64,000 bases of DNA from positions 4,765 to 68,764 of the forward strand of contig JAJDCD010000004.1 of the NCBI GenBank assembly GCA_029261035.1. Direction: 5' to 3'. This stretch comes from Candidatus Omnitrophota bacterium (lineage in GTDB: Bacteria > Omnitrophota > Omnitrophia > Omnitrophales > JACROU01). The notes beneath the pieces were generated by a model, which had not been told where the DNA came from, did not search any database, and worked only from the letters and a program-made list of their open reading frames with translations. The position numbers were made by a program, and so were the translations under genes. Shown here piece by piece: positions 1-64,000 of this stretch; position 1 is the first letter of the stretch; every line of letters starts with the position of its first letter.

Positions 1-71
1 TTTACTCCAAGTCTCTGTGCGTTAGAGTCACGGCCGTTCTGAACACTACCCTGACCTTTTTTATGTGCCAT
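1..71 (-). CDS. rpmA: 50S ribosomal protein L27 (N-terminal part; gene continues past window start)
   Basis: Reverse-strand translation from ATG at 69-71 reads [24 protein letters not shown], the canonical L27 N-terminus; lies downstream of rplU as in the rplU-rpmA operon. Confidence 0.8.
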
Positions 72-135
72 AACCACTCCTCGAATTTGATTGATCTCAC
101 ATGATTCCGTGGGCTTCAAATCAAATCATTTTATT

Positions 136-187
136 TGGTACCCATAAGTTGGGTACCGAGTGTGCCGGGTCTTTAGACCTGGCATAC
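136..187. repeat. ~55-bp double-hairpin palindromic repeat unit (copy 1 of 2 in window)
   Basis: tttggtacccataagttgggtaccgagtgtgccgggtctttagacctggcataca; near-identical copy at 46085-46138; two adjacent stem-loops (ggtaccca/tgggtacc and gtgccgggtct/agacctggca). Confidence 0.75.
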
Positions 188-249
188 ATATAAGTGTTAT
201 TTTCCAAGCTATTACTACAACTCAAATCAATGATATAAAACGATACTAT

Positions 250-564
250 TTATGCTACGATTTCTTTAACTTTAATTTCTGTAAGATCTGCTCGAAAACC
301 TCTTTTAACTTTAGTATCTTTTCTTTTCTTAAATTTAAATGCAATTTTTTTCTTTCCTCGCATATGACGAATCACTTCACAAACTACTTTCGCCCCTTTA
401 ACTTCAGGTTGTCCCACTTGAGGGGAACCATCTTTGTTTACGAGTAATACCTTATCAACAACGAGCTCATCTCCTGGTTTAGAAGACTCTAATCGGTCAA
501 TAGATAAGATCACATCATTTTCTACTAAAAATTGTTTATTTCTAAATTCGATTACTGCGTACAC
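250..564 (-). CDS. rplU: 50S ribosomal protein L21
   Basis: 104 aa, MYAVIEFRNKQFLVENDV.. typical L21 N-terminus and length; upstream of rpmA. Confidence 0.9.
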   Translation of the reverse strand: MYAVIEFRNKQFLVENDVILSIDRLESSKPGDELVVDKVLLVNKDGSPQVGQPEVKGAKVVCEVIRHMRGKKKIAFKFKKRKDTKVKRGFRADLTEIKVKEIVA

Positions 565-597
565 GGCAATTTCCTTCCTTTTCCAATAAAGCGGCAG

Positions 598-626
598 ATT
601 TTAGGTAAAATCGTGGTACATGTCAA
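598..626 (-). promoter_or_regulatory. sigma70-like promoter for rplU-rpmA (TTGACA-N17-TAAAAT on minus strand)
   Basis: Reverse complement of 598-626 reads TTGACAtgtaccacgattttaccTAAAAT, placed ~35 nt upstream of rplU start. Confidence 0.55.
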
Positions 627-671
627 CAATTTTACACCTTCACTCTATTAGCTTATTAGCTTTTAATTTCC

Positions 672-1244
672 TTAGATCTCTCTAATATCCTTTTCCTTCT
701 GCTCCAGAAGACTCTCTACATCTTTCACAAATTGATCTGTAACTTTCTGGATATCCTTCTGAGAGTCAAACAAATCGTCTTCTGTAATTTCTTTAGCTGA
801 CTCAAGCTTCTTACAAGCATCAATACCTTCGTGCCTTGCAGCTCTTAAAGAAATTTTTCCTTCTTCAGCTACCTTTTTAATTAACTTAGACAACTCATTT
901 CTTCTTTCATCCGTAAGTTGCGGAACTGATATTCTAATTACTTTTCCATCAACAATTGGGTTTAAACCCAAATCTGACTTCTGAATCCCTTTTTCTATCT
1001 CTCCCAAAGCTCCGGCATCCCAAGGCTGAATTAAAACCGTTTTAGGATCTGGAATAGAAAGATTTGCTAAATTTTTAATTGGTGTAGACGTTCCGTAATA
1101 ATCAACTGTAATTCCTTCAACAATTGCAACGTTGGCTCTTCCTGTTCTTAAAGAGCTAAAATCTTTCTTAACTGCCTCTACAGATTTGTTCATTCTAGAT
1201 TCTACTTCATTTAACACATCTTGAACTGTTTTAACATCTTCCAT
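672..1244 (-). CDS. frr: ribosome recycling factor
   Basis: 190 aa; conserved RRF sequence (RTGRANVAIVEGITVDYYG..., PIKNLANLSIPDP..LIQPWD); downstream of pyrH as in the conserved rpsB-tsf-pyrH-frr cluster. Confidence 0.9.
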   Translation of the reverse strand: MEDVKTVQDVLNEVESRMNKSVEAVKKDFSSLRTGRANVAIVEGITVDYYGTSTPIKNLANLSIPDPKTVLIQPWDAGALGEIEKGIQKSDLGLNPIVDGKVIRISVPQLTDERRNELSKLIKKVAEEGKISLRAARHEGIDACKKLESAKEITEDDLFDSQKDIQKVTDQFVKDVESLLEQKEKDIREI

Positions 1245-1259
1245 TGAACGGCTCTCTTT

Positions 1260-2036
<777 letters not shown>

Positions 2037-2630
2037 CTATTCAGCGCCTAGCTCAAAACGAGCAAAGCGACGAACAATTATATTTTCGCCAATCTTAGCA
2101 ACAATTTCAGTTACCATTTCTTTAATGGTTTTACTGTCATCTTTAATATACTTCTGATTCAGCAAGCATATTTCTTCGTATTTCTTTTCGATCTTACCTT
2201 GCAAAATTTTCTCTATGACTTCTTCTGGTTTTCCTTGGACCTGAGCTCGAAGAATCTCTTTTTCCTTTTCAATAAACTCTTGCGGAACTTCATCAGATGA
2301 AACATATTGAGGGTTTGTAGCTGCAATCTGCATTGCTACTTCTTTAACAAAAGAAGCAAAATCTTCCGTCCTCGCAACAAAGTCCGTTTCACAATTCACT
2401 TCAAGCAAAACACCTATCTTCCCACCCATGTGGATATAAGAGGTAACAAGCCCATCATTAGCTGCTCGACCCGATTTCTTGGTCGCCTTGTCCATTCCCT
2501 TTTTTCTTAAAAACTCTATCGCTTTATCTAGATCTCCATTAGATTCTGACAAAGCCTGCTTGCAGTCCATAATACCTGCACTCGTTCTTTCTCTTAATTC
2601 TTTAATTGTCTCTGAAGTTACTGCACTCAT
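2037..2630 (-). CDS. tsf: elongation factor Ts (short form)
   Basis: N-terminal UBA-like TIKELRERTSAGIMDCKQAL motif of EF-Ts; follows rpsB. Confidence 0.85.
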   Translation of the reverse strand: MSAVTSETIKELRERTSAGIMDCKQALSESNGDLDKAIEFLRKKGMDKATKKSGRAANDGLVTSYIHMGGKIGVLLEVNCETDFVARTEDFASFVKEVAMQIAATNPQYVSSDEVPQEFIEKEKEILRAQVQGKPEEVIEKILQGKIEKKYEEICLLNQKYIKDDSKTIKEMVTEIVAKIGENIIVRRFARFELGAE

Positions 2631-2645
2631 AGCTAGTTACCGTCC

Positions 2646-3494
2646 TTAAGATTTAGTTGTTGAAGCAGCTTCAGAATCAGAGGATTTTTTATCCTCACCT
2701 TTTACGGGTTCTTTGGATTCTTCTATAACTTCTTCAGATACTGGTTCTGGTTTTTCTGATTCAGGAGTTGGTGAAGTTCTGTCGAACGTTTTTCTTCCTT
2801 CTAGAACAACCTCACTCATGACATGACAAAATAATTTCACAGCACGAATCGCATCATCATTGGCTGGAATTGGAAAATCAATTGGATCTGGGTCACAATT
2901 TGTGTCTACAAGAGCTATTACTGGAATTTTCAACCTATTCGCTTCTTTAACAGCAATCTCTTCTTTTTTAGGATCAATCACGAAAACAGCTGACGGAGTA
3001 CGGTTCATATTTCTAACACCCGCTAAGTTCTTGTTCAGCTTTTCTCTTTCTTTCTTAAGCTGAAGAACTTCTTTCTTCGTAATAAAATCATATGTGCCTT
3101 CTCTTTCCATCTTATCTAATTCATCCAGACGAGAAATGCTCTTCCTCACGGTAGAGAAATTGGTCAACATCCCACCCAACCAACGTTCGTTCACGTAAGG
3201 CATACTGCATTTTTCGGCAGATTCTCTTATAGGGTCTTTCGCTTGTTTCTTAGTCCCTACGAACAAAACTTCTTGACCATCACTTGCAACAGACAATAAA
3301 AAATCACACGCTTTTTTAAAGCTAACCAATGTCTTTTCTAGGTCAATAATATAAATGCCATTTTTTTCTCCAAAAATAAACTTAGACATTTTTGGATTCC
3401 ATCTTTTAGTCTGATGGCCAAAATGGACACCTGCTTCTAATAATTGTTTTAAATTTAGCTGAGCCAATGAATTCTTTCCTCCTGTGTTATGCAC
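2646..3494 (-). CDS. rpsB: 30S ribosomal protein S2 with acidic C-terminal extension
   Basis: [20 protein letters not shown]2 signature; 282 aa with E/S/K-rich tail. Confidence 0.9.
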
Positions 3495-3643
3495 ACTTTT
3501 TACTTATGACAAATTGGCCGGTTATTATACTAAATTAAAGGTATTCGGCAAGTATTTTTTAACTAGGGTTTTGATATCACGAGCTTAGATTTGATTTATA
3601 CCTAATTAGCCTATAGAACACTCTTTGGTAGGGAGTCGAAAGT

Positions 3644-4030
3644 AAAGGTGGAATGCGAATAAGCCGGATTCTGTCATCTTAGGGATATTTCCCTAAGAAG
3701 AGTTATCATTTATCTAGGGTTTCCCTCTCAAGAAACCTCATACGGCCAACCCGAAGCTCATAACGGAATGGGTCATTCCTCGCTCCCTATTGGGCCTTTC
3801 TTCAGGCGGGGTTTACCAAGCAGACCTCATCACTAAGGCCTCTGGTGGTCTCTTACACCACCTTTTCACCCTTACCTTGACGAATCAAGGCGGTTTATTT
3901 TCTGTGGCACTTTCCGTCTATTCTAAAAGAATAGCCTGGGAGTTACCCAGCGCCACACCCTGCGAAGCCCGGACTTTCCTCATCCTTGAACAAATTCAAG
4001 AACGCGATAACTACTGCATTCCACCTAGAA
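3644..4030 (-). ncRNA. rnpB: RNase P RNA (bacterial type A)
   Basis: Minus strand carries GGAAAGTCCGGGCTTCGCAGGGTG (P4 5-prime strand, complement of ~3961-3985) and ACAGAATCCGGCTTA (P4 3-prime strand, complement of 3657-3675); terminal P1 pairing GGTGGAATGC (4017-4026) with GCATTCCACC (3648-3657); length ~385 nt; lies in a 600-bp region with no credible CDS. Confidence 0.8.
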
Positions 4031-4100
4031 CTCAATTCCAATGAACGTTTCACATTGGGAATCCCCTTATTTCCCTTACACTACAATTAAACACAATCCT

Positions 4101-5198
4101 CTAACTTCTCACAACCTTAAAAATCAAAAAAGACCCAATAGAGCCCAAAACTATATTGGGCAACCATAAAGCTATCGCAGGAGGTACTACGCCTCCAATA
4201 GCAAGCGTATCTGTCCAAACGAAAAAGACGTAATAGATACAAATCAACCCCAAGGCAATGCTAAAACTAATTATAGGCTCACCTCTTCGAGTTATAATCG
4301 CCAGAGGGAGGCCTAAAAGAATAAAAATAATGGGTGCCATGGATATAGAAATCTTTTTGTAAAGCTCTGACTCTATCTTAAGCCTTCCCTTTTCTTCTTT
4401 AACGTTAGGTAGCTTCAACATCAATTCATCCAAACTCATATCTTTTTCCTTTTTATTCACCTTCCCATTTTGAGGTTGGTTATTGCCGGTAAAAAGAGGG
4501 GGTAACTCAAATGTTTCAAAATCTAATTTATAAAAAACATTGGGATCATCTGGGTTTCCTTCATCAATTGTTCCATCGTAAAGCTTTAAGCTCAACATTC
4601 TTTCTTCCGGTGAAGAAAGAATCTCTCCTCTGTCTGCAAGTATCGTTCTAATTGGCTTATCCCCTTCAGATTGATAAATGGTAATTCCCTTTAGATTCTC
4701 ACCATCAATTTCCTGAATTAAAATCACATAACCTTTAAATTCTTTAATAAATCTCCCCGCTTCCAAATAAGCAAGTGGTTTGTTTAAAAACATATTTTTT
4801 ACTTGCTCTCTATATTCATGCCTTGTTTTTGAAATGAGATGATCATTAATAAACAAAGACACAAAACTAAGCAGAACCCCAACAAGAAGGGTCGGTATCA
4901 TAACTCGAAAAATATTAATCCCACAGGCCTTCATCGCAATAACTTCGTTGGATTGCGCAAAACCACCATACACAAGCAGAACAGCCGTTAAGGCGCTCAT
5001 AGGCAAAGTAAAGCTAAGTAGTTTAGGCATTAACAGTAACAATAGTTTTGCAACATCAAAAATATTAACACCCTTATTTAATAAAAGGTCCGCTAACCTC
5101 ACCAAATTCCCCACCAAAAACATAAAGGTAAACACCCCTAAGGAAATCAAAAAAGGCAATATAAGCTGCTGCAATGTATATTTTCTTAAAATTTTCAT
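4101..5198 (-). CDS. LptF/LptG-family LPS export permease (YjgP/YjgQ)
   Basis: ~365 aa polytopic membrane protein; N-terminus MKILRKYTLQQLILPFLISLGVFTF and overall pattern typical of the LptF/LptG family; start chosen at the MKILRKY Met (ORF opens at 5261). Confidence 0.65.
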   Translation of the reverse strand: MKILRKYTLQQLILPFLISLGVFTFMFLVGNLVRLADLLLNKGVNIFDVAKLLLLLMPKLLSFTLPMSALTAVLLVYGGFAQSNEVIAMKACGINIFRVMIPTLLVGVLLSFVSLFINDHLISKTRHEYREQVKNMFLNKPLAYLEAGRFIKEFKGYVILIQEIDGENLKGITIYQSEGDKPIRTILADRGEILSSPEERMLSLKLYDGTIDEGNPDDPNVFYKLDFETFELPPLFTGNNQPQNGKVNKKEKDMSLDELMLKLPNVKEEKGRLKIESELYKKISISMAPIIFILLGLPLAIITRRGEPIISFSIALGLICIYYVFFVWTDTLAIGGVVPPAIALWLPNIVLGSIGSFLIFKVVRS

Positions 5199-5339
5199 AA
5201 ATAATTCCGTCTCATAGACATCCATCTTAGTCCAAAATGAAGAGCTTAGTATATCACACAAACAAAAAGCTCGAATACTTCTAAAATAGGGTCAAAGTTA
5301 TAGAAATGATATTTAAAACGGTAAAAACTGGAATGAAAA

Positions 5340-5374
5340 GGGGTATCCAGAACGAGAATAAATCCTCGTTCTGG
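5340..5374 (-). terminator. stem-loop downstream of rpoD (possible rho-independent terminator)
   Basis: Perfect 10-bp stem ccagaacgag/ctcgttctgg (5347-5374) with an 8-nt loop, 10 nt after the rpoD stop; moderately U-rich tail on minus strand. Confidence 0.45.
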
Positions 5375-5383
5375 AAAAAGGAA

Positions 5384-7225
5384 TTACTCGCTGAGACGAA
5401 TATCTAAAAAGCTCTTAAGCTTTCTAGATCGGGTTGGGTGACGCAATTTACGAAGCGCTTTTGCTTCAATCTGACGAACCCGTTCTCGAGTAACATTAAA
5501 AATTTTACCAACTTCCTCAAGAGTTCTAGGATAACCATCTCCGATCCCGAATCGAAGCCGTAAGACTTTCTCTTCTCTTTCAGTCAAAGATTCAAGAACA
5601 TCATCCATTTGCTCTTTTAACATAGAATAAGCGGTTGCATTCGCAGGAGAAATCGCAGACTTATCTTCAATGAAGTCACCAAAATTCGTGTCTCCTTCAT
5701 CCCCAATAGGGGTCTGAAGACTAATCGGTTCCTGAGCGATCTTCAAGATACCTTTTACTTTTTCAATAGGCATCTTCATCACTTTCGCCACTTCTTCAGG
5801 AGTTGGTTCCCGTCCTGTTTCTTGAACTAAATGACGAGACGCACGATAAAACTTATTAATGGTCTCAATCATATGTACAGGAATACGAATCGTTCTCGCC
5901 TGATCCGCAATACTTCGCGTAATAGCTTGTCTAATCCACCAAGTAGCATAAGTTGAGAATTTATATCCTCTTTTATACTCAAACTTATCCACGGCCTTCA
6001 TCAAACCAATATTCCCTTCTTGAATCAAATCCAAAAAGGTTAAACCGCGATTGGTATACTTCTTGGCTATACTAACAACCAAACGAAGGTTGGCAGCAAC
6101 AAGATCTTTTTTAGCTAAGATCAATTCTTTCTGGCATTTCGAAACTCCTTTTAAATGAGTCACGATAGCCGCTTCATCCTCAGCTAAATATTCTTGTAGT
6201 TCCTTAACACTTTCTTTTACTTCAGCTAATCGTTTTTTCTGCTCTTTATCTTTACTCGCCTTAAGCTTAGCAGCCTCTTTCTTTCGAGCTCGCAGTAATT
6301 CTAGCTTAGAACGAATATCAATAACTGTTTTTTCAACGATATCAATTTGAATTTTAAACTGCATTAAAAGATCAACTAGGTTAGCTCCTTTTTTACTAGC
6401 TTTTAATTTACGAGTTAAACTTTTCATCTTCTTGCTAGTAACAGGGTTGGTTTGTGTAATATCACCATCAACGACACTTTCCAAGGTAATCTCGCCCTTT
6501 GAAATTCTATTCGCAATATCAAGAAGCACCTGCCTTGACACAGCTGCTTTATAAACGGAAATCTTCACTTTATCTTCAGCCTCTTCAATACGCTTAGCTA
6601 ATCTAATTTCTTCTTCACGACTCAAAAGAGGAATCTGCCCCATCTGTCTTAAATACATACGAACAGGGTCATCCATCTTAGCTGCACGCTCTAACTCACC
6701 GGCTGCTTCAATACCATCTCCCTTAGATTCTTTAGAGTCAGCAGCAGCTCCCGCTACGGGCTTTTGACCTGGTTTACCTGCAGGACGGTCCGTTAGTTCA
6801 ATTTGTTGACTCGCAAGCAAAGTCACCACATCTTCAATCTTATTAACAGAATTCACAGCCCCTGGTAAAAAATCATTGATTTGCTCATAGGTCATATAAC
6901 CTTGTTTTTTACCTACCGCCAAGAGTTTCGAAAGAGATTTTTCATAATCATTCTCACTATACTTCCCTTGGTGTTTTTTCTTATCTTGTTTTTTGTCTAC
7001 CTTAGATTCTTTTACTTTTTTAGACGAAGAAACTTTTTTAATAGGTTTTTTAGTCTTAAGCGTTTTTTTAGAAGCTTTTTTAGTTGCAGTTTTTTTAACT
7101 GCCTTTTTTTTAGGCTTCTTACTAGACGCAGACTTAGGCTTAGACTTAGCGACTACTTTCTTCTTAGCCTTTTTCACAACTTTCTTTTTCGAAGTTTTAG
7201 ATTTCGTTTTCTTGTTTTTTTTCAT
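5384..7225 (-). CDS. rpoD: RNA polymerase sigma-70 factor RpoD with lysine-rich histone-H1-like N-terminal extension
   Basis: Regions 1.2-4 conserved ([69 protein letters not shown]); first ~110 aa are K/A/S-rich ([22 protein letters not shown]...); downstream of dnaG as in the dnaG-rpoD operon. Confidence 0.9.
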
Positions 7226-7318
7226 TAGAGAACGCTCTCCTTATAAATTTATACTCTTACCGCTAAAGCCAAACGCTTCAAAGGTATTTCTCTATTACAA
7301 CTTCATTACAAAAAACAA

Positions 7319-9115
7319 CTAAGCAACTACTTTTCTCTCAGATAACAATGTTTGATAAAGCTTCATATATTTTGAGGCTTCGACTTTATTGCCGTTCGCC
7401 TCTGCTTGCTTCATCTTGGACATCAAATCTTTTAGTTTTATATCGTAATTACTCAACTGCGCTTTTTTTAAACAATCATGAAATGCTTTATGAACATCCT
7501 CTTCAGACATATCCATAAAGGACAAACTCACAAAATAAGATTTTTTCTTCTCATCTACTATCTGCGGAAGAATTTCATTTATAGAAACATTCCCGCCTTC
7601 ATCCATTTGTTTCTGTTTTAAAAAACGAAACACTTTTCTGGCTTCTAAATCAAAAAAGTCCAACTCATTAAGATGACTTAAAAGCGTTTCTTTGTACTCT
7701 TTATACTGCGTTACAAGCTGAAGTAATTGCCATTCATGCTGCACCAATGAAGTTTTTTCATTTTGAGAACCCTTAGAAACAGAAGCTGTCACATTAGGTG
7801 ACTTTTTTTGCTTAGCAATAAATTTCTTATACTCGTTTCTTAAAGATACTTCATCAACACTTATTTCATGGCTCAATCTTCTCAAATAACGATCTACCAA
7901 AACTGAATTCTTAACCTTCGACAACAATTCCAAAAACTCATTTGTTATTTTCACCAGACCTGTTGCATCGTTAACATCATGAACTTTTAACAGATAGGCT
8001 AATTTATAATCAAAAACATCTTTAGCTTCATTTAATAAATTTTGAAATGCCTCCCGTCCCTGTTCTTTCAAAAAATCGTCCGGGTCTTTCCCCGAAGGTA
8101 ATGACAACAACTTTACATTCATTCCTTCTTCTATCAAAACATCTATTCCGCGTAGACTCGCCGCTTCTCCAGCTTTGTCCCCATCATAAATTAATATTGC
8201 TTCATCCACATAACGCTTCAGCAAATAACAATGCTCTTTAGTCAGAGAAGTGCCTAAAGTTGCAATTGAATTTGTAAACTCATATTGCGTTAAAGATAAA
8301 ACATCTAAATAACCTTCAACAATAATCAGTTGAGCTTTATCCGTGCGTAGATTTTTTTTTGCTAAATCTAAACCATAAAAAATACTTCGTTTTTGAAATG
8401 TTTCCGTTTCCGGAGAATTTAAGTATTTAGGGTTTCCGTCATTACCCAGGATACGGCCTCCAAAAGCCACTACTTTTCCCTGCGTATTCAATATAGGAAA
8501 GATAACACGTTTTCTAAAAAGGTCAAATAATCTCCCTTTTTCACTCTTTCGTATTAAACCCGAATCCAATAAAAGGGCGTCCGAATAACCCTTTTTCCTT
8601 AAAAACTCATATAGTCCCTGCCAAGCATCCGTAGCATACCCAACCTTATACATATCAATTACTTGGGGTGAATAGTTTCTATCAAGCATATATTTTTGAG
8701 CCTGAGCCCCAAGCTGAGGGTCTTTATATACATTCTGATAATACTCTGCTGATAAACGACCTATTTCGTATAACTTCTCTTTTTTCCCAGTAGGAGCACC
8801 TCCAATCCTTCCCCCACCTTGCTTTCGATCTGGCAATACCATCTGAACTCGATTAGCCAGTTTTTGGAGTGCCTCGGGAAAGTTTAAATTCTCCACTTTC
8901 ATAACAAAACTAAAAACATCTCCTCCAGCATGACAACCAAAACAATGAAAAATCTGACGTTCAGGATTTACCACAAACGAAGCAGACCTTTCTTCATGAA
9001 AAGGGCAACAAGCTTTAAAGTTTCTTCCCGCTTTTTTTAAGGGTAAATACTCCGATATAATTTCCACAATATCATTACGTGATGCGACCTGATTAACAAT
9101 AGGGTCTAACGACAA
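7319..9115 (-). CDS. dnaG: DNA primase
   Basis: Zinc-ribbon CCPFHEERSASF, TOPRIM region (IIVEGYLDVLS, ILIYDGDKAGEAA); 598 aa. Confidence 0.9.
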   Translation of the reverse strand: MSLDPIVNQVASRNDIVEIISEYLPLKKAGRNFKACCPFHEERSASFVVNPERQIFHCFGCHAGGDVFSFVMKVENLNFPEALQKLANRVQMVLPDRKQGGGRIGGAPTGKKEKLYEIGRLSAEYYQNVYKDPQLGAQAQKYMLDRNYSPQVIDMYKVGYATDAWQGLYEFLRKKGYSDALLLDSGLIRKSEKGRLFDLFRKRVIFPILNTQGKVVAFGGRILGNDGNPKYLNSPETETFQKRSIFYGLDLAKKNLRTDKAQLIIVEGYLDVLSLTQYEFTNSIATLGTSLTKEHCYLLKRYVDEAILIYDGDKAGEAASLRGIDVLIEEGMNVKLLSLPSGKDPDDFLKEQGREAFQNLLNEAKDVFDYKLAYLLKVHDVNDATGLVKITNEFLELLSKVKNSVLVDRYLRRLSHEISVDEVSLRNEYKKFIAKQKKSPNVTASVSKGSQNEKTSLVQHEWQLLQLVTQYKEYKETLLSHLNELDFFDLEARKVFRFLKQKQMDEGGNVSINEILPQIVDEKKKSYFVSLSFMDMSEEDVHKAFHDCLKKAQLSNYDIKLKDLMSKMKQAEANGNKVEASKYMKLYQTLLSERKVVA

Positions 9116-9170
9116 CTTTTTTCTCCTCGATTACCTAAAACTCAAGATGCTCTTTTAAGGTTTTTGATTT

Positions 9171-9698
9171 TTATGTCACAATTATTTGAGGTTCCATTCG
9201 AATAGGCGGCAACTTAATAACCTTATTCACCTGTTTATATAAATTGGGAGCCAATGTTGAAATAAAAGGGCCTACCATTGAATTTTTTGAGTAAGACTTA
9301 CTAATAAAAGACATGTTCAATAATAACAATATAGTTGAAAATAAGGAAAAAATAACAACATACCGTCCAAAACCTAAAAGCAAACCACCTATCTTATCCA
9401 AAACATGTGCAAATCGAACTTCAGCTAATTGTCCTAATAAAAGTAATGCATAATAAAAAAAGATCGTACTAAAAGTAAGCAGTACAAAGAAAGCAACCGG
9501 CATGCCTAATCCTTGTGGTAAAAATGCATTTCGTTTAATCCAAATCCCCATAGGATCATAAAAATAGAATGCCACCATCAAAGCTCCTACCGTAGAAATG
9601 ACTTTCAACGTTTCTTTGGCTAATCCGTGACGGTACCCGGAAAACATCCCCAAAACAACAAATAGCATAAAAACCACATCAACCCAACCAACCTTCAT
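9171..9698 (-). CDS. cvpA: CvpA-family membrane protein
   Basis: 4-TM small membrane protein; MKVGWVDVVFMLFVVLGMFSGYRHGLAKE resembles CvpA N-terminus; ORF opens at 9752, start assigned to internal Met. Confidence 0.5.
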   Translation of the reverse strand: MKVGWVDVVFMLFVVLGMFSGYRHGLAKETLKVISTVGALMVAFYFYDPMGIWIKRNAFLPQGLGMPVAFFVLLTFSTIFFYYALLLLGQLAEVRFAHVLDKIGGLLLGFGRYVVIFSLFSTILLLLNMSFISKSYSKNSMVGPFISTLAPNLYKQVNKVIKLPPIRMEPQIIVT

Positions 9699-9783
9699 AG
9701 TTTCAATTGTTTCTGTAACATTTTGTGCTATCACTAAAAAAGCAAAGTCCATATCAGTTCCTTTACCGTTTTGAAAAAATTAA

Positions 9784-11124
9784 TTATGAAACAAGCTCTC
9801 CAAAAACACGATCTTTTCTATTCTCTTTAACTTCAACCCAAGCAAATTCCCCAACATTCACATCTTCAGCATTAAACTCCACCAAAATATAATTAGGGGT
9901 TCTCCCACGATAGAAAACCTCACCTGTCTCTTTCCGATCCACTTTTTCTTCTACCAAAACGTGAAGCCTTGTGTTTATTGTTCCATCCAAATATTCGGAT
10001 TGCCACCCTCTTCCTTCAGCCTGTAAAAACTTGATGCGTCTATCTGCTTCTGAATGTTCAATCGTATCTTCCATGCGAGCTGCTCGAGTTCCCTCTCGAG
10101 GGCTGTACGGAAAGGCATGAATTTTTAATGGCTTTAATTCATTTAAAAGCTCTATCGTATTTTGAAATTGCTCTTGCGTCTCCCCAGGGAAACCCGTCAT
10201 AACATCACAGGTCAAAGCAAAGAAATCAACTTTACGATTAATTTTATGGACCAATTCCTTATAAAATTTAGGGCCATAACGTCGATTCATATTTTTCAAG
10301 ACTTCTGCGTCTCCGCTCTGTAAAGCTATGTGCAAATGCGGGCAAAATTTAGGACTTTCTGCCATCAACTGAATGAGCTCATCTGAAACATCCGTAGGCT
10401 CAATAGAGGAAAGTCTTAGTCTTTCTAAACCAGAAACCTCTAACAACCTTCGACACAAAGAAGCCAACGATTCCGAATCACCCAAACCATCTCCATAAGC
10501 CCCCAACTGAATCCCCGCTAATACAACTTCTTTAAAACCTGCTCTAACTAAAGTCTCAGCCTCCTCAACCACTTCATCAAATCTTCGACTCCGTGCACGA
10601 CCTCGAACTATCACCACTTTACAAAAAGCACAAGCGTGATTACATCCATCCTGAATTTTAACAAAGGCACGTGCTCGCCCTTCAAAAGAAGATACGGACA
10701 AATCAGAATAACGATCCCTTCCATGCATCTTATCTTCCTCTTGACCTCGACATTGAGAAAACTCCGAGTTCTCAATATCAAAATGCAGCAACGCTTTCTC
10801 AACAATCAAATCTTTTTCATTTTGTCTTAAAACTTCAGTAACACCTTCAATTTCTAAAATTTCTTCCACATTTCTCTCAGCATAACACCCTGTCACAATA
10901 ATCTTAGTCTCAGGATTCACACGATGCATTTTTCGAATTAAGTATCTACTCTTACGATCACTTTCAGCTGTCACCGTACAGGTATTTAAAACAAATAGAT
11001 CGGCTTCGTCTAAATTTTTAGTCTCCACAAAACCGGACTTAAAGAGTTTTTCTCTCATAGCCTGCGTTTCATATTGATTCACTCTACAACCCAACGTTTG
11101 AAATTTTACTTTTTTAAGCTTCAT
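9784..11124 (-). CDS. MiaB/RimO/MtaB-family radical-SAM tRNA methylthiotransferase
   Basis: N-terminal MTTase domain (KFQTLGCRVNQYETQAM), radical SAM CxxxCxxC (DGCNHACAFC), C-terminal TRAM-like region; start at MKLKKVKF avoids overlap with rsmE. Confidence 0.8.
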   Translation of the reverse strand: MKLKKVKFQTLGCRVNQYETQAMREKLFKSGFVETKNLDEADLFVLNTCTVTAESDRKSRYLIRKMHRVNPETKIIVTGCYAERNVEEILEIEGVTEVLRQNEKDLIVEKALLHFDIENSEFSQCRGQEEDKMHGRDRYSDLSVSSFEGRARAFVKIQDGCNHACAFCKVVIVRGRARSRRFDEVVEEAETLVRAGFKEVVLAGIQLGAYGDGLGDSESLASLCRRLLEVSGLERLRLSSIEPTDVSDELIQLMAESPKFCPHLHIALQSGDAEVLKNMNRRYGPKFYKELVHKINRKVDFFALTCDVMTGFPGETQEQFQNTIELLNELKPLKIHAFPYSPREGTRAARMEDTIEHSEADRRIKFLQAEGRGWQSEYLDGTINTRLHVLVEEKVDRKETGEVFYRGRTPNYILVEFNAEDVNVGEFAWVEVKENRKDRVFGELVS

Positions 11125-11128
11125 TTTC

Positions 11129-11875
11129 TTACACCAATAATTTGAATATGGAAGATAAAGCAACAAATGCTGTTTCTGCTCTTAAAATACTACTTCCTAA
11201 TTGCACAATAGAAACATTAGCAGCTTTCATACTCTGAATCTCTGATTCGGAGAAACCACCTTCAGGTCCAATCAACAACAAAATCTTTACAGGGCTAACT
11301 GACCCAGCTTGTTTTTGTAAGATTTTCTGAACTACTTCTTTCAGAACTAAAGCATCCCTATCCGGATGAAAAGCAAAACTATAATCAAACTCTGCCGTTT
11401 GTTCAAGCACCTTCTCTAAAGAACTTAATTCCCCTAGGGAAAATGGCCTAATATTTCCACTTTGTTTTCGAGCAGCTGTCAAAATCCTCTTCCACCGCTC
11501 TAGAACCTTTGAATAGGCACTTTGTTTTAATTGATATGCTGAAAACTCTGTCATTACAGGAATAAGCTCATGCAAACCAATCTCACAAGCCTTTTCAACC
11601 AACTCATCCATTTTCTGTTTATGTAAGAATCCTTGCGCTACAGAAAGAAGGATATTCTCTGGCTTTTTTTGAACTTCTTTCAAAATACGAACTTGCACTT
11701 TGGAATCACTAGAAATAGAAGATATCTCAGCTTCATATTCTTTTCCTGAGGAATCAAATACAAGCAGCTTGTCTCCTTCTGAAAACCGCAAAACTTTAAC
11801 TGCATGACGACTTTCTTCAGCATTCAACCAAAGACAACATTCTTCTTCTATGTGGTCAACAAAAAATCTTCTCAT
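11129..11875 (-). CDS. rsmE: 16S rRNA (uracil1498-N3)-methyltransferase RsmE
   Basis: 248 aa; MRRFFVDHIEEE...ESRHAVKVLRFSEGDKLLVFD and C-terminal GPEGGFSESEI motif typical of RsmE. Confidence 0.75.
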   Translation of the reverse strand: MRRFFVDHIEEECCLWLNAEESRHAVKVLRFSEGDKLLVFDSSGKEYEAEISSISSDSKVQVRILKEVQKKPENILLSVAQGFLHKQKMDELVEKACEIGLHELIPVMTEFSAYQLKQSAYSKVLERWKRILTAARKQSGNIRPFSLGELSSLEKVLEQTAEFDYSFAFHPDRDALVLKEVVQKILQKQAGSVSPVKILLLIGPEGGFSESEIQSMKAANVSIVQLGSSILRAETAFVALSSIFKLLV

Positions 11876-11919
11876 TGAATATTATTAATATCAGGAAGGA
11901 TCATAATTAGAAAAATAAA

Positions 11920-12171
11920 CTAACCTTCAACAACAACAGGCTCTTCTACCTCTCTACTGACTGGGGAAGTTTTTTTAACAACATGCGTTGCACAAAGGCC
12001 TCTGTCGCCCTCAATGGTATCAAACTCTACTTCTTCACCCTCTTCAAGTTTACGGTATCCATCTGATTGGATTTCGGTATAGTGAACAAATACTTCATTA
12101 CCATCTTCTGTTTCCAAAAAGCCGTACCCTTTAACATTGGAAAACCACTTTACCGAGCCTTTATTAGGCAT
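11920..12171 (-). CDS. cold-shock protein (CspA family)
   Basis: KGSVKWFSNVKGYGFLE...VFVHYTEI RNP motifs of cold-shock domain. Confidence 0.85.
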   Translation of the reverse strand: MPNKGSVKWFSNVKGYGFLETEDGNEVFVHYTEIQSDGYRKLEEGEEVEFDTIEGDRGLCATHVVKKTSPVSREVEEPVVVEG

Positions 12172-12187
12172 TAAATCTCCTTAAGAG

Positions 12188-12466
12188 TTATTTAACTTTA
12201 TACTTCAATACAAGACCAGGTTTAAAAACAACTACTTTTTTCTCTGGTACAGCAACTTCTTGACCTGTTCTTGGGTTTCGGCCCAATCTTCCTCTACGGT
12301 TTTTCACTTTGAAAACTCCAAAGTTTCTCAATTCAACCGTTTCACCTTTTTCAAGACTTTCCACAACAGCATCCAACGTTTTTTGGACAATTTTTTTGAC
12401 ATCAATCTGTGTCAAATTTGTATCGTTCGATACTTTAATGACAATGTCTTTTTTGGTCATAGTCAT
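12188..12466 (-). CDS. HU/IHF-family DNA-binding protein
   Basis: MTMTKKDIVIKVSNDTNLTQIDVKKIV...FGVFKVKNRRGRLGRNPRTGQEVAVPEKKVVVFKPG matches bacterial HU/IHF fold signature; start set at MTMTKKD (ORF opens at 12559). Confidence 0.8.
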   Translation of the reverse strand: MTMTKKDIVIKVSNDTNLTQIDVKKIVQKTLDAVVESLEKGETVELRNFGVFKVKNRRGRLGRNPRTGQEVAVPEKKVVVFKPGLVLKYKVK

Positions 12467-12704
12467 GGGTAAATCACCTTCCCTTCCAATCCAGAATTTG
12501 TAGTAACTTATTACAATACAAATAGTAACAAACTTTTCTGGGCCTGTCAAGAAGACCAATTCTATAACTTATTATAAATAAATGATTTACAATTTTGTGA
12601 AGCCGCCTCAAAATCACTCAAAATCATGGCAAATACCCATAATCAAAGAACTTAGCTCTATTACTAAAAGAGAAGGATCCCCAACTAAACCCAAATTCCT
12701 TATT

Positions 12705-15700
12705 TTAGGTTCTAACTCGGATGGACCCCTCACCCAAAACACCCTTCACCTGCTCAAACAACTCCTCGCTGGAATTAACACGAAAACTCTCTCCAGAACT
12801 CATAATTGTCTTCTTACCTTTAGCATCTTGAAAGGTTAAGTAAACAGGTGTCGACCCTCTATGGTCTAGTAATATTTGTCTCACTTGTTCTAAAATCTTT
12901 TTGTCCAAACCTGGAGTACTTAAATCTATGGTTAAAACACGCGTTAATTTTTTTGTCGCCTCTTCTAATGGAAAAATGTCTGTGGCAATCACAGATGCAA
13001 TATCTTCTCTTAAATTAATTCTTCCTTTTAAAAAAATAGTTTGGTCTTCAATCAAAAGAGATTGTACCTTTTCATAAATATCCGAAAAAACAACAATTTC
13101 ACAAGCCCCGTCCAAATCTTCAAGTGTAACAAAAGCCATTTTACGACCTCTTTTAGTCATAATTTCTTTTGAAGTTTGAATAAGCCCTCCCATACTCACT
13201 TCTTCTTGGTCCTTAAACTCCCCTAGATTAGAAGACGTCGCAGAAGTATATGTATCCAAAATCTTAGAATAGCGTGTTAACGGATGAGAAGTTACATAGA
13301 AACCCAACATCTCTTTTTCATATGCCAATAATTGACTCTCAGGCCACTCTTCAATTGCAGGCATCTCTGCTAAATCAGCCTCAAAGGATGAGTTTTCATC
13401 CATAACATCAAATAAAGATGTCTGTCCTAAATTCCGATCCTTTTGTCGTTGATTCGCCATATCAAGAGATCGATCGAGTACAGCCATCAACTGCGCTCTT
13501 TTGTTTCCAAAACTATCAAAAGCACCTGCCTTAATTAAACTTTCAAATACTTTCCGATTCACCACTCTTAAATCTACGTTTTGAGTAAATTGAAAAATAG
13601 ACTTATACTCCCCATGGTCTTTTCTAGACTCCACAATAGCTTCAATAGCAGCGATCCCCACATTTTTTACAGCAGACATTCCAAAACGGATTTCATTATC
13701 CGTACAAGTAAAAACAGAATCACTTTCATTCACCGAAGGGGGTAACACCCCTATCCCTAAACGCTTAGCTTCATCAATATATCTAACTAACTTATCCGTG
13801 TTATCTTTTTCCGAAGTCAACAAAGCCGTCATAAATTCAATAGCATAATTTGCTTTTAAATACGCCGTCTGAAATGAAACAACTGCATAAGCTGCTGAAT
13901 GCGATTTGTTAAAACCATACCCTGCGAAATACTCAATCAAACTCCAGATTTTTTCAGCTACTTTCACACTCACTTTATTAGCTTTTGCACCTTCAAGAAA
14001 TTCAATACGTTGCCTCTCCATAACTTCTGGAATTTTTTTACCAATCGCACGACGTAATAAATCTGCTTTTGCCAAATTAAAACCTGCCAATTTACTCACG
14101 ATCTGCATCACCTGTTCTTGATATAGAATAACACCATACGTTTCTTTTAAAATGGTCTCCAAATCAGGATGATCGTATTGAATAAGGGATGCATCTTGCC
14201 TTCTTCGGATAAAATCATCGACCATACCACTTCCCAAAGGACCTGGTCGGTATAGAGCTAACAAAGCTACAATATCTTCAAATTGAGAAGGTTTCATTTT
14301 TTTTAAAATATCTCTCATTCCAGAACTTTCCAACTGAAACACACCAAATGTCTCTCCATTTGCTAACAGCTCATAAGTTTTATCATCTTCGAAAGACATC
14401 GTAGAAAAATCAATTTCTACATTAAGATTCTTTTTTAGAATTTTTAATGTCTCATCAATAACCGTCAATGTCTTCAGACCCAAAAAATCCATTTTCAACA
14501 AACCTATTTTTTCTACAGCCCCCATAGAATACTGAGTGGAAACAATATCTCCTTGTTTAAAAAGAGGTACATACTCTGGTAAAGGAGCATCTGAAATCAC
14601 AACACCCGCAGCATGGGTCGATGCGTGGCGAGTATTCCCTTCTAACATCTTAGAAACATCCATTAAATCCTTAATTTTAGGATCCGAATGAACTTGCTTC
14701 TTCAGTTTAGGCTCTTTCTTTAAAGCCTGCGCCAAAGTAATATTCAATTCCATAGGAATCAGCTTTGCAACCAGGTCGACATCTCCATACGGTATTCCCA
14801 TAATACGCCCCACATCGCGTATCACACCTCGAGCAGCCATGGTTCCAAAAGTAATAATTTGAGCCACATTCTCAGTCCCATATTTTTTCTTAACATATTC
14901 AATCACTTCGTCACGACGAGCGTAACAAAAGTCGATATCGATATCGGGCATACTTACACGGTCTGGGTTCAAAAACCGTTCAAAAATCAATCCATATTGA
15001 ATAGGATCCAAGCTTGTAATCCCCAAAGAAAAAGCAACAATACTCCCGGCAGCTGAACCTCTACCAGGCCCTACAGGAATATCATTTTCACGGGCATAAC
15101 GAATAAAATCCCATACAATTAAAAAGTAACTGACATAACCCATCTTTTCGATGATAGTTAACTCATAATCCAGTCTATCTTGATATTTCTTAGTTAACTT
15201 TCCTACTCTTTCATTTAATCCTGCATCACATAATTCTCTAAGATATTTTTCTTTTGTTTTTTTCTCAGGAGGAGTAAATAGTGGAAGGTGGAACTTACCA
15301 AATTCCAATTCAACATTGCATTGATTAGCAATCTCGTGTGTCGTTTCTAAACTCTCGGGAAAATCTTTAAATAAAGATTTCATTTCATCTTGGGACTTTA
15401 AATAATAATCATCCGAAGACATTCTCAATCGCGCAGGATCATCTAAAGTGGACCCCGACTGAATACAAATCAAAGCCTCTAAAGACCTAGCATCTTTTCG
15501 ATGAACATAATGCACATCATTTGAAGCAACAAGTTTTGCTCCTAATTTTTTCGAAAGAGAACTCAGACCTTCTCTAATTTGAGCTTCTTCAGGAATTCCA
15601 TGATTCTGAATTTCTAAATAAAAATTATCTTCACCTAAACAATCCTGATACTCTTTTATCGTGTTCTCAGCTTCCTCAAATCGTTCTCGAGAAACATAAT

Positions 15701-16139
15701 AACCTGTCTCTCCTTTCAAACCAGAAGAAAGTCCAATTAAACCTTCCCCATATTCTTTTAAAGTTTCCTTATCTATTCGAGGCTTGTAATAAAAACCCTC
15801 GGTATAAGCAAGACTTGCTAATCTCATCAGGTTTTTATAACCCGTTTCGTTTTTTGCCAAAAGAACTAAACGGAAGGAAGCATCTTTAATACCATGCGTA
15901 GAACGCTCAAATCGGGAGCTCGGAGCCACGTAAGCTTCATAACCAAGAATAGGCTTTATTCCTTGGTTCATACATTCTTGATAAAACTCGATTGCCCCAA
16001 ACATGTTGCCATAATCAGTCATAGCCAATGCTGGAAAACCTAGCTTTACGGCTTGGCTCACAAGGTCTTTGATTTTACACGCCCCTTCTAAGAGGCTGTA
16101 TTGAGTATGAAGATGAAGATGTACAAAACGTTTATGCAT
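12705..16139 (-). CDS. dnaE: DNA polymerase III alpha subunit
   Basis: PHP domain FVHLHLHTQYSLLEGA, polymerase core (PDIDIDF, GLLKMDFLGLKTLT), OB-fold tail; start at MHKRF (the ORF's upstream extension only translates a palindromic repeat). Confidence 0.9.
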   Translation of the reverse strand: MHKRFVHLHLHTQYSLLEGACKIKDLVSQAVKLGFPALAMTDYGNMFGAIEFYQECMNQGIKPILGYEAYVAPSSRFERSTHGIKDASFRLVLLAKNETGYKNLMRLASLAYTEGFYYKPRIDKETLKEYGEGLIGLSSGLKGETGYYVSRERFEEAENTIKEYQDCLGEDNFYLEIQNHGIPEEAQIREGLSSLSKKLGAKLVASNDVHYVHRKDARSLEALICIQSGSTLDDPARLRMSSDDYYLKSQDEMKSLFKDFPESLETTHEIANQCNVELEFGKFHLPLFTPPEKKTKEKYLRELCDAGLNERVGKLTKKYQDRLDYELTIIEKMGYVSYFLIVWDFIRYARENDIPVGPGRGSAAGSIVAFSLGITSLDPIQYGLIFERFLNPDRVSMPDIDIDFCYARRDEVIEYVKKKYGTENVAQIITFGTMAARGVIRDVGRIMGIPYGDVDLVAKLIPMELNITLAQALKKEPKLKKQVHSDPKIKDLMDVSKMLEGNTRHASTHAAGVVISDAPLPEYVPLFKQGDIVSTQYSMGAVEKIGLLKMDFLGLKTLTVIDETLKILKKNLNVEIDFSTMSFEDDKTYELLANGETFGVFQLESSGMRDILKKMKPSQFEDIVALLALYRPGPLGSGMVDDFIRRRQDASLIQYDHPDLETILKETYGVILYQEQVMQIVSKLAGFNLAKADLLRRAIGKKIPEVMERQRIEFLEGAKANKVSVKVAEKIWSLIEYFAGYGFNKSHSAAYAVVSFQTAYLKANYAIEFMTALLTSEKDNTDKLVRYIDEAKRLGIGVLPPSVNESDSVFTCTDNEIRFGMSAVKNVGIAAIEAIVESRKDHGEYKSIFQFTQNVDLRVVNRKVFESLIKAGAFDSFGNKRAQLMAVLDRSLDMANQRQKDRNLGQTSLFDVMDENSSFEADLAEMPAIEEWPESQLLAYEKEMLGFYVTSHPLTRYSKILDTYTSATSSNLGEFKDQEEVSMGGLIQTSKEIMTKRGRKMAFVTLEDLDGACEIVVFSDIYEKVQSLLIEDQTIFLKGRINLREDIASVIATDIFPLEEATKKLTRVLTIDLSTPGLDKKILEQVRQILLDHRGSTPVYLTFQDAKGKKTIMSSGESFRVNSSEELFEQVKGVLGEGSIRVRT

Positions 16140-16165
16140 AATGAGGTTCGTATGGGTTAAACGTT

Positions 16166-16197
16166 GGTCCGTGACAGTCACTGAAGTGACAGTCACC
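16166..16197. repeat. GTGACAGTCAC palindrome pair (half-element) upstream of dnaE
   Basis: ttggtccgtgacagtcactgaagtgacagtcaccac; same unit recurs upstream of groEL, groES and the groEL paralog. Confidence 0.7.
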
Positions 16198-16271
16198 ACT
16201 AGCGCAACGCTGGTTTGTGATAACGTGTTCGATTAAATGCTGCTCTGTTGTCTGCAAGCCTTCAGGCTTGC

Positions 16272-17807
16272 TTATTCCCATTCAATTGTGGCAGGTGGTT
16301 TTGAAGATATGTCGTAGCAAACGCGGTTAATCCCTTTTACCTCGTTAATAATACGATTCGATATACGAGCCAAAACGTCGTAGGGCAACTTAGCCCAATC
16401 TGCTGTCATACCATCTTGGCTCGTTACTGCTCTAAAAGCCACAGCATTCTCATACGTTCTTTCATCCCCCATCACGCCCACACTTTGAATCGGTAGTAAA
16501 ACTGTAAATGCTTGCCATACTTTAGAATAAGTCTTCGAATTTCTAAGTTCTTCAATAGCAATATGATCTGCTTTCCTCAATAAATCACAGCGTTCTTTTG
16601 TGATATCCCCCAAAATCCGTACAGCAAGACCTGGGCCTGGAAATGGGTGCCTATCGATTAAATCACTATGAAGTCCTAATTTTCTTCCAATAACACGAAC
16701 CTCATCCTTAAACAATTCACGCAAAGGTTCTATTAATTTAAATTTTAAATCCTTAGGAAGTCCCCCAACATTATGATGACTCTTAATGACGGCTGTAGGT
16801 CCACCATGAGCAGAAACCGATTCGATCACATCTGGATAAAGTGTGCCTTGCGCTAAGTATTTTACTTTTCCAATCCTACGCGCTTCTTTAGCAAAAACAT
16901 CAATAAAAACATGGCCAATAATTTTTCGTTTCTTCTCTGGATCTGACACATTCTTTAATTTTTTCAAAAACAGATCTTCCGACTTAGCAACTTTAAGATC
17001 AATACGGTAATGTTTTTTAAATAAGTCGACAACAGCTTCTCTTTCATACAATCGAAGCAAGCCATTATCAACAAAAATTGCCTTCAATTGTTTTCCAATA
17101 GCTTTATGGATCAAAACAGCAGCAACCGAAGAATCAACGCCACCAGACAAACCTAAAACAACGTTATCTTTTCCAACGGTTTCTTTAATTTGTTTAATAG
17201 ATTCTTTAATAAAATTAGCGGGTGTCCAATTAGGCTTCAGCCCCGCAATACGAAACAAGAAGTTAGAAATAATCTTAGCTCCTTGAGGTGTATGAACCAC
17301 CTCTGGATGAAACTGAACACCATAAATTTTTCGTTTAGAATCTTTCATACTAGCGATAGGAGAATTAGAAGTATGTGCAAGTCGTTTAAACCCAGGAGGT
17401 AAACGATCAATATGATCTCCATGGCTCATCCAACAATTAAGCTTCTTCCCCAAACCATAAAATAAGTCTGTTCGATCATTCACTAAAAGAGCGGCTGGTC
17501 CATACTCTCTAAGCTTCGTTTTGCGCACCTTACCTTTAAAATGATACCCCAAGAATTGCATTCCATAACATATTCCAAGAACAGGAACACCTAAATCAAA
17601 AATGCGTTTATCAGGAAGAGGAGCTTTCTTTGCGTACACATTAGAAGGCCCACCAGAAAGAATAATAGCTTTTGGATTGATTTCTTTGATTTTTTTAAAA
17701 GAGATATTGTAGGGATGGATTAAACTAAAAACCTTGGCTTCACGCACTCTTCTAGCAATTAGCTGTGTATACTGTGAACCAAAATCTAGAATTAAAACTT
17801 TATCCAT
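16272..17807 (-). CDS. guaA: GMP synthase (glutamine-hydrolysing)
   Basis: N-terminal GATase ([25 protein letters not shown]) plus ATP-PPase SGGVDSSV motif; 511 aa. Confidence 0.9.
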
Positions 17808-17823
17808 TATTTTCTCTTGTCAT

Positions 17824-17940
17824 TGTAGCGCATAGCGTAGAGCGTTTAGCGGATAGAAAAACTAAAAGCAAAAACAAAACTCATAAAATCTATTTCTGAC
17901 CAAGGATCCTATACGCTCTACGCTAAACGCTACCCGCTAG
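17824..17940. repeat. inverted-repeat element (agcgtagagcgtttagcgg arms), family A copy 1
   Basis: Left arm tagcgcatagcgtagagcgtttagcggatag (17826-17856) and right arm ctatacgctctacgctaaacgctacccgctag (17909-17940); related copy at 23549-23640. Confidence 0.65.
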
Positions 17941-17943
17941 TTG

Positions 17944-19107
17944 TTATTTTTTTCCCATTCCAACTTTTTGTGCAGACTGAAAAACCTTACCTTCTGTTTG
18001 AATCGAAGGAGCAATAATAATTTCAGCTAATTGAAATTCTCTAATATTTTGAGCTCCAATATTTCCCATACAAGTTCTGATAGCCCCAACCAAGTTCTGA
18101 GTTCCATCGTCTAAACGTGCTGGCCCATAAAGAATTTCTTCCAAGGATCCAGTTGTTCCAACTCTAATACGAGTTCCTCTTGGCAGATTAGCGTGTGGCG
18201 TTGCCATTCCCCAGTGAAAACCACGACCTGGAGCTTCTTGGGTACGCGCAAAAGCAGAACCAACCATCACCCCATCCGAACCGGATGCAAATGCTTTACA
18301 AACATCTCCACCAGTAGACATGCCTCCGTCAGTAATAATAGGAACGTAACGACCTGTTTTCTTATAGTAGTATTCTCTTGCCGCAGAACAATCTACTGTT
18401 GCTGTAACCTGCGGAACACCAATACCCAAAACTCCACGAGTGGTACATGCCGCACCTGGCCCAATACCAATTAAGAGACCTGCTACCCCAGTTTCCATCA
18501 ACTCTAAACAAACCTTATATGTAACACAATTTCCAACCACAACAGGAATCTTAAGATCTTTACAAAGGTCGGCAAAATTAACAACCTGATAGGCTTTAGA
18601 AATATGTTTGACTGTAGTCACTGTAGATTGAACAAAAAAAGCATCACAACCCGCTTCTTCAGCAATCTTACCGAACTTAGGAGCGTTTTGAGGAATGGTG
18701 CTAACAGCACAAGTTACACCCGCTTTTTTAATCTCTTCTACTCTTTGACTAATTAATTTTTCCTGAATCGGTTTGGTGTATAACTTTTGAACTAATTCTG
18801 TAGCTCGCTCTGTACTTGCATCTGCAATTTCATTCAGAATAGATTCTGTATCTTCATAACGCGTTTGAATTCCTTCTAAATTTAAAACTGCAAGACCACC
18901 TAATTTTCCCATAGCAATTGCAAACTTAGTATCCACAACTCCATCCATAGCAGAAGCGATAACCGGAATATCTAACTCAACCCCACCTAAATTTAAAGAA
19001 ATATCTACTTCATCAGGATTCAAAGTCACATCCCCTGGAACCAATGCAATTTCATCAAAACCATAACAACGTCTAGCCTTACGACCTTTACCTAGCCACT
19101 CTGCCAT
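17944..19107 (-). CDS. IMP dehydrogenase-family protein lacking CBS subdomain
   Basis: TIM-barrel IMPDH/GMPR motifs incl. catalytic-loop GIGPGAACTTRGVLGIGVPQ; 387 aa is too short for a CBS pair; adjacent to guaA. Confidence 0.75.
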   Translation of the reverse strand: MAEWLGKGRKARRCYGFDEIALVPGDVTLNPDEVDISLNLGGVELDIPVIASAMDGVVDTKFAIAMGKLGGLAVLNLEGIQTRYEDTESILNEIADASTERATELVQKLYTKPIQEKLISQRVEEIKKAGVTCAVSTIPQNAPKFGKIAEEAGCDAFFVQSTVTTVKHISKAYQVVNFADLCKDLKIPVVVGNCVTYKVCLELMETGVAGLLIGIGPGAACTTRGVLGIGVPQVTATVDCSAAREYYYKKTGRYVPIITDGGMSTGGDVCKAFASGSDGVMVGSAFARTQEAPGRGFHWGMATPHANLPRGTRIRVGTTGSLEEILYGPARLDDGTQNLVGAIRTCMGNIGAQNIREFQLAEIIIAPSIQTEGKVFQSAQKVGMGKK

Positions 19108-19280
19108 AATATAAAGTCCTCCTGTAGAAAATAAGGAAAAAAGAGCTTATTTCATGTTTCAAAAATGATAAATATTAGAATTCCTTCACTCCGTTAGGAT
19201 GACACGGAAGCGGTAGAAGAATCCGACAATCATATCGAAGTATGGGGTTTTAGTAAAGGGTTTTTTAGCCTTAAAATGAG

Positions 19281-19390
19281 TCATTGCGAGGTATTTCCAA
19301 AATGAGCCGCGGCAATCTCAGATAGAATGGGCTTATTAGTAAATATCCCGAGATTGCCGCGACTCCAGTCTCACCTACCTCGCAATGACA
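19281..19390. repeat. nested inverted-repeat element, family B (tcattgcgagg / gagccgcggcaatctc arms)
   Basis: Outer IR tcattgcgagg...cctcgcaatgaca and inner IR gagccgcggcaatctc...gagattgccgcgactc; half-copy at 48284-48326. Confidence 0.65.
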
Positions 19391-19393
19391 TCG

Positions 19394-19440
19394 TAAAAAA
19401 AAGCATAAAAAAAGGGGTTCCCAAAATGAGGAACCCCTTA
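19394..19440 (-). terminator. rho-independent terminator after groEL paralog
   Basis: 10-bp perfect stem aaggggttcc/ggaacccctt (19412-19439) with loop caaaatga; on the minus strand it is followed by a T-run (complement of aaaaaaaagcataaaaaaa). Confidence 0.7.
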
Positions 19441-19477
19441 AAACTAAAAGCCAAAAACCAATAGCTAAAAACCGTTT

Positions 19478-21210
<1,733 letters not shown>

Positions 21211-21215
21211 AATCA

Positions 21216-21503
21216 CTATTCAAAAACTGCTAAGATTTCATTTTCTTTTAAAATTTTATGCTTTGTTCCTTCAATAACGATTTCATCTCCGGAATATTTT
21301 CCAAAAATAACTTTATCACCTGCTTTAACTTCAAGAGGTTGAAAGCTTCCGCTTTCCAAAGATTTTCCAGGACCTACAGCAACAACTTTACCTTCCGTCT
21401 TTTCTTCTTTAGCTGTATCTGGAAGAATAATTCCACCTTTGGTTTTTTCTTCAGCTTTTAAAACTTCAACTAATACTTTATCGCCTAATGGTTTTACTTT
21501 CAT
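21216..21503 (-). CDS. groES: co-chaperonin GroES
   Basis: [44 protein letters not shown] canonical Cpn10; start at MKVKPL. Confidence 0.9.
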   Translation of the reverse strand: [95 protein letters not shown]

Positions 21504-21535
21504 TTTTCTTTCTCCTTTGTCTATCTGAGTTATAA

Positions 21536-21632
21536 GTTGGTCCGTGACAGTCACTGAAGTGACAGTCACCACGAAACTAATCTTTGTTATCAAATTTAAA
21601 AGTGACTGTCACCTTGGTGACTGTCACTTTTA
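21536..21632. repeat. GTGACAGTCAC x2 - spacer - GTGACTGTCAC x2 palindrome array between groEL and groES
   Basis: gtgacagtcac at 21545 and 21560; gtgactgtcac at 21603 and 21618; two halves are reverse complements, so it can form a long hairpin. Confidence 0.75.
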
Positions 21633-21666
21633 AGTACCTAAAAGCCAAAAAGATGCTTAGCACTTT

Positions 21667-23343
<1,677 letters not shown>

Positions 23344-23375
23344 TTATCTCCTTAGATTTATTTCTATTTTAAACA

Positions 23376-23458
23376 TTGATCCGTGACAGTCACTAAAGTG
23401 ACAGTCACCACGAAACTAAACTTATTTAAGTGACTGTCACCTTGGTGACTGTCACTGG
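23376..23458. repeat. GTGACAGTCAC x2 - spacer - GTGACTGTCAC x2 palindrome array in groEL leader
   Basis: gtgacagtcac at 23384 and 23398; gtgactgtcac at 23430 and 23445; sits between CIRCE and the groEL start. Confidence 0.75.
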
Positions 23459-23469
23459 CTTTTTCTTTA

Positions 23470-23496
23470 TTAGCACTCTTTGCATCTGAGTGCTAA
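23470..23496. promoter_or_regulatory. CIRCE operator (HrcA binding site)
   Basis: ttagcactc-N9-gagtgctaa perfect match to the CIRCE consensus TTAGCACTC-N9-GAGTGCTAA, 133 nt upstream of groEL. Confidence 0.85.
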
Positions 23497-23505
23497 GGGA
23501 AAGAT

Positions 23506-23533
23506 ATTCTATTTATATATAGTTTTTCGTCAA
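23506..23533 (-). promoter_or_regulatory. sigma70-like promoter (TTGACG-N16-TAGAAT) just upstream of CIRCE
   Basis: Reverse complement reads TTGACGaaaaactatatataaaTAGAAT, immediately 5-prime of CIRCE on the minus strand, typical heat-shock promoter/operator layout. Confidence 0.5.
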
Positions 23534-23548
23534 GTAAAAAAATAATAA

Positions 23549-23640
23549 TAGCAGGGAGCGTAGAGCATTTAGCGAATAGGCCCTATGTCTTTTTCAAGAC
23601 AAATGATCCTATCCGCTCTACTCTAAACGCTATCCGCTAG
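23549..23640. repeat. inverted-repeat element family A copy 2
   Basis: agggagcgtagagcatttagcgaatagg ... atcctatccgctctactctaaacgctatccgctag; ends 1 nt before giant gene 1 stop codon; homologous to 17824-17940. Confidence 0.65.
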
Positions 23641-23641
23641 T

Positions 23642-26600
23642 CTACGCTGCTTGAGCCGTTCTGATATACCCTTGGAATTCGGTCCAGAGAGATTGCATCA
23701 ATTGGACGAATTGATCATTGAAGGTAAATACATTGTTCGCTGCACCCCTTTTAAGGGCAATTTTGATATCTGCTGCCAACTTGTCATAACCTCCTGCTAC
23801 AGCTAGTTTTGCAGCAACAGAACCAGCAAATAACTGATAGGTTGTCCACTGAGAATCTGACAATCGACTTCGGTCTACCGAAATTAACTGAGTTCCATTC
23901 AGAAATGCCGCATCTTCCAAATTACTTTTCTCAGCTAATACCACAAGATGTTTTCCGATATTTTGAGAAGAAACTTCAAGGTCAATGGATGATTTTAATG
24001 CATCCACCAATCGAGATAACTTCAAAGACTTTCCAGAAACATCTTTAAACTCACTGTTTTGTGTAATTAGTTTAATCGTACTCTTAACAGAATCATCAAC
24101 AACATGAACCAAAACAAGTCTTTGTCCAAGAGCCTGCTTATCTTTATCGGAAAACTTTAACTGATTAAGAGCATCACCAAAAGCCTCGACATTAGCTTCA
24201 GGAGAATCTAAAACCACGACTGCAATATTACCCTCATTCGAAAGCAAACTTGTTACAACTTCTTGAGGAGATGTCACCGAAGCCTGTCTTACGGTTACAC
24301 CCAACTGAGGTTGTGAGGTTCCAAAAAGAGAAGCAAAAAGACTGTCTTTATTATCCCCCAGATAACCTTCCAAACCTCTAAGCGCTTTTATAACTTCATT
24401 CTCTAAACCAAAAATCTGTTTATACATATACTCAAATTGCTTATCACTCAACTCAGGTCGTATCAGTTTACCAGCTGCATGCGTTGTTGCTTCAACAACC
24501 CCCTCCAATGTTAACCCATATGGATATTCAACAACAGCACCCAGTTTATTATTTAAAATACTAAGAATACTTTCTTCAACCCCCAAACTCTCTGCGGAAA
24601 TAACAGACTCATCTTTTTCATCAACTGGCTTAGTTCCTTCTAATAAATACCAAGGTGTTCTCGCAACTTTTTCAATAAATTCAATCAGTTCACTACGACT
24701 CATTGTTTTAGGTAAATTAAAAGAAATTAACTTATCCCCCATAACAACAGATGGTTCAAAATTTTCCCCCATTAATGGTTTAAAAGCTCCTCTGCTTAAT
24801 GTATCCACAATTCTTAACCCCAGTTTATTTGAAGTTGGAGCTATAAGAAATACAGAGCTTACGATGTCTTTCCCCTTACCATCAGAGGAATAACCAACAA
24901 AAAAATGAAGCCCTTGTTCTTTAGCAGCACCATTAACATCAGATCCAAACAATTTAAAAAAATCAGGAAATAAACCGTCCTCATAATAAGACAGCCCATA
25001 AGAATACAAATCAGTATCAAATAGATTCACTTTCTCAACGGAAACAACGCCCAAACTAGACGCTTCAACAAACTTCGTCTTAGCCAATTCTTCTGCTGGG
25101 ATTACAAAAGGAATTCCTTTTTTAGCAGCAGCTGTAGCTGCGATACGAATTGGACGTTCGGTTTGATACTGAATATCTTCATCAGAAATTATGCGGCCAT
25201 TTACGTTCTCTACTTCTTGTGTCATCATTTCACTCGTTACCTCAGCAACATCTTGAATAGAAAGAAAGGATATTCTTCGCTCTGTCTGTAAAATTTCGCT
25301 TAATTCCATTAAATTCGATATCGATTGAATATCCAGCCCAAGCTTAACATCGCTCAGACCAGCTTCATCCAGTAATTCAATAACTTTATCAATGTCTGAA
25401 TAGATTCGAACTAATTTTAATGCTATAGAAAATTCGACGTCTGAAAACTCCTCAGACAATTGTTTAATAATGCTAAGTTGAATTTTAAAAAATTCAAGAT
25501 CTCTATTTAAACTTTTAACAATACCCTTAACACCAAAATCAGGATTCGCTTCAAAAGGCTCATAACGCAAACCACCAATCAAACCTCTCATCCCGCCTGT
25601 TTTAAGTGTGTTTCCTTCCTCATCTTCTCCCACTTCTGTGCTGGTAGGCGCATCATCTGTCCCAATAACCAAAGATAAATTTCTTGATCTAGCATCGGTA
25701 AAAGCCTTATGTAGTGCTGATCTCATTACATTTTTATAATGCAGCATCCCTTCTTCAAGGCTAAGCCCTAACGAAGTTAAAACTCCACCTGCACTTGCAG
25801 TAAGAACAAGCTTTTCAACGTCATCCATCGCATCGTCACGTTTAACAACTAGAGCTTGTTTTTTTACTGTCATCTCAGCTAAAGTCCTTTTCTCTTCATT
25901 AATCTGCTCTTCTATTTGATCAACAGACTCACTGCGAGATACTGCTTCTTTTCTTTTTATTAATGTTGATAACTCTTCTCTTAATACGTTAATCCTTCTA
26001 TCAAGTGAATCAATTTCAATGACTAATGTATCTAATTCCTCATCTAAGGTCTCTCTAGATTTCTCTACATTCAACTTATCTTGAGATAAATCTCTAAGTA
26101 ACCATGGATGCACTTTCATATCATTTAAAAGAATATCTCCTATGTCCATTCTTAGAGAAGCATCAACTGTAGGTTGAGCCTCTGAGTCAATATTAAAAGT
26201 AAAACCAGCCGCATCTTCAAATAACGCATACTTTTCTTGTGTTGAAGCACCACCTAAATCACTTATATTCTCAGCCGCTAAATTCTTAGCCACTTTTTCA
26301 AATGCCTCAATCACTACCGAAACTGAAGAATAACCTAATGCCGCCAAACCTTTTCCATATTCTTCCTGCCCTGGAACAGAAGGATCATTACCACAGTAGC
26401 CACACTTCACTATACTTGAAAGAATCAAATATGCTTTATCTCGATCACCTTCTTTTAAAGCTGCCTTCGCCTCTTTAATTGCACTTTCATTAAAAATCTT
26501 TGCTTGCCCCGTCACCATCGCATTCCAACGAATAACTGCAGGACCATAAGCGGTTGCATTATTTTTTAACGAAGGATCTCCTGTGTTACGATCAATTCGG

Positions 26601-29600
26601 TAAATCGTTTGCAATGCATCATTACCACCCGTTGAAGTAAAAAAGCGAATCGGAATTCCTGCATCTCTAAAAGACTGCACTACTGCTAAAAAGTCATTAA
26701 TATTAATAGCGTTAGTTGGGATCTCGGTCATCATTCCAATCTGAACCAAATTCGCTAATTCCACATTGGATATCCCTAAATTTTCACCTACCTTAAGAAA
26801 ACGTTCGATCATTTGTTTTAAATCTGAAGGACGACGCACAATAGGAGCAAAGATACCGATTTTGTGCCTCTTGAGCATCGCAACACGAATCATTGCTTCA
26901 AGTTGCCATTCCATCGTTGGCGAATCTAAAAGAAGCTCTAAACCACGATACCCTTTCATCGCATTCAGTTCTTCTTTTACAAATAATTCGGATCCCTTAA
27001 CAGCTTTGTATTCATCCGATTTTCTATCATCCAATCGAATTTTTAAATGCTTGTCTAAAAGACCTATAATTTCTTCAATTAATACCCTGACATTTGGATC
27101 ATCTTGTGCTTCTTTTAAAATTTTCAACGATGTTAATAGAGGATCCGAGCTGTGCCCTAACCCTACTTCATACATCTGTTCTACAATGTCTTTAACTGCC
27201 AATCTTAACTGTTTATCTTGAATCTGCTGATAGCGATAAGCGACCTCAACAAAATCAGGATTTAAAGGTTCAGCAGTAGCCAGAATACCCTGGGTAATAA
27301 TCGATTGATAAAAATGTTGCCCCGAGTTATATCCGGCAATCTGTTCTTCAATAAACTGAATTAGTTTTACATTTTCTTTGCGGTTTAAAATATATTTAGA
27401 AGCCACACCTTCCTCTAGCTCTCCCTTTTCTTGGGCCACCATATTGTCATAAGCAAGTAATGCATCCGTATAAATACCAATATTTGCTAAATCAATCTCA
27501 AGTCGTTTCAACCCAACACCTTCATAACTAGGAATATTACGGGTCGCATAACTAGCCAAAGATTTTTCAGGAGAAGCCACAATAGATGCCGACCGAGTTG
27601 AACCATAAGGCGTATTTGGAATATCTCGAACAGAAAAGTCATTCCCTGCAATCTTAACTTTATGATCATAACCCAACAAAATCTTACCGCGCTCAGCATC
27701 AACGGTGATTTGCATACCCTCTTTCAACACAGTCATCAACTGATCCGAAGTTCCTGTAACCGCCACTAAACCATACTCAGAAGCAACAATCATCGTATGA
27801 GAATTTTGCCCTCCAAGGATCGCAATAACACCTTTAGCCTCTAGCATCGCACGATTCATATCGGGATCGGACTGAAAAGTCGCTAAAATTTTACCCTTAG
27901 CTTTAGCTAGCTCTGCAGGGTCTGTTTTATCCAACACCCAAGCAACTTCACCTTGAGCCGTTCCACCCGTTTTCGCAATAAAAGTAAAATCAAGAACATT
28001 ACCTTCTAATTCAGCTTTTTTAAAAGCCTGATCTGTGACAACCACTCTTTTTAATTTAATTACATCCGGGTCTTGTAAACTAATAACTGTTTCGGGACGC
28101 GCTTGAGTACTAACCACATTCCAATCATATCGATCAAACCCCCGCTCGTCTTTTAAAATTTCTCCGTCTTCTCCAACTAATTTAATTGAAGTTCCTTTAG
28201 ATTCTTCTTTGGGTCTAAAAGCCCCTTCTAAGTCAACATAACCTTGTCCATAAAAACGGTCAATTTCACTTAAGAGTTCGGCATACTGTCCTAATAGTCT
28301 TTGATCTGTAACAGAGAACTCTCTTTTTTCTTCTTCTGTCAGAGGAAGCTCTACTTTCCCCATTCGATCTTCTGTTTCTACAATCTTATACCTTCTTTCT
28401 CCTTTTTGTCTGATGATCACAGCCTGTCCGTCAAGAGATAAGATAAACTTACTTCCACTTTCGTCTCCAGACACAATTTTTTCTCCCTGACCTTCATGAA
28501 TATTTGAAGAAATGGATGGGTAACCCGTTTGTTTATCCGCAGTCATAGCAACAAAGGATAGCTTACTTAAAAACATTCTTTGAAACAATGTACTAATTTC
28601 AACAGAATCATCAAAAGTAGGCAATCCTTCTAAGAATCGATAATCAATCGCTCGATTATTAAAAAGAGATGCTTGGTTAAAAACCCACTCGGTAATGAAA
28701 TTATCAACACCGGTCTCATCCATCCTCACAACACCATTCGCATTTACTTTTTGAACCCACTCTGGAGATGTTGCTGTCACAAAAATAGATGTGTCTTGCA
28801 TTCCTGCAAAAGAAGCCTCTTCTGAATCTTCCCCTACAGCAGAAGATCGAATTGCTAGAACGAGCTTGTCTAAAGAAATTTTTAAGCGCTCAGCAAGAAT
28901 CATAAGATTTTTCTTAATTTCTTCTTCTACTTTGGGAGGAACGACAAGGTTACGAGCAGTGTAAAGAAATTTATTTGAATTTCTTTGTGTTAAGTCATGG
29001 CGTTGCTCCGAATACTCTTTTGCTTCTTCTTCCAAACGTTGAATCGTTTTCTGTGACGCTTCAATCTCAGACTGCTTTCTCGCAATTTTTAGATTATTGC
29101 CGACTATCTTAATGCTATTAACCAGAATAACCGACTCTATAAACGCTTGGTTGAACACAAAAGTATTTGTAGCTTCATCATGGTCCACCAATTCGTCTTC
29201 CGTTTCACCCCATTTAATTTGGAATAATTGCTTATCTGTGCGATTTTTAAAAAAGTCTCTAATATTTTCATACAAGGTATTATCATCTCGATAAGCCCTT
29301 AACAAATCAATAGCAAGAGGAACAACGGTTTGAACATCTTCCAAAAATAGTTCAGGACGATGATTAATATAATTTAGTATCTCTATATCTTTCTTCAACT
29401 CCGAAATCCGACTTTTAACAATAGAAACTTCGGTTTCATTACTTTTTATCTTTTCTTTAATCTCGACAACACGTTGATCTAGAGACTTTCCTAGAAAAGC
29501 AAAGTAATCCGTAATCCCATCAATCTTATGTCCCTTAGCAGGATAATAATCTTGAATATCTAAAATGACTTCCGATAGAACCCCAATCACTTCTTGAATC

Positions 29601-32600
29601 ATCTTAGATAAAGGCTGTTTTTTCTTCTTGTCATCTAATTTTCTAAAAGTAACCCTCAACGCCTGAAGCTCTTCTCTTAAAATAATAGCTTCTTCATCCC
29701 CATTTTCAACCTTATCCAAAAATTGTTCTACAGAAAGACGTGTAAATTTCTTATATTTTTTCAATAAGTTTTGAAGCTGTGTAATATTTTGAATCAAGCT
29801 ATCAGAAATCACATCTGTCGTATTGTGCTCTAATAATTGCTTAAAACCTTGAGAGCCTGTAGCAAAATTTGCCAAAGTCACTGCTCTAGGGGTATACATC
29901 AATTCCCCTGTATGTGCCGTCTTACCACCAAAATTCACCTCATCTTGACGCTCAACTTCAACGTCCCATACAATAATGCGATCTTTAAATGCAGGATCAG
30001 CAACATATTCTGTTTTAAAACTATAACGCGCTGTCGTTGTCGTCTTATCTTCTATATCTTGAAGGCTTACTTCTGTCGTATCCGCTAATTTTTTCCTCAA
30101 GTCTTCCACATCTTCTTTTGTAATCACTTCTCTACGATCTATTTTATCTTCGTGTTGATTATGAAATGCATCAAGCAACACTTCTAACTCTTCAACATTA
30201 AAATCCCTCGTTGCATAAAACCCGTATTCATTTCGAAGCATTTGGTATAAACGAGGAGCATCTAAAATACGTCCTCGATGCATAAAATCAGAGATAATCA
30301 ATAAAATATCATTTTGATTTAAGAAATACCTATCCGAGACTTCTTTTGTATCATTCAACTTCACATTTTCTTTAATATCAAATATTTCTTTTGTATCTCT
30401 AAGTCGTGTTGAATGTTGACGTGTCAAACTCTGTTGCCCGCCTATTAATAAAATCCCTAAAACTTTTCTTTCCCCAGCACCCAACTCTTCACCTTGCTCA
30501 ATATGCCCAGCAATCATTGCTAACCATGACATAGCTATTTTCTTACGCCCTGTTTCTAACAAAAAGTCTACAAACTGCTGGTTTAATAATAAGGTTTTAG
30601 TTTCAAAATCAAAGTCATAGTACATATCTTCAGTTTTTCCTACAGCAACTGTAACTCCTTCTAAAACATCCCCGTATTTCCTAATATCTTTATATTCTTC
30701 TTTACTACCCCCATAAAGTCTAAAAAAGTTTACAGCTAAAGGTATCAGTTTTTGATGCTTATCAAATGCTACTCGCCCTTCTCGAATATCTTCAAAAGAT
30801 AGAACTTGCATATCTTTCGATGGTTCAGAAATAACCATAGCTGCTTTATATCTAAATTCTTTTGCTATTTCTTCTTCTGTTTTATGTCCATCTCTCAATT
30901 GTTCTGCCCACCAACTTAAATCTCCAGTAGTCATAACTCCCGATTGACCTACAACTCGATAACCCGTTTCTGCAGCCAAAGTTCGTATGGTTAACCTAAA
31001 CTGAAATTCCTTTATTAACTCATCTTCTGTTAATGCTTGAGTAGCCCACCATGCCAAATCACCATCCGATGCATGAGCAGAAAAAGGGTTTTCTGTAATT
31101 AAATCATATTCATCTGCAAGCGCTCGTATGGTTTCAAGATCTGTAACCTTTTCTCCCAAACTGCTAGCCCTACGTTCATAATTCTGCCCATTCCAATATA
31201 ATTTTATTTCTCTTGTTCTTTTATCCGCTTGTTTTGTAAATTCAAATTTCAAAACAACATCTCCAGCTTCTTTTTCTAACGTTAAGATGATAGACTCTAT
31301 ATATATTCCCGTCCCAATAGATGTATTAGTTCCTATCACTCCTCCTCCAGGCGCTGGAAATATGTCTTTTAATTTTCCATGCAACATATTTACTAACAAG
31401 CTTACATCCCCTATAATTACCGGAACTTCCCCTTTTTCTAGACTCGCTAAACCCTCTCTTACTTTATTAATTACTTCTTCCTTTTCTCCCAAACTGGATC
31501 CTACTTGCTTCTTAGCATCTATCGCTTGTTGAGCACGATGTGCAGCATACGCTTTAGCAAACTCAGTAATCTCTTCTTGATTAAAAAGAAATCGATACTG
31601 TTTTCTCTCAATCCATTGATAAATGTTAAATGCTTCATTTGGAATAAAACCATCTTTAGGTCTAAACCATCGTGAAAAACTAAATTTATGATTTTTAATT
31701 CTTCTTTTTTGATCTTCAAGAGAAGCCTTCACATCAAGATATTGAACATTCTTAATGTCAACTTCTACAAAATGATTGTCTCTCAATAATTGAGGAGTCA
31801 TCAGAGTAATATACCCAATTCCATGTCGGACTGGATCATACATATCTAACGCAACCAATTCATTTATAACTTTGCTCGATTTTGCTTCGAGAAATGTTTG
31901 AGCTTGTAATAATCGATCCGCTTGAGGATCCCTAATACGAGCTGAGGTCACAGCTTGAGTCCCATCATAAGCAGCTGCAAGAATACGAACCAATTTTTCT
32001 AAATAAGGGCTGTCTTTCAAACGTTCCACTAAGCTTTCCGGAGCTCCCGGTATAGAAGAAAGACTAATCTCAGCTTTTCGCTTTTCAGCTTGTATTTGAA
32101 TTAACTGATTAATTAAATCTTTTTCATCAAGTCCCCTACTAGCAAGTTCTTCAAAATCAGATTCTTTAAGAGGTTCAGAAAATAAATTTTTATCCGTTAA
32201 ATAAAATCGTTCCGCTAAATACTGTACTGTTTTGGGGTTTTCAATTACCCCAAGGCTTGAAGCTTCCGAAGACGCATCTTCACCTTCCAAAGCGGCTAAA
32301 AGACTTTGCCGTTCACCTGGCTCTTCAGTAAAAATCTCGATATAACCTTTAATTTCAGCCCATTCTGTACTTGTAAATAAAAGTCTATTTGTTTCCAAAG
32401 ATGGTAAAGCATCCATCTCCACCTTTTCACCTATACGAAACAAAGGAACACCTCCAACTGCACCGGAGTAAGCAACAGCTCCATCTACTTCCATTGGTTC
32501 TTTAGGGGATAATAATGCTATTGGGTAGTCCTCTTTAGCAATACCTGCTTCTTCATAAACTGGAAGTTTTTTTATTTCTGATTTAAATTCTTTTTCTTTA

Positions 32601-35600
32601 CCTGAAAGATATTTCAAAATCAAAGCAACTTGATCTGTTAAACCATTATTTGTATCACCAAACTTTTCTACTTTATTTTCTAAATAAATTAAAGCCAATC
32701 TAAGAACAACCTCAAGCAAAATAGGTTTGTTTTTCAACCGTTTATTGAAAGCACTTAATCCTGTTATACCGGTAAGCCCTCCGGTTAATTCTAAAATACC
32801 TAAGCTAGAAGCTTCCGTTTTATATTTTTCAGGATTATCTTTAATATCAAAAGCCAAAGAAAGAACGGTTTGATCCTCTGTTGAAATAAGTACTCGATAA
32901 CCTTGCTGTTGAAATCGATCCAGAGTTCCTTGCGCCCCGCCTTTCCATTCATATTGAGCAGAAGCACGGTTTAAAACATCCGCATAAATGGAAGCACTTC
33001 CATTCTGACTCACATAAACAAGCTGAAGGTCACCTTCTCCATTAGTTTTAGGGTGAATCAAGAATAGGCCACCTTTTCCCAACACAGATTTAAGTGCAGA
33101 AGGGTCAAATAGAGGTAATGATTCTATTTCAGATTTTAAAGCTTCTTTCTTTTCTATAACTACTGTTCTAAGAGCTTCTAAATAACCCTTAATTTTATCT
33201 GAGTCAGCAATGTTATGATTATTTACAGTATAAGGACCACTCATATACGCTAACTGAGTTATAACTTCAGACAAAACAGGCTTTTCAACAAGTCTTCCTT
33301 TTAAATTTTGCAACGTTTGAATCGCTGAACTTCCACGGCGACGAACTAAGTAAGAATCTGTATCATCCGGTATAGACAAATCTAAATATGGGATAAAGAG
33401 TGCCTTTTTTTCTTGCTTTCCAGCTTCTTCAATTTGTTTATTTCTTGAAAATATTTCCCCAAACCCCTCTAACAACAGATTGATATTTGCTCGAGAATCA
33501 TCCAGACGAATAAATAACCCAGCGCCACCTTGATCTTTTCTAAGCTCTGCCAAAGCCTTATAGGAAGCCTCAGCAAATGCATCTCGAACTAAATGCGAAG
33601 GTAATCCATGAAGATAAGACTTTGCAAAACCAATGGCTGGATTTGCTTCTAATGGCTGTTTAGGAACAAAAGAAATAATAATAGGAAAATACTTCTGAGG
33701 CTGAGACAATACTTGTTGATAACTAATATGTTGATCTCCTGTACCCTGCATCACCCATTCCATTCCCATGTTAATTAAAGCATCCCTTAAAGAATAAAAA
33801 CGATCTCCTTCTAAATAAATAAAAGGAATTATTTTCCTTCCGTCTTTCTCTGTAAAAATTTTAGCTTGCGATAACAAAAGAGATAAGGCGGTATCATCAA
33901 AAATTCGCTGAACTCTTCGCTCGTATCCAGGAACACCCCCTAAAAGCTCTCTTATCACTGCTTTTTTAGAAACCTCATCATATCGTCTCTTCACAGCACC
34001 CGGATTCCCTCTCTCTTCTTCTTGCAAAGCTTCTAACTCTGTCTTCAAGATTCCTTTTCCTAATTCCACAAAAGGTTGTCTTAAATATAAATTTTCTTGC
34101 AAAATTCTAGTGATCGGATTATCTAAGTCGCTCACATCTACAAAATTGGGATCCAATCCCTGAGAACGAATATCCCGAGCTATTAATCGAGTTCCTGCGG
34201 TATAAGTCATCCCATAGAACGTCGTAAACCATTCCCCTAATTTTTCAGCCGTATATTGACGTATTAAACGTAATTTTCTTTCTGGAACTAGTGAAGATTG
34301 ATTCACCGCCTGAAGTAATGAGTGATTTTCAAAAGGTTCTGAAGGAATTTGAAACACATTATAATCTGCGCTCGAAACTTCAAAATTACCTAAAGTAACT
34401 ACCAATCTCTTATCATCTTGAAAATAATTCTTCTTCTGGGCACCCCAGTCACTTTGTCTCACTGCAACCAAGTTTGCAAATCCAGCCTGCCAAATACTTT
34501 CATTAAAATTTTGTTCGATTGCTTTCCCAAACCAAAAAGCTTCATCTGGGACAACAAGAGCTATATCTTTATACCCACCATCCAAAACATGATGTGCCAA
34601 ACGATTTCCAATGTGAGTTCCGCCTCTAACCTTTTCAATACCTGCTTTTCTAACTTCCCAATAACGCTTCGAATCCAAATCATAGTAAGAGAGAAATGTC
34701 ATCATATGGAGGTCTGCTGTCCAACGGCCACCTACATTATTAAACATAGCTCCAAAACCAGGTGCATTTTCACCCAACTCCTCTTTCAATCCAGAATTCC
34801 GAATAAATGCCGATAGACGACTTTTTTCAGGGGTATCTACGGTCTCAAAAAACATATTTCCCAGAACTGTTCCTAACACATCTTTGATGTTTTCTTGAGA
34901 GATCTCCAAACCTTTATCTTTTGCTTTCAAAGCTAATAACTCCACAAAACTACTTGTTAAAAACCAATCTTTATTAATTGTAAATAATTTTTTTTGCTCC
35001 ACACCTTCTTTGTTTACATTAATTTCATTAAGTGTATTAAAAACTAAGTTAGAAAAAGAAACACCATCCAACGCTTTCTTCTCAGCCACCTTTTTTAACA
35101 ACACTTTAAAAATAGACTCAAACACCATCATCGTTTCATCCGTAGAACCTGATTTAGAACTAGGAATCAAAGCAACCTCCTCCCAATCCGCACCTAACTG
35201 AGCCAATTGACTTTCGATAGAAACTTCAAAGTTTTTTCCTAATTCGTATTCACCAACAATAATGGATTCTTTTTCAGAAGGATCTTTAAGCTGTCCAAAC
35301 ATCGTGGCTATACCTTCAAACGGCGTATGTTGTCCACCAATGCCTGTTTTTATAATTAAACGAATTTTCTTATCTGGATCAACAGCACTCAGTTTCTTAT
35401 TTCTATTAGCAAAAAATTCTCGCATCATCTTAACTACACCGAGGAAAATTTCTTTTCCACCATTCACATAGTATCCTTCATTCCCCTCGTCACCCATTGC
35501 GTGGGACCCATCATTCACAGCACCTTCTGGCACACCATAGCCCTCTTGTTCATAGCCGCCCTGTGTGAAACGTTTCTTCAGGCCAGAATCTCCTCCTGCG

Positions 35601-44100: not shown

Positions 44101-45807
44101 TACGCCTGAAGAAATAACAGGAAAAACAGAATCCCCTACCGTATTAAAAGTATTATGAACACCCAACGCGATACTTTCTAAATGAAATTGAAGCAATGAT
44201 GTTGGGTCATCTAAATAAGTTCCAGCACTCACTCTTGCACGGTCTACTGTATCCCGAGCCAAAGGTTTTAGAGAGTCAAACTTTTGTTTGGTCATTAATT
44301 CTCTGTACTGATTAGGATTAAACTGAGAAACATTTGGAGAAACAATCACATAAGACCAATCACTAGCTCTAAGTAAAGAGCTAATTCCTTCACTATGAAA
44401 ACCTCCAGCAACCAAAGCCATTTGCTTGATTTGTTTATCAGAAGTATGCTGTTTTAGATTACTAACAAAAGATTCATCACGAGAACGAGCCAATAAATAA
44501 AATTCCATAACATCATTTAGCAAAAGATTCATTTTGAATTCTTGATCTTCATTCAATTGCACCAATCCTTCAAACAATGAAATTAATGTAGTTTCTTTTA
44601 AAACGCGTGAAAGCTCTTCTAAATCTTTTCGAGTTAGCTCTAACTTAAAAGCATTTTCAATCAACTGAATCATTTCAGACTGAACAAAAACCTTCTTTGC
44701 TTTTTCAGCAATAAGTAACTTTTGATAAATATGATTTTCAATAGAATCAAGCTCTTCAAATAACTGTGTCCCCACCAACTCTTCTTTCAAGATCAAAGAA
44801 GAAGAAAACTGAGTTAACTGTGGATAAGACTTCCAATCGATGGAAAGACCTTCTGTAGCAAGGTACAACTTATCAAAATAATGACGTGCTCCTAAAGGAA
44901 ACTGAGATTCACCTAAATTATTGAGAATAAATTCTTTCTCAGGAGAGTCTAGCAACTTTTCTGACAATACAACTTTCAATGCTTCTACTTCTGCTTTTAA
45001 CTTCTTCATATTCACATTCTTACCAGAGTCTTGAAGTTTCAAAATACGCACTAAATGAGGAAAGCGTGCTTGAGCATCAGATTTACTTAGATCCATACTC
45101 AACATTCTTTTAGTCAGCTTAGAAACCGTGTTGATATAAGCAATCGTTTGATCTGAAGTATTAAATGCTGCCTCTTTTTGTTTTTCTAACTCTCTTAACT
45201 TTACATCATAATAGGTTTTTTTTAATTCTTTGATTCTTGCTTTAACAGGCTCTAATAGGGGAAGGTAAAGAGCTGCTTTTTTACTAATATCTCTATAAGC
45301 TTTAATGTTCTTTTGATATAACTTCCTGTCATCCACACCAACAACATTGGTTTGACCCTGAGTCTGATAAGCAAACCATTCTGTTCCAGACAACTCACCT
45401 TTATCTACTAGCTGCTGCAACACTTGTTTATTAATTTCAGGCAAAGGAAGAAAGTTTAAATTAATAGGATCAATCGGTGTATCTGCTGCCTCAACACCCA
45501 CATGATTGATTTTATGTTGATCAAGAAGATGATTTAAAATCGAAGAGATGTTCTTTTGCGCACTTGGATTTGTATGTGCGTCCTGAATAAATACTAGAGT
45601 AGGTTTTGCTTGATCCCCTACATGAACGTCTTCAATCACCCCGAATTTTTCTGGAATCGATATATCTAAAATTTTTGATTGCTGGTTTGCAACTTGCTGT
45701 AGCACATTCACAGATGGATTTGCATAAACGGAATTTGATAATGTAAATACGGCGATGAGCGCCCAAACTATAGACTTGAACTCCACAGATGTTTTACCTA
45801 ATGACAT
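38107..45807 (-). CDS. giant secreted multidomain protein 2 (2566 aa), paralog of giant 1: signal peptide, shared N-domain, embedded complete GAPDH-like domain, shared C-domain
   Basis: 7.7-kb ORF. Signal peptide SIVWALIAVFTLSNSVYA. GAPDH hallmarks: YYGITGGRGRIGKGILRLL (NAD-binding GxGRIGR), ISCASCTTNG (catalytic Cys motif), ITEHGYTLSQ (His, cf. VHAYT), SSIFDPSGTSVTV...WYDNEMGYTHRVIDV (C-terminal GAPDH signature). N-terminal LVFIQDAH...NHVGVEAAD...GGFHSEG and C-terminal LFATSKPQLGVTVRQSS...NNVFTFSDQFMQLM are homologous to giant 1. Confidence 0.8.
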   Translation of the reverse strand: MSLGKTSVEFKSIVWALIAVFTLSNSVYANPSVNVLQQVANQQSKILDISIPEKFGVIEDVHVGDQAKPTLVFIQDAHTNPSAQKNISSILNHLLDQHKINHVGVEAADTPIDPINLNFLPLPEINKQVLQQLVDKGELSGTEWFAYQTQGQTNVVGVDDRKLYQKNIKAYRDISKKAALYLPLLEPVKARIKELKKTYYDVKLRELEKQKEAAFNTSDQTIAYINTVSKLTKRMLSMDLSKSDAQARFPHLVRILKLQDSGKNVNMKKLKAEVEALKVVLSEKLLDSPEKEFILNNLGESQFPLGARHYFDKLYLATEGLSIDWKSYPQLTQFSSSLILKEELVGTQLFEELDSIENHIYQKLLIAEKAKKVFVQSEMIQLIENAFKLELTRKDLEELSRVLKETTLISLFEGLVQLNEDQEFKMNLLLNDVMEFYLLARSRDESFVSNLKQHTSDKQIKQMALVAGGFHSEGISSLLRASDWSYVIVSPNVSQFNPNQYRELMTKQKFDSLKPLARDTVDRARVSAGTYLDDPTSLLQFHLESIALGVHNTFNTVGDSVFPVISSGVNSRLKLNANLAAFDRIELEAARSHSSRVSESVFRVSGNGASRLVSIILETSPVTGEANVLYSGVASANSLGVAVAREQVLDQPIQLAINVGAPDYYQDLSQIQLVTQLSEPQVEEFRSVASNFPKNTNVNPYTLYNRDLISMLWALIGDPNISLNEIFGVANPQSLFNLVVSNTVFGRLPGKLLLIEEEGVFYLSINDKRIKLNPELPHNDNVDGYDTLIDMSDSRNSGESEENLLKRLEDLRSKSSLSSVISYNPLSDLKTKRPIIYGQNSEVLLREDEVHFVPSLGTQVAGNVLALLQRSDLNEDISAYTGLSVKTPAELMDRELQTLRAGMGTALSLEFPEWAGYNKTNDGELVQASLNSMNFAAPFKGASIVDFTIQLKADSELLKLNPEERKKKIIAALQAGLKRTGSENFVRLQKEGEPLESLMLSDHRELAIIGIEDMIVGGEGQVLIPVWSNELGRVQTFMNMLVNDRSNYPIETTSQDNVPSNSIPVVDSSDTKYMPAQLPEGERIYYGITGGRGRIGKGILRLLYKDPNYYPAFLNGVSDVIALVQQMQADIVHKAYPWVAEAVKEGPGKDFLVLKDKQTDEVVYKIPIFNIRLARSGNKEDAAAKFIRDMVTMLRGLKGPNEEAINIEVLFDAVGEDDGFNRPLHHSLAIAGVQRIIKTYPAKKDGIKNIVFGINHVEDIREEIERAHMAKEEYQRIIPTSAYGAIPEEVPLVVETISCASCTTNGVGPGLSRLNGYLLDEGFPSMFDAVFITEHGYTLSQSSLGSASRVPKKGPSLVNDPTMLGAISTTGASKAYVKADPLFKGKFEGASRRLANPDGSAVWTSLRIGINNINDVPTVEQVNAQAYSWANSDALRGIFGYDEIQNTSQLHNRSESSIFDPSGTSVTVSPDKDYVVIQIKEWYDNEMGYTHRVIDVEKYAALLSRGLIEDDTDYGPSVVSAVKLPGQPYLHTYNGDAEAIIKDQVVGKETIIASPNVTYIPLINLLKKQPPAFFTSEQKKYLKRMVDEFLVPVLQRARDLKQGFPSLYHKGRSFKSLQVTGIKDVMSFTSTEGHQYFMLPQYIADEGFLNINIPFSFVEKVVTTDDHHAYYQLILMGIFQEVMGLSYPEALVAAKHYNKEATQGVSDLPDMTRAMLDLMREQAKSDDEARDYLNGAMKDNVGFVFGETVRNSLVKRRAAPEYMNTIRNELTVMAHLINGYIAGPVVNGKGIPATPQELVSVLNADNLVSQNEIPTEVLSKASLSRDLVAAASMVPVVQRFRGVSLQKPLDDHLLTGLLDSTTTDQIKGLLGSRDLSVLPIATGGSVKDQSKLDPGHMIGSGKDDIARIIVNPLDKKRALLRSGEVDEPGAISSFIVFDEPEDSVNAPRAFPMLYGNAFFGSFKKGVSSEMKQRILEQLAENPIDPDADPIETIKFWAGVNGVVYNPTSNQPGQLSNVTVHVLDSVGDRQHETARINALEEFKQESGIEIDKIQHGTLEPALEAVWGNSDDRIHIFLSTSGIAEILTAMTLAGRESSYGSFRVMSRAGLENAQSIEPQFAYNFSRQESSKIGSFQRELAGEILPKRSKSPSTPKKIFDTIHNFNGNFEATLVPVTANPALNLPGIREINNREFVVPLVRIVRTSQTELHRWVEYFNVKVDSREGYSWTPIAAPQSEAGVEANSLGGAKINRVQQILLGEQSILDALASGDVSNLPGDYFLTPEQMIAAGNAFASSVYAEDSADALLAELNRVSENDVDSTDVLIRYLKDNPAGLLSSLFATSKPQLGVTVRQSSITSASEVVTGALANEGSLTVLVLDQLNQDLSRFTSEVAALDLPEEEKQSISDRIVFVEPREFSVEGIQDAIESILTSKFTDILGRKVTLTKLVNNLSQTLNVSAPSKGLNQHLVVLAEKELLPDADRLKGKQLISVERKALSDVQWDSYKLFAGALAGKLAVVGGFDKLPTDVRGALKKVRGNNVFTFSDQFMQLMSGLWNEFQGYQRIRESA

Positions 45808-46084
45808 AAATATTTCCTCCCCTTGGAAATCATTTTATTTTATTATTATTAAGAGTGTCTGAAATCTTTTATTAAAGTCTTAACTGCATGACCAAAAAAA
45901 ATCGTTTCCCAATAAGGTACTGAGAAACAATTACTTAAGATAGCTAACGATATCTCAACAAAAATCCATTTTACTCAAACTTTCTCCATGAAATATGACT
46001 GGAAGTTTACACTGTATTTAAGAAATGTCAAGCCACCGGTTTAACTCAAAAACATAAGGTAGATTCATATTGAATTACTTCATT

Positions 46085-46138
46085 TGGCACACCCAAGTTG
46101 GGTACCGAGTGTGCCGGGTCTGGAAGACCTGGCACACA
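46085..46138. repeat. ~55-bp double-hairpin palindromic repeat unit (copy 2)
   Basis: tttggcacacccaagttgggtaccgagtgtgccgggtctggaagacctggcacaca; matches 136-187 including the identical 27-mer aagttgggtaccgagtgtgccgggtct. Confidence 0.75.
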
Positions 46139-46238
46139 ATAAAGTGATAATTTAAAACAAATATGAAAGGAATCTATATCGATATGTAAGTAGTTTAAAT
46201 ATAAGAGGATAAGAAAATTAACTAAGAGCCAAGGTGAA

Positions 46239-46718
46239 TTACTCGCGAAAATCCGGATCAATTTTGCGTATTTTAGCCAAAACGCGGTTTAATTCCTGAG
46301 CTACTTCAGAGAAAAAATCTCCTGTTCTCAGCTTAATATCATTTTTAGGGGTGTGCCCATCCGCTGTTCTTTTAAGAACCGACTGGATACGAAAAATAGG
46401 TCCAACCACTTTTCGCAAGAAGAAAATACTAGACCAAGCCGCTATAAGTACTGTAACTAAAACAACTAAGAAGATTCGAATCAAGATCTCCTGCTCTACA
46501 ATATTAAGCACTTCCATAATACTCACCTTAGAAGTACGAGCCAATTCCTGAGCCAGAATATCTGCAACCGTATGATGCACAACAATACTTAATGCAAACC
46601 CTGTAAAAATAGTAACAATAATCATCCATATAAAATACTGTCTCTGAATAGGTTTATAAAGACGGAGATGCTCGAGGGATTTTCTTTTATTGAGTTGTTT
46701 TTTAAAGTCATATTTCAT
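46239..46718 (-). CDS. membrane protein with HAMP-like linker domain (hypothetical)
   Basis: 159 aa; two TM helices separated by a short loop, then LRKVVGPIFRIQSVLKRTADGH...GDFFSEVAQELNRVLAKI resembling a HAMP helix pair; no output domain. Confidence 0.5.
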   Translation of the reverse strand: MKYDFKKQLNKRKSLEHLRLYKPIQRQYFIWMIIVTIFTGFALSIVVHHTVADILAQELARTSKVSIMEVLNIVEQEILIRIFLVVLVTVLIAAWSSIFFLRKVVGPIFRIQSVLKRTADGHTPKNDIKLRTGDFFSEVAQELNRVLAKIRKIDPDFRE

Positions 46719-46804
46719 AAAAGCCTATTACCTATTTAAATATAAAGACTTATGAACATAAAAAATAAAAACGGCTTAGATCCTACTGTAAAGATAAGTA
46801 TAAC

Positions 46805-47584
46805 CTATTTTAACTTATTTTGCTGAAGAAGTGCTAATCCCTTTAAAGTGAGATGTTTATCATATTTTTTATCGACTTTTCTTAGGAAGGGCTTAATAAA
46901 CTCATAACCCCCACCTGTAATAATAACCCTTAGCTTCTTCTTCCAACGAGATCGAGCCAATTCTTGATATTCCTTAATCATATCTCGTATCATTACCCCA
47001 TAGCCATAGGAGATGCCGTAATTAACACAATCCTCTGTGTTTTTACCTATAATTTTAGGGTTTTTAGGGAATTTAAGAGGAAATCGAGATAACTTAGCAG
47101 CCCCATCCTGAAGTGCCCTAAAAGCCAATTCACGGCCAGGAAAAATCAACCCTCCATCAAAGCTCTTTTTAGGTCCTCCAAGGTCAAAAGAAACAGCCGT
47201 CCCCAAATCTATCACCAAACAAGGCCAACCGTATAGGTTCCCTGCACTATATACATTAACCGTTCGGTCTACTCCAAGTTTATCTAAGTTACTATAATTA
47301 TTAGAGATAGGTATACTTTTATTATTAATAATCTGTATCTTACACTCTGGAAAGGAGTTAGAGATGATTTTCTTCAATTTAACATTAATTGTGGGATTTA
47401 CAGAGCATATAGAGGCTTTTTTAGGGTTAAACCTCCCACTTTCAATCCATTTAGGCAGTTTATTTGGGAACTCCATATAATTGAAGCTTTTAGCGTCCAA
47501 AACCTTTGTTTTAGACACCTTCCCCACACTCAACGTCGTATTCCCAACATCAATCACTAAATTCACACCAAACTCCTTTGTCAT
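46805..47584 (-). CDS. coaX: type III pantothenate kinase
   Basis: FGVNLVIDVGNTTLSVG N-terminal motif and ..ITGGG.. C-terminal motif of CoaX/Baf family; start set at MTKEF (ORF opens at 47668 inside the upstream repeat array); downstream of birA as in many genomes. Confidence 0.75.
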   Translation of the reverse strand: MTKEFGVNLVIDVGNTTLSVGKVSKTKVLDAKSFNYMEFPNKLPKWIESGRFNPKKASICSVNPTINVKLKKIISNSFPECKIQIINNKSIPISNNYSNLDKLGVDRTVNVYSAGNLYGWPCLVIDLGTAVSFDLGGPKKSFDGGLIFPGRELAFRALQDGAAKLSRFPLKFPKNPKIIGKNTEDCVNYGISYGYGVMIRDMIKEYQELARSRWKKKLRVIITGGGYEFIKPFLRKVDKKYDKHLTLKGLALLQQNKLK

Positions 47585-47631
47585 CCCGGACTCGATCCGG
47601 GATCCAGCGTCTTTACGCAATATTGTTATTT

Positions 47632-47731
47632 GGGACAGTCCCCAAAAAAGGGACAGTCCCTTTAACAAGCCAATCTAAAACTCTTTTGCCATGACAGCAC
47701 TTAAGGGACTGTCCCAATGTGGGACTGTCCC
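47632..47731. repeat. GGGACAGTCCC x2 - spacer - GGGACTGTCCC x2 palindrome array between birA and coaX
   Basis: gggacagtccc at 47632 and 47650; gggactgtccc at 47705 and 47721; same architecture and GACAGTC core as the GTGACAGTCAC arrays. Confidence 0.75.
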
Positions 47732-47736
47732 TATAA

Positions 47737-48273
47737 TCACGAAAACTCTTTCACTATTTCTTCACAAACACATCTAATCACTGGCAAGACTTCAATTTCG
47801 TTACCCGAAACCTCATAAAATGAAATAGCATCCTCAATAGAACTGCTAGGTTTGCTATTGATGTTAATTCCAATCCCTATGATAACAAATTCTAGCTTTT
47901 CAGAACATGTTCTCGATTCCGTTAAGATCCCACAAACCTTTTTTCCTCTCAGTAAAATATCATTAGGTTCTTTTATCGATAACTCCTCTTTCAAACAATC
48001 CAACTTATCTACGAAAATAGGAATTAAAATTTCAGCAACTTTTTTTGTAATCTGAGGAGCCTCTGCAGGAACTATCGAAGGTCTAAGCAACACAGAAAAA
48101 AGAGCGTCCTTCCCTTTTTCAGACAACCACTTTCGATCAAACTGCCCTCTTCCTTTAGTTTGTTCATCTACCCATAAAACAGTGCCGTGCTCTCCACCTT
48201 TTTCGGCAAGCTTGATTAACTCTGTATTGGTTGATGGAAGAGAAGCTGCATGAATCAAAGTTAAGGAACTCAT
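47737..48273 (-). CDS. birA: biotin--[acetyl-CoA-carboxylase] ligase, group I (no N-terminal HTH)
   Basis: 178 aa; TKGRGQFDRKWLSEKGKDALFSVLLRP matches the BPL GRGRRGRxW...G..L.FS biotin-binding motif; too short for a repressor domain. Confidence 0.75.
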   Translation of the reverse strand: MSSLTLIHAASLPSTNTELIKLAEKGGEHGTVLWVDEQTKGRGQFDRKWLSEKGKDALFSVLLRPSIVPAEAPQITKKVAEILIPIFVDKLDCLKEELSIKEPNDILLRGKKVCGILTESRTCSEKLEFVIIGIGININSKPSSSIEDAISFYEVSGNEIEVLPVIRCVCEEIVKEFS

Positions 48274-48283
48274 ATTTCCTCTT

Positions 48284-48326
48284 TTCAGTCATTGCGAGGC
48301 TTTAACAAAAGAGCCGCGGCAATCTC
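48284..48326. repeat. half-copy of inverted-repeat family B
   Basis: cagtcattgcgaggctttaacaaaagagccgcggcaatctcgg shares the cattgcgagg and gagccgcggcaatctc arms with 19281-19390. Confidence 0.55.
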
Positions 48327-48379
48327 GGATGGTATTTTTTCCATACTCGGTTTTCTATACTCTATATTGATGATCGAAC

Positions 48380-49510
48380 TTATTCATCAATATAAAATCT
48401 CGGGATCTTTTCTGATAAACCCGTTAAAATTTCATAAGGGATGGTATTTGCTTTTTCTGCCAACTCACTTACTGTAATTTTGTTTTTTCCCTGAGTTCCA
48501 ATTAAAACAACTTCATCATTTTCTTGGACATCTGTTTTATTTCCTAAATAAATGATTATTTGATCCATACATACATTACCCACCACAGGATAATAAACTC
48601 CTCTGATCAGAACTCTTGATTTATTGGATAACGCATAAGGATAACCCTGCCCATAGCCAATCGGGAGAACTCCAACAAAACCTTCATCAGGCATTGTGAA
48701 ATGGCATCCATAACTTACGGTATGCCCCTTGGGCAATTTCTTTTTTAGGTGCACCTGCGTTTTTAATTCTAAGACAGGAATAATTTCATCCGTAAATTTT
48801 GAAATTCCATACAAGGATAAACCAGGTCTCACCATATTAAAATGAGACTCTTCACTGTTAAAAAGAGAATCACTGTTAGCCATATGATAAAAAGGAACTT
48901 GTATTCGATTATCTTCAACTTGTTTAATGAAAGATTGAAACAGATTTATTTGAACTTTATTTAAAGGGTCGTTCGAATCATCCGCAACAGGACAATGCGT
49001 CATCAAACCTTCTAATAATAGAAAAGGAAGATCCTTTATTTCTAACACCAAAGACAAAGCATCTTCACAAACAACCCCCATACGCCCCATGCCCGTATCT
49101 ACTTTTACATGTACCTTTAAGGGCTTTTGGTAAACATCCGCATAAGCATGTAGCTTTTTAGCATGTTCCAAAGATGAAACAACCACCGCGTAATCATTCT
49201 CAATACAACGCTCTACATCTTCCTCACGAATAATCCCAAAAATTAAAACTGGGACATCAACACCCGCTTCTCTAATGGAATCAGCCTCTTGCACTTGTGC
49301 CACTCCAAAACAGTCCACAAAAGAAGATAAACACTTAGCCACAGACTGAACGCCATGACCATAACCATTAGCCTTAACAACGCTTAAAATTCGTGTCTTA
49401 GAACCTACTTTATGACGGATATGTGACAAATTGGTTAGTAAATGAGGAAGGTTAACTTCAATCCAAACATTATCTTTTATCTCTTGTTTAAGATCGAGAA
49501 GATTTGACAT
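48380..49510 (-). CDS. alr: alanine racemase
   Basis: PLP-binding motif VVKANGYGHG; 376 aa with N-terminal barrel and C-terminal beta domain. Confidence 0.85.
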   Translation of the reverse strand: MSNLLDLKQEIKDNVWIEVNLPHLLTNLSHIRHKVGSKTRILSVVKANGYGHGVQSVAKCLSSFVDCFGVAQVQEADSIREAGVDVPVLIFGIIREEDVERCIENDYAVVVSSLEHAKKLHAYADVYQKPLKVHVKVDTGMGRMGVVCEDALSLVLEIKDLPFLLLEGLMTHCPVADDSNDPLNKVQINLFQSFIKQVEDNRIQVPFYHMANSDSLFNSEESHFNMVRPGLSLYGISKFTDEIIPVLELKTQVHLKKKLPKGHTVSYGCHFTMPDEGFVGVLPIGYGQGYPYALSNKSRVLIRGVYYPVVGNVCMDQIIIYLGNKTDVQENDEVVLIGTQGKNKITVSELAEKANTIPYEILTGLSEKIPRFYIDE

Positions 49511-50213
49511 GCGCTACTTTCGATTTTTTAAAATTAGGTTCCTGTAGATAAAGAGGTAACATTTCTAGCGGCTTAAGCGGTTTCAAAATTTCTTGCCTTT
49601 CTAAAAAAAGCTCTGCTAAATAACTACTCATAGGATAATTATATTTAGTCTCTACAAAATGAGATCCCGACAAACTCTTCTTAAATTCAGAATCGTATTT
49701 CTCTAACGCATTGCCTACAACACATAAATTAGCCCCAGAAACTGCTTTCAGCTTCTCCAAACCTTTTTCCAACAGCAGGCACTGAGGTTTCCACTTTTGT
49801 TTAAAACCCGTCTTTTTCATTTCGTACAAAGCCAAATAGACTTTACCCTGGTGAGCATCCAACGCAACAGCAACTTGTCCTGGAAAAGAACTAAGCCTTC
49901 TCCCAAGAACATCCATAGTACAAATGGAATAACAAGGCTTTCTATTCGCCGTTGCCAACCCTTGAAGTGTAGCAAAACCCACTCGTAGCCCTGTAAAAGA
50001 ACCCGGCCCAGAACCAATAACAAAAGCATCGCAATCTTTAATCTCTAAATTAACATTGGCTAACGCTTTTTCAAAAAATGGAATTAACTTTTCTGCATGT
50101 TGATAAATACCCGAAAAGTTAATCTCACTACTAATTCGATTACCCCCTTGAAGATCCGAGAAAGCCGTCACACTCAAATTTGCAGAAGAAGTATCAAACG
50201 CTAATATGTTCAT
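49488..50213 (-). CDS. tsaB: tRNA t6A37 biosynthesis protein TsaB (YeaZ)
   Basis: MNILAFDTSS N-terminus and ASKH-fold Kae1-like inactive paralog length (241 aa); adjacent to tsaE. Confidence 0.8.
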   Translation of the reverse strand: MNILAFDTSSANLSVTAFSDLQGGNRISSEINFSGIYQHAEKLIPFFEKALANVNLEIKDCDAFVIGSGPGSFTGLRVGFATLQGLATANRKPCYSICTMDVLGRRLSSFPGQVAVALDAHQGKVYLALYEMKKTGFKQKWKPQCLLLEKGLEKLKAVSGANLCVVGNALEKYDSEFKKSLSGSHFVETKYNYPMSSYLAELFLERQEILKPLKPLEMLPLYLQEPNFKKSKVAHVKSSRS

Positions 50214-50674
50214 TTAATCTTTCCTAAAATACTCTTAGATAATTTACCTGAAGCTGTGATATCCACATCTCGCTCGGTGGGTTTATCCCCATATTCTAAT
50301 CGAATGGTCAAGTAATCTGAAGGGTAAAAAGACTCTCCCTTTTCGGCCCATTCAGCCAAAACAACCGCCTCTGGAGAATCAAAAAACTCGGTCAAGCCCA
50401 AAGCCTCCAAATCCTGCTCCGTCTCCATACGATACAAGTCGTAATGATACACAGGAAACTTAGCATCATAGATATTCATGATCGTAAACGTAGGGCTATT
50501 AACCTCATCTGGGTTAATCCCAAGTCCTTTAGCAAGACCTTTGGTAATTAAAGTCTTTCCTGCTCCTAAAGGCCCTATTAAAGCAATAAACAAAGGGGGT
50601 TCTATCAATTTCCCAATTTTATGCCCCAACCGCAAAGTCTCATTAATTGATTTTGATAAAAATGTTTTTCTCAT
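50210..50674 (-). CDS. tsaE: tRNA t6A37 biosynthesis ATPase TsaE (YjeE)
   Basis: Walker A ALIGPLGAGKT and YHYDLYR motif characteristic of TsaE; 154 aa. Confidence 0.8.
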   Translation of the reverse strand: MRKTFLSKSINETLRLGHKIGKLIEPPLFIALIGPLGAGKTLITKGLAKGLGINPDEVNSPTFTIMNIYDAKFPVYHYDLYRMETEQDLEALGLTEFFDSPEAVVLAEWAEKGESFYPSDYLTIRLEYGDKPTERDVDITASGKLSKSILGKIK

Positions 50675-50681
50675 GACACCA

Positions 50682-51626
50682 CTAAAAGTGATTGTACCCC
50701 TTTTTTGAAATTTTGATTTTACGAGTATCTACAGGAGATGGAAATACATTTATCCCCTTTTTCACATCAACAACTTCCCCGATACATGTCACGGGTATCT
50801 TTCCAATCAAATTAGGTATTTTGCTTAAAACCTTTGGCGAAGCTGTAAACAACAACTCAAAATCCTCTCCGTCCGTTAAAGCATGCTCGATTGGCTTTTT
50901 CCGTGATTTTTTTGATAACGTTACAGCATCTTTAGAAACGGGAATCCAATCACTAAAAATCGCTGCCCCTACCCGAGATTGTTTCGTGATGTGTCCCAAA
51001 TCTTGCAGCAATCCATCCGATACATCAATCATAGCTGTAGGAGTAAAAGAAGATAATAACTTCTTCACTTCTTTAATTCTAGGACTAAAAGTTAAATGCT
51101 TTCCTAAAATAGAGCCTCCTAACAACCCTGTTACAAAAATCAGATCTCCTTTTTTCGCCCCATTTCTATAAATACATTTATTCTTAGAAACATTGCCCAT
51201 TAAAGACAACGAACCCGATATCTCTTTCGAAGAAGAAACATCTCCTCCTACAAGCATAATGCTCTGCTCTTTCAAAGCTTTAACAACACCATCCAAAAAG
51301 GAATTCACCCATTTCCACTGAGTTGCGCTAGGTAAAGACAGATTGAGTAAAGCATACTGAGGAACACCCCCCATAGCAGCAATATCACTCACATTCACAT
51401 TCACTAACTTCTTTCCTATTTCTATAGGTTTTTGTTTCTTAGACAGAAAATCCACCCCATCAACCAAAATATCCGAAGTCATTAACTGAACTTCATTTTT
51501 CTTTAGTGAAACAGCCGCACAATCATCCCCTATCCCTTTGAGAACAGTGGAGTGCCGTATAACTCCAATTTTTTTTTGGATGCGTTCTATTAACCCAAAC
51601 TCACCCACGTCTTTCATTCTATTCAT
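50682..51626 (-). CDS. thiL: thiamine-monophosphate kinase
   Basis: EFGLIERIQ...IGDDCAAV N-terminal ThiL/AIR-synthase-related motif; 314 aa. Confidence 0.75.
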   Translation of the reverse strand: MNRMKDVGEFGLIERIQKKIGVIRHSTVLKGIGDDCAAVSLKKNEVQLMTSDILVDGVDFLSKKQKPIEIGKKLVNVNVSDIAAMGGVPQYALLNLSLPSATQWKWVNSFLDGVVKALKEQSIMLVGGDVSSSKEISGSLSLMGNVSKNKCIYRNGAKKGDLIFVTGLLGGSILGKHLTFSPRIKEVKKLLSSFTPTAMIDVSDGLLQDLGHITKQSRVGAAIFSDWIPVSKDAVTLSKKSRKKPIEHALTDGEDFELLFTASPKVLSKIPNLIGKIPVTCIGEVVDVKKGINVFPSPVDTRKIKISKKGYNHF

Positions 51627-51635
51627 ACTAAATCC

Positions 51636-52241
51636 TTAATATATAATTTTAGGCACATCGTACAATTGACAAAAAAAGTTAATTCCCGGAATCACCAATT
51701 TCTGCAGATATCCAAACCAAAATAAAACAAAAACAATAACAACTCCCAAATACTCTATCTTCCAAATTTTTTCCGCTATCTCCGTAGGAAGCAAACCCAT
51801 TAAAACCCGAGAACCATCTAAAGGCGGAATAGGCAAAAAATTAAAAACAGCTAAACCAACATTGAAATAGATACAAAAGAGCAACACCTGCATCCCAGAC
51901 ATCTTATAAAAAATAACCAATAAGCAAGCCAACAATATATTAGAAATAGGGCCCGCCACAGCCACCAAAATCATATCTTGTCTCGGGTTTTTTAAATTAA
52001 GGAAATTCACAGGCACAGGCTTAGCCATCCCTATCGGAGGTAACCCTAAAAAGAAAAGCGCGACAGGAAACACAACCGTCCAGATAGGATCAATATGCTT
52101 CAAAGGATTCAATGTCAAACGACCCAACCTTTTGGCCGTATCATCTCCCCTATAGTAAGCCACCACCCCATGAGAAACCTCATGAACCGTAATCGTCATC
52201 AAGAATATAAATATGAATAAAGAAATATTAAGAGCTGTCAT
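51636..52241 (-). CDS. site-2 protease family (M50) zinc metalloprotease, membrane
   Basis: HEVSH zinc-binding motif in first TM helix, polytopic membrane topology, 201 aa. Confidence 0.65.
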   Translation of the reverse strand: MTALNISLFIFIFLMTITVHEVSHGVVAYYRGDDTAKRLGRLTLNPLKHIDPIWTVVFPVALFFLGLPPIGMAKPVPVNFLNLKNPRQDMILVAVAGPISNILLACLLVIFYKMSGMQVLLFCIYFNVGLAVFNFLPIPPLDGSRVLMGLLPTEIAEKIWKIEYLGVVIVFVLFWFGYLQKLVIPGINFFCQLYDVPKIIY

Positions 52242-52397
52242 AGCTTTATATTATAACATTCCTACAAAGAGCGGAAAACTACTCAAAATAGGGTAAATAG
52301 CCCTGGGAAAGTACAATTTCTATTGAATTTACATCTATATTTGATAGGATGCCGCTCTTAGGTGATAAAACTAAATTTAAAATTACAGGAGAAAAAA

Positions 52398-52778
52398 ATG
52401 AAATTTCACGAGAGTAAGTCATTCTGTTTGGTACTTATTTTATGTGTTGCCCTCAGCGGTTGTTCTGCCTTTAGAGACTCAACGCAAAACATTAGTGTAT
52501 CATCAGACCAATCCGATGCTCAGATCTTTATTAATGGTCAATTAGCCGGAACAGGTACAGCAAGTATGGCTGTAAAACGAAATGAAAATGTTCAAATTAT
52601 GACTAAAAAAGATGGGTATGTAACAAGTCAAAAAACTATAGGTAAATCTCTTAACACTACAGGTGTCCTAGATATAATCGGAGGAGTATTATTCCTAATA
52701 CCCCTTTTTGGATTACTATCACCCGGCGCCTACAGTCTCGACCAAACAAACGTAAGTATAATGCTGGTTCAAGAATAA
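52398..52778 (+). CDS. lipoprotein (hypothetical)
   Basis: Strong RBS aggagaaaaaaATG; lipobox CVALSGC after hydrophobic signal; C-terminal hydrophobic segment; only plus-strand gene in the window. Confidence 0.6.
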   Translation: MKFHESKSFCLVLILCVALSGCSAFRDSTQNISVSSDQSDAQIFINGQLAGTGTASMAVKRNENVQIMTKKDGYVTSQKTIGKSLNTTGVLDIIGGVLFLIPLFGLLSPGAYSLDQTNVSIMLVQE

Positions 52779-52782
52779 CTTA

Positions 52783-52821
52783 AGAAGCACTCCAAGTACT
52801 ACACTTGGAGTGCTTCTTAAC
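52783..52821. terminator. bidirectional hairpin terminator between convergent genes
   Basis: aagaagcactccaagt-actac-acttggagtgcttctt perfect 16-bp stem, flanked by tt/aa runs, between the lipoprotein (+) and the small membrane ORF / giant 3 (-). Confidence 0.7.
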
Positions 52822-52884
52822 CCCTTAGCAACGTTACCTGATATTAAATGTTAACAAACCAACACAAAGACCTTATGAGGAAAA

Positions 52885-53199
52885 TTATTTAGATTTTCTG
52901 AAATATGTAACTACGTCAAGGATGAATCCAAGAAAAAAACCGCTAATGCTATAAATCAAAATTGTAACTATACAGCTAACCCAAAAAAACATGCGTGGGG
53001 AAAGAAACTCATAAAAGCCCATCAACTTTGACAATTCAAACCCCAAAGACCAATGCACATATGTAAATGGAAAAGCAAAAATTAGATACGGTGCTGCAGA
53101 ATGAGGACTATAGACAGAAATCAATTGATGTATAATGAAAAAAAACAAAACAAACAGTGTAAAAACAATAGTCGATAAAAATGAAAGTTTGAACTTCAC
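52885..53199 (-). CDS. small polytopic membrane protein directly downstream of giant 3 (candidate immunity/accessory protein)
   Basis: 104 aa, ~3 TM helices; GTG start overlaps the giant-3 stop codon (translational coupling geometry); hydrophobic aromatic-rich composition. Confidence 0.4.
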   Translation of the reverse strand: MKFKLSFLSTIVFTLFVLFFFIIHQLISVYSPHSAAPYLIFAFPFTYVHWSLGFELSKLMGFYEFLSPRMFFWVSCIVTILIYSISGFFLGFILDVVTYFRKSK

Positions 53200-56100
53200 T
53201 AAGCATCCCCTCCAGCAAAACGAACCTCAATCTGATGACCAATAATGTTATTAACTGAATTATTAGGATAGTCATCAATATGGAAAAATAAAGCGTTATC
53301 AAGTATGTTATGAAAATGAGGGCCTGTCCCAATTCTTACTTGGCTAACTTGACTACTAAATTCTTTTAAACCATTCATTAAATATCCTGTTTCTTGTACA
53401 TCAAGAGCAATGCCCTCAATTGATCTCATCACAATATCCTGTCCATTTAAATCAGTAAATGGTCGATGGTCCCCTCCTAACATAAGGCTATTCCTGTCAC
53501 GACTATTTGTAATGCCTTCTTTATGTATCATATGCTCTAAAAGTCCACTTGTGTTTCCTGAATACAAATAAAATTTGCTATTCGGATATTTTTCTAGCAC
53601 TCTGACAAACTCTTCACGATTTCTAGGGGTATTAATTATACTCCAATTGTCTTCACCAACAGTATCTCTAATTTGATTTTGCATTTCTACATTACTAACA
53701 TCTAAGTACTGTTCTACAGTATAAATTTCTGGGTGCATTTCTGGAGAAGAAACATCAAAATTTTCTAATTCCAAAACATTAAACATTACTTCTTCTGGTG
53801 TCCAAAAATCATGTTTTTTTCTGCCAACAATGGAATCATAAGCACTTTCATCTAATTGATTATAAATTACTGGTAGCATTTGATTAAAAACAGGCTCTAC
53901 TACTCCAATTACACCAGGTGAATTTAAAATTTGCGTCGATACTCCATGATTCAAAGCATTGAGTATAGTTGTAATGTTTTCTACTGTAGTCCCTGACCAG
54001 TTTCCTGACTCAATTTCTAATCCAATAGTTTTATCTAATAAATAAATCTTCCCATCTTTTATTTCACTACCCCCGCCAACCCCAACAACGCCTGAGTTTA
54101 AAGGTTCTATGGTGAGAAAATTATATCCTTGGTCACCTTGAACTTGAATCTGAGACAGTTCATTATTTTGGTAACTATAGTTTAGAGTTGTTCCCTCTGA
54201 AATTTGTTCAGCAAAAGCAACATTGCCTATTGAAAAAAGTCCTGTTGATGTTCTTTTGACGTTTTCATAAATTTCTGTGGAAATTTTACCCTTAATGTTT
54301 TTGGTAATAGTTATGTTATTACTTCCTAACACACTCTCAACATTAATGGTATCTCCCGAATTATTTGAATATATTGTCGTTACAAAACCATTTTGATCCG
54401 TCAAACTTCCTATTTTCTGCCAGCCGGATGCTCCAGTGAAGGAGTTAGCTTCATGCAACACTTCTTGAGTTTCTCGACTAAAAAGCCCTCCGAAAAATTC
54501 TACTGTTTTATCAAACCCCTTTTGAAGGACTTCTACTCCAAAAGAAATAGCATTTTGTGCTCCGTTTATTACTTTTGAAGCTAATGTTTGTGCTGTGTTG
54601 GTTATTCTTTGAAATAAACTACTTCCTAATTGATTTGCATCCGTTTGATCCGCATTTGGAATAGACGCATTATTTACTAGGAGTTGTCCTAGCAATCCTG
54701 AAACAAGTCCACCTACTTCTAAAGGCGCTCCTGCTCTGTTAAGGCCGATGTTGGCTCCTACTGAAACGAGCCCTGCAGCTGTTTGGGTATTAAATAGAGC
54801 ATCTTTAATACTGCTAAATAATCCTGCACTAGGATTTGCAATGCCTTGAATACCTCCGCTGATGGTTACTCGTATCGGTATGGAGAGTAATGATGTCAGT
54901 TCTGAACTAGCACCTAAAGCATCCAATCCTGTGATGGCTATGTCACCAAGAATATTCTTAGCGGTTCCACTTTGTAAGAAATCAAGACTACCGCTGAGAT
55001 CAAACCCACCGAGTCCAAAACCTGAAAACAAACTAGCTCCACTCGAAATTAAACTAATGGCTGTTGGGTTCAGGTCGGTATGTCTAGAAAGAATCCCATT
55101 AACCCCGTTCCCTACTAAAGCTAGACTTGCTCCTGCTGAAAAGGGTGCAGCAACAATACCACCGACGATTTTAATACTGTCAAAGACCGTTCGAAATACT
55201 TTTGTGTTTAATACATTATCATATAGTGTATCGGCAACTTTCTTGGCACCTCTTATAACTTTATGTCCTATTTTACCAAGAAATGGGATTACCTTACCAA
55301 TACCACTGGCTATTTTATCTAATCCATTAAAGAAGTTGTCTTTAAAAATGCCAACAGCTGAGATTAAATCCAAGCTGGCTATAGAGCTTATAAGATTGAC
55401 TGTGCTATTAAATGCCTGCTTAAAACTACCTGTCGAAATTAAACTAAAAGCAAAATTAGCCAATGCTGATATGGCTCCAAATACGAGACCCGCAAGAACA
55501 ATGGCTGTGATTCCGAAAAAAGCGCCTCTTATTTGAGTTTGTTCAATTTCTGTCAGCTCACGAATTTCATTGTTTTGATTTTCTGATGGTGGTGCTCGAG
55601 TGCTTAAAACAACTCCTTCCCAATCCGTTAAAAACTCATCTTTGGTCAATGTGACTATTTCCAAATTATCTTCTGGGCCGTGACCTGGGTTTCTATAAAC
55701 GATACCCTCTTCCGTTACTTGAGTGAGTTCGATGTAATGATTTCCATCAATATGTGCAATAACACTCATTTCACAATCAGGACCTTGTTCTGAACAAGCT
55801 TCTTGATACATAGCTCTCAGAGATTCATAATTAAGATTTAAGGCATGTACACCCTCACCTCTATCCTCTCCCTCTGAAGAGGGAGAGGAAGATAAAACTC
55901 TTTCCGCATAGCGTTTCATGGAGAAAAGGCTGATAACTAAATCACCTTCTTCTAATGGCGTTAGTATTCCTTTTAAGATGTCCATCACGATTAAATCCCT
56001 AGCTAAGGTAACTCGATCTGGAGATTGCCACGCACCATTGTCATTGCTCGCAATGACAGAATCTTCCAATAAAGCTTCTAAAGCAAGAAAGGCAGATTGT

Positions 56101-59100
56101 CCAAAGTGAAGGTCTTGATTATCCAAATATTCTAAAATAGATTCTGCTTCACCTTCTGTTAAAGAAAGGGCTTCCTCTGAAGTTAAATTTAAATCTGAAA
56201 GTATATTCTCTTTATCACCCTCGGTTCCATTCAGATACGTTTCTATCAAAGTTCTAACAGAGTCTTTAATGGAGTTTACTTCTAACGTACGGTCTGCTCT
56301 TTCTGTTGAATTAAGCAGTATCGTTGCTAAGGTGCCAGGCACCTCACTTTTAGTGAGAGAGCCAGGCACTTGAGATATCCAATAATTAATTTCATCTTGA
56401 GAGGGATCTCGACCCAATTGAGTTCTGAATTGATGTAAGATAATGGGTGTTAATTCTTGTAATAAGATCTCGTGTTCGATCTGCTCTTTATCTTGCAAGA
56501 CTTGAAGATTTGCAGTATCTACTTCTAATTGAATGTCATCATAAGCCGTGGCTACATTTTGATCCAAATCACGTAAAGCCTGACTTCTCGTTTCAGCAAG
56601 GTCAAAAATCATTTGTTCGACAGTCGCTACCTGCGAATCGATACTCCCCAGAACATCTGCAATTTGGCTTTTAACCTCTTTGCCTGCTCTTTTTGGAATT
56701 TCTATAGATGAGACCTCGTTTCTTTGACCTAAAAGTCTATCGCGTTCTCTAATTAAACGTTCTAAATTAGCTTCATAACTACCTTCAATCGTCTCATGTA
56801 CGATAAACTCCCTTTCTGCAACGACTGCCAAAGCTTCTGCTCTCTTAATTTCAATATCGGTGTTAATTAAAGAAATTTCTCGTTCCAGAGCTGCCCTTGT
56901 TTGAACCATCGTGATTTTTGCTGGGTTACCTTCACTGTCGTACTCGTACTGTATTTGAGTATTGCCTTCACCATCTACAACTTCTTCCAACAAACCATTA
57001 TCGTCATAAAGAGAAACGGTATTATCTGCTTTCCATTCGGTAATAGGTTCTCCTTCTAAGGTGAACTCCCCTAAAACAGAGGTTTCTGGATCTAGTTGAT
57101 ACTCTAATTGTTTTGATTGAATCAATTGATAGGCATTCACCGCCTCTTGATAATGAAAGTCCAACGCGTCTACGGCACTTTTAGAATTAAAGTCTTTCGT
57201 TAAACCTGTCGTCGATCGGAGTTGTTTTGGAACTCCATTTTCATATTCAATCTCAATTCCATCAGGGTAGACAATCAATGCTTTTTGATTACCCTCTATT
57301 TCCTCCCAAAATATTTGAGAGTCATCCTCTAAAATAAGCTGCGTAAGAACCCCTTCTTCATATGAAGCTTTAGGTGCATTGGGATTAATCGCTTTCTCGA
57401 TCAATTTAACGCGATGAATCTTTTCTTTGGATGTATCTTGAACAATCTCGACTTGATGTTCCTCAAAACCTTCTGCATTCAGGGATACGGTATCAATCAC
57501 TTTGTCGGGATAAACGTACTCATGCTGATATCTCAACCCATTAGGCAATGTATGAAATAAAAGAGCACCTTCTTCACTGTACTCTTCGCGGATGCCATTA
57601 CTTTGAATCACAACTTCTCTATCTTCAACTCGTTCATGCTGAAAAACCTGTTTAACACTTCCTTTATATTGCAACGAAGAAGACGTTAATTTTCCATGTT
57701 CATCATATTGATAAACGGTTTCTATTCCATTGGGTTTTACCGTACTCATCAGCAAGGAATCTAAATACCGTTCTTTTATTCCTGTTTCTGGATCCTCAAT
57801 CACTGTGATTTCCCTGCCTAAAGCATCAAATTCATAACTGTAGTTTAAACTAGGCTTGTTTTCTCTAGAAACCTCTCGAATTCTTCCATAAGCATATTCC
57901 ACTAACGCATCTGGGGTTTCATTAAAGTGGTTAAAATTAGCCCCTTCGCTTAGGTTTCCACTTTCATCATAAGACAGTTCCAAGATAGAACCATCTTGAT
58001 GTCTAATTTGTGTGATATTACCATTGCTAATTTCCGCAACCCTTCCATCTGCCGTTTCCACCTGTGTCGCTTTTCCTTCGTCAGAATATCGAAGCACTGT
58101 TCTTGCTTTTAATATTTCGCTTTCATGTACTAAAGACAGATCCTTTTGAACAATCAATTCATCACGATCATTTACAGATTGAGGAATAAGACTTAAATTA
58201 ACTGATTGTGTTATGGATGGGATTTGGTTCTGAGTAATAAATAGGTCGGTCATCCAATCACTAGCACTTACTTTTCTTTGATTGACCCATGTAATATTAT
58301 CAACCAAGATTTCGTTATTCGAAGAGTTTAGAGAATTAACTGTAACAGTGTCTGAAACCGTAACAGAATCTAATGGAAGGTAGAAATCTTTCCATTCGTT
58401 TCCTACATTATTGAGAGTGAATTCAGCATCGCCAACCGTAACGATAACGGTCTCTAACTCACTCGACATTAGATCTTCTTGTTTTAAACTAACGTGAAGA
58501 TACTCATAATCTTCTCCATTCCCTTCACTACGCGCAATTAAAGAATCCATATGCATTGCTCTAAGCGGTTCAAAACCATTTCCATTATTAAACTGAACTA
58601 ACCATTCTTCATTTCCTGGTTGATAAATAATACGATCGACTAAGCTATCTCCATTAATATCAATCAGTTCATTTTGAATCAGAGGAATACCGTTATTGGT
58701 ACTTAACGTAGAGTGCCAAAGCTCGTTGTCTGCACGGATTCCTATTGTCTCTGATCCGTAATTTTCAACCCCTTGCCACTGAACAGCTTCATTAAAGCCG
58801 CTGCCATTATTCAGCTCGACCCACCAAAAAGTAGGGCTGTTTTCTGAAGATACTGTTTGATCCACAGTAATACGATCGATCAGGCCATCTCCATTGATAT
58901 CCATAGACTCAACCCAAACCTGCCTATTGTTTTCTACATATCGAATGCTTGAAGCAACATCAATCTCAGCAACCCCATCAAGTAAACGAACATCATCATC
59001 CCAGAGAATCGAATCATCAAAGCCTTCTCCATTATTTATCTGCACATACCATTCCATACCTAATGTAGGGTCAGAAACATCGTTCCATTGGTTAAATACA

Positions 59101-62100
59101 CGATCTGTTCTGCCATCTCCGTTCATATCTTGAAGCGTACTTAACAAAGCTGCTTTCTGTTCCGTTGTAACGGATAAAGATCCATCTAAATCATGTTCTT
59201 GATAATAAAATTCATTAACAACGTTATCCCAGACAACGGGAAAATCAAAACCACTTCCATTGTTAAATTGAACTAACCAATAATCATAAGGTTCCCTTGG
59301 TGCTATCAACACCCTGTCTGCCAGACCATCACCATTCATATCCACCATATCCGCCATCAATTCTTGAACTTCTTTGTTCTGCTCATCATTACGCACTTCA
59401 GATGCATAAAAAGCCTGAAAGCTCCAAATTCGAGCCAAAGGAAACGCCCCTTCCCACAATTGAGGGTCTTCAAAGCCTTGCCCATTATTGAACTGAACAA
59501 CCCAATCTTCTTGACCGTAGTATCCCATCATCACACGATCTGGTAGGCCATCCCCATTGATATCCATAAATTCAGATAAACGATGAGGGTGACGACCTTC
59601 AAAACTAGATAAAGCGCCAAAGGCTAAACGGTCGCCATACTGTGAGAAAAATCCTGTTAAATCTGTTTGAACATTACCCCACTGGATTAAATCATCAAAC
59701 CCTTGACCATTATTCAGCTGAACATCATAACGATCCGGTTGTTCTGGATCAAAAAAGATTCGGTCAGGCAAACCATCTCCATTGATATCCATAAAATCAC
59801 TGTGAATCGCCGGCAAACTATCCCAAGCCGTTAAACTTTCCATTCTGCGAATAAACCCATCTTGCCTATCTGTTTCCACAACATTGTTCCATACAGGCCG
59901 GTAATTTGAATTAAAACGATACACTTCCCCACGTTCTTCATCTTGAACAGTCAAATCTAATTGAATTGCACTCTGTGTATCAAACTGAACTTGAGTTTGT
60001 CTTTTCTGCGACAAATCATTAATTAAAGGTTCCGAAAGAATAATTTGCCTTTCTCTTTCTCTATCAGGATTTAACAAGAATAAGGCCATAGAGGCTCTGT
60101 GTATCTCTCCACTTTCATCATACTCAACTTCAATTCCATGTTCAGAATAAATGAGTTGAATTAAACCAAATTCTGTTTCAATAGAATCAATACGGTCTTC
60201 TCCATAAACAATACGATCTCCATTGCTGAGTACTGTTTGTTGAATCACTCCATTTTCTATAGATACTTGAGCTCCATCGATACGAATTAATTCTCCAGAA
60301 ACAAGGTTTCCAGATGAATCAAAGACAGGATTTTCTATCCTTCCAAAGTGAGACTTCACAGATTGAATGACACCATTTTCAATAAACGCCACTAGATTAT
60401 GGTTTCGGACGGACTGAAGCACCATTTGATTGTCTTCGGCAATACCATAGCTCATTACTTTATTTTCATTTTCAAGTCTAAAAGCTATAATTTCATTTTG
60501 AGTATTTCTTTGATATTTAAATTCAAATATTTGATTCTCTGGCGTTATGAGTTGAAATGCTAAACCTTCTTCATAATCAATCCGGGTTCCATCATCCAAC
60601 ACTCTGTATTTAAGAACCCCCTCTTCGTAGAACTTCTCTTCGCCATCCTGCAAAGTTTCCTTCGCAAATCCCAATCTCCCATCTGAACCAACTTGCAATT
60701 CCGTAAACAATGAAAGGTCCTGATTCTGAATCTGACTTAAGACTCCTTGGTTAAAAAGAGCCTGAGTTCCATCTTGAAAATTGAGCTCTTTCAGATAAGA
60801 AACAAAACCCTGATTCTCTGATTGAGTTTCATAAACCTCTCCACTCACCGTTTCTATCTTCGTTAAGACTCCACCCTCAAAGGTTCTTATAGTCCCATCG
60901 GGGCTTGTTATCACACCATCTGTAATTTCAAAGGTACTACTATCTTGTATCAGGTTTTCTATCACTGTTCCGTCTGGAAGAAAAACGCGACTAACTTCAT
61001 CGCCATCAATCTCCAAAGTACCAGAGAAACTTTCTATCGCAGACAAACTACCCTTTTCATTGTATTTAAACTGAGTTCCATTTTGGTTTAGAATCAATCC
61101 GGACAAAAGCCCTTGGTTTTCTAAATAAGACAATGTTGTTCTATTCCCATTAGAGTCCACAATATCGTTAGGCAAACCTTCAGAAAACTGGACTTCACTC
61201 CCATCCCATAATTTAACTTTGGCGAGCTGTCCTGATAAATGATAAAACGTTTCTACTGGTGTTTTATCAAGTGGAGCATCTGATTGTTGTAAATTCAGCT
61301 CTGACTTTATGAATATTTCGCCATCCTCGACGACCTGCTCTTGAGTATAAACAAACTGTTTTCCTTCTTCCGTTTGCAGATGCGTTAAAATACCCGAAGA
61401 AAGTTCTGAATAAGCTCCATTAGAATTATCAATTCGCTCCAAAACACCAGCGTCGTCATAAAGCAAAATACTTCCATCCGGTTGTTCAACTTTTACTTCC
61501 TTCAAACTTTCATCTCCATTTAAAATATAAAAGTAATGGCTCACTTCAGAGTTTTGAATATCTCTTACAGGTTTCTGACTCAGAGAAAAGTCCCTAATAT
61601 TCCCTTGAGGATCCAAAGTCCTAAGAATAACTCCGTAACGAATAAAATCAACCCTTCCATTCGCATAAAAAATATTGGCTGTCTCCACATTCCCTTCACC
61701 ATCCAAAACAACATCTTGCAACTCCATTCCATCTTCTGTTCTAAAACCAATAAGATCTCCTGATTGGTAAAGAGCTTCTAATCCATTTTCCAATGTAACC
61801 ACAAGAGATTCTGAAAGATTTTTCTTGAGAATTTCAAAAGATAATACTTCGTTCACACTTCCATCTGAGTTTTTTATCTGAATATCATAAGGCTCTGACG
61901 GACTATAGAAAATTTCTACTCCAGTCATAGGGTCTTGAATGCTTAAAAGGTGATTTTCCGCGTCATAAACGGATAATTGTTCCTGAAAGAAAGGATGGTA
62001 AGAAATAAGAAAAGTTTTTATCGAAACATTTCCTGCCGCATCTCTAGATTCACGAACAATCTGATTTTCCCCACTAGAAAGCTGAAGAGTTTCCTCAATA

Positions 62101-64000: not shown

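Follow-up and report, generated by a model that had tools for sequence, protein, structure and literature searches.

Two adjacent genes in a 64,000-nucleotide stretch of DNA from a Candidatus Omnitrophota bacterium (the window) each encode a very long protein that begins like an exported one and carries enzymes of central metabolism in its middle. The question raised by this locus is what such a protein is for, and whether it acts as one chain or as several. The answer that we favor, and that to our minds comes close to an even chance, is that the two giants are polyproteins cut at short punctuation marks into separate enzymes. The architecture, the fold assignments, the excess of marks and their fit to module borders are observed; that the chain is cut, by which protease and in which compartment, is what we infer. 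The features on which this reading draws are collected in Table 1.

Table 1. Features of the two giant genes, g1 and g2. Positions are those of the window; aa, residues of the encoded protein.
Feature	Positions	Strand	Residues and description	Basis
g2 (giant 2)	38107..45807	(-)	2566 aa; upstream of g1	ORF list, translation, Pfam
g2 signal-peptide-like N-terminus	45721..45807	(-)	aa 1-29, MSLGKTSVEFKSIVWALIAVFTLSNSVYA, followed by NP	sequence; AF2 helix 8-26, then low-confidence linker
g2 head domain	44284..45660	(-)	aa ~50-508; predicted Tiki/TraB/ChaN/EreA-fold hydrolase domain with ~270-aa helical insert	
g2 mark 1	43888..43902	(-)	aa 636-640 ANSLG, in S-A-N-S-L-G; 170 aa past GGFH	
g2 GAPDH-like unit	41308..42552	(-)	aa 1086-1500; GxGRIG NAD motif, SCTTN catalytic Cys, His, WYDNE	
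g2 mark 2	39076..39090	(-)	aa 2240-2244 ANSLG; directly ahead of C-terminal module	
g2 C-terminal module	38110..39075	(-)	aa 2245-2566, end ...EFQGYQRIRESA	homologous to P0045 tail, E 1.1e-5
g2-g1 intergenic spacer	37778..38106	(-)	two GC-rich hairpins past g2 stop codon; AAGGAG ribosome-binding site ahead of g1	
g1 (giant 1)	23642..37777	(-)	4711 aa; downstream of g2	ORF list, translation, Pfam
g1 head domain	36098..37615	(-)	aa ~55-560; paralog of g2 head; IQDAH, HVGLESAD, RD, GGFHTEG present	BLASTP E 3e-55; alignment
g1 mark 1	35666..35680	(-)	aa 700-704 ASSLG; 198 aa past GGFH; PGI-fold module begins 4-6 residues on	
g1 PGI-fold module	33443..35665	(-)	aa 705-1445; SKSGSTDET, GGRWT, NES, GDQHIS	AF2, Foldseek, alignment
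g1 mark 2	32798..32812	(-)	aa 1656-1660 ASSLG	
g1 mark 3	32249..32263	(-)	aa 1839-1843 ASSLG	
g1 mark 4	31487..31501	(-)	aa 2093-2097 GSSLG	
g1 mark 5	31154..31168	(-)	aa 2204-2208 ASSLG	
g1 PEP-synthase-like unit	26276..29044	(-)	aa 2912-3834; PPDK_N, mobile His domain, PEP-binding domain	
g1 mark 6	25049..25063	(-)	aa 4239-4243 ASSLG	
g1 mark 7	24581..24595	(-)	aa 4395-4399 AESLG; directly ahead of C-terminal module	
g1 C-terminal module	23645..24580	(-)	aa 4400-4711, end ...EFQGYIRTAQAA	BLASTP, MAFFT

The two reading frames are exactly as an earlier note on this DNA had given them, adjacent on one strand with products of 4711 and 2566 residues; both are on the minus strand, and they run unbroken over 14.1 and 7.7 kb in a genome of 37% GC, where chance stop codons are frequent. 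The hairpins and the ribosome-binding site in the spacer mark g1 and g2 as separate genes, and the real start of g1 may be Met4 on account of its better spacing from AAGGAG. They are surrounded by core housekeeping genes, with an even GC content and no compositional anomaly, and every named best match of the window's RpoD is to Candidatus Omnitrophica/Omnitrophota, at 60-82% identity. That an assembly chimera or a frame error joined separate enzyme genes here is extremely improbable. Both proteins are singletons in a collection of 15 billion proteins and come from a single NCBI contig, and no close orthologs were found with the tail alignment (a homolog search returned nothing, not even the query protein, and scans of genome and metagenome contigs were empty). 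However, the frames are intact, hundreds of independent assemblies show the same architecture, the marks are in frame with copies that differ by synonymous codons, and g1 and g2 are paralogous in both head and tail. We therefore reject this explanation.

Each giant consists of a signal peptide, as judged from its sequence, then a Tiki-like head, a middle part and a C-terminal module. The middle of g2 is a single segment of 1604 residues with the GAPDH-like unit, and that of g1 comprises six inter-mark segments that include the PGI-fold and PEP-synthase-like units. The proposal that the two are paralogs with a common head and tail around different enzymes of one pathway is supported by pairwise comparison, and the similarity at both ends is statistically sound. 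In BLASTP of g1 against g2, the heads align over residues 4-587 and 1-533 at 29% identity (E 3e-55) and the tails over 242 residues at 48% identity (E 5e-62); the MAFFT alignment extends the latter similarity over the entire last 312 and 322 residues. Both N-termini have a positively charged n-region, a hydrophobic stretch of 11-17 residues and an AxA-like site, so that the signal peptides claimed for both giants hold up on inspection, and on that footing the proteins may be secreted. This is the sole hydrophobic stretch of its kind, and no membrane helix follows the head in either protein.

The AF2 model of the g2 head (pLDDT ~90 over the core) has the characteristic alpha/beta fold of the Tiki/TraB/ChaN/EreA superfamily. 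Across an alignment of 20 sequences, D76, H78, Q84, E106, R443 and G468-G469-x-H471 (g2 numbering) are invariant, and we take H78, E106, R443 and G468-G469-F-H471 to be the His, Glu, Arg(Asn) and Gly-x-x-His motifs of the superfamily, matched by motif rather than by superposition. Because this His/Glu/Arg/His constellation is kept, the head is probably an active metal-dependent hydrolase. Not all members of the superfamily are peptidases, since esterases and a haem-binding protein belong to it too, and peptidase activity is only a candidate role for the head. Relative to other members of the Tiki/TraB/PrgY/GumN/ChaN/erythromycin-esterase superfamily, the heads described here differ by the helical insert of ~270 residues and by the kilobases of cargo fused to them, and they have D-x-H where G-T-x-H is usual. 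The Pfam ChaN/Tiki model (Cofac_haem_bdg) matches five of 20 family members, at best with 2.3e-6, and g2 at only E 0.49. The g1 and g2 heads stay below the cut-off of every Pfam model, and a profile search of the PDB with the head found nothing.

These heads make g1 and g2 members of a large modular family of giant proteins, of which, as such, we found no description. We define the family by a signal-peptide-like stretch followed by a head with IQDxH...Q...E...RD...GGFH, and g1 and g2 have both. The head is all that 37 homologs of 1.4-4.4 kaa have in common; g1 and g2 align with them over ~500 residues (E down to 1e-42), and nearly all begin with a signal-peptide-like N-terminus. A single peptide pattern retrieved 219 confirmed head loci from GTDB species representatives, belonging to Omnitrophota, Elusimicrobiota and Auribacterota and frequently present three or four to a genome, with proteins from 526 residues (head only) to more than 3900. 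The cargo of the family is mostly cytoplasm-type enzymes or signalling domains in protein-sized modules. In 39 of 103 relatives, a TM-like segment stands right after the head.

The earlier note had described the enzyme units as seemingly complete, and here the evidence differs from unit to unit. The PEP-synthase-like module of g1 has all three Pfam domains in order (PPDK_N 6e-30, PEP-utilizers 7.8e-13, PEP-utilizers_C 1.9e-19), an NCBIfam match at 2.3e-70 and a PDB match to 2ols at 1.6e-33 that aligns the phospho-carrier His (GGQNSHTMIVA against GGRTCHAAIIA), but its scores fall far below the equivalog cut-offs (237.6 bits versus 598 for NF005057, 213 versus 740 for TIGR01418). Residues ~2600-2677 weakly match the N-terminus of PEP synthase, which suggests that this unit begins earlier in the chain, with a long insert. 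The GAPDH-like domain of g2 is matched by TIGR01534 (GAPDH-I, 1.6e-29; 103 bits versus an equivalog cut-off of 367) and by PDB 1hdg (1.5e-23), the latter with the Cys of SCTTN, the His and WYDNE aligned (ISCASCTTN; ITEHGYT against TTVHSYT; GGRGRIGK against NGFGRIGR). In Pfam, however, Gp_dh_C (1.1e-5) barely exceeds its gathering score and Gp_dh_N stays below it.

The PGI-like SIS unit claimed for g1 is not significant by sequence: Pfam PGI gives E 0.013 (14.6 bits versus 22) and NCBIfam 1.3e-4 (21 bits versus 487), a PDB profile search was empty, and no PGIs occur among 98 phmmer matches. Its double-SIS PGI fold is nevertheless confirmed at the level of the predicted structure (AF2, pLDDT 87, pTM 0.90), for which the best 40 Foldseek matches in the PDB are all glucose-6-phosphate isomerases (prob 1.00, E ~1e-8). 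This module of ~715 residues forms its own clade (89 matches below 1e-10, 40-57% identity) with large inserts, and nearly all of its members lie inside giants; free-standing PGI-fold proteins without a signal peptide also exist. SKSGSTDET, GGRWT, N-E-S and G-D-Q-H-I-S are invariant or nearly so across the module family and may correspond to the known motifs of PGI, by resemblance of the motifs rather than residue-level superposition. Set against canonical PGI, type I GAPDH and PEP synthase (PpsA), the three units match in fold or domain architecture and in catalytic residues, putatively so for those of the PGI-fold unit, but are highly divergent, with bit scores of 21/487, 103/367 and 238/598 relative to the equivalog cut-offs. 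The terms complete and intact are supported only as far as domain architecture and the catalytic residues that we checked, which are retained. Residues 1445-2208, 2209-2600 and 3900-4399 of g1, residues 641-1085 and 1501-2244 of g2 and both tails have no Pfam, NCBIfam or PDB matches, and for lack of any such match a guess that g2 1501-2244 is a class II FBPase is unsupported.

Pentapeptides of the A[S/N]SLG type recur between the modules, a feature that the earlier note had overlooked. These marks are not random. The seven in g1 compare with 0.17-0.20 expected and with a maximum of three in 5000 shuffles, and the 12,371 residues of other ORFs in the window contain none. Four relatives show the same excess of observed over expected marks (P0045, 9 versus 0.14; P0054, 9 versus 0.28; P0068, 18 versus 0.33; P0069, 18 versus 0.19). 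The peptide itself depends on lineage: A[S/N]SLG is found in the source organism and its closest relatives, and RSExR in many other Omnitrophota, where its density is 0.48 per kaa in family ORFs versus 0.048 in other ORFs at the same loci. Synonymous codons vary among the nine copies of g1 and g2, and likewise among 90 copies of RSExR, which argues for selection on the peptide and led us to reject a repeat or a recombination site at the level of DNA. We also reject a role of the marks as internal restart or Shine-Dalgarno signals, because RSE is encoded by CGN-TCN-GAR, not AGGAG, and the codons of ASSLG are not purine-rich. We do not count the SSLG at residue 1343 of g2, which is part of the catalytic domain of GAPDH and lines up with the sequence of ordinary GAPDHs. 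Since many family members have no recurrent mark, including L056, which is closest to g1 in the PEP-synthase unit, the punctuation is not universal.

The marks coincide with module borders. The PGI-fold module is flanked by ASSLG-type marks in P0045 (165/886) and P0054 (960/1682) and by RSExR marks in P0068 (1953/2702) and P0069 (260/980), and it begins right behind a mark in g1 and P0049. In P0068, the Pfam domains RidA, UDPGP, PGI-fold and PGM are each confined to one inter-mark segment. BLAST alignments end within 25 residues of a mark 93-110 times versus 9-37 expected, mostly through one module in five proteins; we prefer this restricted border test to a first test of HSPs that span marks (67 observed versus 1908 expected), which was misleading, being inflated by head-domain alignments. 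The first mark falls a median of 213 residues past GGFH, where the head region ends, and in g1, g2 and P0045 the last one stands directly ahead of the tail module. Segments between marks have a median length of 281 residues (IQR 111-538); two long ones in g1, of 956 and 2035 residues, hold more than one folded unit. The AF2 models have low confidence ahead of a mark (g2 509-600) and, behind one, an ordered helix from residue 2 (the g1 PGI-fold module). Directly behind internal marks there are also signal peptides, Tat-type in P0069 and P0016 and Sec-type in L031, two of which begin with Met, but signal- or TM-like sequence follows only 12 of 185 marks.

The tails do not share this breadth. A two-sequence HMM and hhalign show no similarity between tails of the ASSLG and RSExR lineages, which leaves a family-wide tail module unsupported; matches are confined to small groups, and the Ala-rich terminus is the sole part shared between lineages. 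Most family members close with -[A/S/Q]-Ala. The chain ends of g1 (...AQAA) and g2 (...RESA) both fit [A/S/Q/M]-Ala, and relatives that terminate in Ala number ~30 of 38, 19 of 35 and 14 of 33 in three sets.

We propose that a giant gene would be an operon fused at the protein level and translated as one chain, which a site-specific protease would cut at or beside each mark. Cleavage would release a sugar-phosphate isomerase of PGI fold, a dikinase resembling PEP synthase, a dehydrogenase resembling GAPDH and several further modules. Our candidate for the protease is the Tiki-like head, which could work in cis or in trans; because P0068 and P0069 have their marks but no such head, it cannot be an obligatory cis-protease. 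We lean toward a version in which the modules act in the producer's own cell and the head alone is exported. A functional signal peptide with no membrane helix after the g1 or g2 head counts against this version, since the entire chain could in principle be threaded out. NAD- and ATP-dependent enzymes make little sense outside the cytoplasm. The wider claim, that Omnitrophota and related phyla express some ordinary metabolic and signalling enzymes as fused, operon-like giants cut at A[S/N]SLG or RSExR by a site-specific protease, plausibly the Tiki-like head, is quite possible, but we hold it more tentatively.

Rather unlikely, in our judgment, is an exported effector polyprotein of the MARTX kind, a reading near that of the earlier note, in which the chain would leave by Sec export and be delivered to a host or prey cell or displayed toward it, the modules would be freed at the marks inside that target and would rewire its carbon metabolism, and the conserved head and tail would serve delivery and processing. 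The Sec-type signal peptide is conserved in nearly all members, and no further TM segment follows in g1, g2 or 32 of the 103 relatives. The giants parallel MARTX toxins (PMC5218395, PMC6315884) in a layout of conserved ends, variable cargo and marks between modules, the head resembles the toxin/effector domains RRSP, HopBA1 and PMT, the window contains a giant of RHS/Tc type at a distance of 7 kb, and Omnitrophota are presumed host-dependent or predatory, with giant ORFs tied to attacking other cells (PMC10066038). However, Pfam finds no RTX repeats, cysteine protease domain or other known delivery module, and the cargo of the family is ordinary intracellular enzymes and signalling domains, not toxins. 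Further points against export of the cargo are the signal-less free-standing PGI-fold proteins, the internal Tat- and Sec-type signals behind marks, the TM segment after the head in a third of relatives, which would leave the head on one side of the membrane and the cargo on the other, and the housekeeping setting of normal composition. The same four observations are better fitted by a role in the producer's own cell, and they are hints that processing takes place in its cytoplasm.

If the chain is instead never cut, it could be a multi-enzyme scaffold, an N-terminally membrane-tethered metabolon in which the pentapeptides would be hinges or partner docking sites; this we consider unlikely. 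Enzymes of one pathway do occur together (PGI, GAPDH and PEPS; PGM, UDPGP and PGI-fold in P0068), as substrate channelling predicts, but PGI, GAPDH and PEPS are not consecutive steps and would gain little from it. The surroundings of the marks are linker-like, polar or Pro-rich, as hinges would be, the lack of recurrent marks in many members is in keeping with a scaffold, and most Omnitrophota giants are read as membrane-anchored in a 2026 preprint (10.64898/2026.06.07.730766). A flexible linker, however, needs no strict pentapeptide, nor a wholesale switch of peptide between lineages with the positions kept. The four tandem 21-residue units of P0010, each with a mark at its end, would be odd for a hinge, and signal peptides that start with Met behind a mark are sensible only as free N-termini.

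Giant multi-enzyme proteins of Omnitrophota have been described before, in preprints of 2023 and 2026, and the claim that this is not a known architecture therefore falls. West-Roberts et al. (2023; 10.1101/2023.11.21.568195) report giants termed ‘Archaeovorins’, of more than 30,000 residues with many metabolic-enzyme domains; they give the cleavage points as unknown and ask whether the giants act as one chain or as cut products. The 2026 preprint has a ‘multi-enzyme metabolic cluster’ class, with counts given at 10 kaa or above. As far as full-text searches show, neither preprint treats the head, the marks or the ending of the tail: the text of the former makes no mention of TraB, Tiki or erythromycin-esterase, and that of the latter none of ‘motif’, ‘linker’ or ‘processing’. 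Like g1 and g2, the giants of both preprints are very long ORFs of the same phylum that tile domains of metabolic enzymes unrelated to one another, among them sugar-phosphate enzymes and others of the pyruvate phosphate dikinase type, with frequent N-terminal signal peptides and suspected post-translational cleavage. They are far larger and mostly have many TM helices, whereas g1 and g2, at 4.7 and 2.6 kaa, have none beyond the signal peptide. The proteases proposed for them are C39 and S8 domains, in contrast to the Tiki-like head that is our candidate.

MARTX toxins lack an N-terminal signal peptide and exit by type I secretion, and to our knowledge conserved short pentapeptide marks are not a feature of theirs. 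They are like the giants in size (3.5-5.2 kaa), in their conserved N- and C-terminal regions around variable enzyme modules and in a built-in protease that acts between modules (PMC5218395, PMC2900308), and one of their effectors, RRSP, shares the Tiki-like fold of the head (PMC6254334). Unlike them, g1 and g2 match no Pfam model of RTX or haemolysin type at E<0.01 and have no InsP6-activated cysteine protease domain (Peptidase_C80; Pfam), and the cargo is housekeeping-type enzymes, not toxins. Viral polyproteins are long translation products in which protein-sized units are parted by a short consensus for the protease of the lineage. The giants differ in being cellular and chromosomal, among housekeeping genes and with central-metabolism cargo, and in that their cleavage is a proposal.

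Among the traits of Omnitrophota and neighboring phyla, giant genes are striking and still in need of an explanation, and the recognizable head, the marks that bracket modules and the manageable sizes of 2.6-4.7 kaa open the question of cut or uncut to simple experiments. If the polyprotein reading is right, it would describe a mode of expressing housekeeping-type enzymes in bacteria that is the cellular counterpart of viral polyproteins, and the marks would supply the missing cleavage map for the giants of these phyla and let them be split computationally for annotation and structure prediction. Should cleavage prove false, the marks would remain a new conserved inter-domain element in want of an explanation. 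Glucose-6-phosphate isomerase is called in 67 of 176 complete Omnitrophota genomes, and on the polyprotein reading the 715-residue PGI-fold enzyme might explain some of the absent calls.

Giant 1 and giant 2, two giant proteins encoded side by side in the window, share both ends and differ in between. The earlier note had described them as a paralogous pair with common termini and different enzyme units, and the ORFs, the BLASTP blocks and the enzyme-unit searches bear this out. BLASTP between the two proteins is significant at both termini, with an N-terminal block of ~530-590 aa (29% identity, E 3e-55) and a C-terminal block formed by the last 242 aa (48% identity, E 5e-62); in a global alignment, the similarity of this C-terminal module, the tail, spans the last 312 and 322 aa of giant 1 and giant 2, respectively. 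By inspection, both N-termini are signal-peptide-like, with a charged n-region, a hydrophobic core and an AxA-like site, and neither protein has a membrane segment beyond this hydrophobic stretch. The 329-nt spacer holds two hairpins 3' of the giant 2 stop codon and an AAGGAG site 5' of giant 1, and the two are therefore separate genes. A terminator scan detected the first hairpin and missed the second; the pair may serve as terminators or form a regulatory element separating the giant genes.

Positions of the giant genes, nearby and related features, and module-border marks (nucleotides in the window unless a locus is named; aa, residues of the named protein)
Feature	Position	Strand	Description
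Giant 2 gene	38107..45807	-	2566 aa, uninterrupted ORF, upstream of giant 1
Giant 1 gene	23642..37777	-	4711 aa, uninterrupted ORF, downstream of giant 2
Hairpins after giant 2 stop codon	38030..38094	-	two, GC-rich: attcccgtgtagacgggaat and atccccgctttcgcggggat
groEL-groES-groEL	19478..23337	-	directly 3' of giant 1; unusual arrangement, two full-length Cpn60 paralogs (556 aa each) around cpn10
159-aa ORF	46239..46718	-	directly upstream of giant 2; no Pfam match at E<0.01
RNase P RNA	3644..4024	-	bacterial class A (287 bits), between rpsB and lptF/G
Third giant ORF	53199..63977	-	3592 aa
Marks in giant 1	aa 700, 1656, 1839, 2093, 2204, 4239, 4395		A/G-S/E-S-L-G, seven copies
Marks in giant 2	aa 636, 2240		ANSLG, two copies
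Marks around PGI-fold module, P0045	aa 165 and 886		ASSLG type
Marks around PGI-fold module, P0054	aa 960 and 1682		ASSLG type
Marks around PGI-fold module, P0068	aa 1953 and 2702		RSELR
Marks around PGI-fold module, P0069	aa 260 and 980		RSEVR
PGI-fold module, giant 1 and P0049			begins right after an ASSLG mark
Family pair at locus L045 (Omnitrophota MAG JAFGHI01)	2236..10978	opposite, head-to-head	first: 703 aa, head plus short tail ending ...NEFLQAA; second: 2089 aa, six RSELR marks

The remaining window encodes core housekeeping functions (rpsB-tsf-pyrH-frr, RNase P RNA, lptF/G, rpoD, dnaG, dnaE, guaA, guaB, groEL-groES-groEL, coaX, birA, alr, tsaB/E and thiL). GC content is even across the window (34-40%), and all named best matches of its RpoD are Candidatus Omnitrophica/Omnitrophota (60-82% identity). 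Both giant proteins are singletons, and they come from a single 222-kb NCBI contig. The third giant ORF is unrelated to them, having neither their N-terminal domain nor SLG marks. It resembles an RHS/Tc-type polymorphic toxin, as it matches RHS_repeat and TcdB_toxin_midN, contains repeats of the DINGDG type and shows three TM-like segments around aa 2821-2955. Since the GTG start is 23 nt away from the edge of the window, the full ORF may extend further.

Two of the three enzyme-like segments are significant by sequence. The PEP-synthase-like unit of giant 1 has PPDK_N, mobile His and PEP-binding domains in canonical order (Pfam) and matches PEP synthase models (NCBIfam, 2.3e-70) and solved PEP synthases (PDB, 1.6e-33), with the phospho-carrier His aligned. 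The GAPDH-like unit of giant 2 matches the type I GAPDH model (1.6e-29) and Thermotoga GAPDH (1.5e-23), the latter with the SCTTN cysteine, the histidine and the WYDNE motif all aligned. The PGI-like unit of giant 1, by contrast, stays below significance by sequence (Pfam E 0.013; NCBIfam 21 bits; no match in a PDB profile search) and is recovered by fold: in an AlphaFold model built from 13 homologs (pLDDT 87, pTM 0.90), the best 40 Foldseek PDB matches are all glucose-6-phosphate isomerases. SKSGSTDET, GGRWT, NES and GDQHIS are (nearly) invariant across its family, and we take them to resemble the phosphate-binding and catalytic motifs of PGI. All three units score far under curated equivalog cut-offs and are divergent paralogs, not standard housekeeping copies. 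Standard PGI models miss the divergent 715-aa enzyme of PGI fold, which may explain some of the missing isomerase calls in Omnitrophota, where 67 of 176 complete genomes have a glucose-6-phosphate isomerase call (10.64898/2026.06.07.730766).

The earlier note also held that this was not a known architecture, a claim that fails because the pair are small, TM-free relatives of multi-enzyme giants already described from Omnitrophota. West-Roberts et al. (2023; 10.1101/2023.11.21.568195) noted pyruvate phosphate dikinase domains in the 'Archaeovorins' and suspected cleavage by C39 or S8 peptidase domains, stating the cleavage points to be unknown. A 2026 preprint (10.64898/2026.06.07.730766) defined a 'multi-enzyme metabolic cluster' class and found a signal peptide or TM helices in 94% of long proteins, and Seymour et al. 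(2023; PMC10066038) linked giant ORFs to a host-dependent lifestyle. Giant 1 and giant 2 are thus less exotic than first thought, a variant of these recently recognised giants. The open full text of the 2023 preprint contains none of the terms TraB, Tiki or erythromycin-esterase, and that of the 2026 preprint none of 'motif', 'linker' or 'processing'. Proteins of the present type make the stated question of whether and where giants are cut directly testable.

A candidate answer lies in short recurring peptides between the modules, which we call marks. Shuffling predicts 0.17-0.20 copies in giant 1 (maximum 3), against 7 observed, and marks of the A[S/N]SLG type are absent from the 12,371 aa encoded elsewhere in the window. 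Because the copies in both giants use different synonymous codons, it is the peptide and not the DNA that is conserved. Many relatives carry another repeated peptide, R-[S/A]-E-x-R, in 5-18 copies per protein, and across family ORFs its density is ten times that in other ORFs at the same loci; its codons also vary, and they are not Shine-Dalgarno-like.

Both peptides mark module borders. The clearest case came from an exhaustive search with the segment after the first mark of giant 1, which returned 89 proteins below 1e-10, no canonical PGI among them; each has a ~715-aa module 40-57% identical to giant 1 residues 708-1440, at variable positions within giants of up to 7944 aa. P0050 (723 aa) and P0072 (738 aa) are scarcely longer than the module itself and lack a signal peptide, so that the module also exists free-standing. 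The two unrelated pentapeptides stand at equivalent positions around this one homologous module and are therefore interchangeable as border marks. Per protein, 93-110 alignment ends lie no more than 25 aa from a mark, where 9-37 would be expected; the PGI-fold module dominates this test. In P0068, each of four units (RidA, UDP-glucose pyrophosphorylase, PGI-fold and phosphoglucomutase) is confined to a single inter-mark segment, and such segments are generally protein-sized (median 281 aa, IQR 111-538). The first mark lies at the end of the head region, a median of 213 aa past GGFH, and the last directly ahead of the tail in giant 1, giant 2 and P0045. AF2 models show disorder ahead of the mark and an ordered helix immediately after it.

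The head, the shared N-terminal domain, defines the family. A search with giant 2 found 37 proteins (1.4-4.4 kaa) from Omnitrophota, Elusimicrobia and Endomicrobia MAGs that have only the N-terminal ~500 aa in common, with a signal-peptide-like stretch ahead in nearly all. Their middles differ widely, and most of the domains found there are of cytoplasmic type (GGDEF, REC, FHA, Ser/Thr kinases, ABC1, HATPase, methyltransferases, glycogen synthase and glycogen phosphorylase, nucleotidyl transferase, NUDIX, adenosine deaminase, PPDK_N plus PEP-utilizers, and Gp_dh_C). D76, H78, Q84, E106, G157, R443, G468, G469, H471, P491 and Y501 are invariant among 20 aligned heads, five of which match the Pfam ChaN (Tiki-superfamily) model. 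The fold resembles that of EreA-like Bcr135/136, EreC, ChaN and TraB, and also HopBA1, the Ras-specific endopeptidase RRSP and Pasteurella toxin. Counted among GTDB species representatives by one strict peptide pattern, VAGGFH[ST][EDQ]G, the family has 219 confirmed loci, spread over Omnitrophota, Elusimicrobiota and Auribacterota. A genome often carries three or four of them, and their lengths run from 526 aa (head only) to >3900 aa.

We infer, tentatively and at just short of an even chance, that the giants are polyproteins from which cleavage at the marks would release separate proteins. A polyprotein is the simplest reading because the enzyme modules are protein-sized and fold independently, a strictly conserved, lineage-specific peptide stands at each border, and the fold of the conserved head includes site-specific endopeptidases (TIKI, RRSP). 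Against it, many family members have no recurrent mark, among them L056, the closest relative of the giant 1 PEP-synthase unit (53% identity); P0068 and P0069 carry 18 marks each without a head, which makes the head at most a trans-acting protease; and the Tiki fold is found in esterases and a haem-binding protein as well. If the chain instead stayed intact as a metabolon scaffold, with the marks as conserved hinges, the mark data would be hard to reconcile: the strictly conserved pentapeptide switches between lineages, signal peptides are positioned behind marks, and in P0010 (Omnitrophica MAG, aa 2300-2363) the mark DRTEMR closes each of four 21-aa tandem units (...PVTDV..HKSFDSLDRTEMR), a stretch that would yield identical 21-mer peptides if marks are cut. 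We give such a scaffold slightly less credence than the exported effector considered below, which is itself unlikely. An assembly artefact is highly improbable, given how long the frames stay open at a genomic GC content of 37% and an architecture that recurs in hundreds of independent assemblies.

The interpretation in the earlier note is partly supported: the paralogy, the different enzyme cargo and the signal-peptide-like starts hold, the novelty of the architecture does not. The note further suggested exported effectors acting on host or neighbouring-cell carbon metabolism, or surface scaffolds. A MARTX-like effector polyprotein, in essence the former idea, has an analogous layout, and export agrees with a signal peptide conserved across the family and the lack of a later membrane segment in either giant; however, Pfam finds neither RTX repeats nor a cysteine protease domain in them, and the cargo is not toxin-like. 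We lean instead towards a polyprotein whose head would be exported and whose cargo would be released by cleavage into the producer's cytoplasm, because the enzyme units depend on NAD or ATP (with catalytic residues retained), the PGI-fold module also occurs without a signal peptide, and both giants lie among housekeeping genes. In addition, a TM-like segment directly follows the head in 39 of 103 relatives and would leave the membrane between head and cargo. Signal peptides of Tat or Sec type, two of them starting with Met, stand directly behind an internal mark in a few relatives (P0069, RSEAR followed by QGMSRRDFLRM...; P0016; L031, RSEVR followed by MGAKVRALIAAGMLL...), an arrangement that only makes sense as a free N-terminus made in the cytoplasm.

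The tails of giant 1 and giant 2 are homologous to those of P0045 and P0054 (E 1.1e-5; common ...EFQG[YF]...AA ending), with no detectable similarity to tails of the RSExR lineage. An [A/S/Q/M]-Ala ending occurs in about 30/38, 19/35 and 14/33 family members in three sets, and several RSExR proteins end in a mark copy followed by KAA; presumably this Ala-type end resembles C-terminal recognition tags. A subgroup of the giants from the PGI-fold module search (e.g., P0047, P0048 and P0073) ends in [E/V/K]-S-L, not x-A-A, pointing to another kind of conserved C-terminus.

Follow-up and report, generated by a model that had tools for sequence, protein, structure and literature searches.

The window, a stretch of 64,000 nucleotides from an uncultured Candidatus Omnitrophota bacterium, carries two neighbouring giant open reading frames, G1 and G2, whose features are collected in Table 1. 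A protein identical to G1 is present in NCBI on a 222-kb contig and its syntenic ortholog, P0002, is encoded on a JGI contig of 2.17 Mb. Judged by its sequence, G1 is a modular protein with a PEP synthase (PpsA)-like enzyme among several swappable enzyme modules. One of the others resembles glucose-6-phosphate isomerase (PGI) and carries the motifs GIGGQ, SKSGSTDET, GGRWT and GDQHISYQQ, with scores that were all sub-threshold (Pfam PGI, E 0.013; NCBIfam PGI, E 1.3e-4; PDB profile, E 0.039, a PGI being the sole match of that profile search). The C-terminal domain of G1 gave no match in the PDB.

Table 1. Position of G1, G2 and their modules in the window (aa numbering is that of the respective protein)
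Feature	Residues (aa)	Position (nt)	Strand	Basis and remarks
Giant ORF G1	4,711 aa	23642..37777	-	Uninterrupted; modular protein carrying the PpsA-like cassette
Signal-peptide-like N-terminus	1-35	37673..37777	-	Hydropathy scan; ...RGMALCVVVLFTTTTLAWS followed by AP
Conserved N-terminal domain	~60-545	36143..37600	-	Common to G1, G2 and >100 giant proteins
PGI-like (SIS) module, weak	~770-1400	33578..35470	-	Sub-threshold matches and motifs
ASSLG-bounded block (cassette)	2204-4243	25049..31168	-	Upstream domain, PpsA-like enzyme, coiled coil, degenerate barrel
Upstream domain, ~300 aa	2311-2606	29960..30847	-	BLAST to 10 relatives; its end is the exact start of the GGK segment in every relative
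GGK segment (ATP-grasp start)	2607-2654	29816..29959	-	HMM of canonical PpsA N-termini; EVERQDEVNFGGKTAHTGEL...NFATGSQGFKQLL; K2619 at nt 29921-29923
Helical coiled-coil-like insertion in ATP-grasp domain, ~300 aa	2655-2960	28898..29815	-	Model helices
ATP-grasp core	2961-3236	28070..28897	-	Pfam, phmmer, alignment; AIRSSAVGEDSEEASFAG, DLEG, TQARPET
Swivelling phospho-histidine domain	3270-3365	27683..27970	-	Catalytic H3327
PEP/pyruvate-binding TIM barrel	3415-3840	26258..27535	-	R3425, R3581, R3611, E3685, N3719-D3720, C3795
Degenerate partial second PEP-binding barrel	~4056-4205	25163..25612	-	Custom barrel HMM
C-terminal domain	4396-4711	23645..24592	-	Common to G1, G2 and the two giant proteins of the syntenic genome
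Neighbouring giant ORF G2	2,566 aa	38107..45807	-	N- and C-terminal domains as in G1
GAPDH-like module of G2	~1085-1500	41308-42555	-	Cys1302 (CTTN), TEH, WYDNEMGY

Domains and extent of the PpsA-like unit

The Pfam matches above the gathering score (GA) in the whole of G1 were PPDK_N (PF01326; aa 2912-3188, E 6e-30, 105 bits vs. GA 27), PEP-utilizers (PF00391; aa 3294-3364, E 7.8e-13, 48 bits vs. GA 23.1), and PEP-utilizers_C (PF02896; aa 3575-3834, E 1.9e-19, 70 bits vs. GA 22.8), in that order, and the same three families were recovered when the excised region was searched alone. The unit is placed by these scores in the PpsA/PPDK superfamily, in agreement with a sequence-only reading of this DNA that had reported all three PpsA domains in order and whose quoted peptides were all found in G1. 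Most of the enzyme lies in the interval proposed by that reading (~26290-29200), but this omits the GGK segment, with which the ATP-grasp domain begins. A search with an HMM built on canonical PpsA N-termini located the segment in G1 and, at corresponding positions, in nine of 10 relatives, with P0129 falling below the inclusion threshold. The G-G-K is invariant in alignment A2, and the Pfam PPDK_N match in the relatives begins at profile position 2-4.

The insertion that follows the GGK segment is helical in the model, over residues 155-206 and 277-342 as counted within the modelled region 2601-3800; it gave sub-threshold Pfam matches only, of the coiled-coil type, and no match in the PDB. 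The TIM barrel carries a helical insert as well (aa 3437-3574). The structure prediction, suggested already by the sequence-only reading, reached a pLDDT of 87.6 (84-92 over the GGK segment) and a pTM of 0.81, and its best Foldseek match was a PEP synthase (E 1.9e-27, TM 0.63). By phmmer, the best match in the PDB was likewise a PEP synthase, 2OLS (E 2.6e-33), with the GGQNSHTMIV stretch aligned.

Catalytic residues and family assignment

The position given earlier for the catalytic His codon (~27797-27799) proved exact: H3327 (GGQNSHT, nt 27797-27799) aligned to the canonical His and was invariant in 36 aligned sequences. The catalytic Cys is also retained, with the correction that in KCGYCGNDPS it is the second Cys, C3795 (nt 26393-26395), that aligned with the Cys of canonical ICGQxPSD, and not C3792, which is not conserved among relatives. 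The remaining PEP/pyruvate site was found complete, the two Arg corresponding to R3425 and R3581 (with R3611 in addition), the Glu of MxEiP to E3685, and the Asn-Asp of GxND to N3719/D3720. The motifs of the nucleotide site are present as G2617-G2618-K2619, ~300 aa upstream, RSS at 2977-2979, DLEG, and TQARPET. The multiple alignment revealed no substitution of the catalytic His or Cys, and the PEP, Mg, and ATP ligand positions were kept; the catalytic and ligand positions were invariant across the embedded relatives (30-64% identity) and canonical PpsA.

PEP synthase (PpsA; pyruvate, water dikinase, EC 2.7.9.2; 2OLS, 9DAE, 8A8E) shares with G1 the three domains and their order, and its motifs GGK, RSS, QxRPET, GGxxSH, GxGLxRxE, NPMxGxRG, MxEiP, GxND, and CGxxPS are present in G1. 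The G1 module differs from it by the coiled coil of ~300 aa that interrupts the ATP-grasp domain, by the helical barrel insert, and by being embedded in a ~2,000-aa cassette of a 4,711-aa protein with a signal-peptide-like N-terminus. PEP synthase was the best-scoring NCBIfam family for the module without reaching the equivalog level; the scores of 215 bits for TIGR01418 (cut-off 739.75) and 241 bits for NF005057 (cut-off 598) are so far below the cut-offs that substrate and direction are not assured. PPDK (EC 2.7.9.1) shares the domain organisation and the swivelling-His mechanism and was the second-best structural match (1KBL, Foldseek E 1e-20), but it is more distant by sequence (PDB phmmer, E ~1e-5) and the score for TIGR01828 was only 49 bits vs. 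the cut-off of 843.45. PEP synthase, at ~30% identity, rather than PPDK is the nearest family; the nature of the acceptor, phosphate or water, is not readable from the sequence.

Following the chemistry of the family, the ATP-grasp domain (GGK, RSS, and the E/Q Mg ligands) would phosphorylate His3327 on the mobile domain, which would then swing over to the TIM barrel, where R3425, R3581, E3685, and N3719/D3720, together with Cys3795 as the acid/base, would interconvert pyruvate and PEP. The residue conservation argues for the functional phosphotransfer enzyme claimed earlier, as far as conservation alone can speak for function, and we infer that the PpsA-like module is catalytically active.

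The embedded clade and its cassette

An exhaustive search returned eight cluster representatives with 45-64% identity to the module, compared with ~30% for the canonical ~800-aa PpsA; seven of them are proteins of 1,995-6,752 aa and the eighth is a 218-aa fragment. The embedded modules were monophyletic, on a long branch of the neighbour-joining tree, and the module belongs to a separate clade that was encountered only inside proteins of ~2,000 aa or longer. Clade members with an organism label came from Omnitrophota MAGs. Six GTDB species representatives carry the module; among the three examined, two had complete ORFs (4,977 and 2,517 aa) and the third had no complete ORF over the match.

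The cassette of ~2,000 aa, for which the ASSLG bounds were noted in G1, was kept as a single unit in all 10 relatives. Its layout is the 300-aa domain, the ATP-grasp domain split by the coiled-coil insert, the swivel, the barrel, and the degenerate second barrel. No PDB match was obtained for the ~300-aa upstream domain with an eight-sequence profile. The second barrel, scored at 32.6 bits in G1, was detected at an equal relative position in 10 of 10 relatives, with its catalytic positions altered (R to K; TEIP to DIQS).

Decayed domains often pile up in giant proteins, and the degenerate second barrel as well as the highly divergent PGI-like module might suggest that the whole unit is an inactive relic, or a purely structural module of a scaffold- or adhesin-type giant protein. 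We regard this as very improbable, since about 40 positions, every known catalytic and ligand residue among them, are invariant in the alignments from canonical PpsA through all embedded relatives despite 30-64% identity. The degenerate barrel exemplifies decay in this cassette, and the main unit is unlike it.

Changes specific to the clade do adjoin the catalytic His. The canonical SHAAIV reads SHTMIV, and the position H-2 is occupied by Asn3325 in G1 and by Asn or Gln throughout the embedded clade, as opposed to Thr in 24 of 25 aligned canonical sequences. In PEP synthase, the DUF299 PSRP/PDRP regulators act on the Thr at H-2; this regulatory Thr of PEP synthase proper is absent from G1. Such changes, together with the long branch of this divergent clade, the scores under the equivalog cut-offs, and the constant companions (the 300-aa domain and the degenerate second barrel, which could bind another substrate), are in line with a repurposed phosphotransferase that kept the His-swivel chemistry and uses PEP or ATP to phosphorylate another acceptor, be it a protein, a sugar, or a small molecule. 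The superfamily offers precedents for this in Enzyme I, rifampin phosphotransferase, and PigC/RedH. We nevertheless consider repurposing unlikely, because the whole PEP/pyruvate site is invariant in the clade, including the Cys that protonates enolpyruvate, the barrel is absent from the rifampin phosphotransferase and PigC types, and Enzyme I has no ATP-grasp domain, whereas that of the G1 module is intact.

Comparison of the two syntenic genomes showed 79-86% identity for GroEL, IMPDH, GuaA, and DnaE, but only 56% for the PpsA-like module and 41% for the N-terminal domain. Cargo differs as well: a TIM domain takes the place of the PGI-like module of G1, and the GAPDH module is missing from the syntenic counterpart of G2. 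The giant proteins thus evolve much more rapidly than the housekeeping genes beside them, which makes the PpsA-like module probably accessory cargo and not a part of core metabolism. Altogether, we favour, with a probability of roughly 60%, the view that a complete PEP-synthase-type His-swivel phosphotransferase forms the core of the cassette, which is an interchangeable module of a fast-evolving, exported Omnitrophota giant protein.

Export and role of the giant proteins

The earlier claim that G1 is exported appears plausible. Its N-terminus opens with a basic n-region, which is followed by a hydrophobic core and the junction of AWS with AP; it was the only hydrophobic segment of G1 in the hydropathy scan, and an N-terminus of the same kind is present in 92 of 109 family members. 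If G1 is exported, the enzyme would work outside the producer's cytoplasm, in the periplasm, on the cell surface, or in a host or prey cell, and might first be cut free at the ASSLG junctions. It is not obvious from where an ATP/PEP-dependent enzyme would obtain its substrates in the periplasm or extracellularly, which counts against export or requires delivery into another cell. Typically cytoplasmic domains in other family members (radical SAM, response-regulator receiver, sigma-70 region 2, HTH), and a relative (P0124) that starts with a receiver domain instead of the signal peptide, also speak against export.

These observations raise the possibility, in our view a minor though real one, of a cytoplasmic, membrane-tethered metabolic scaffold in which the N-terminal segment merely anchors the protein and the PpsA-, PGI-, and GAPDH-like modules serve the cell's own glycolysis/gluconeogenesis at the inner membrane face. 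The ATP, NAD, and phosphorylated intermediates needed by the enzymes exist only in the cytoplasm, and West-Roberts et al. (bioRxiv 10.1101/2023.11.21.568195) warn that extracellular predictions may be wrong. The N-termini, however, follow the cleavable Sec pattern (basic residues, hydrophobic core, AxA-like site), which would place the remaining chain outside, and neither G1 nor G2 has a second hydrophobic segment to return it inward. Identity of 56% for the module vs. 79-86% for housekeeping proteins and cargo that is swapped or missing between orthologs would also be unusual for core metabolism.

Metabolic enzyme domains in Omnitrophota giant proteins are a previously described phenomenon, PPDK and glycolytic domains being reported in two preprints (bioRxiv 10.1101/2023.11.21.568195; 10.64898/2026.06.07.730766), the latter of which speaks of 'multi-enzyme metabolic clusters'. 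According to these preprints, the proteins come from the same phylum as G1, contain PPDK_N together with TIM, GPI, FBPase, and PGM-type domains, and are often predicted to be extracellular. With lengths of at least 10,000-30,000 aa, they contain many transmembrane helices as well as SecA-like domains; the 'Archaeovorins' of the former are described there as exceeding 30,000 aa, having numerous transmembrane regions, and carrying a divergent SecA DEAD-like domain. G1 shares the PPDK/glycolytic domain content but differs in its 4,711 aa, its single N-terminal hydrophobic segment, and the lack of a SecA Pfam match. In the searched passages of both preprints, no description was found of the shared TIKI/Ere-like N-terminal domain, of the ASSLG motif at the junctions, of the PpsA cassette and its conservation, or of residue-level completeness.

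A more speculative extension of the exported-module view, which we hold to be rather doubtful, is that G1 and G2 are secreted polyproteins, cut at the ASSLG junctions by their own TIKI/RRSP-like hydrolase or by a partner protease, so that active PpsA-, GAPDH-, and PGI-like enzymes would be freed outside the producer, e.g., in a host or prey. If so, these enzymes would act on the metabolite pool of the victim, for example by turning PEP + AMP + Pi into ATP + pyruvate or by draining its ATP, to the benefit of an ultra-small predator or symbiont, in a MARTX-like delivery with metabolism instead of toxins as the cargo. The MARTX toxins (e.g., that of Vibrio vulnificus with the RRSP effector, PMC6254334) possess RTX repeats, a cysteine protease domain, and a type I secretion signal, none of which is present in G1; no Pfam match to RTX-type repeats or cysteine protease autoprocessing was found in G1 or G2. 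G1 has instead a Sec-type N-terminus and central-metabolism-type enzymes rather than known toxins as cargo, and its processing is putative.

The N-terminal domain of G1 may, by prediction, have a hydrolase fold of the TIKI/erythromycin-esterase/ChaN/TraB type, into which a helical stretch of ~300 aa is inserted. Its candidate active site consists of D88-x-H90, E118, and H505, each conserved in 98-100% of the 121 sequences of the family. In the 2His/2Glu active-site motif (E-x-H ... E ... H), the spacing from H to E is 28 in Bcr135 and RRSP (PMC6254334), and E118 lies 28 residues past H90 in G1; the first acidic residue of the motif, Glu in the TIKI/Ere/ChaN/TraB superfamily, is Asp (D88) in G1.

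The PpsA-like enzyme and its extent

Pfam searches detected the three PpsA domains in order within the giant ORF G1, all well over the gathering score: PPDK_N at aa 2912-3188 (105 bits), PEP-utilizers at aa 3294-3364 (48 bits) and PEP-utilizers_C at aa 3575-3834 (70 bits). The sequence-only reading had further claimed that the catalytic residues were retained, and the alignment of G1 with ten embedded relatives and 25 canonical PpsA sequences of ~800 aa (MAFFT, alignment A2) bore this out, all known family motifs being present. They comprise RSS/GED/ASFAG and DLE...TQARPET in the ATP-grasp domain, GGQNSH3327T around the swivel His, and GVGLKR3425LE, IR3581LDDRKSDEY, NAMKGYR3611G, MTE3685IP, GGN3719D3720ALQ and GYC3795GNDPS in the barrel. 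The codon of the catalytic His lies at 27797-27799, exactly as had been proposed; of the two Cys in KCGYCG, the second is the catalytic one and the first is not conserved. That G1 carries a complete PpsA-type unit with its catalytic residues retained is very likely.

The interval originally assigned to the unit (26290-29200) is too short. In G1 the Pfam ATP-grasp match leaves out the start of the profile, entering it at position 43. An HMM made from the N-terminal ~60 residues of canonical PpsA (VGGKxASLGEM...VPxGFAxT) placed this GGK segment at aa 2607-2654 of G1. It also matched nine of the ten relatives at the equivalent site, with the main ATP-grasp match following 150-300 aa further downstream; for the tenth, P0129, the score was under the inclusion threshold. 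The G-G-K2619 columns were invariant in alignment A2, and in four relatives with shorter inserts the PPDK_N match itself spanned the insert, starting from profile position 2-4. Only the purpose-built HMM recovered the segment; aa 2560-2958 alone gave no match in a phmmer search of the PDB. The AlphaFold model for aa 2601-3800, computed from alignment A2 (pLDDT 87.6, pTM 0.81), was confident over the GGK segment and predicted helices of 52 and 66 residues between it and the RSS strand. The HMM, alignment, Pfam and model evidence together indicate that the enzyme spans aa 2607-3840 (nt 26258-29959), with the ATP-grasp domain interrupted by a ~300-aa coiled-coil insert and the barrel by a helical insert (aa 3437-3574).

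An assembly or frameshift artefact was ruled out by the unbroken reading frame of G1, an identical NCBI copy, the syntenic ortholog and the occurrence of the module in six other species. The antisense ORF at 26766-27221 (+), of 151 aa, lies wholly inside the conserved barrel-coding region and is almost certainly no gene.

Family placement of the embedded module

Among PDB entries, phmmer ranked PEP synthases first (2OLS, 2.6e-33; 9DAE, 3.6e-32; 8A8E, 2.2e-26), with PPDKs reaching only ~1e-5. PEP synthase was also the top family in NCBIfam, with 241 bits for NF005057 and 215 bits for TIGR01418, both falling far short of their respective equivalog cut-offs (598 and 739.75); PPDK scored 49 bits. 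The best structural match of the AlphaFold model in Foldseek was again 2OLS (E 1.9e-27, target TM 0.63), followed by PPDKs and rifampin phosphotransferase. The three rankings rule out PPDK proper, rifampin phosphotransferase and Enzyme I as the closest family.

When 1.84 billion representatives were searched exhaustively with HMMER, 29 matches reached E ≤1e-30. Eight of them, all cluster representatives, share 45-64% identity; seven of these are 1,995-6,752 aa long and the other is a fragment of 218 aa. Next came three relatives of ~2,100-2,200 aa at 35-37%, and then canonical ~800-aa PpsA at ~30%. In a neighbour-joining tree the embedded modules formed a single clade on a long branch. Compared with canonical PpsA, this clade has SHTMIV for SHAAIV and GGND for GSND. 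At the second position ahead of the His it carries Asn or Gln, where the canonical enzymes have the Thr that DUF299 regulators use as their site. Among GTDB species representatives the module was found in six more species at 47-59% identity, labelled Omnitrophota or represented by MAGs with doubtful bin labels. Three of these loci had ORFs listed: in two the module lies inside ORFs of 4,977 aa and 2,517 aa, and in the third no complete ORF covers the match. The genome-contig search with the single module as query gave no related locus.

Carrier proteins, cargo and junctions

The first ~550 aa of G1 and of the neighbouring giant G2 recur in 119 other proteins, which are 2,600-7,900 aa long and for the most part labelled Omnitrophota; in the profile search (alignment A1) the only match passing the candidate filter, which probably removed the others, was a stand-alone N-domain protein of 539 aa. 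Within this N-domain D88-x-H90, E118 and H505 are nearly invariant and match the 2His/2Glu motif of the TIKI/Ere/ChaN/TraB superfamily, the H-to-E spacing of 28 residues being that of Bcr135 and RRSP (PMC6254334). Foldseek found no significant match for the N-domain model and did not confirm the fold, so we hold membership of this superfamily as probable rather than certain. Of 109 members, 92 begin with a basic stretch that is followed by a hydrophobic core and an AxA-like site, and G1 and G2 each have a single hydrophobic segment, at the N-terminus. Their C-terminal domain, also present in both giants of the syntenic genome, had no Pfam match and nothing significant in a PDB profile search; it could be anchoring or secretion-related.

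Signal-peptide-like N-termini were also observed, without the TIKI/Ere-like domain, in a separate clade of 1.4-2-kaa PpsA-like proteins (P0134, P0137, P0142, P0147, P0148, P0150, P0155 and P0173), so that predicted export signals may be more widespread among PpsA-like enzymes. P0124 differs in that its N-terminus is a response-regulator receiver domain.

The cargo between the ends varies among members. Enzymes of central-carbon and sugar-phosphate metabolism are abundant in it (TIM, PGK, GAPDH, hexokinase, FBPase, PGM, transaldolase, PEPCK and Glu dehydrogenase), and kinases, methyltransferases, radical SAM and receiver domains also occur. The GAPDH-like module of G2 has intact catalytic Cys and His motifs (SCASC1302TTN, TEH), as well as WYDNEMGY and the GxGRIGK Rossmann motif. 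For the PGI-like block of G1 phmmer found no match in the PDB; all of its sub-threshold matches are PGI, the signature motifs are recognisable, and the block recurs in P0003 (7,944 aa) at 47% identity.

The enzyme itself belongs to a larger cassette. In all ten relatives a conserved domain of ~300 aa (G1 aa 2311-2606) lies upstream of it and stops exactly at the start of the GGK segment; a profile search of the PDB with this domain returned nothing significant. A coiled coil follows the enzyme, and then a conserved region in which a barrel-specific HMM recognised a partial second PEP-binding barrel (G1 aa 4059-4165, 32.6 bits) with altered catalytic positions. The cassette block of G1 lies between ASSLG pentapeptides at aa 2204 and 4239. 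In the whole of G1 the pattern [AGS][SE]SLG is matched seven times against 0.08 expected from shuffles, once as GSSLG, once as AESLG and otherwise as ASSLG. Four of the seven align with ASSLG of P0002, the syntenic ortholog of G1, despite 31-48% identity around them. Several related giants have the motif too, P0121 for example seven times. Judged from these sequences, ASSLG is a marker of module junctions; its role may be that of a linker or of a processing site.

Coordinates of the giant ORFs and of features within G1 and G2
Feature	Position	Strand	Remarks
Giant ORF G1	23642-37777	-	4,711 aa
Giant ORF G2	38107-45807	-	2,566 aa
Giant ORF G3	53199-63977	-	3,592 aa
C-terminal domain, ~240-300 aa	23645-24592 (G1), 38110-39057 (G2)	-	48% identity G1 vs G2
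Degenerate partial PEP-binding barrel (G1)	25163-25612	-	same position in 10/10 relatives
PGI-like (SIS) module (G1)	33578-35470	-	weak, very divergent; sub-threshold matches only
GAPDH-like module (G2)	41308-42555	-	TIGR01534 95 bits, under cut-off 367
ASSLG-type sites (G1)	35666-35680, 32798-32812, 32249-32263, 31487-31501, 31154-31168, 25049-25063, 24581-24595	-	

Probable accessory role, significance and genomic setting

The 2.17-Mb JGI contig repeats the gene order of the window: BPL, PanK, giant, giant, groEL, groES, groEL, IMPDH, guaA, dnaE. Housekeeping proteins of the two genomes share 79-86% identity, against 56% for the PpsA-like module, 41% for the N-domain and 31-48% for other parts of the giants. 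P0002 has a TIM domain in place of the PGI-like block of G1, and the counterpart of G2 shows similarity at the ends only and no GAPDH module. Such divergence and cargo exchange are more in keeping with accessory proteins that diversify quickly than with core metabolism. The main rival, a membrane-tethered scaffold in the cytoplasm, would instead make the giants a fused form of central metabolism, and we consider it unlikely. The preferred reading, that G1 is an exported modular giant protein whose accessory cargo includes an active dikinase of the PEP-synthase type, is given a probability of roughly 0.6; the initial proposal of a functional phosphotransfer enzyme inside an exported protein is, at the level of sequence, supported.

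Omnitrophota are widespread, ultra-small, uncultured and probably predatory or host-dependent bacteria, and giant genes make up a large share of their reduced genomes. To our knowledge, these genes have no known function. PPDK domains were described as frequent in the Omnitrophota 'Archaeovorins', together with TIM, GPI, FBPase, PGM and aldolase; extracellular location was predicted and doubted by the authors (West-Roberts et al. 2023, bioRxiv 10.1101/2023.11.21.568195). A 2026 preprint (bioRxiv 10.64898/2026.06.07.730766) defined a 'multi-enzyme metabolic cluster' class among Omnitrophota proteins of at least 10,000 aa and left the function open. A bare PPDK-like domain in a giant Omnitrophota protein was thus already known. 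The searched passages of the two preprints contain no mention of the residue-level completeness, the separate embedded clade, the split ATP-grasp domain, the conserved cassette with its degenerate second barrel, the ASSLG junctions, the common signal and TIKI/Ere-like N-terminal module of the 2.6-8-kaa family or the divergence contrast with housekeeping genes.

With all catalytic residues intact, the ~1,200-aa module or the ~2,000-aa cassette offers a tractable object for expression and assay, and its activity would decide if the metabolic domains of giant proteins are real enzymes. The signal-like N-terminus, the TIKI/Ere-like N-domain, the ASSLG junctions and cargo swapping give handles on how the giants are built, exported and possibly processed. 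An active ATP/PEP-dependent enzyme at work beyond the cytoplasm of its producer would be out of the ordinary, with implications for the exploitation of other cells. With a cytoplasmic location, metabolic reconstructions from genomes would be affected where they treat these domains as ordinary glycolytic genes.

Every long ORF of the window is on the minus strand, and GC is ~37%. G1 and G2 are flanked by rpsB, tsf, pyrH, frr, lptF/G, rpoD, dnaG, dnaE and guaA, with a GuaB3-type IMPDH, two groEL, alr, tsaB/E and thiL as further neighbours; so many housekeeping genes rule out phage or plasmid origin. The IMPDH-like protein shares 73-84% identity with >100 database clusters, the named matches all being 'Candidatus Omnitrophica/Omnitrophota bacterium', save one generic 'bacterium'. 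These matches and the housekeeping surroundings identify the window as chromosomal DNA of an uncultured Omnitrophota bacterium.

The third giant, G3, is outside the G1/G2 family. Its RHS repeats, a sub-threshold TcdB_toxin_midN match and three hydrophobic segments at aa ~2821-2955 suggest an Rhs/Tc-type polymorphic toxin. Directly downstream of the giant genes lie two groEL paralogs (19478-23337, minus strand); the syntenic genome has groES between its two groEL (L001 23415-27154), and the arrangement of giant genes and groEL pair is kept in both genomes.

Follow-up and report, generated by a model that had tools for sequence, protein, structure and literature searches.

Introduction

In dimers of canonical phosphoglucose isomerase (PGI; PF00342; EC 5.3.1.9), each active site receives its catalytic His from the other subunit. 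The short PGIs of the Bacillus, Thermotoga, Thermus and Bdellovibrio type (3ifs, 2pgi, 2q8n, 1zzg, 7nss) are the best structural matches to the module that we describe here. The catalytic His388 and the catalytic Glu of PGI have been described in PMC8354745. Tal-PGI (NF007080; Sphingobium pTK2 WP_066564764.1) carries its motifs in the order Glu (AESTGK), Lys (FDQPDVExAK) and His (GPRFLHSTGQAYKGG), its canonical His position holding no His and reading an invariant 'DLEP', while a C-terminal extension of ~170 aa follows the Lys motif. The His segment of this extension shows a weak alignment to its counterpart in canonical PGIs. Two SIS-type units and sugar-phosphate binding are also found in GKRP (4lc9) and in GlmS-isomerase-like proteins (2a3n), which are not known to carry the PGI set of Glu, His and Lys.

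According to a first preprint, giant proteins of Omnitrophota contain domains homologous to glucose-phosphate isomerase, PGM and TPI, as well as FBPase, aldolase and pyruvate-phosphate dikinase domains (bioRxiv 10.1101/2023.11.21.568195). A second preprint describes 'multi-enzyme metabolic clusters' and a sugar-metabolism domain community including PGM. It reports that just 67 of 176 complete Omnitrophota genomes have a G6P isomerase, arguing that the gaps are real (bioRxiv 10.64898/2026.06.07.730766). In the parts consulted, neither preprint defines the PGI-like family presented below, the residues of its active site, a build of three units or any boundary motif.

The window analyzed here, i.e. 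the whole stretch of 64,000 nt, encodes the protein g1. Like the multi-enzyme giants of Omnitrophota, g1 combines a PGI-like with a PEP-synthase-like module, and the neighboring giant ORF g2 holds a GAPDH-like module; unlike those giants, which span 10-147 kaa, g1 measures 4.7 kaa and falls below the size classes of these preprints. The best overall explanation for its PGI-like region, to which we assign a probability of roughly 70 %, is a complete, highly diverged PGI-superfamily module with the residue roles, the His in cis and the multi-enzyme context laid out in the following.

Results and Discussion

The sequence of g1 is identical to protein P0079 in a public collection. It comprises an N-terminal hydrophobic segment, the PGI-like module and a PEP-synthase-like module at aa ~2912-3834, the latter recognized by Pfam PPDK_N, PEP-utilizers and PEP-utilizers_C as well as by the NCBIfam PEP synthase model (3e-80). 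A hydropathy scan revealed a single hydrophobic, signal-peptide-like segment at aa 14-32. The region between this segment and the PGI-like module (aa 40-699) gave no Pfam domain, no PDB match and only two distant homologues; a ChaN/Tiki-like protease, suspected there by eye, was dropped as nothing spoke in its favor. All coordinates are collected in Table 1.

Table 1. Features of g1 and of its PGI-like module, in window coordinates.
Feature	Position (nt)	Strand	Residues of g1	Basis or comparison
Host ORF g1	23642..37777	-	4,711 aa	ORF list and translation
ASSLG	35666..35680	-	700-704	Directly before first residue of PGI-like module
PGI-superfamily module	33458..35665	-	705-1440 (736 aa)	Homologue span, AlphaFold, fold matches, hhalign
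First SIS-type alpha/beta unit	34676..35380	-	800-1034	Predicted secondary structure, own boundary reading
Motif stretch LIIKTGIGGQHTP	35321-35359	-	807-819	
GIGGQ	35330..35344	-	812-816	PGI 'GIGGS' phosphate-binding loop, Ser to Gln
Motif stretch LIPSSKSGSTDETMM	35126-35170	-	870-884	
SSKSGSTDET	35132..35161	-	873-882	PGI phosphate-binding loop 'SKSGTTTE' / 'SKTFTTQET'
Motif stretch GAMFNNVGGRWTADL	34709-34753	-	1009-1023	
GGRW	34721..34732	-	1016-1019	PGI signature-1 motif 'GGR[YF]S'
Second alpha/beta unit (SIS2a)	33986..34648	-	1044-1264	Model secondary structure, hhalign
EQNFNES	34496..34516	-	1088-1094	Compare E. coli 'QQGNMES'
VELGK within LRQPFVELGK	34055..34069	-	1237-1241	PGI signature 2 'FDQWGVELGK'
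Extra C-terminal alpha/beta unit (SIS2b)	33458..33943	-	1279-1440	Fragment model, hhalign
DQH within EWVMQGTGDQHISYQQV	33728..33736	-	1348-1350	Compare E. coli 'IWGEPGTNGQHAFYQL'
Tail between module and next ASSLG	32813..33457	-	1441-1655	
Next ASSLG	32798..32812	-	1656-1660	Closes segment of PGI-like module and 215-aa tail

The original prediction of a PGI-like SIS domain had been drawn from three PGI-type motifs in characteristic order and spacing, and all three were found in one frame of the minus strand inside g1, being invariant or nearly so among 36 homologues. They are not a product of chance: for the generalized triple G[IVLM]GG...SK[ST][GF][ST]T...GGR[YFW][ST] in order and at PGI-like distances, the composition of g1 predicts ~1e-9 occurrences, and 0 of 2000 shuffles contained it. 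The flagged interval (34250-35420) is indeed part of the PGI module, the module itself however being larger (nt 33458-35665), with the Lys motif VELGK and the His motif DQH beyond the low-coordinate end of the interval. The distance to the PpsA-like module had been put at ~1000 aa and has to be corrected to ~2,100 aa from the first and ~1,900 aa from the last motif.

At sequence level, the HMMER search that had been proposed as a check returned PGI (PF00342) as the sole Pfam match for the region, with an E-value of 0.008 and 15.3 bits, below the gathering score of 22, and only two of 37 family members reach E<1 with this model. The generic SIS model PF01380 did not match even at E<=10. NCBIfam matches, obtained for 10 of the 37 members, consistently fall to G6P-isomerase models at scores below threshold (21.9 bits against 487 for NF003016). 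The family is unannotated: Pfam and NCBIfam PGI models do not call it, and its members are annotated as 'hypothetical', lacking a precomputed Pfam domain for the PGI-like module. Direct searches of the PDB gave only noise with phmmer (LacI and VapC at E>0.03) and nothing at E<=10 with the family profile, and hhalign against the single E. coli PGI produced only a spurious match of 21 columns. Aligning the family with 12 PGIs, in contrast to this single sequence, hhalign reached an E-value of 3.5e-5 and paired the GIGG, SKSG and Lys motifs; with five short PGIs, the E-value was 5.6e-5 and GGR was paired as well. Among 1.84 billion proteins, the family profile furthermore retrieved P0175, a bona fide PGI (Pfam PGI 1.6e-28), at E 3.6e-4 and the divergent relative P0149 at E 3.9e-18. 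P0149 itself passes the Pfam PGI threshold and matches solved PGIs by plain phmmer (E 1.6e-10), with its GGRFS aligned and its ESNGK aligned to ESEGK/ESLGK.

The AlphaFold model of aa 705-1440, likewise calculated as a proposed check, has a pLDDT of 90.5 and a pTM of 0.92. In a Foldseek search of the PDB with this model, the best 45 matches are all PGIs (E 6e-9 to ~8e-6, probability 1.00), followed by GKRP at rank 46 and the GlmS-like protein at rank 48 as the first other SIS proteins. The TM-scores to PGIs are low, with 0.27-0.36 normalized to the query and 0.35-0.55 to the target, and the rmsd is high, from which we conclude that the domain arrangement differs from that of canonical PGIs; insertions together with this different arrangement explain why the TM-scores reach only 0.27-0.55. 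The predicted PGI-like SIS domain is hence supported by Pfam and NCBIfam matches to PGI only, by PGI fold matches and by the link through P0149, and neither a generic SIS protein as best match nor the lack of any significant match, set beforehand as the refuting outcome, was observed. Three lines of evidence, namely the fold matches of the model, the link via divergent relatives such as P0149 and the motif residues kept throughout 81 members (see below), place the module in the PGI superfamily, as an apparently intact, highly diverged member.

In its predicted build, the module has three alpha/beta units where canonical PGIs have two, the extra PGI-large-domain-like unit at the C-terminus carrying the putative catalytic His. 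The first SIS-type unit is the counterpart of the PGI small domain, and the partial Pfam PGI and NCBIfam G6P-isomerase matches fall into it. Unlike short PGIs, it bears a family-specific helical insertion, and the whole module is ~290 residues longer. Conservation was scored in 81 members, of which 41 are embedded or fused and 40 free-standing; conservation reaches 100 % for the Arg, Glu, Lys and His as well as for the residues of the phosphate loop, and the same active-site residues are retained in a distant clade. In GIGGQ, which hhalign pairs with the GIGGS of PGIs, Gly is invariant and Gln is found in 78/81 members. The aligned phosphate-binding loop SSKSGSTDET shows invariant S, K, S and T (81/81). 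Arg1018 of GGRW, which we take to be the equivalent of rabbit Arg272, is likewise invariant (81/81); distant relatives carry the canonical GGRFS at this position.

SIS2a matches the PGI large-domain core and holds the Glu and Lys motifs, hhalign being collinear with PGIs through the Lys motif. The isomerase catalytic region had originally been regarded as not evident; once homologues are aligned, it becomes evident with Glu1093 in EQNFNES, within the flagged interval. Glu1093 is the candidate catalytic base, corresponding to rabbit Glu357. It is Glu in 81/81 members, its column reads ES in every distant relative (most have 'PESNGK'), and a local hhalign alignment pairs EQNFNES with the 'AESTGK' helix of Tal-PGI at E 0.0023. 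In LRQPFVELGK, the Q, E and K are invariant (81/81) and kept in the distant clade, and hhalign pairs this stretch with 'DQPGVEAYK'. The PROSITE pattern of PGI signature 2, [FY]-[DN]-Q-x-G-V-E-x-x-K, has L-R-Q-P-F-V-E-L-G-K as its equivalent in the module, with Lys1241 in the place of rabbit Lys518.

The canonical site between Glu1093 and Lys1241 contains no His, the PGI-type His motif coming after the Lys motif. By eye, Trp1111 of SIS2a, a Trp in 81/81 members, appears to occupy roughly the place of the canonical catalytic His. SIS2b resembles the PGI large-domain core again and bears the DQH motif, whose His and Gln occur in 81/81 members and which is seen as (D/E/A/R)QH in all distant relatives covering the region; His1350 (GTGDQHISYQQ) is thus a candidate for the role that His388 has in the rabbit enzyme. 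Modeled alone, the fragment aa 1264-1440 (pLDDT 90.3) has only PGIs as its best 10 PDB matches, with E-values of 1e-4 to 7e-3, TM(query) of 0.5-0.6 and rmsd of ~4-8 Å, the matches below these being noise. In long PGIs, the best hhalign match of SIS2b is the segment from the Glu helix to the His, which is weak at E 0.027, and comparisons of SIS2b with the N-terminal part of its own family and with the Tal-PGI extension were not significant, so that the case for an internal duplication is made by fold and motifs and not by sequence statistics.

Taken against canonical PGI, the module has the GIGG, SKSGxT, GGR[YFW], Glu and Lys motifs in the same order, and the family conserves the equivalents of Arg, Glu, Lys and the phosphate-binding Ser/Thr. 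Unlike canonical PGI, it shares only 10-15 % identity with these enzymes and stays below every curated HMM threshold tested (Pfam, NCBIfam), appears to have an invariant Trp at the canonical His position, and shows its His motif downstream of the Lys motif, on a further PGI-like unit at the C-terminus. In the core family, the first phosphate-loop Ser of GIGGS is replaced by Gln, and the Lys of 'ESNGK' is absent with NES in its place, both of which count against the PGI reading, as do the scores below the curated model thresholds, the lack of a PDB sequence match for the family profile and the low TM-scores. The order Glu, Lys, His is that of Tal-PGI, which also shares with the g1 module the C-terminal extension after the Lys motif. 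Similarity to Tal-PGI is nevertheless marginal: NF007080 matches one of 37 members (E 0.0011), and when hhalign compared the family with 16 aligned Tal-PGI sequences, the Glu helix alone was paired, at the E-value given above. Furthermore, g1 lacks the transaldolase domain (no PF00923), and Tal-PGI, unlike the g1 family, passes Pfam PGI.

The family amounts to 124 representatives among 1.84 billion proteins, labeled mostly as Omnitrophota. Over aa 705-1440, the g1 module is ~50 % identical to 65 homologues, with E-values down to 1e-231, and conservation is the same for embedded and free-standing copies. Of 53 genomic loci, ~38 have the module within a long multi-enzyme ORF and ~13 have it as a free-standing protein; elsewhere it lies inside proteins of 1.8-7.9 kaa. 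Fusions to phosphoglucomutase domains occur in some members, and one member carries both 6PGD and 6PGL domains; phosphoglucomutase, 6PGD and 6PGL make or use G6P. The giant homologues have no fixed module set in common. The neighborhoods of two free-standing homologues were found to be ordinary housekeeping surroundings, one with a GH77 4-alpha-glucanotransferase gene nearby, and no glycolytic operon was found around these two. Invariant features of the family are GIGGQHTPF, NES for ESNGK, an N-terminal GGYxQxGYGVPEGAAIDGS and the helical insertion in the first unit.

Starting from the observed homology, fold, conservation and fusions, we infer activity and substrate, an intramolecular His and processing of the module. 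By analogy to PGI, it is most likely an active G6P/F6P isomerase. The GIGGQ loop, together with Ser and Thr of SSKSGSTDET, would bind the sugar phosphate, Arg1018 would stabilize the enediolate, Glu1093 would shuttle the proton between C1 and C2, and Lys1241 (RQPFVELGK) and His1350 would open and close the sugar ring. As the canonical His comes from the partner subunit, the extra unit would supply it within one chain, making the module a putative single-chain pseudo-dimer. The module may work while still part of g1, or once it has been cut out at the ASSLG boundary motifs. The signal-peptide-like segment of g1 counts against an active isomerase, since an exported protein would find little sugar phosphate or ATP in its surroundings.

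The PGI fold could instead serve another sugar phosphate or reaction, such as M6P or dual PGI/PMI activity, isomerization of another hexose or pentose phosphate, or an epimerase-like conversion. The very divergent sequence of the family, with its low identity to solved PGIs, would fit such a function, and the unique invariant features and the extra unit could alter specificity. However, neither the four-residue PGI catalytic set nor the phosphate loop varies, PGM, 6PGL and 6PGD as fusion partners all converge on glucose-6-phosphate, and Tal-PGI, the nearest relative in architecture, bears a PGI annotation, so that we consider a different substrate or reaction unlikely. Still more improbable is a non-catalytic module that binds sugar phosphates or serves as a scaffold for regulation or assembly in the giant protein, in the manner of the glucokinase regulatory protein. 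GKRP is among the fold matches and most genomes have the module inside multi-module proteins, but the E-values of PGIs are better than that of GKRP by about three orders of magnitude, binding alone needs no invariant Glu, His, Lys and Arg in 81/81 members, 40 of them free-standing, and embedded and free copies show equal conservation at ~50 % identity. A chance likeness of motifs or a merely generic SIS/Rossmann-like fold that is not specifically related to PGI, for which the sub-threshold PGI-model matches and the missing PDB sequence match of the family profile could be cited, is effectively refuted by the motif triple, the 45 best fold matches, the transitive HMMER link via P0149 and P0175 and the silence of the Pfam SIS model.

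On the reading that we favor, a conserved PGI-superfamily protein not called by Pfam or NCBIfam would alter the reported hexose-entry gap in Omnitrophota, and a His-bearing extra unit on the same chain, as in Tal-PGI, would offer a compact case for internalizing a subunit-shared active site. A further-reaching reading, which we put forward tentatively and with the odds clearly against it, would make the family the main and often only PGI of Omnitrophota, a single-chain pseudo-dimer that in most lineages is a polyprotein module cut at short, lineage-specific motifs such as ASSLG. If so, the reported absence of PGI from ~109/176 complete genomes would be an annotation artefact, and a duplicated half-domain would give in cis the His that in ordinary PGIs comes from the second chain of the dimer.

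The cleavage points between the modules of giant proteins are unknown according to West-Roberts et al. 2023 (bioRxiv 10.1101/2023.11.21.568195). ASSLG, which precedes the module in g1 and in some relatives, offers a concrete candidate for such points. SSLG occurs six times in g1 compared to 0.17 expected occurrences and in P0070 and P0071 it precedes the module by 5-6 aa, and free-standing homologues start at a position aligned with the module start after ASSLG. This placement makes ASSLG a candidate for a module boundary or a processing motif. The tail that separates the module from the next ASSLG has no Pfam or NCBIfam match and is not covered by most homologues; over 120 aa, it shares 26 % identity with the segment leading up to the following ASSLG (E 1e-4, with a very small database).

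Results and Discussion

All three peptides on which the original prediction of a phosphoglucose isomerase (PGI)-like SIS domain was based were found in one frame of the giant protein g1, within a conserved unit referred to here as the module. When the triple is generalised and PGI-like spacing is kept, the composition of g1 predicts ~1e-9 occurrences by chance, and 2000 shuffles produced none. The PEP-synthase-like module (NCBIfam 3e-80), previously placed ~1000 aa C-terminal of the motifs, in fact lies ~1,900–2,100 aa downstream of them.

Features of g1 and its surroundings, with residues counted in g1 and nucleotides in the window
Feature	g1 residues (aa)	Window (nt)	Strand	Remarks
g1		23642-37777	minus	14.1 kb, 4,711 aa; holds the interval first flagged
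Near-orphan region	40-699	35681-37660	minus	upstream of module
Module	705-1440	33458-35665	minus	extent from homologue alignments
Motif 1, LIIKTGIGGQHTP	807-819		minus	same frame as motifs 2 and 3
Motif 2, LIPSSKSGSTDETMM	870-884		minus	same frame as motifs 1 and 3
Motif 3, GAMFNNVGGRWTADL	1009-1023		minus	same frame as motifs 1 and 2
EQNFNES	1088-1094		minus	counterpart of E. coli QQGNMES
LRQPFVELGK	1232-1241		minus	counterpart of FDQWGVELGK
EWVMQGTGDQHISYQQV	1341-1357		minus	similar to IWGEPGTNGQHAFYQL
SIS1				alpha/beta unit 1 of module; predicted phosphate-binding role
SIS2a				alpha/beta unit 2 of module; carries Glu and Lys
SIS2b				extra alpha/beta unit of module, PGI-large-domain-like; carries His
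(A/G)SSLG copies		35666-35680, 32798-32812	minus	
(A/G)SSLG copies	1839-1843, 2093-2097, 2204-2208, 4239-4243		minus	
~120-aa units	~1480-1600, ~1665-1780	~32440-33340	minus	weakly similar to each other
PEP-synthase-like module	2912-3834			
Antisense ORF		34418-34816	plus	132 aa, TTG-initiated
Cpn60/GroEL-family paralogues		21667-23337, 19478-21148	minus	directly downstream of g1; 556 aa each
g2		38107-45807	minus	2,566 aa
Third giant ORF		53199-63977	minus	3,592 aa

A search using g1 aa 705-1656, the segment flanked by two ASSLG motifs, gave 65 homologues (lowest E 1e-231, ~50 % identity over ~76 % of the query), the majority free-standing proteins of ~700 aa, labelled mostly as Omnitrophota MAGs with some Elusimicrobia, named ‘hypothetical protein’ and without precomputed Pfam domain. 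When 1.84 billion representatives were searched exhaustively with HMMER, only 124 proteins were found at E<=1e-3, among them g1 itself (P0079) and many that hold the unit at differing positions within proteins of 1.8–7.9 kaa. On GTDB contigs, with one genome per species, the family was detected at 58 loci, again mostly labelled Omnitrophota; of the 53 loci tabulated with a full or near-full match, ~13 encode free-standing members, while in ~38 the reading frame runs well past one end of the module or both. Two MAGs possess two copies each (loci L018/L050 and L019/L025), one having both inside long ORFs and the other one embedded and one free-standing copy.

Direct sequence evidence linking the module to PGI is weak but consistent. 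Pfam PGI was the sole match in the module region, although at 15.3 bits (E 0.008) it stays under the threshold of 22. NCBIfam glucose-6-phosphate (G6P) isomerase models match 10 of 37 members far under their cut-offs, and the family profile found no match among PDB sequences. Stronger support for the PGI relation, and with it for the predicted domain, comes from fold search, bridging relatives and hhalign. From 37 sequences, AlphaFold gave a confident model of the module (pLDDT 90.5, pTM 0.92), for which Foldseek places PGIs at each of the first 45 ranks of the PDB matches (E 6e-9 to ~8e-6, probability 1.00); the low TM-scores to PDB matches (0.27–0.55) indicate large insertions and an arrangement unlike that of canonical PGIs. 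Divergent relatives such as P0149 and P0175 bridge the family to canonical PGI: P0149 (family profile E 3.9e-18) exceeds the Pfam PGI threshold and matches solved PGIs in phmmer (1zzg 1.6e-10, 3ifs 5e-10) with GGRFS and ESNGK aligned, and P0175, a plain PGI (Pfam 1.6e-28), is matched by the family profile at E 3.6e-4 (whole library). In hhalign, the family aligned to 12 PGIs from E. coli and plasmid records at E 3.5e-5, pairing GIGG with GIGGS, SKSGSTDET with SKSGTTTE and QPYVELGK with DQPGVEAYK, and to five short Bacillus/Bacteroides-type PGIs alone at E 5.6e-5, additionally pairing NVGGRW with DVGGRY.

The isomerase catalytic region, initially thought not to be evident, is present as EQNFNES, in whose column distant relatives carry PESNGK. 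Arg1018, Glu1093, Lys1241 and His1350 were each found in 81/81 members compared (41 embedded or fused, 40 free-standing), as were the phosphate-loop Ser-Lys-Ser...Thr residues. Since the g1 copy is equally similar to free-standing and embedded members (50–55 % identity), a decaying relic is unlikely. Several family members are fused to phosphoglucomutase (PGM) domains (e.g. P0015, P0017, P0041, P0044, P0143) and P0060 to 6-phosphogluconate dehydrogenase and 6-phosphogluconolactonase domains, partners that all make or use G6P. The best-supported explanation is that the module is an active G6P/F6P isomerase, a prediction to which we assign a probability of about 0.7. A shifted substrate specificity is possible at considerably lower odds, and a non-catalytic binding unit is improbable. 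Chance or generic SIS resemblance can practically be dismissed, given the rarity of the motif triple and the late appearance of non-PGI structures in the Foldseek list, where GKRP and a GlmS-like protein come no earlier than ranks 46 and 48.

The predicted isomerase differs from canonical PGIs in its build. The catalytic His of PGI is His388 (PMC8354745). Canonical PGIs have the His motif between Glu and Lys, whereas in the module it follows the Lys motif, and the canonical position is, by eye, an invariant Trp. The Glu..Lys..His order is shared by the PGI part of the bifunctional transaldolase/PGI (Tal-PGI, NCBIfam NF007080), in which the canonical His position reads ‘DLEP’ and a ~170-aa C-terminal extension contains a conserved ‘GPRFLHSTGQAYKGG’; weak alignments connect this extension with the His segments of Thermotoga PGI (HMMER) and of short PGIs (hhalign, E 0.0056). 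Modelled alone (pLDDT 90.3), the last 177 residues of the module retrieve only PGIs as top 10 PDB matches (E 1e-4 to 7e-3, TM(query) 0.5–0.6, rmsd ~4–8 Å), followed by noise. As this fragment by itself matches PGIs, the module consists of three alpha/beta units. In the dimers seen in mammalian PGI structures, the catalytic His comes from the partner subunit; in the simplest reading, SIS2b would take over this part within a single chain. An internal duplication has no significant support from sequence comparison (hhalign), and SIS2b may have arisen by permutation instead. A more divergent sister clade (P0143-P0172, outside the window), whose members also lie within large proteins of up to 6,218 aa or are joined to PGM, has near-canonical motifs (GIGGQ, SKSGTTDET, GGRFS, PESNGK, QPxVExxK, EQHS) and shares the Glu..Lys..His order with the core family, which the three-unit build therefore predates.

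Homologues of glucose-phosphate isomerase, PGM, TPI, FBPase, aldolase and pyruvate-phosphate dikinase were already reported in Omnitrophota giant proteins by West-Roberts et al. (bioRxiv 10.1101/2023.11.21.568195), so the mere existence of such a domain is not new; post-translational cleavage was proposed there, without information on cleavage points. A 2026 preprint (bioRxiv 10.64898/2026.06.07.730766) describes ‘multi-enzyme metabolic’ giant proteins; of its 176 complete genomes, only 67 are reported to have G6P isomerase, and the preprint argues against false negatives as the cause of the missing cases. New, as far as we found in the literature, are the definition of an unannotated family whose catalytic set is intact, the Tal-PGI-like build of this family from three units, its occurrence mainly as embedded module and the possibility that it represents the ‘missing’ Omnitrophota PGI.

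Between apparent modules, g1 carries six copies of the pentapeptide (A/G)SSLG (0.17 SSLG expected), which may be a linker or a cleavage site of a polyprotein, specific to the lineage. In P0070 and P0071, both giant homologues, an SSLG motif stands 5–6 aa ahead of the PGI-like module, P0075 reads AAASLG at this place, and P0070 holds six copies against 0.09 expected; the motif is absent in most other giant homologues. The two ~120-aa units, 26 % identical with E 1e-4 (database very small), each lie ahead of an ASSLG motif (aa 1656 and 1839, respectively) and may be a repeated spacer domain. Among 5.8 billion proteins, the near-orphan region has only two homologues, both distant (27 % identity), and it shows neither a Pfam domain nor a PDB match. 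One hydrophobic segment (aa 14-32), with no further membrane spans predicted in g1, is a candidate cleaved signal or anchor; extracellular enzyme modules would be hard to reconcile with PGI and PEP synthase chemistry. The plus-strand ORF, which runs antisense to conserved coding sequence of the PGI-like module, is almost certainly spurious.

The adjoining g2 contains a diverged GAPDH-like module (aa ~1091-1500; TIGR01534 E 4.8e-27, Pfam Gp_dh_C 1e-5), outside of which neither a family match nor a membrane segment was predicted. The Cpn60/GroEL paralogues match Pfam at E ~1e-78 to 1e-80. The window is a chromosomal region and not a mobile element: other genes are housekeeping (DnaE, GuaA, IMPDH, CoaX, a BirA-like ligase, Alr, a TsaB/TsaD-family protein), real-looking ORFs of at least 150 aa all lie on the minus strand, GC is ~37 % and GC skew is negative in all 2-kb bins (-0.12 to -0.31). 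Unlike g1 and g2, the third giant ORF is toxin- or adhesin-like in character: it matches an RHS repeat at E 1.6e-15, shows weak similarity of TcdB-toxin-like and glucodextranase-B-like type, and has three hydrophobic segments around aa 2815-2955.
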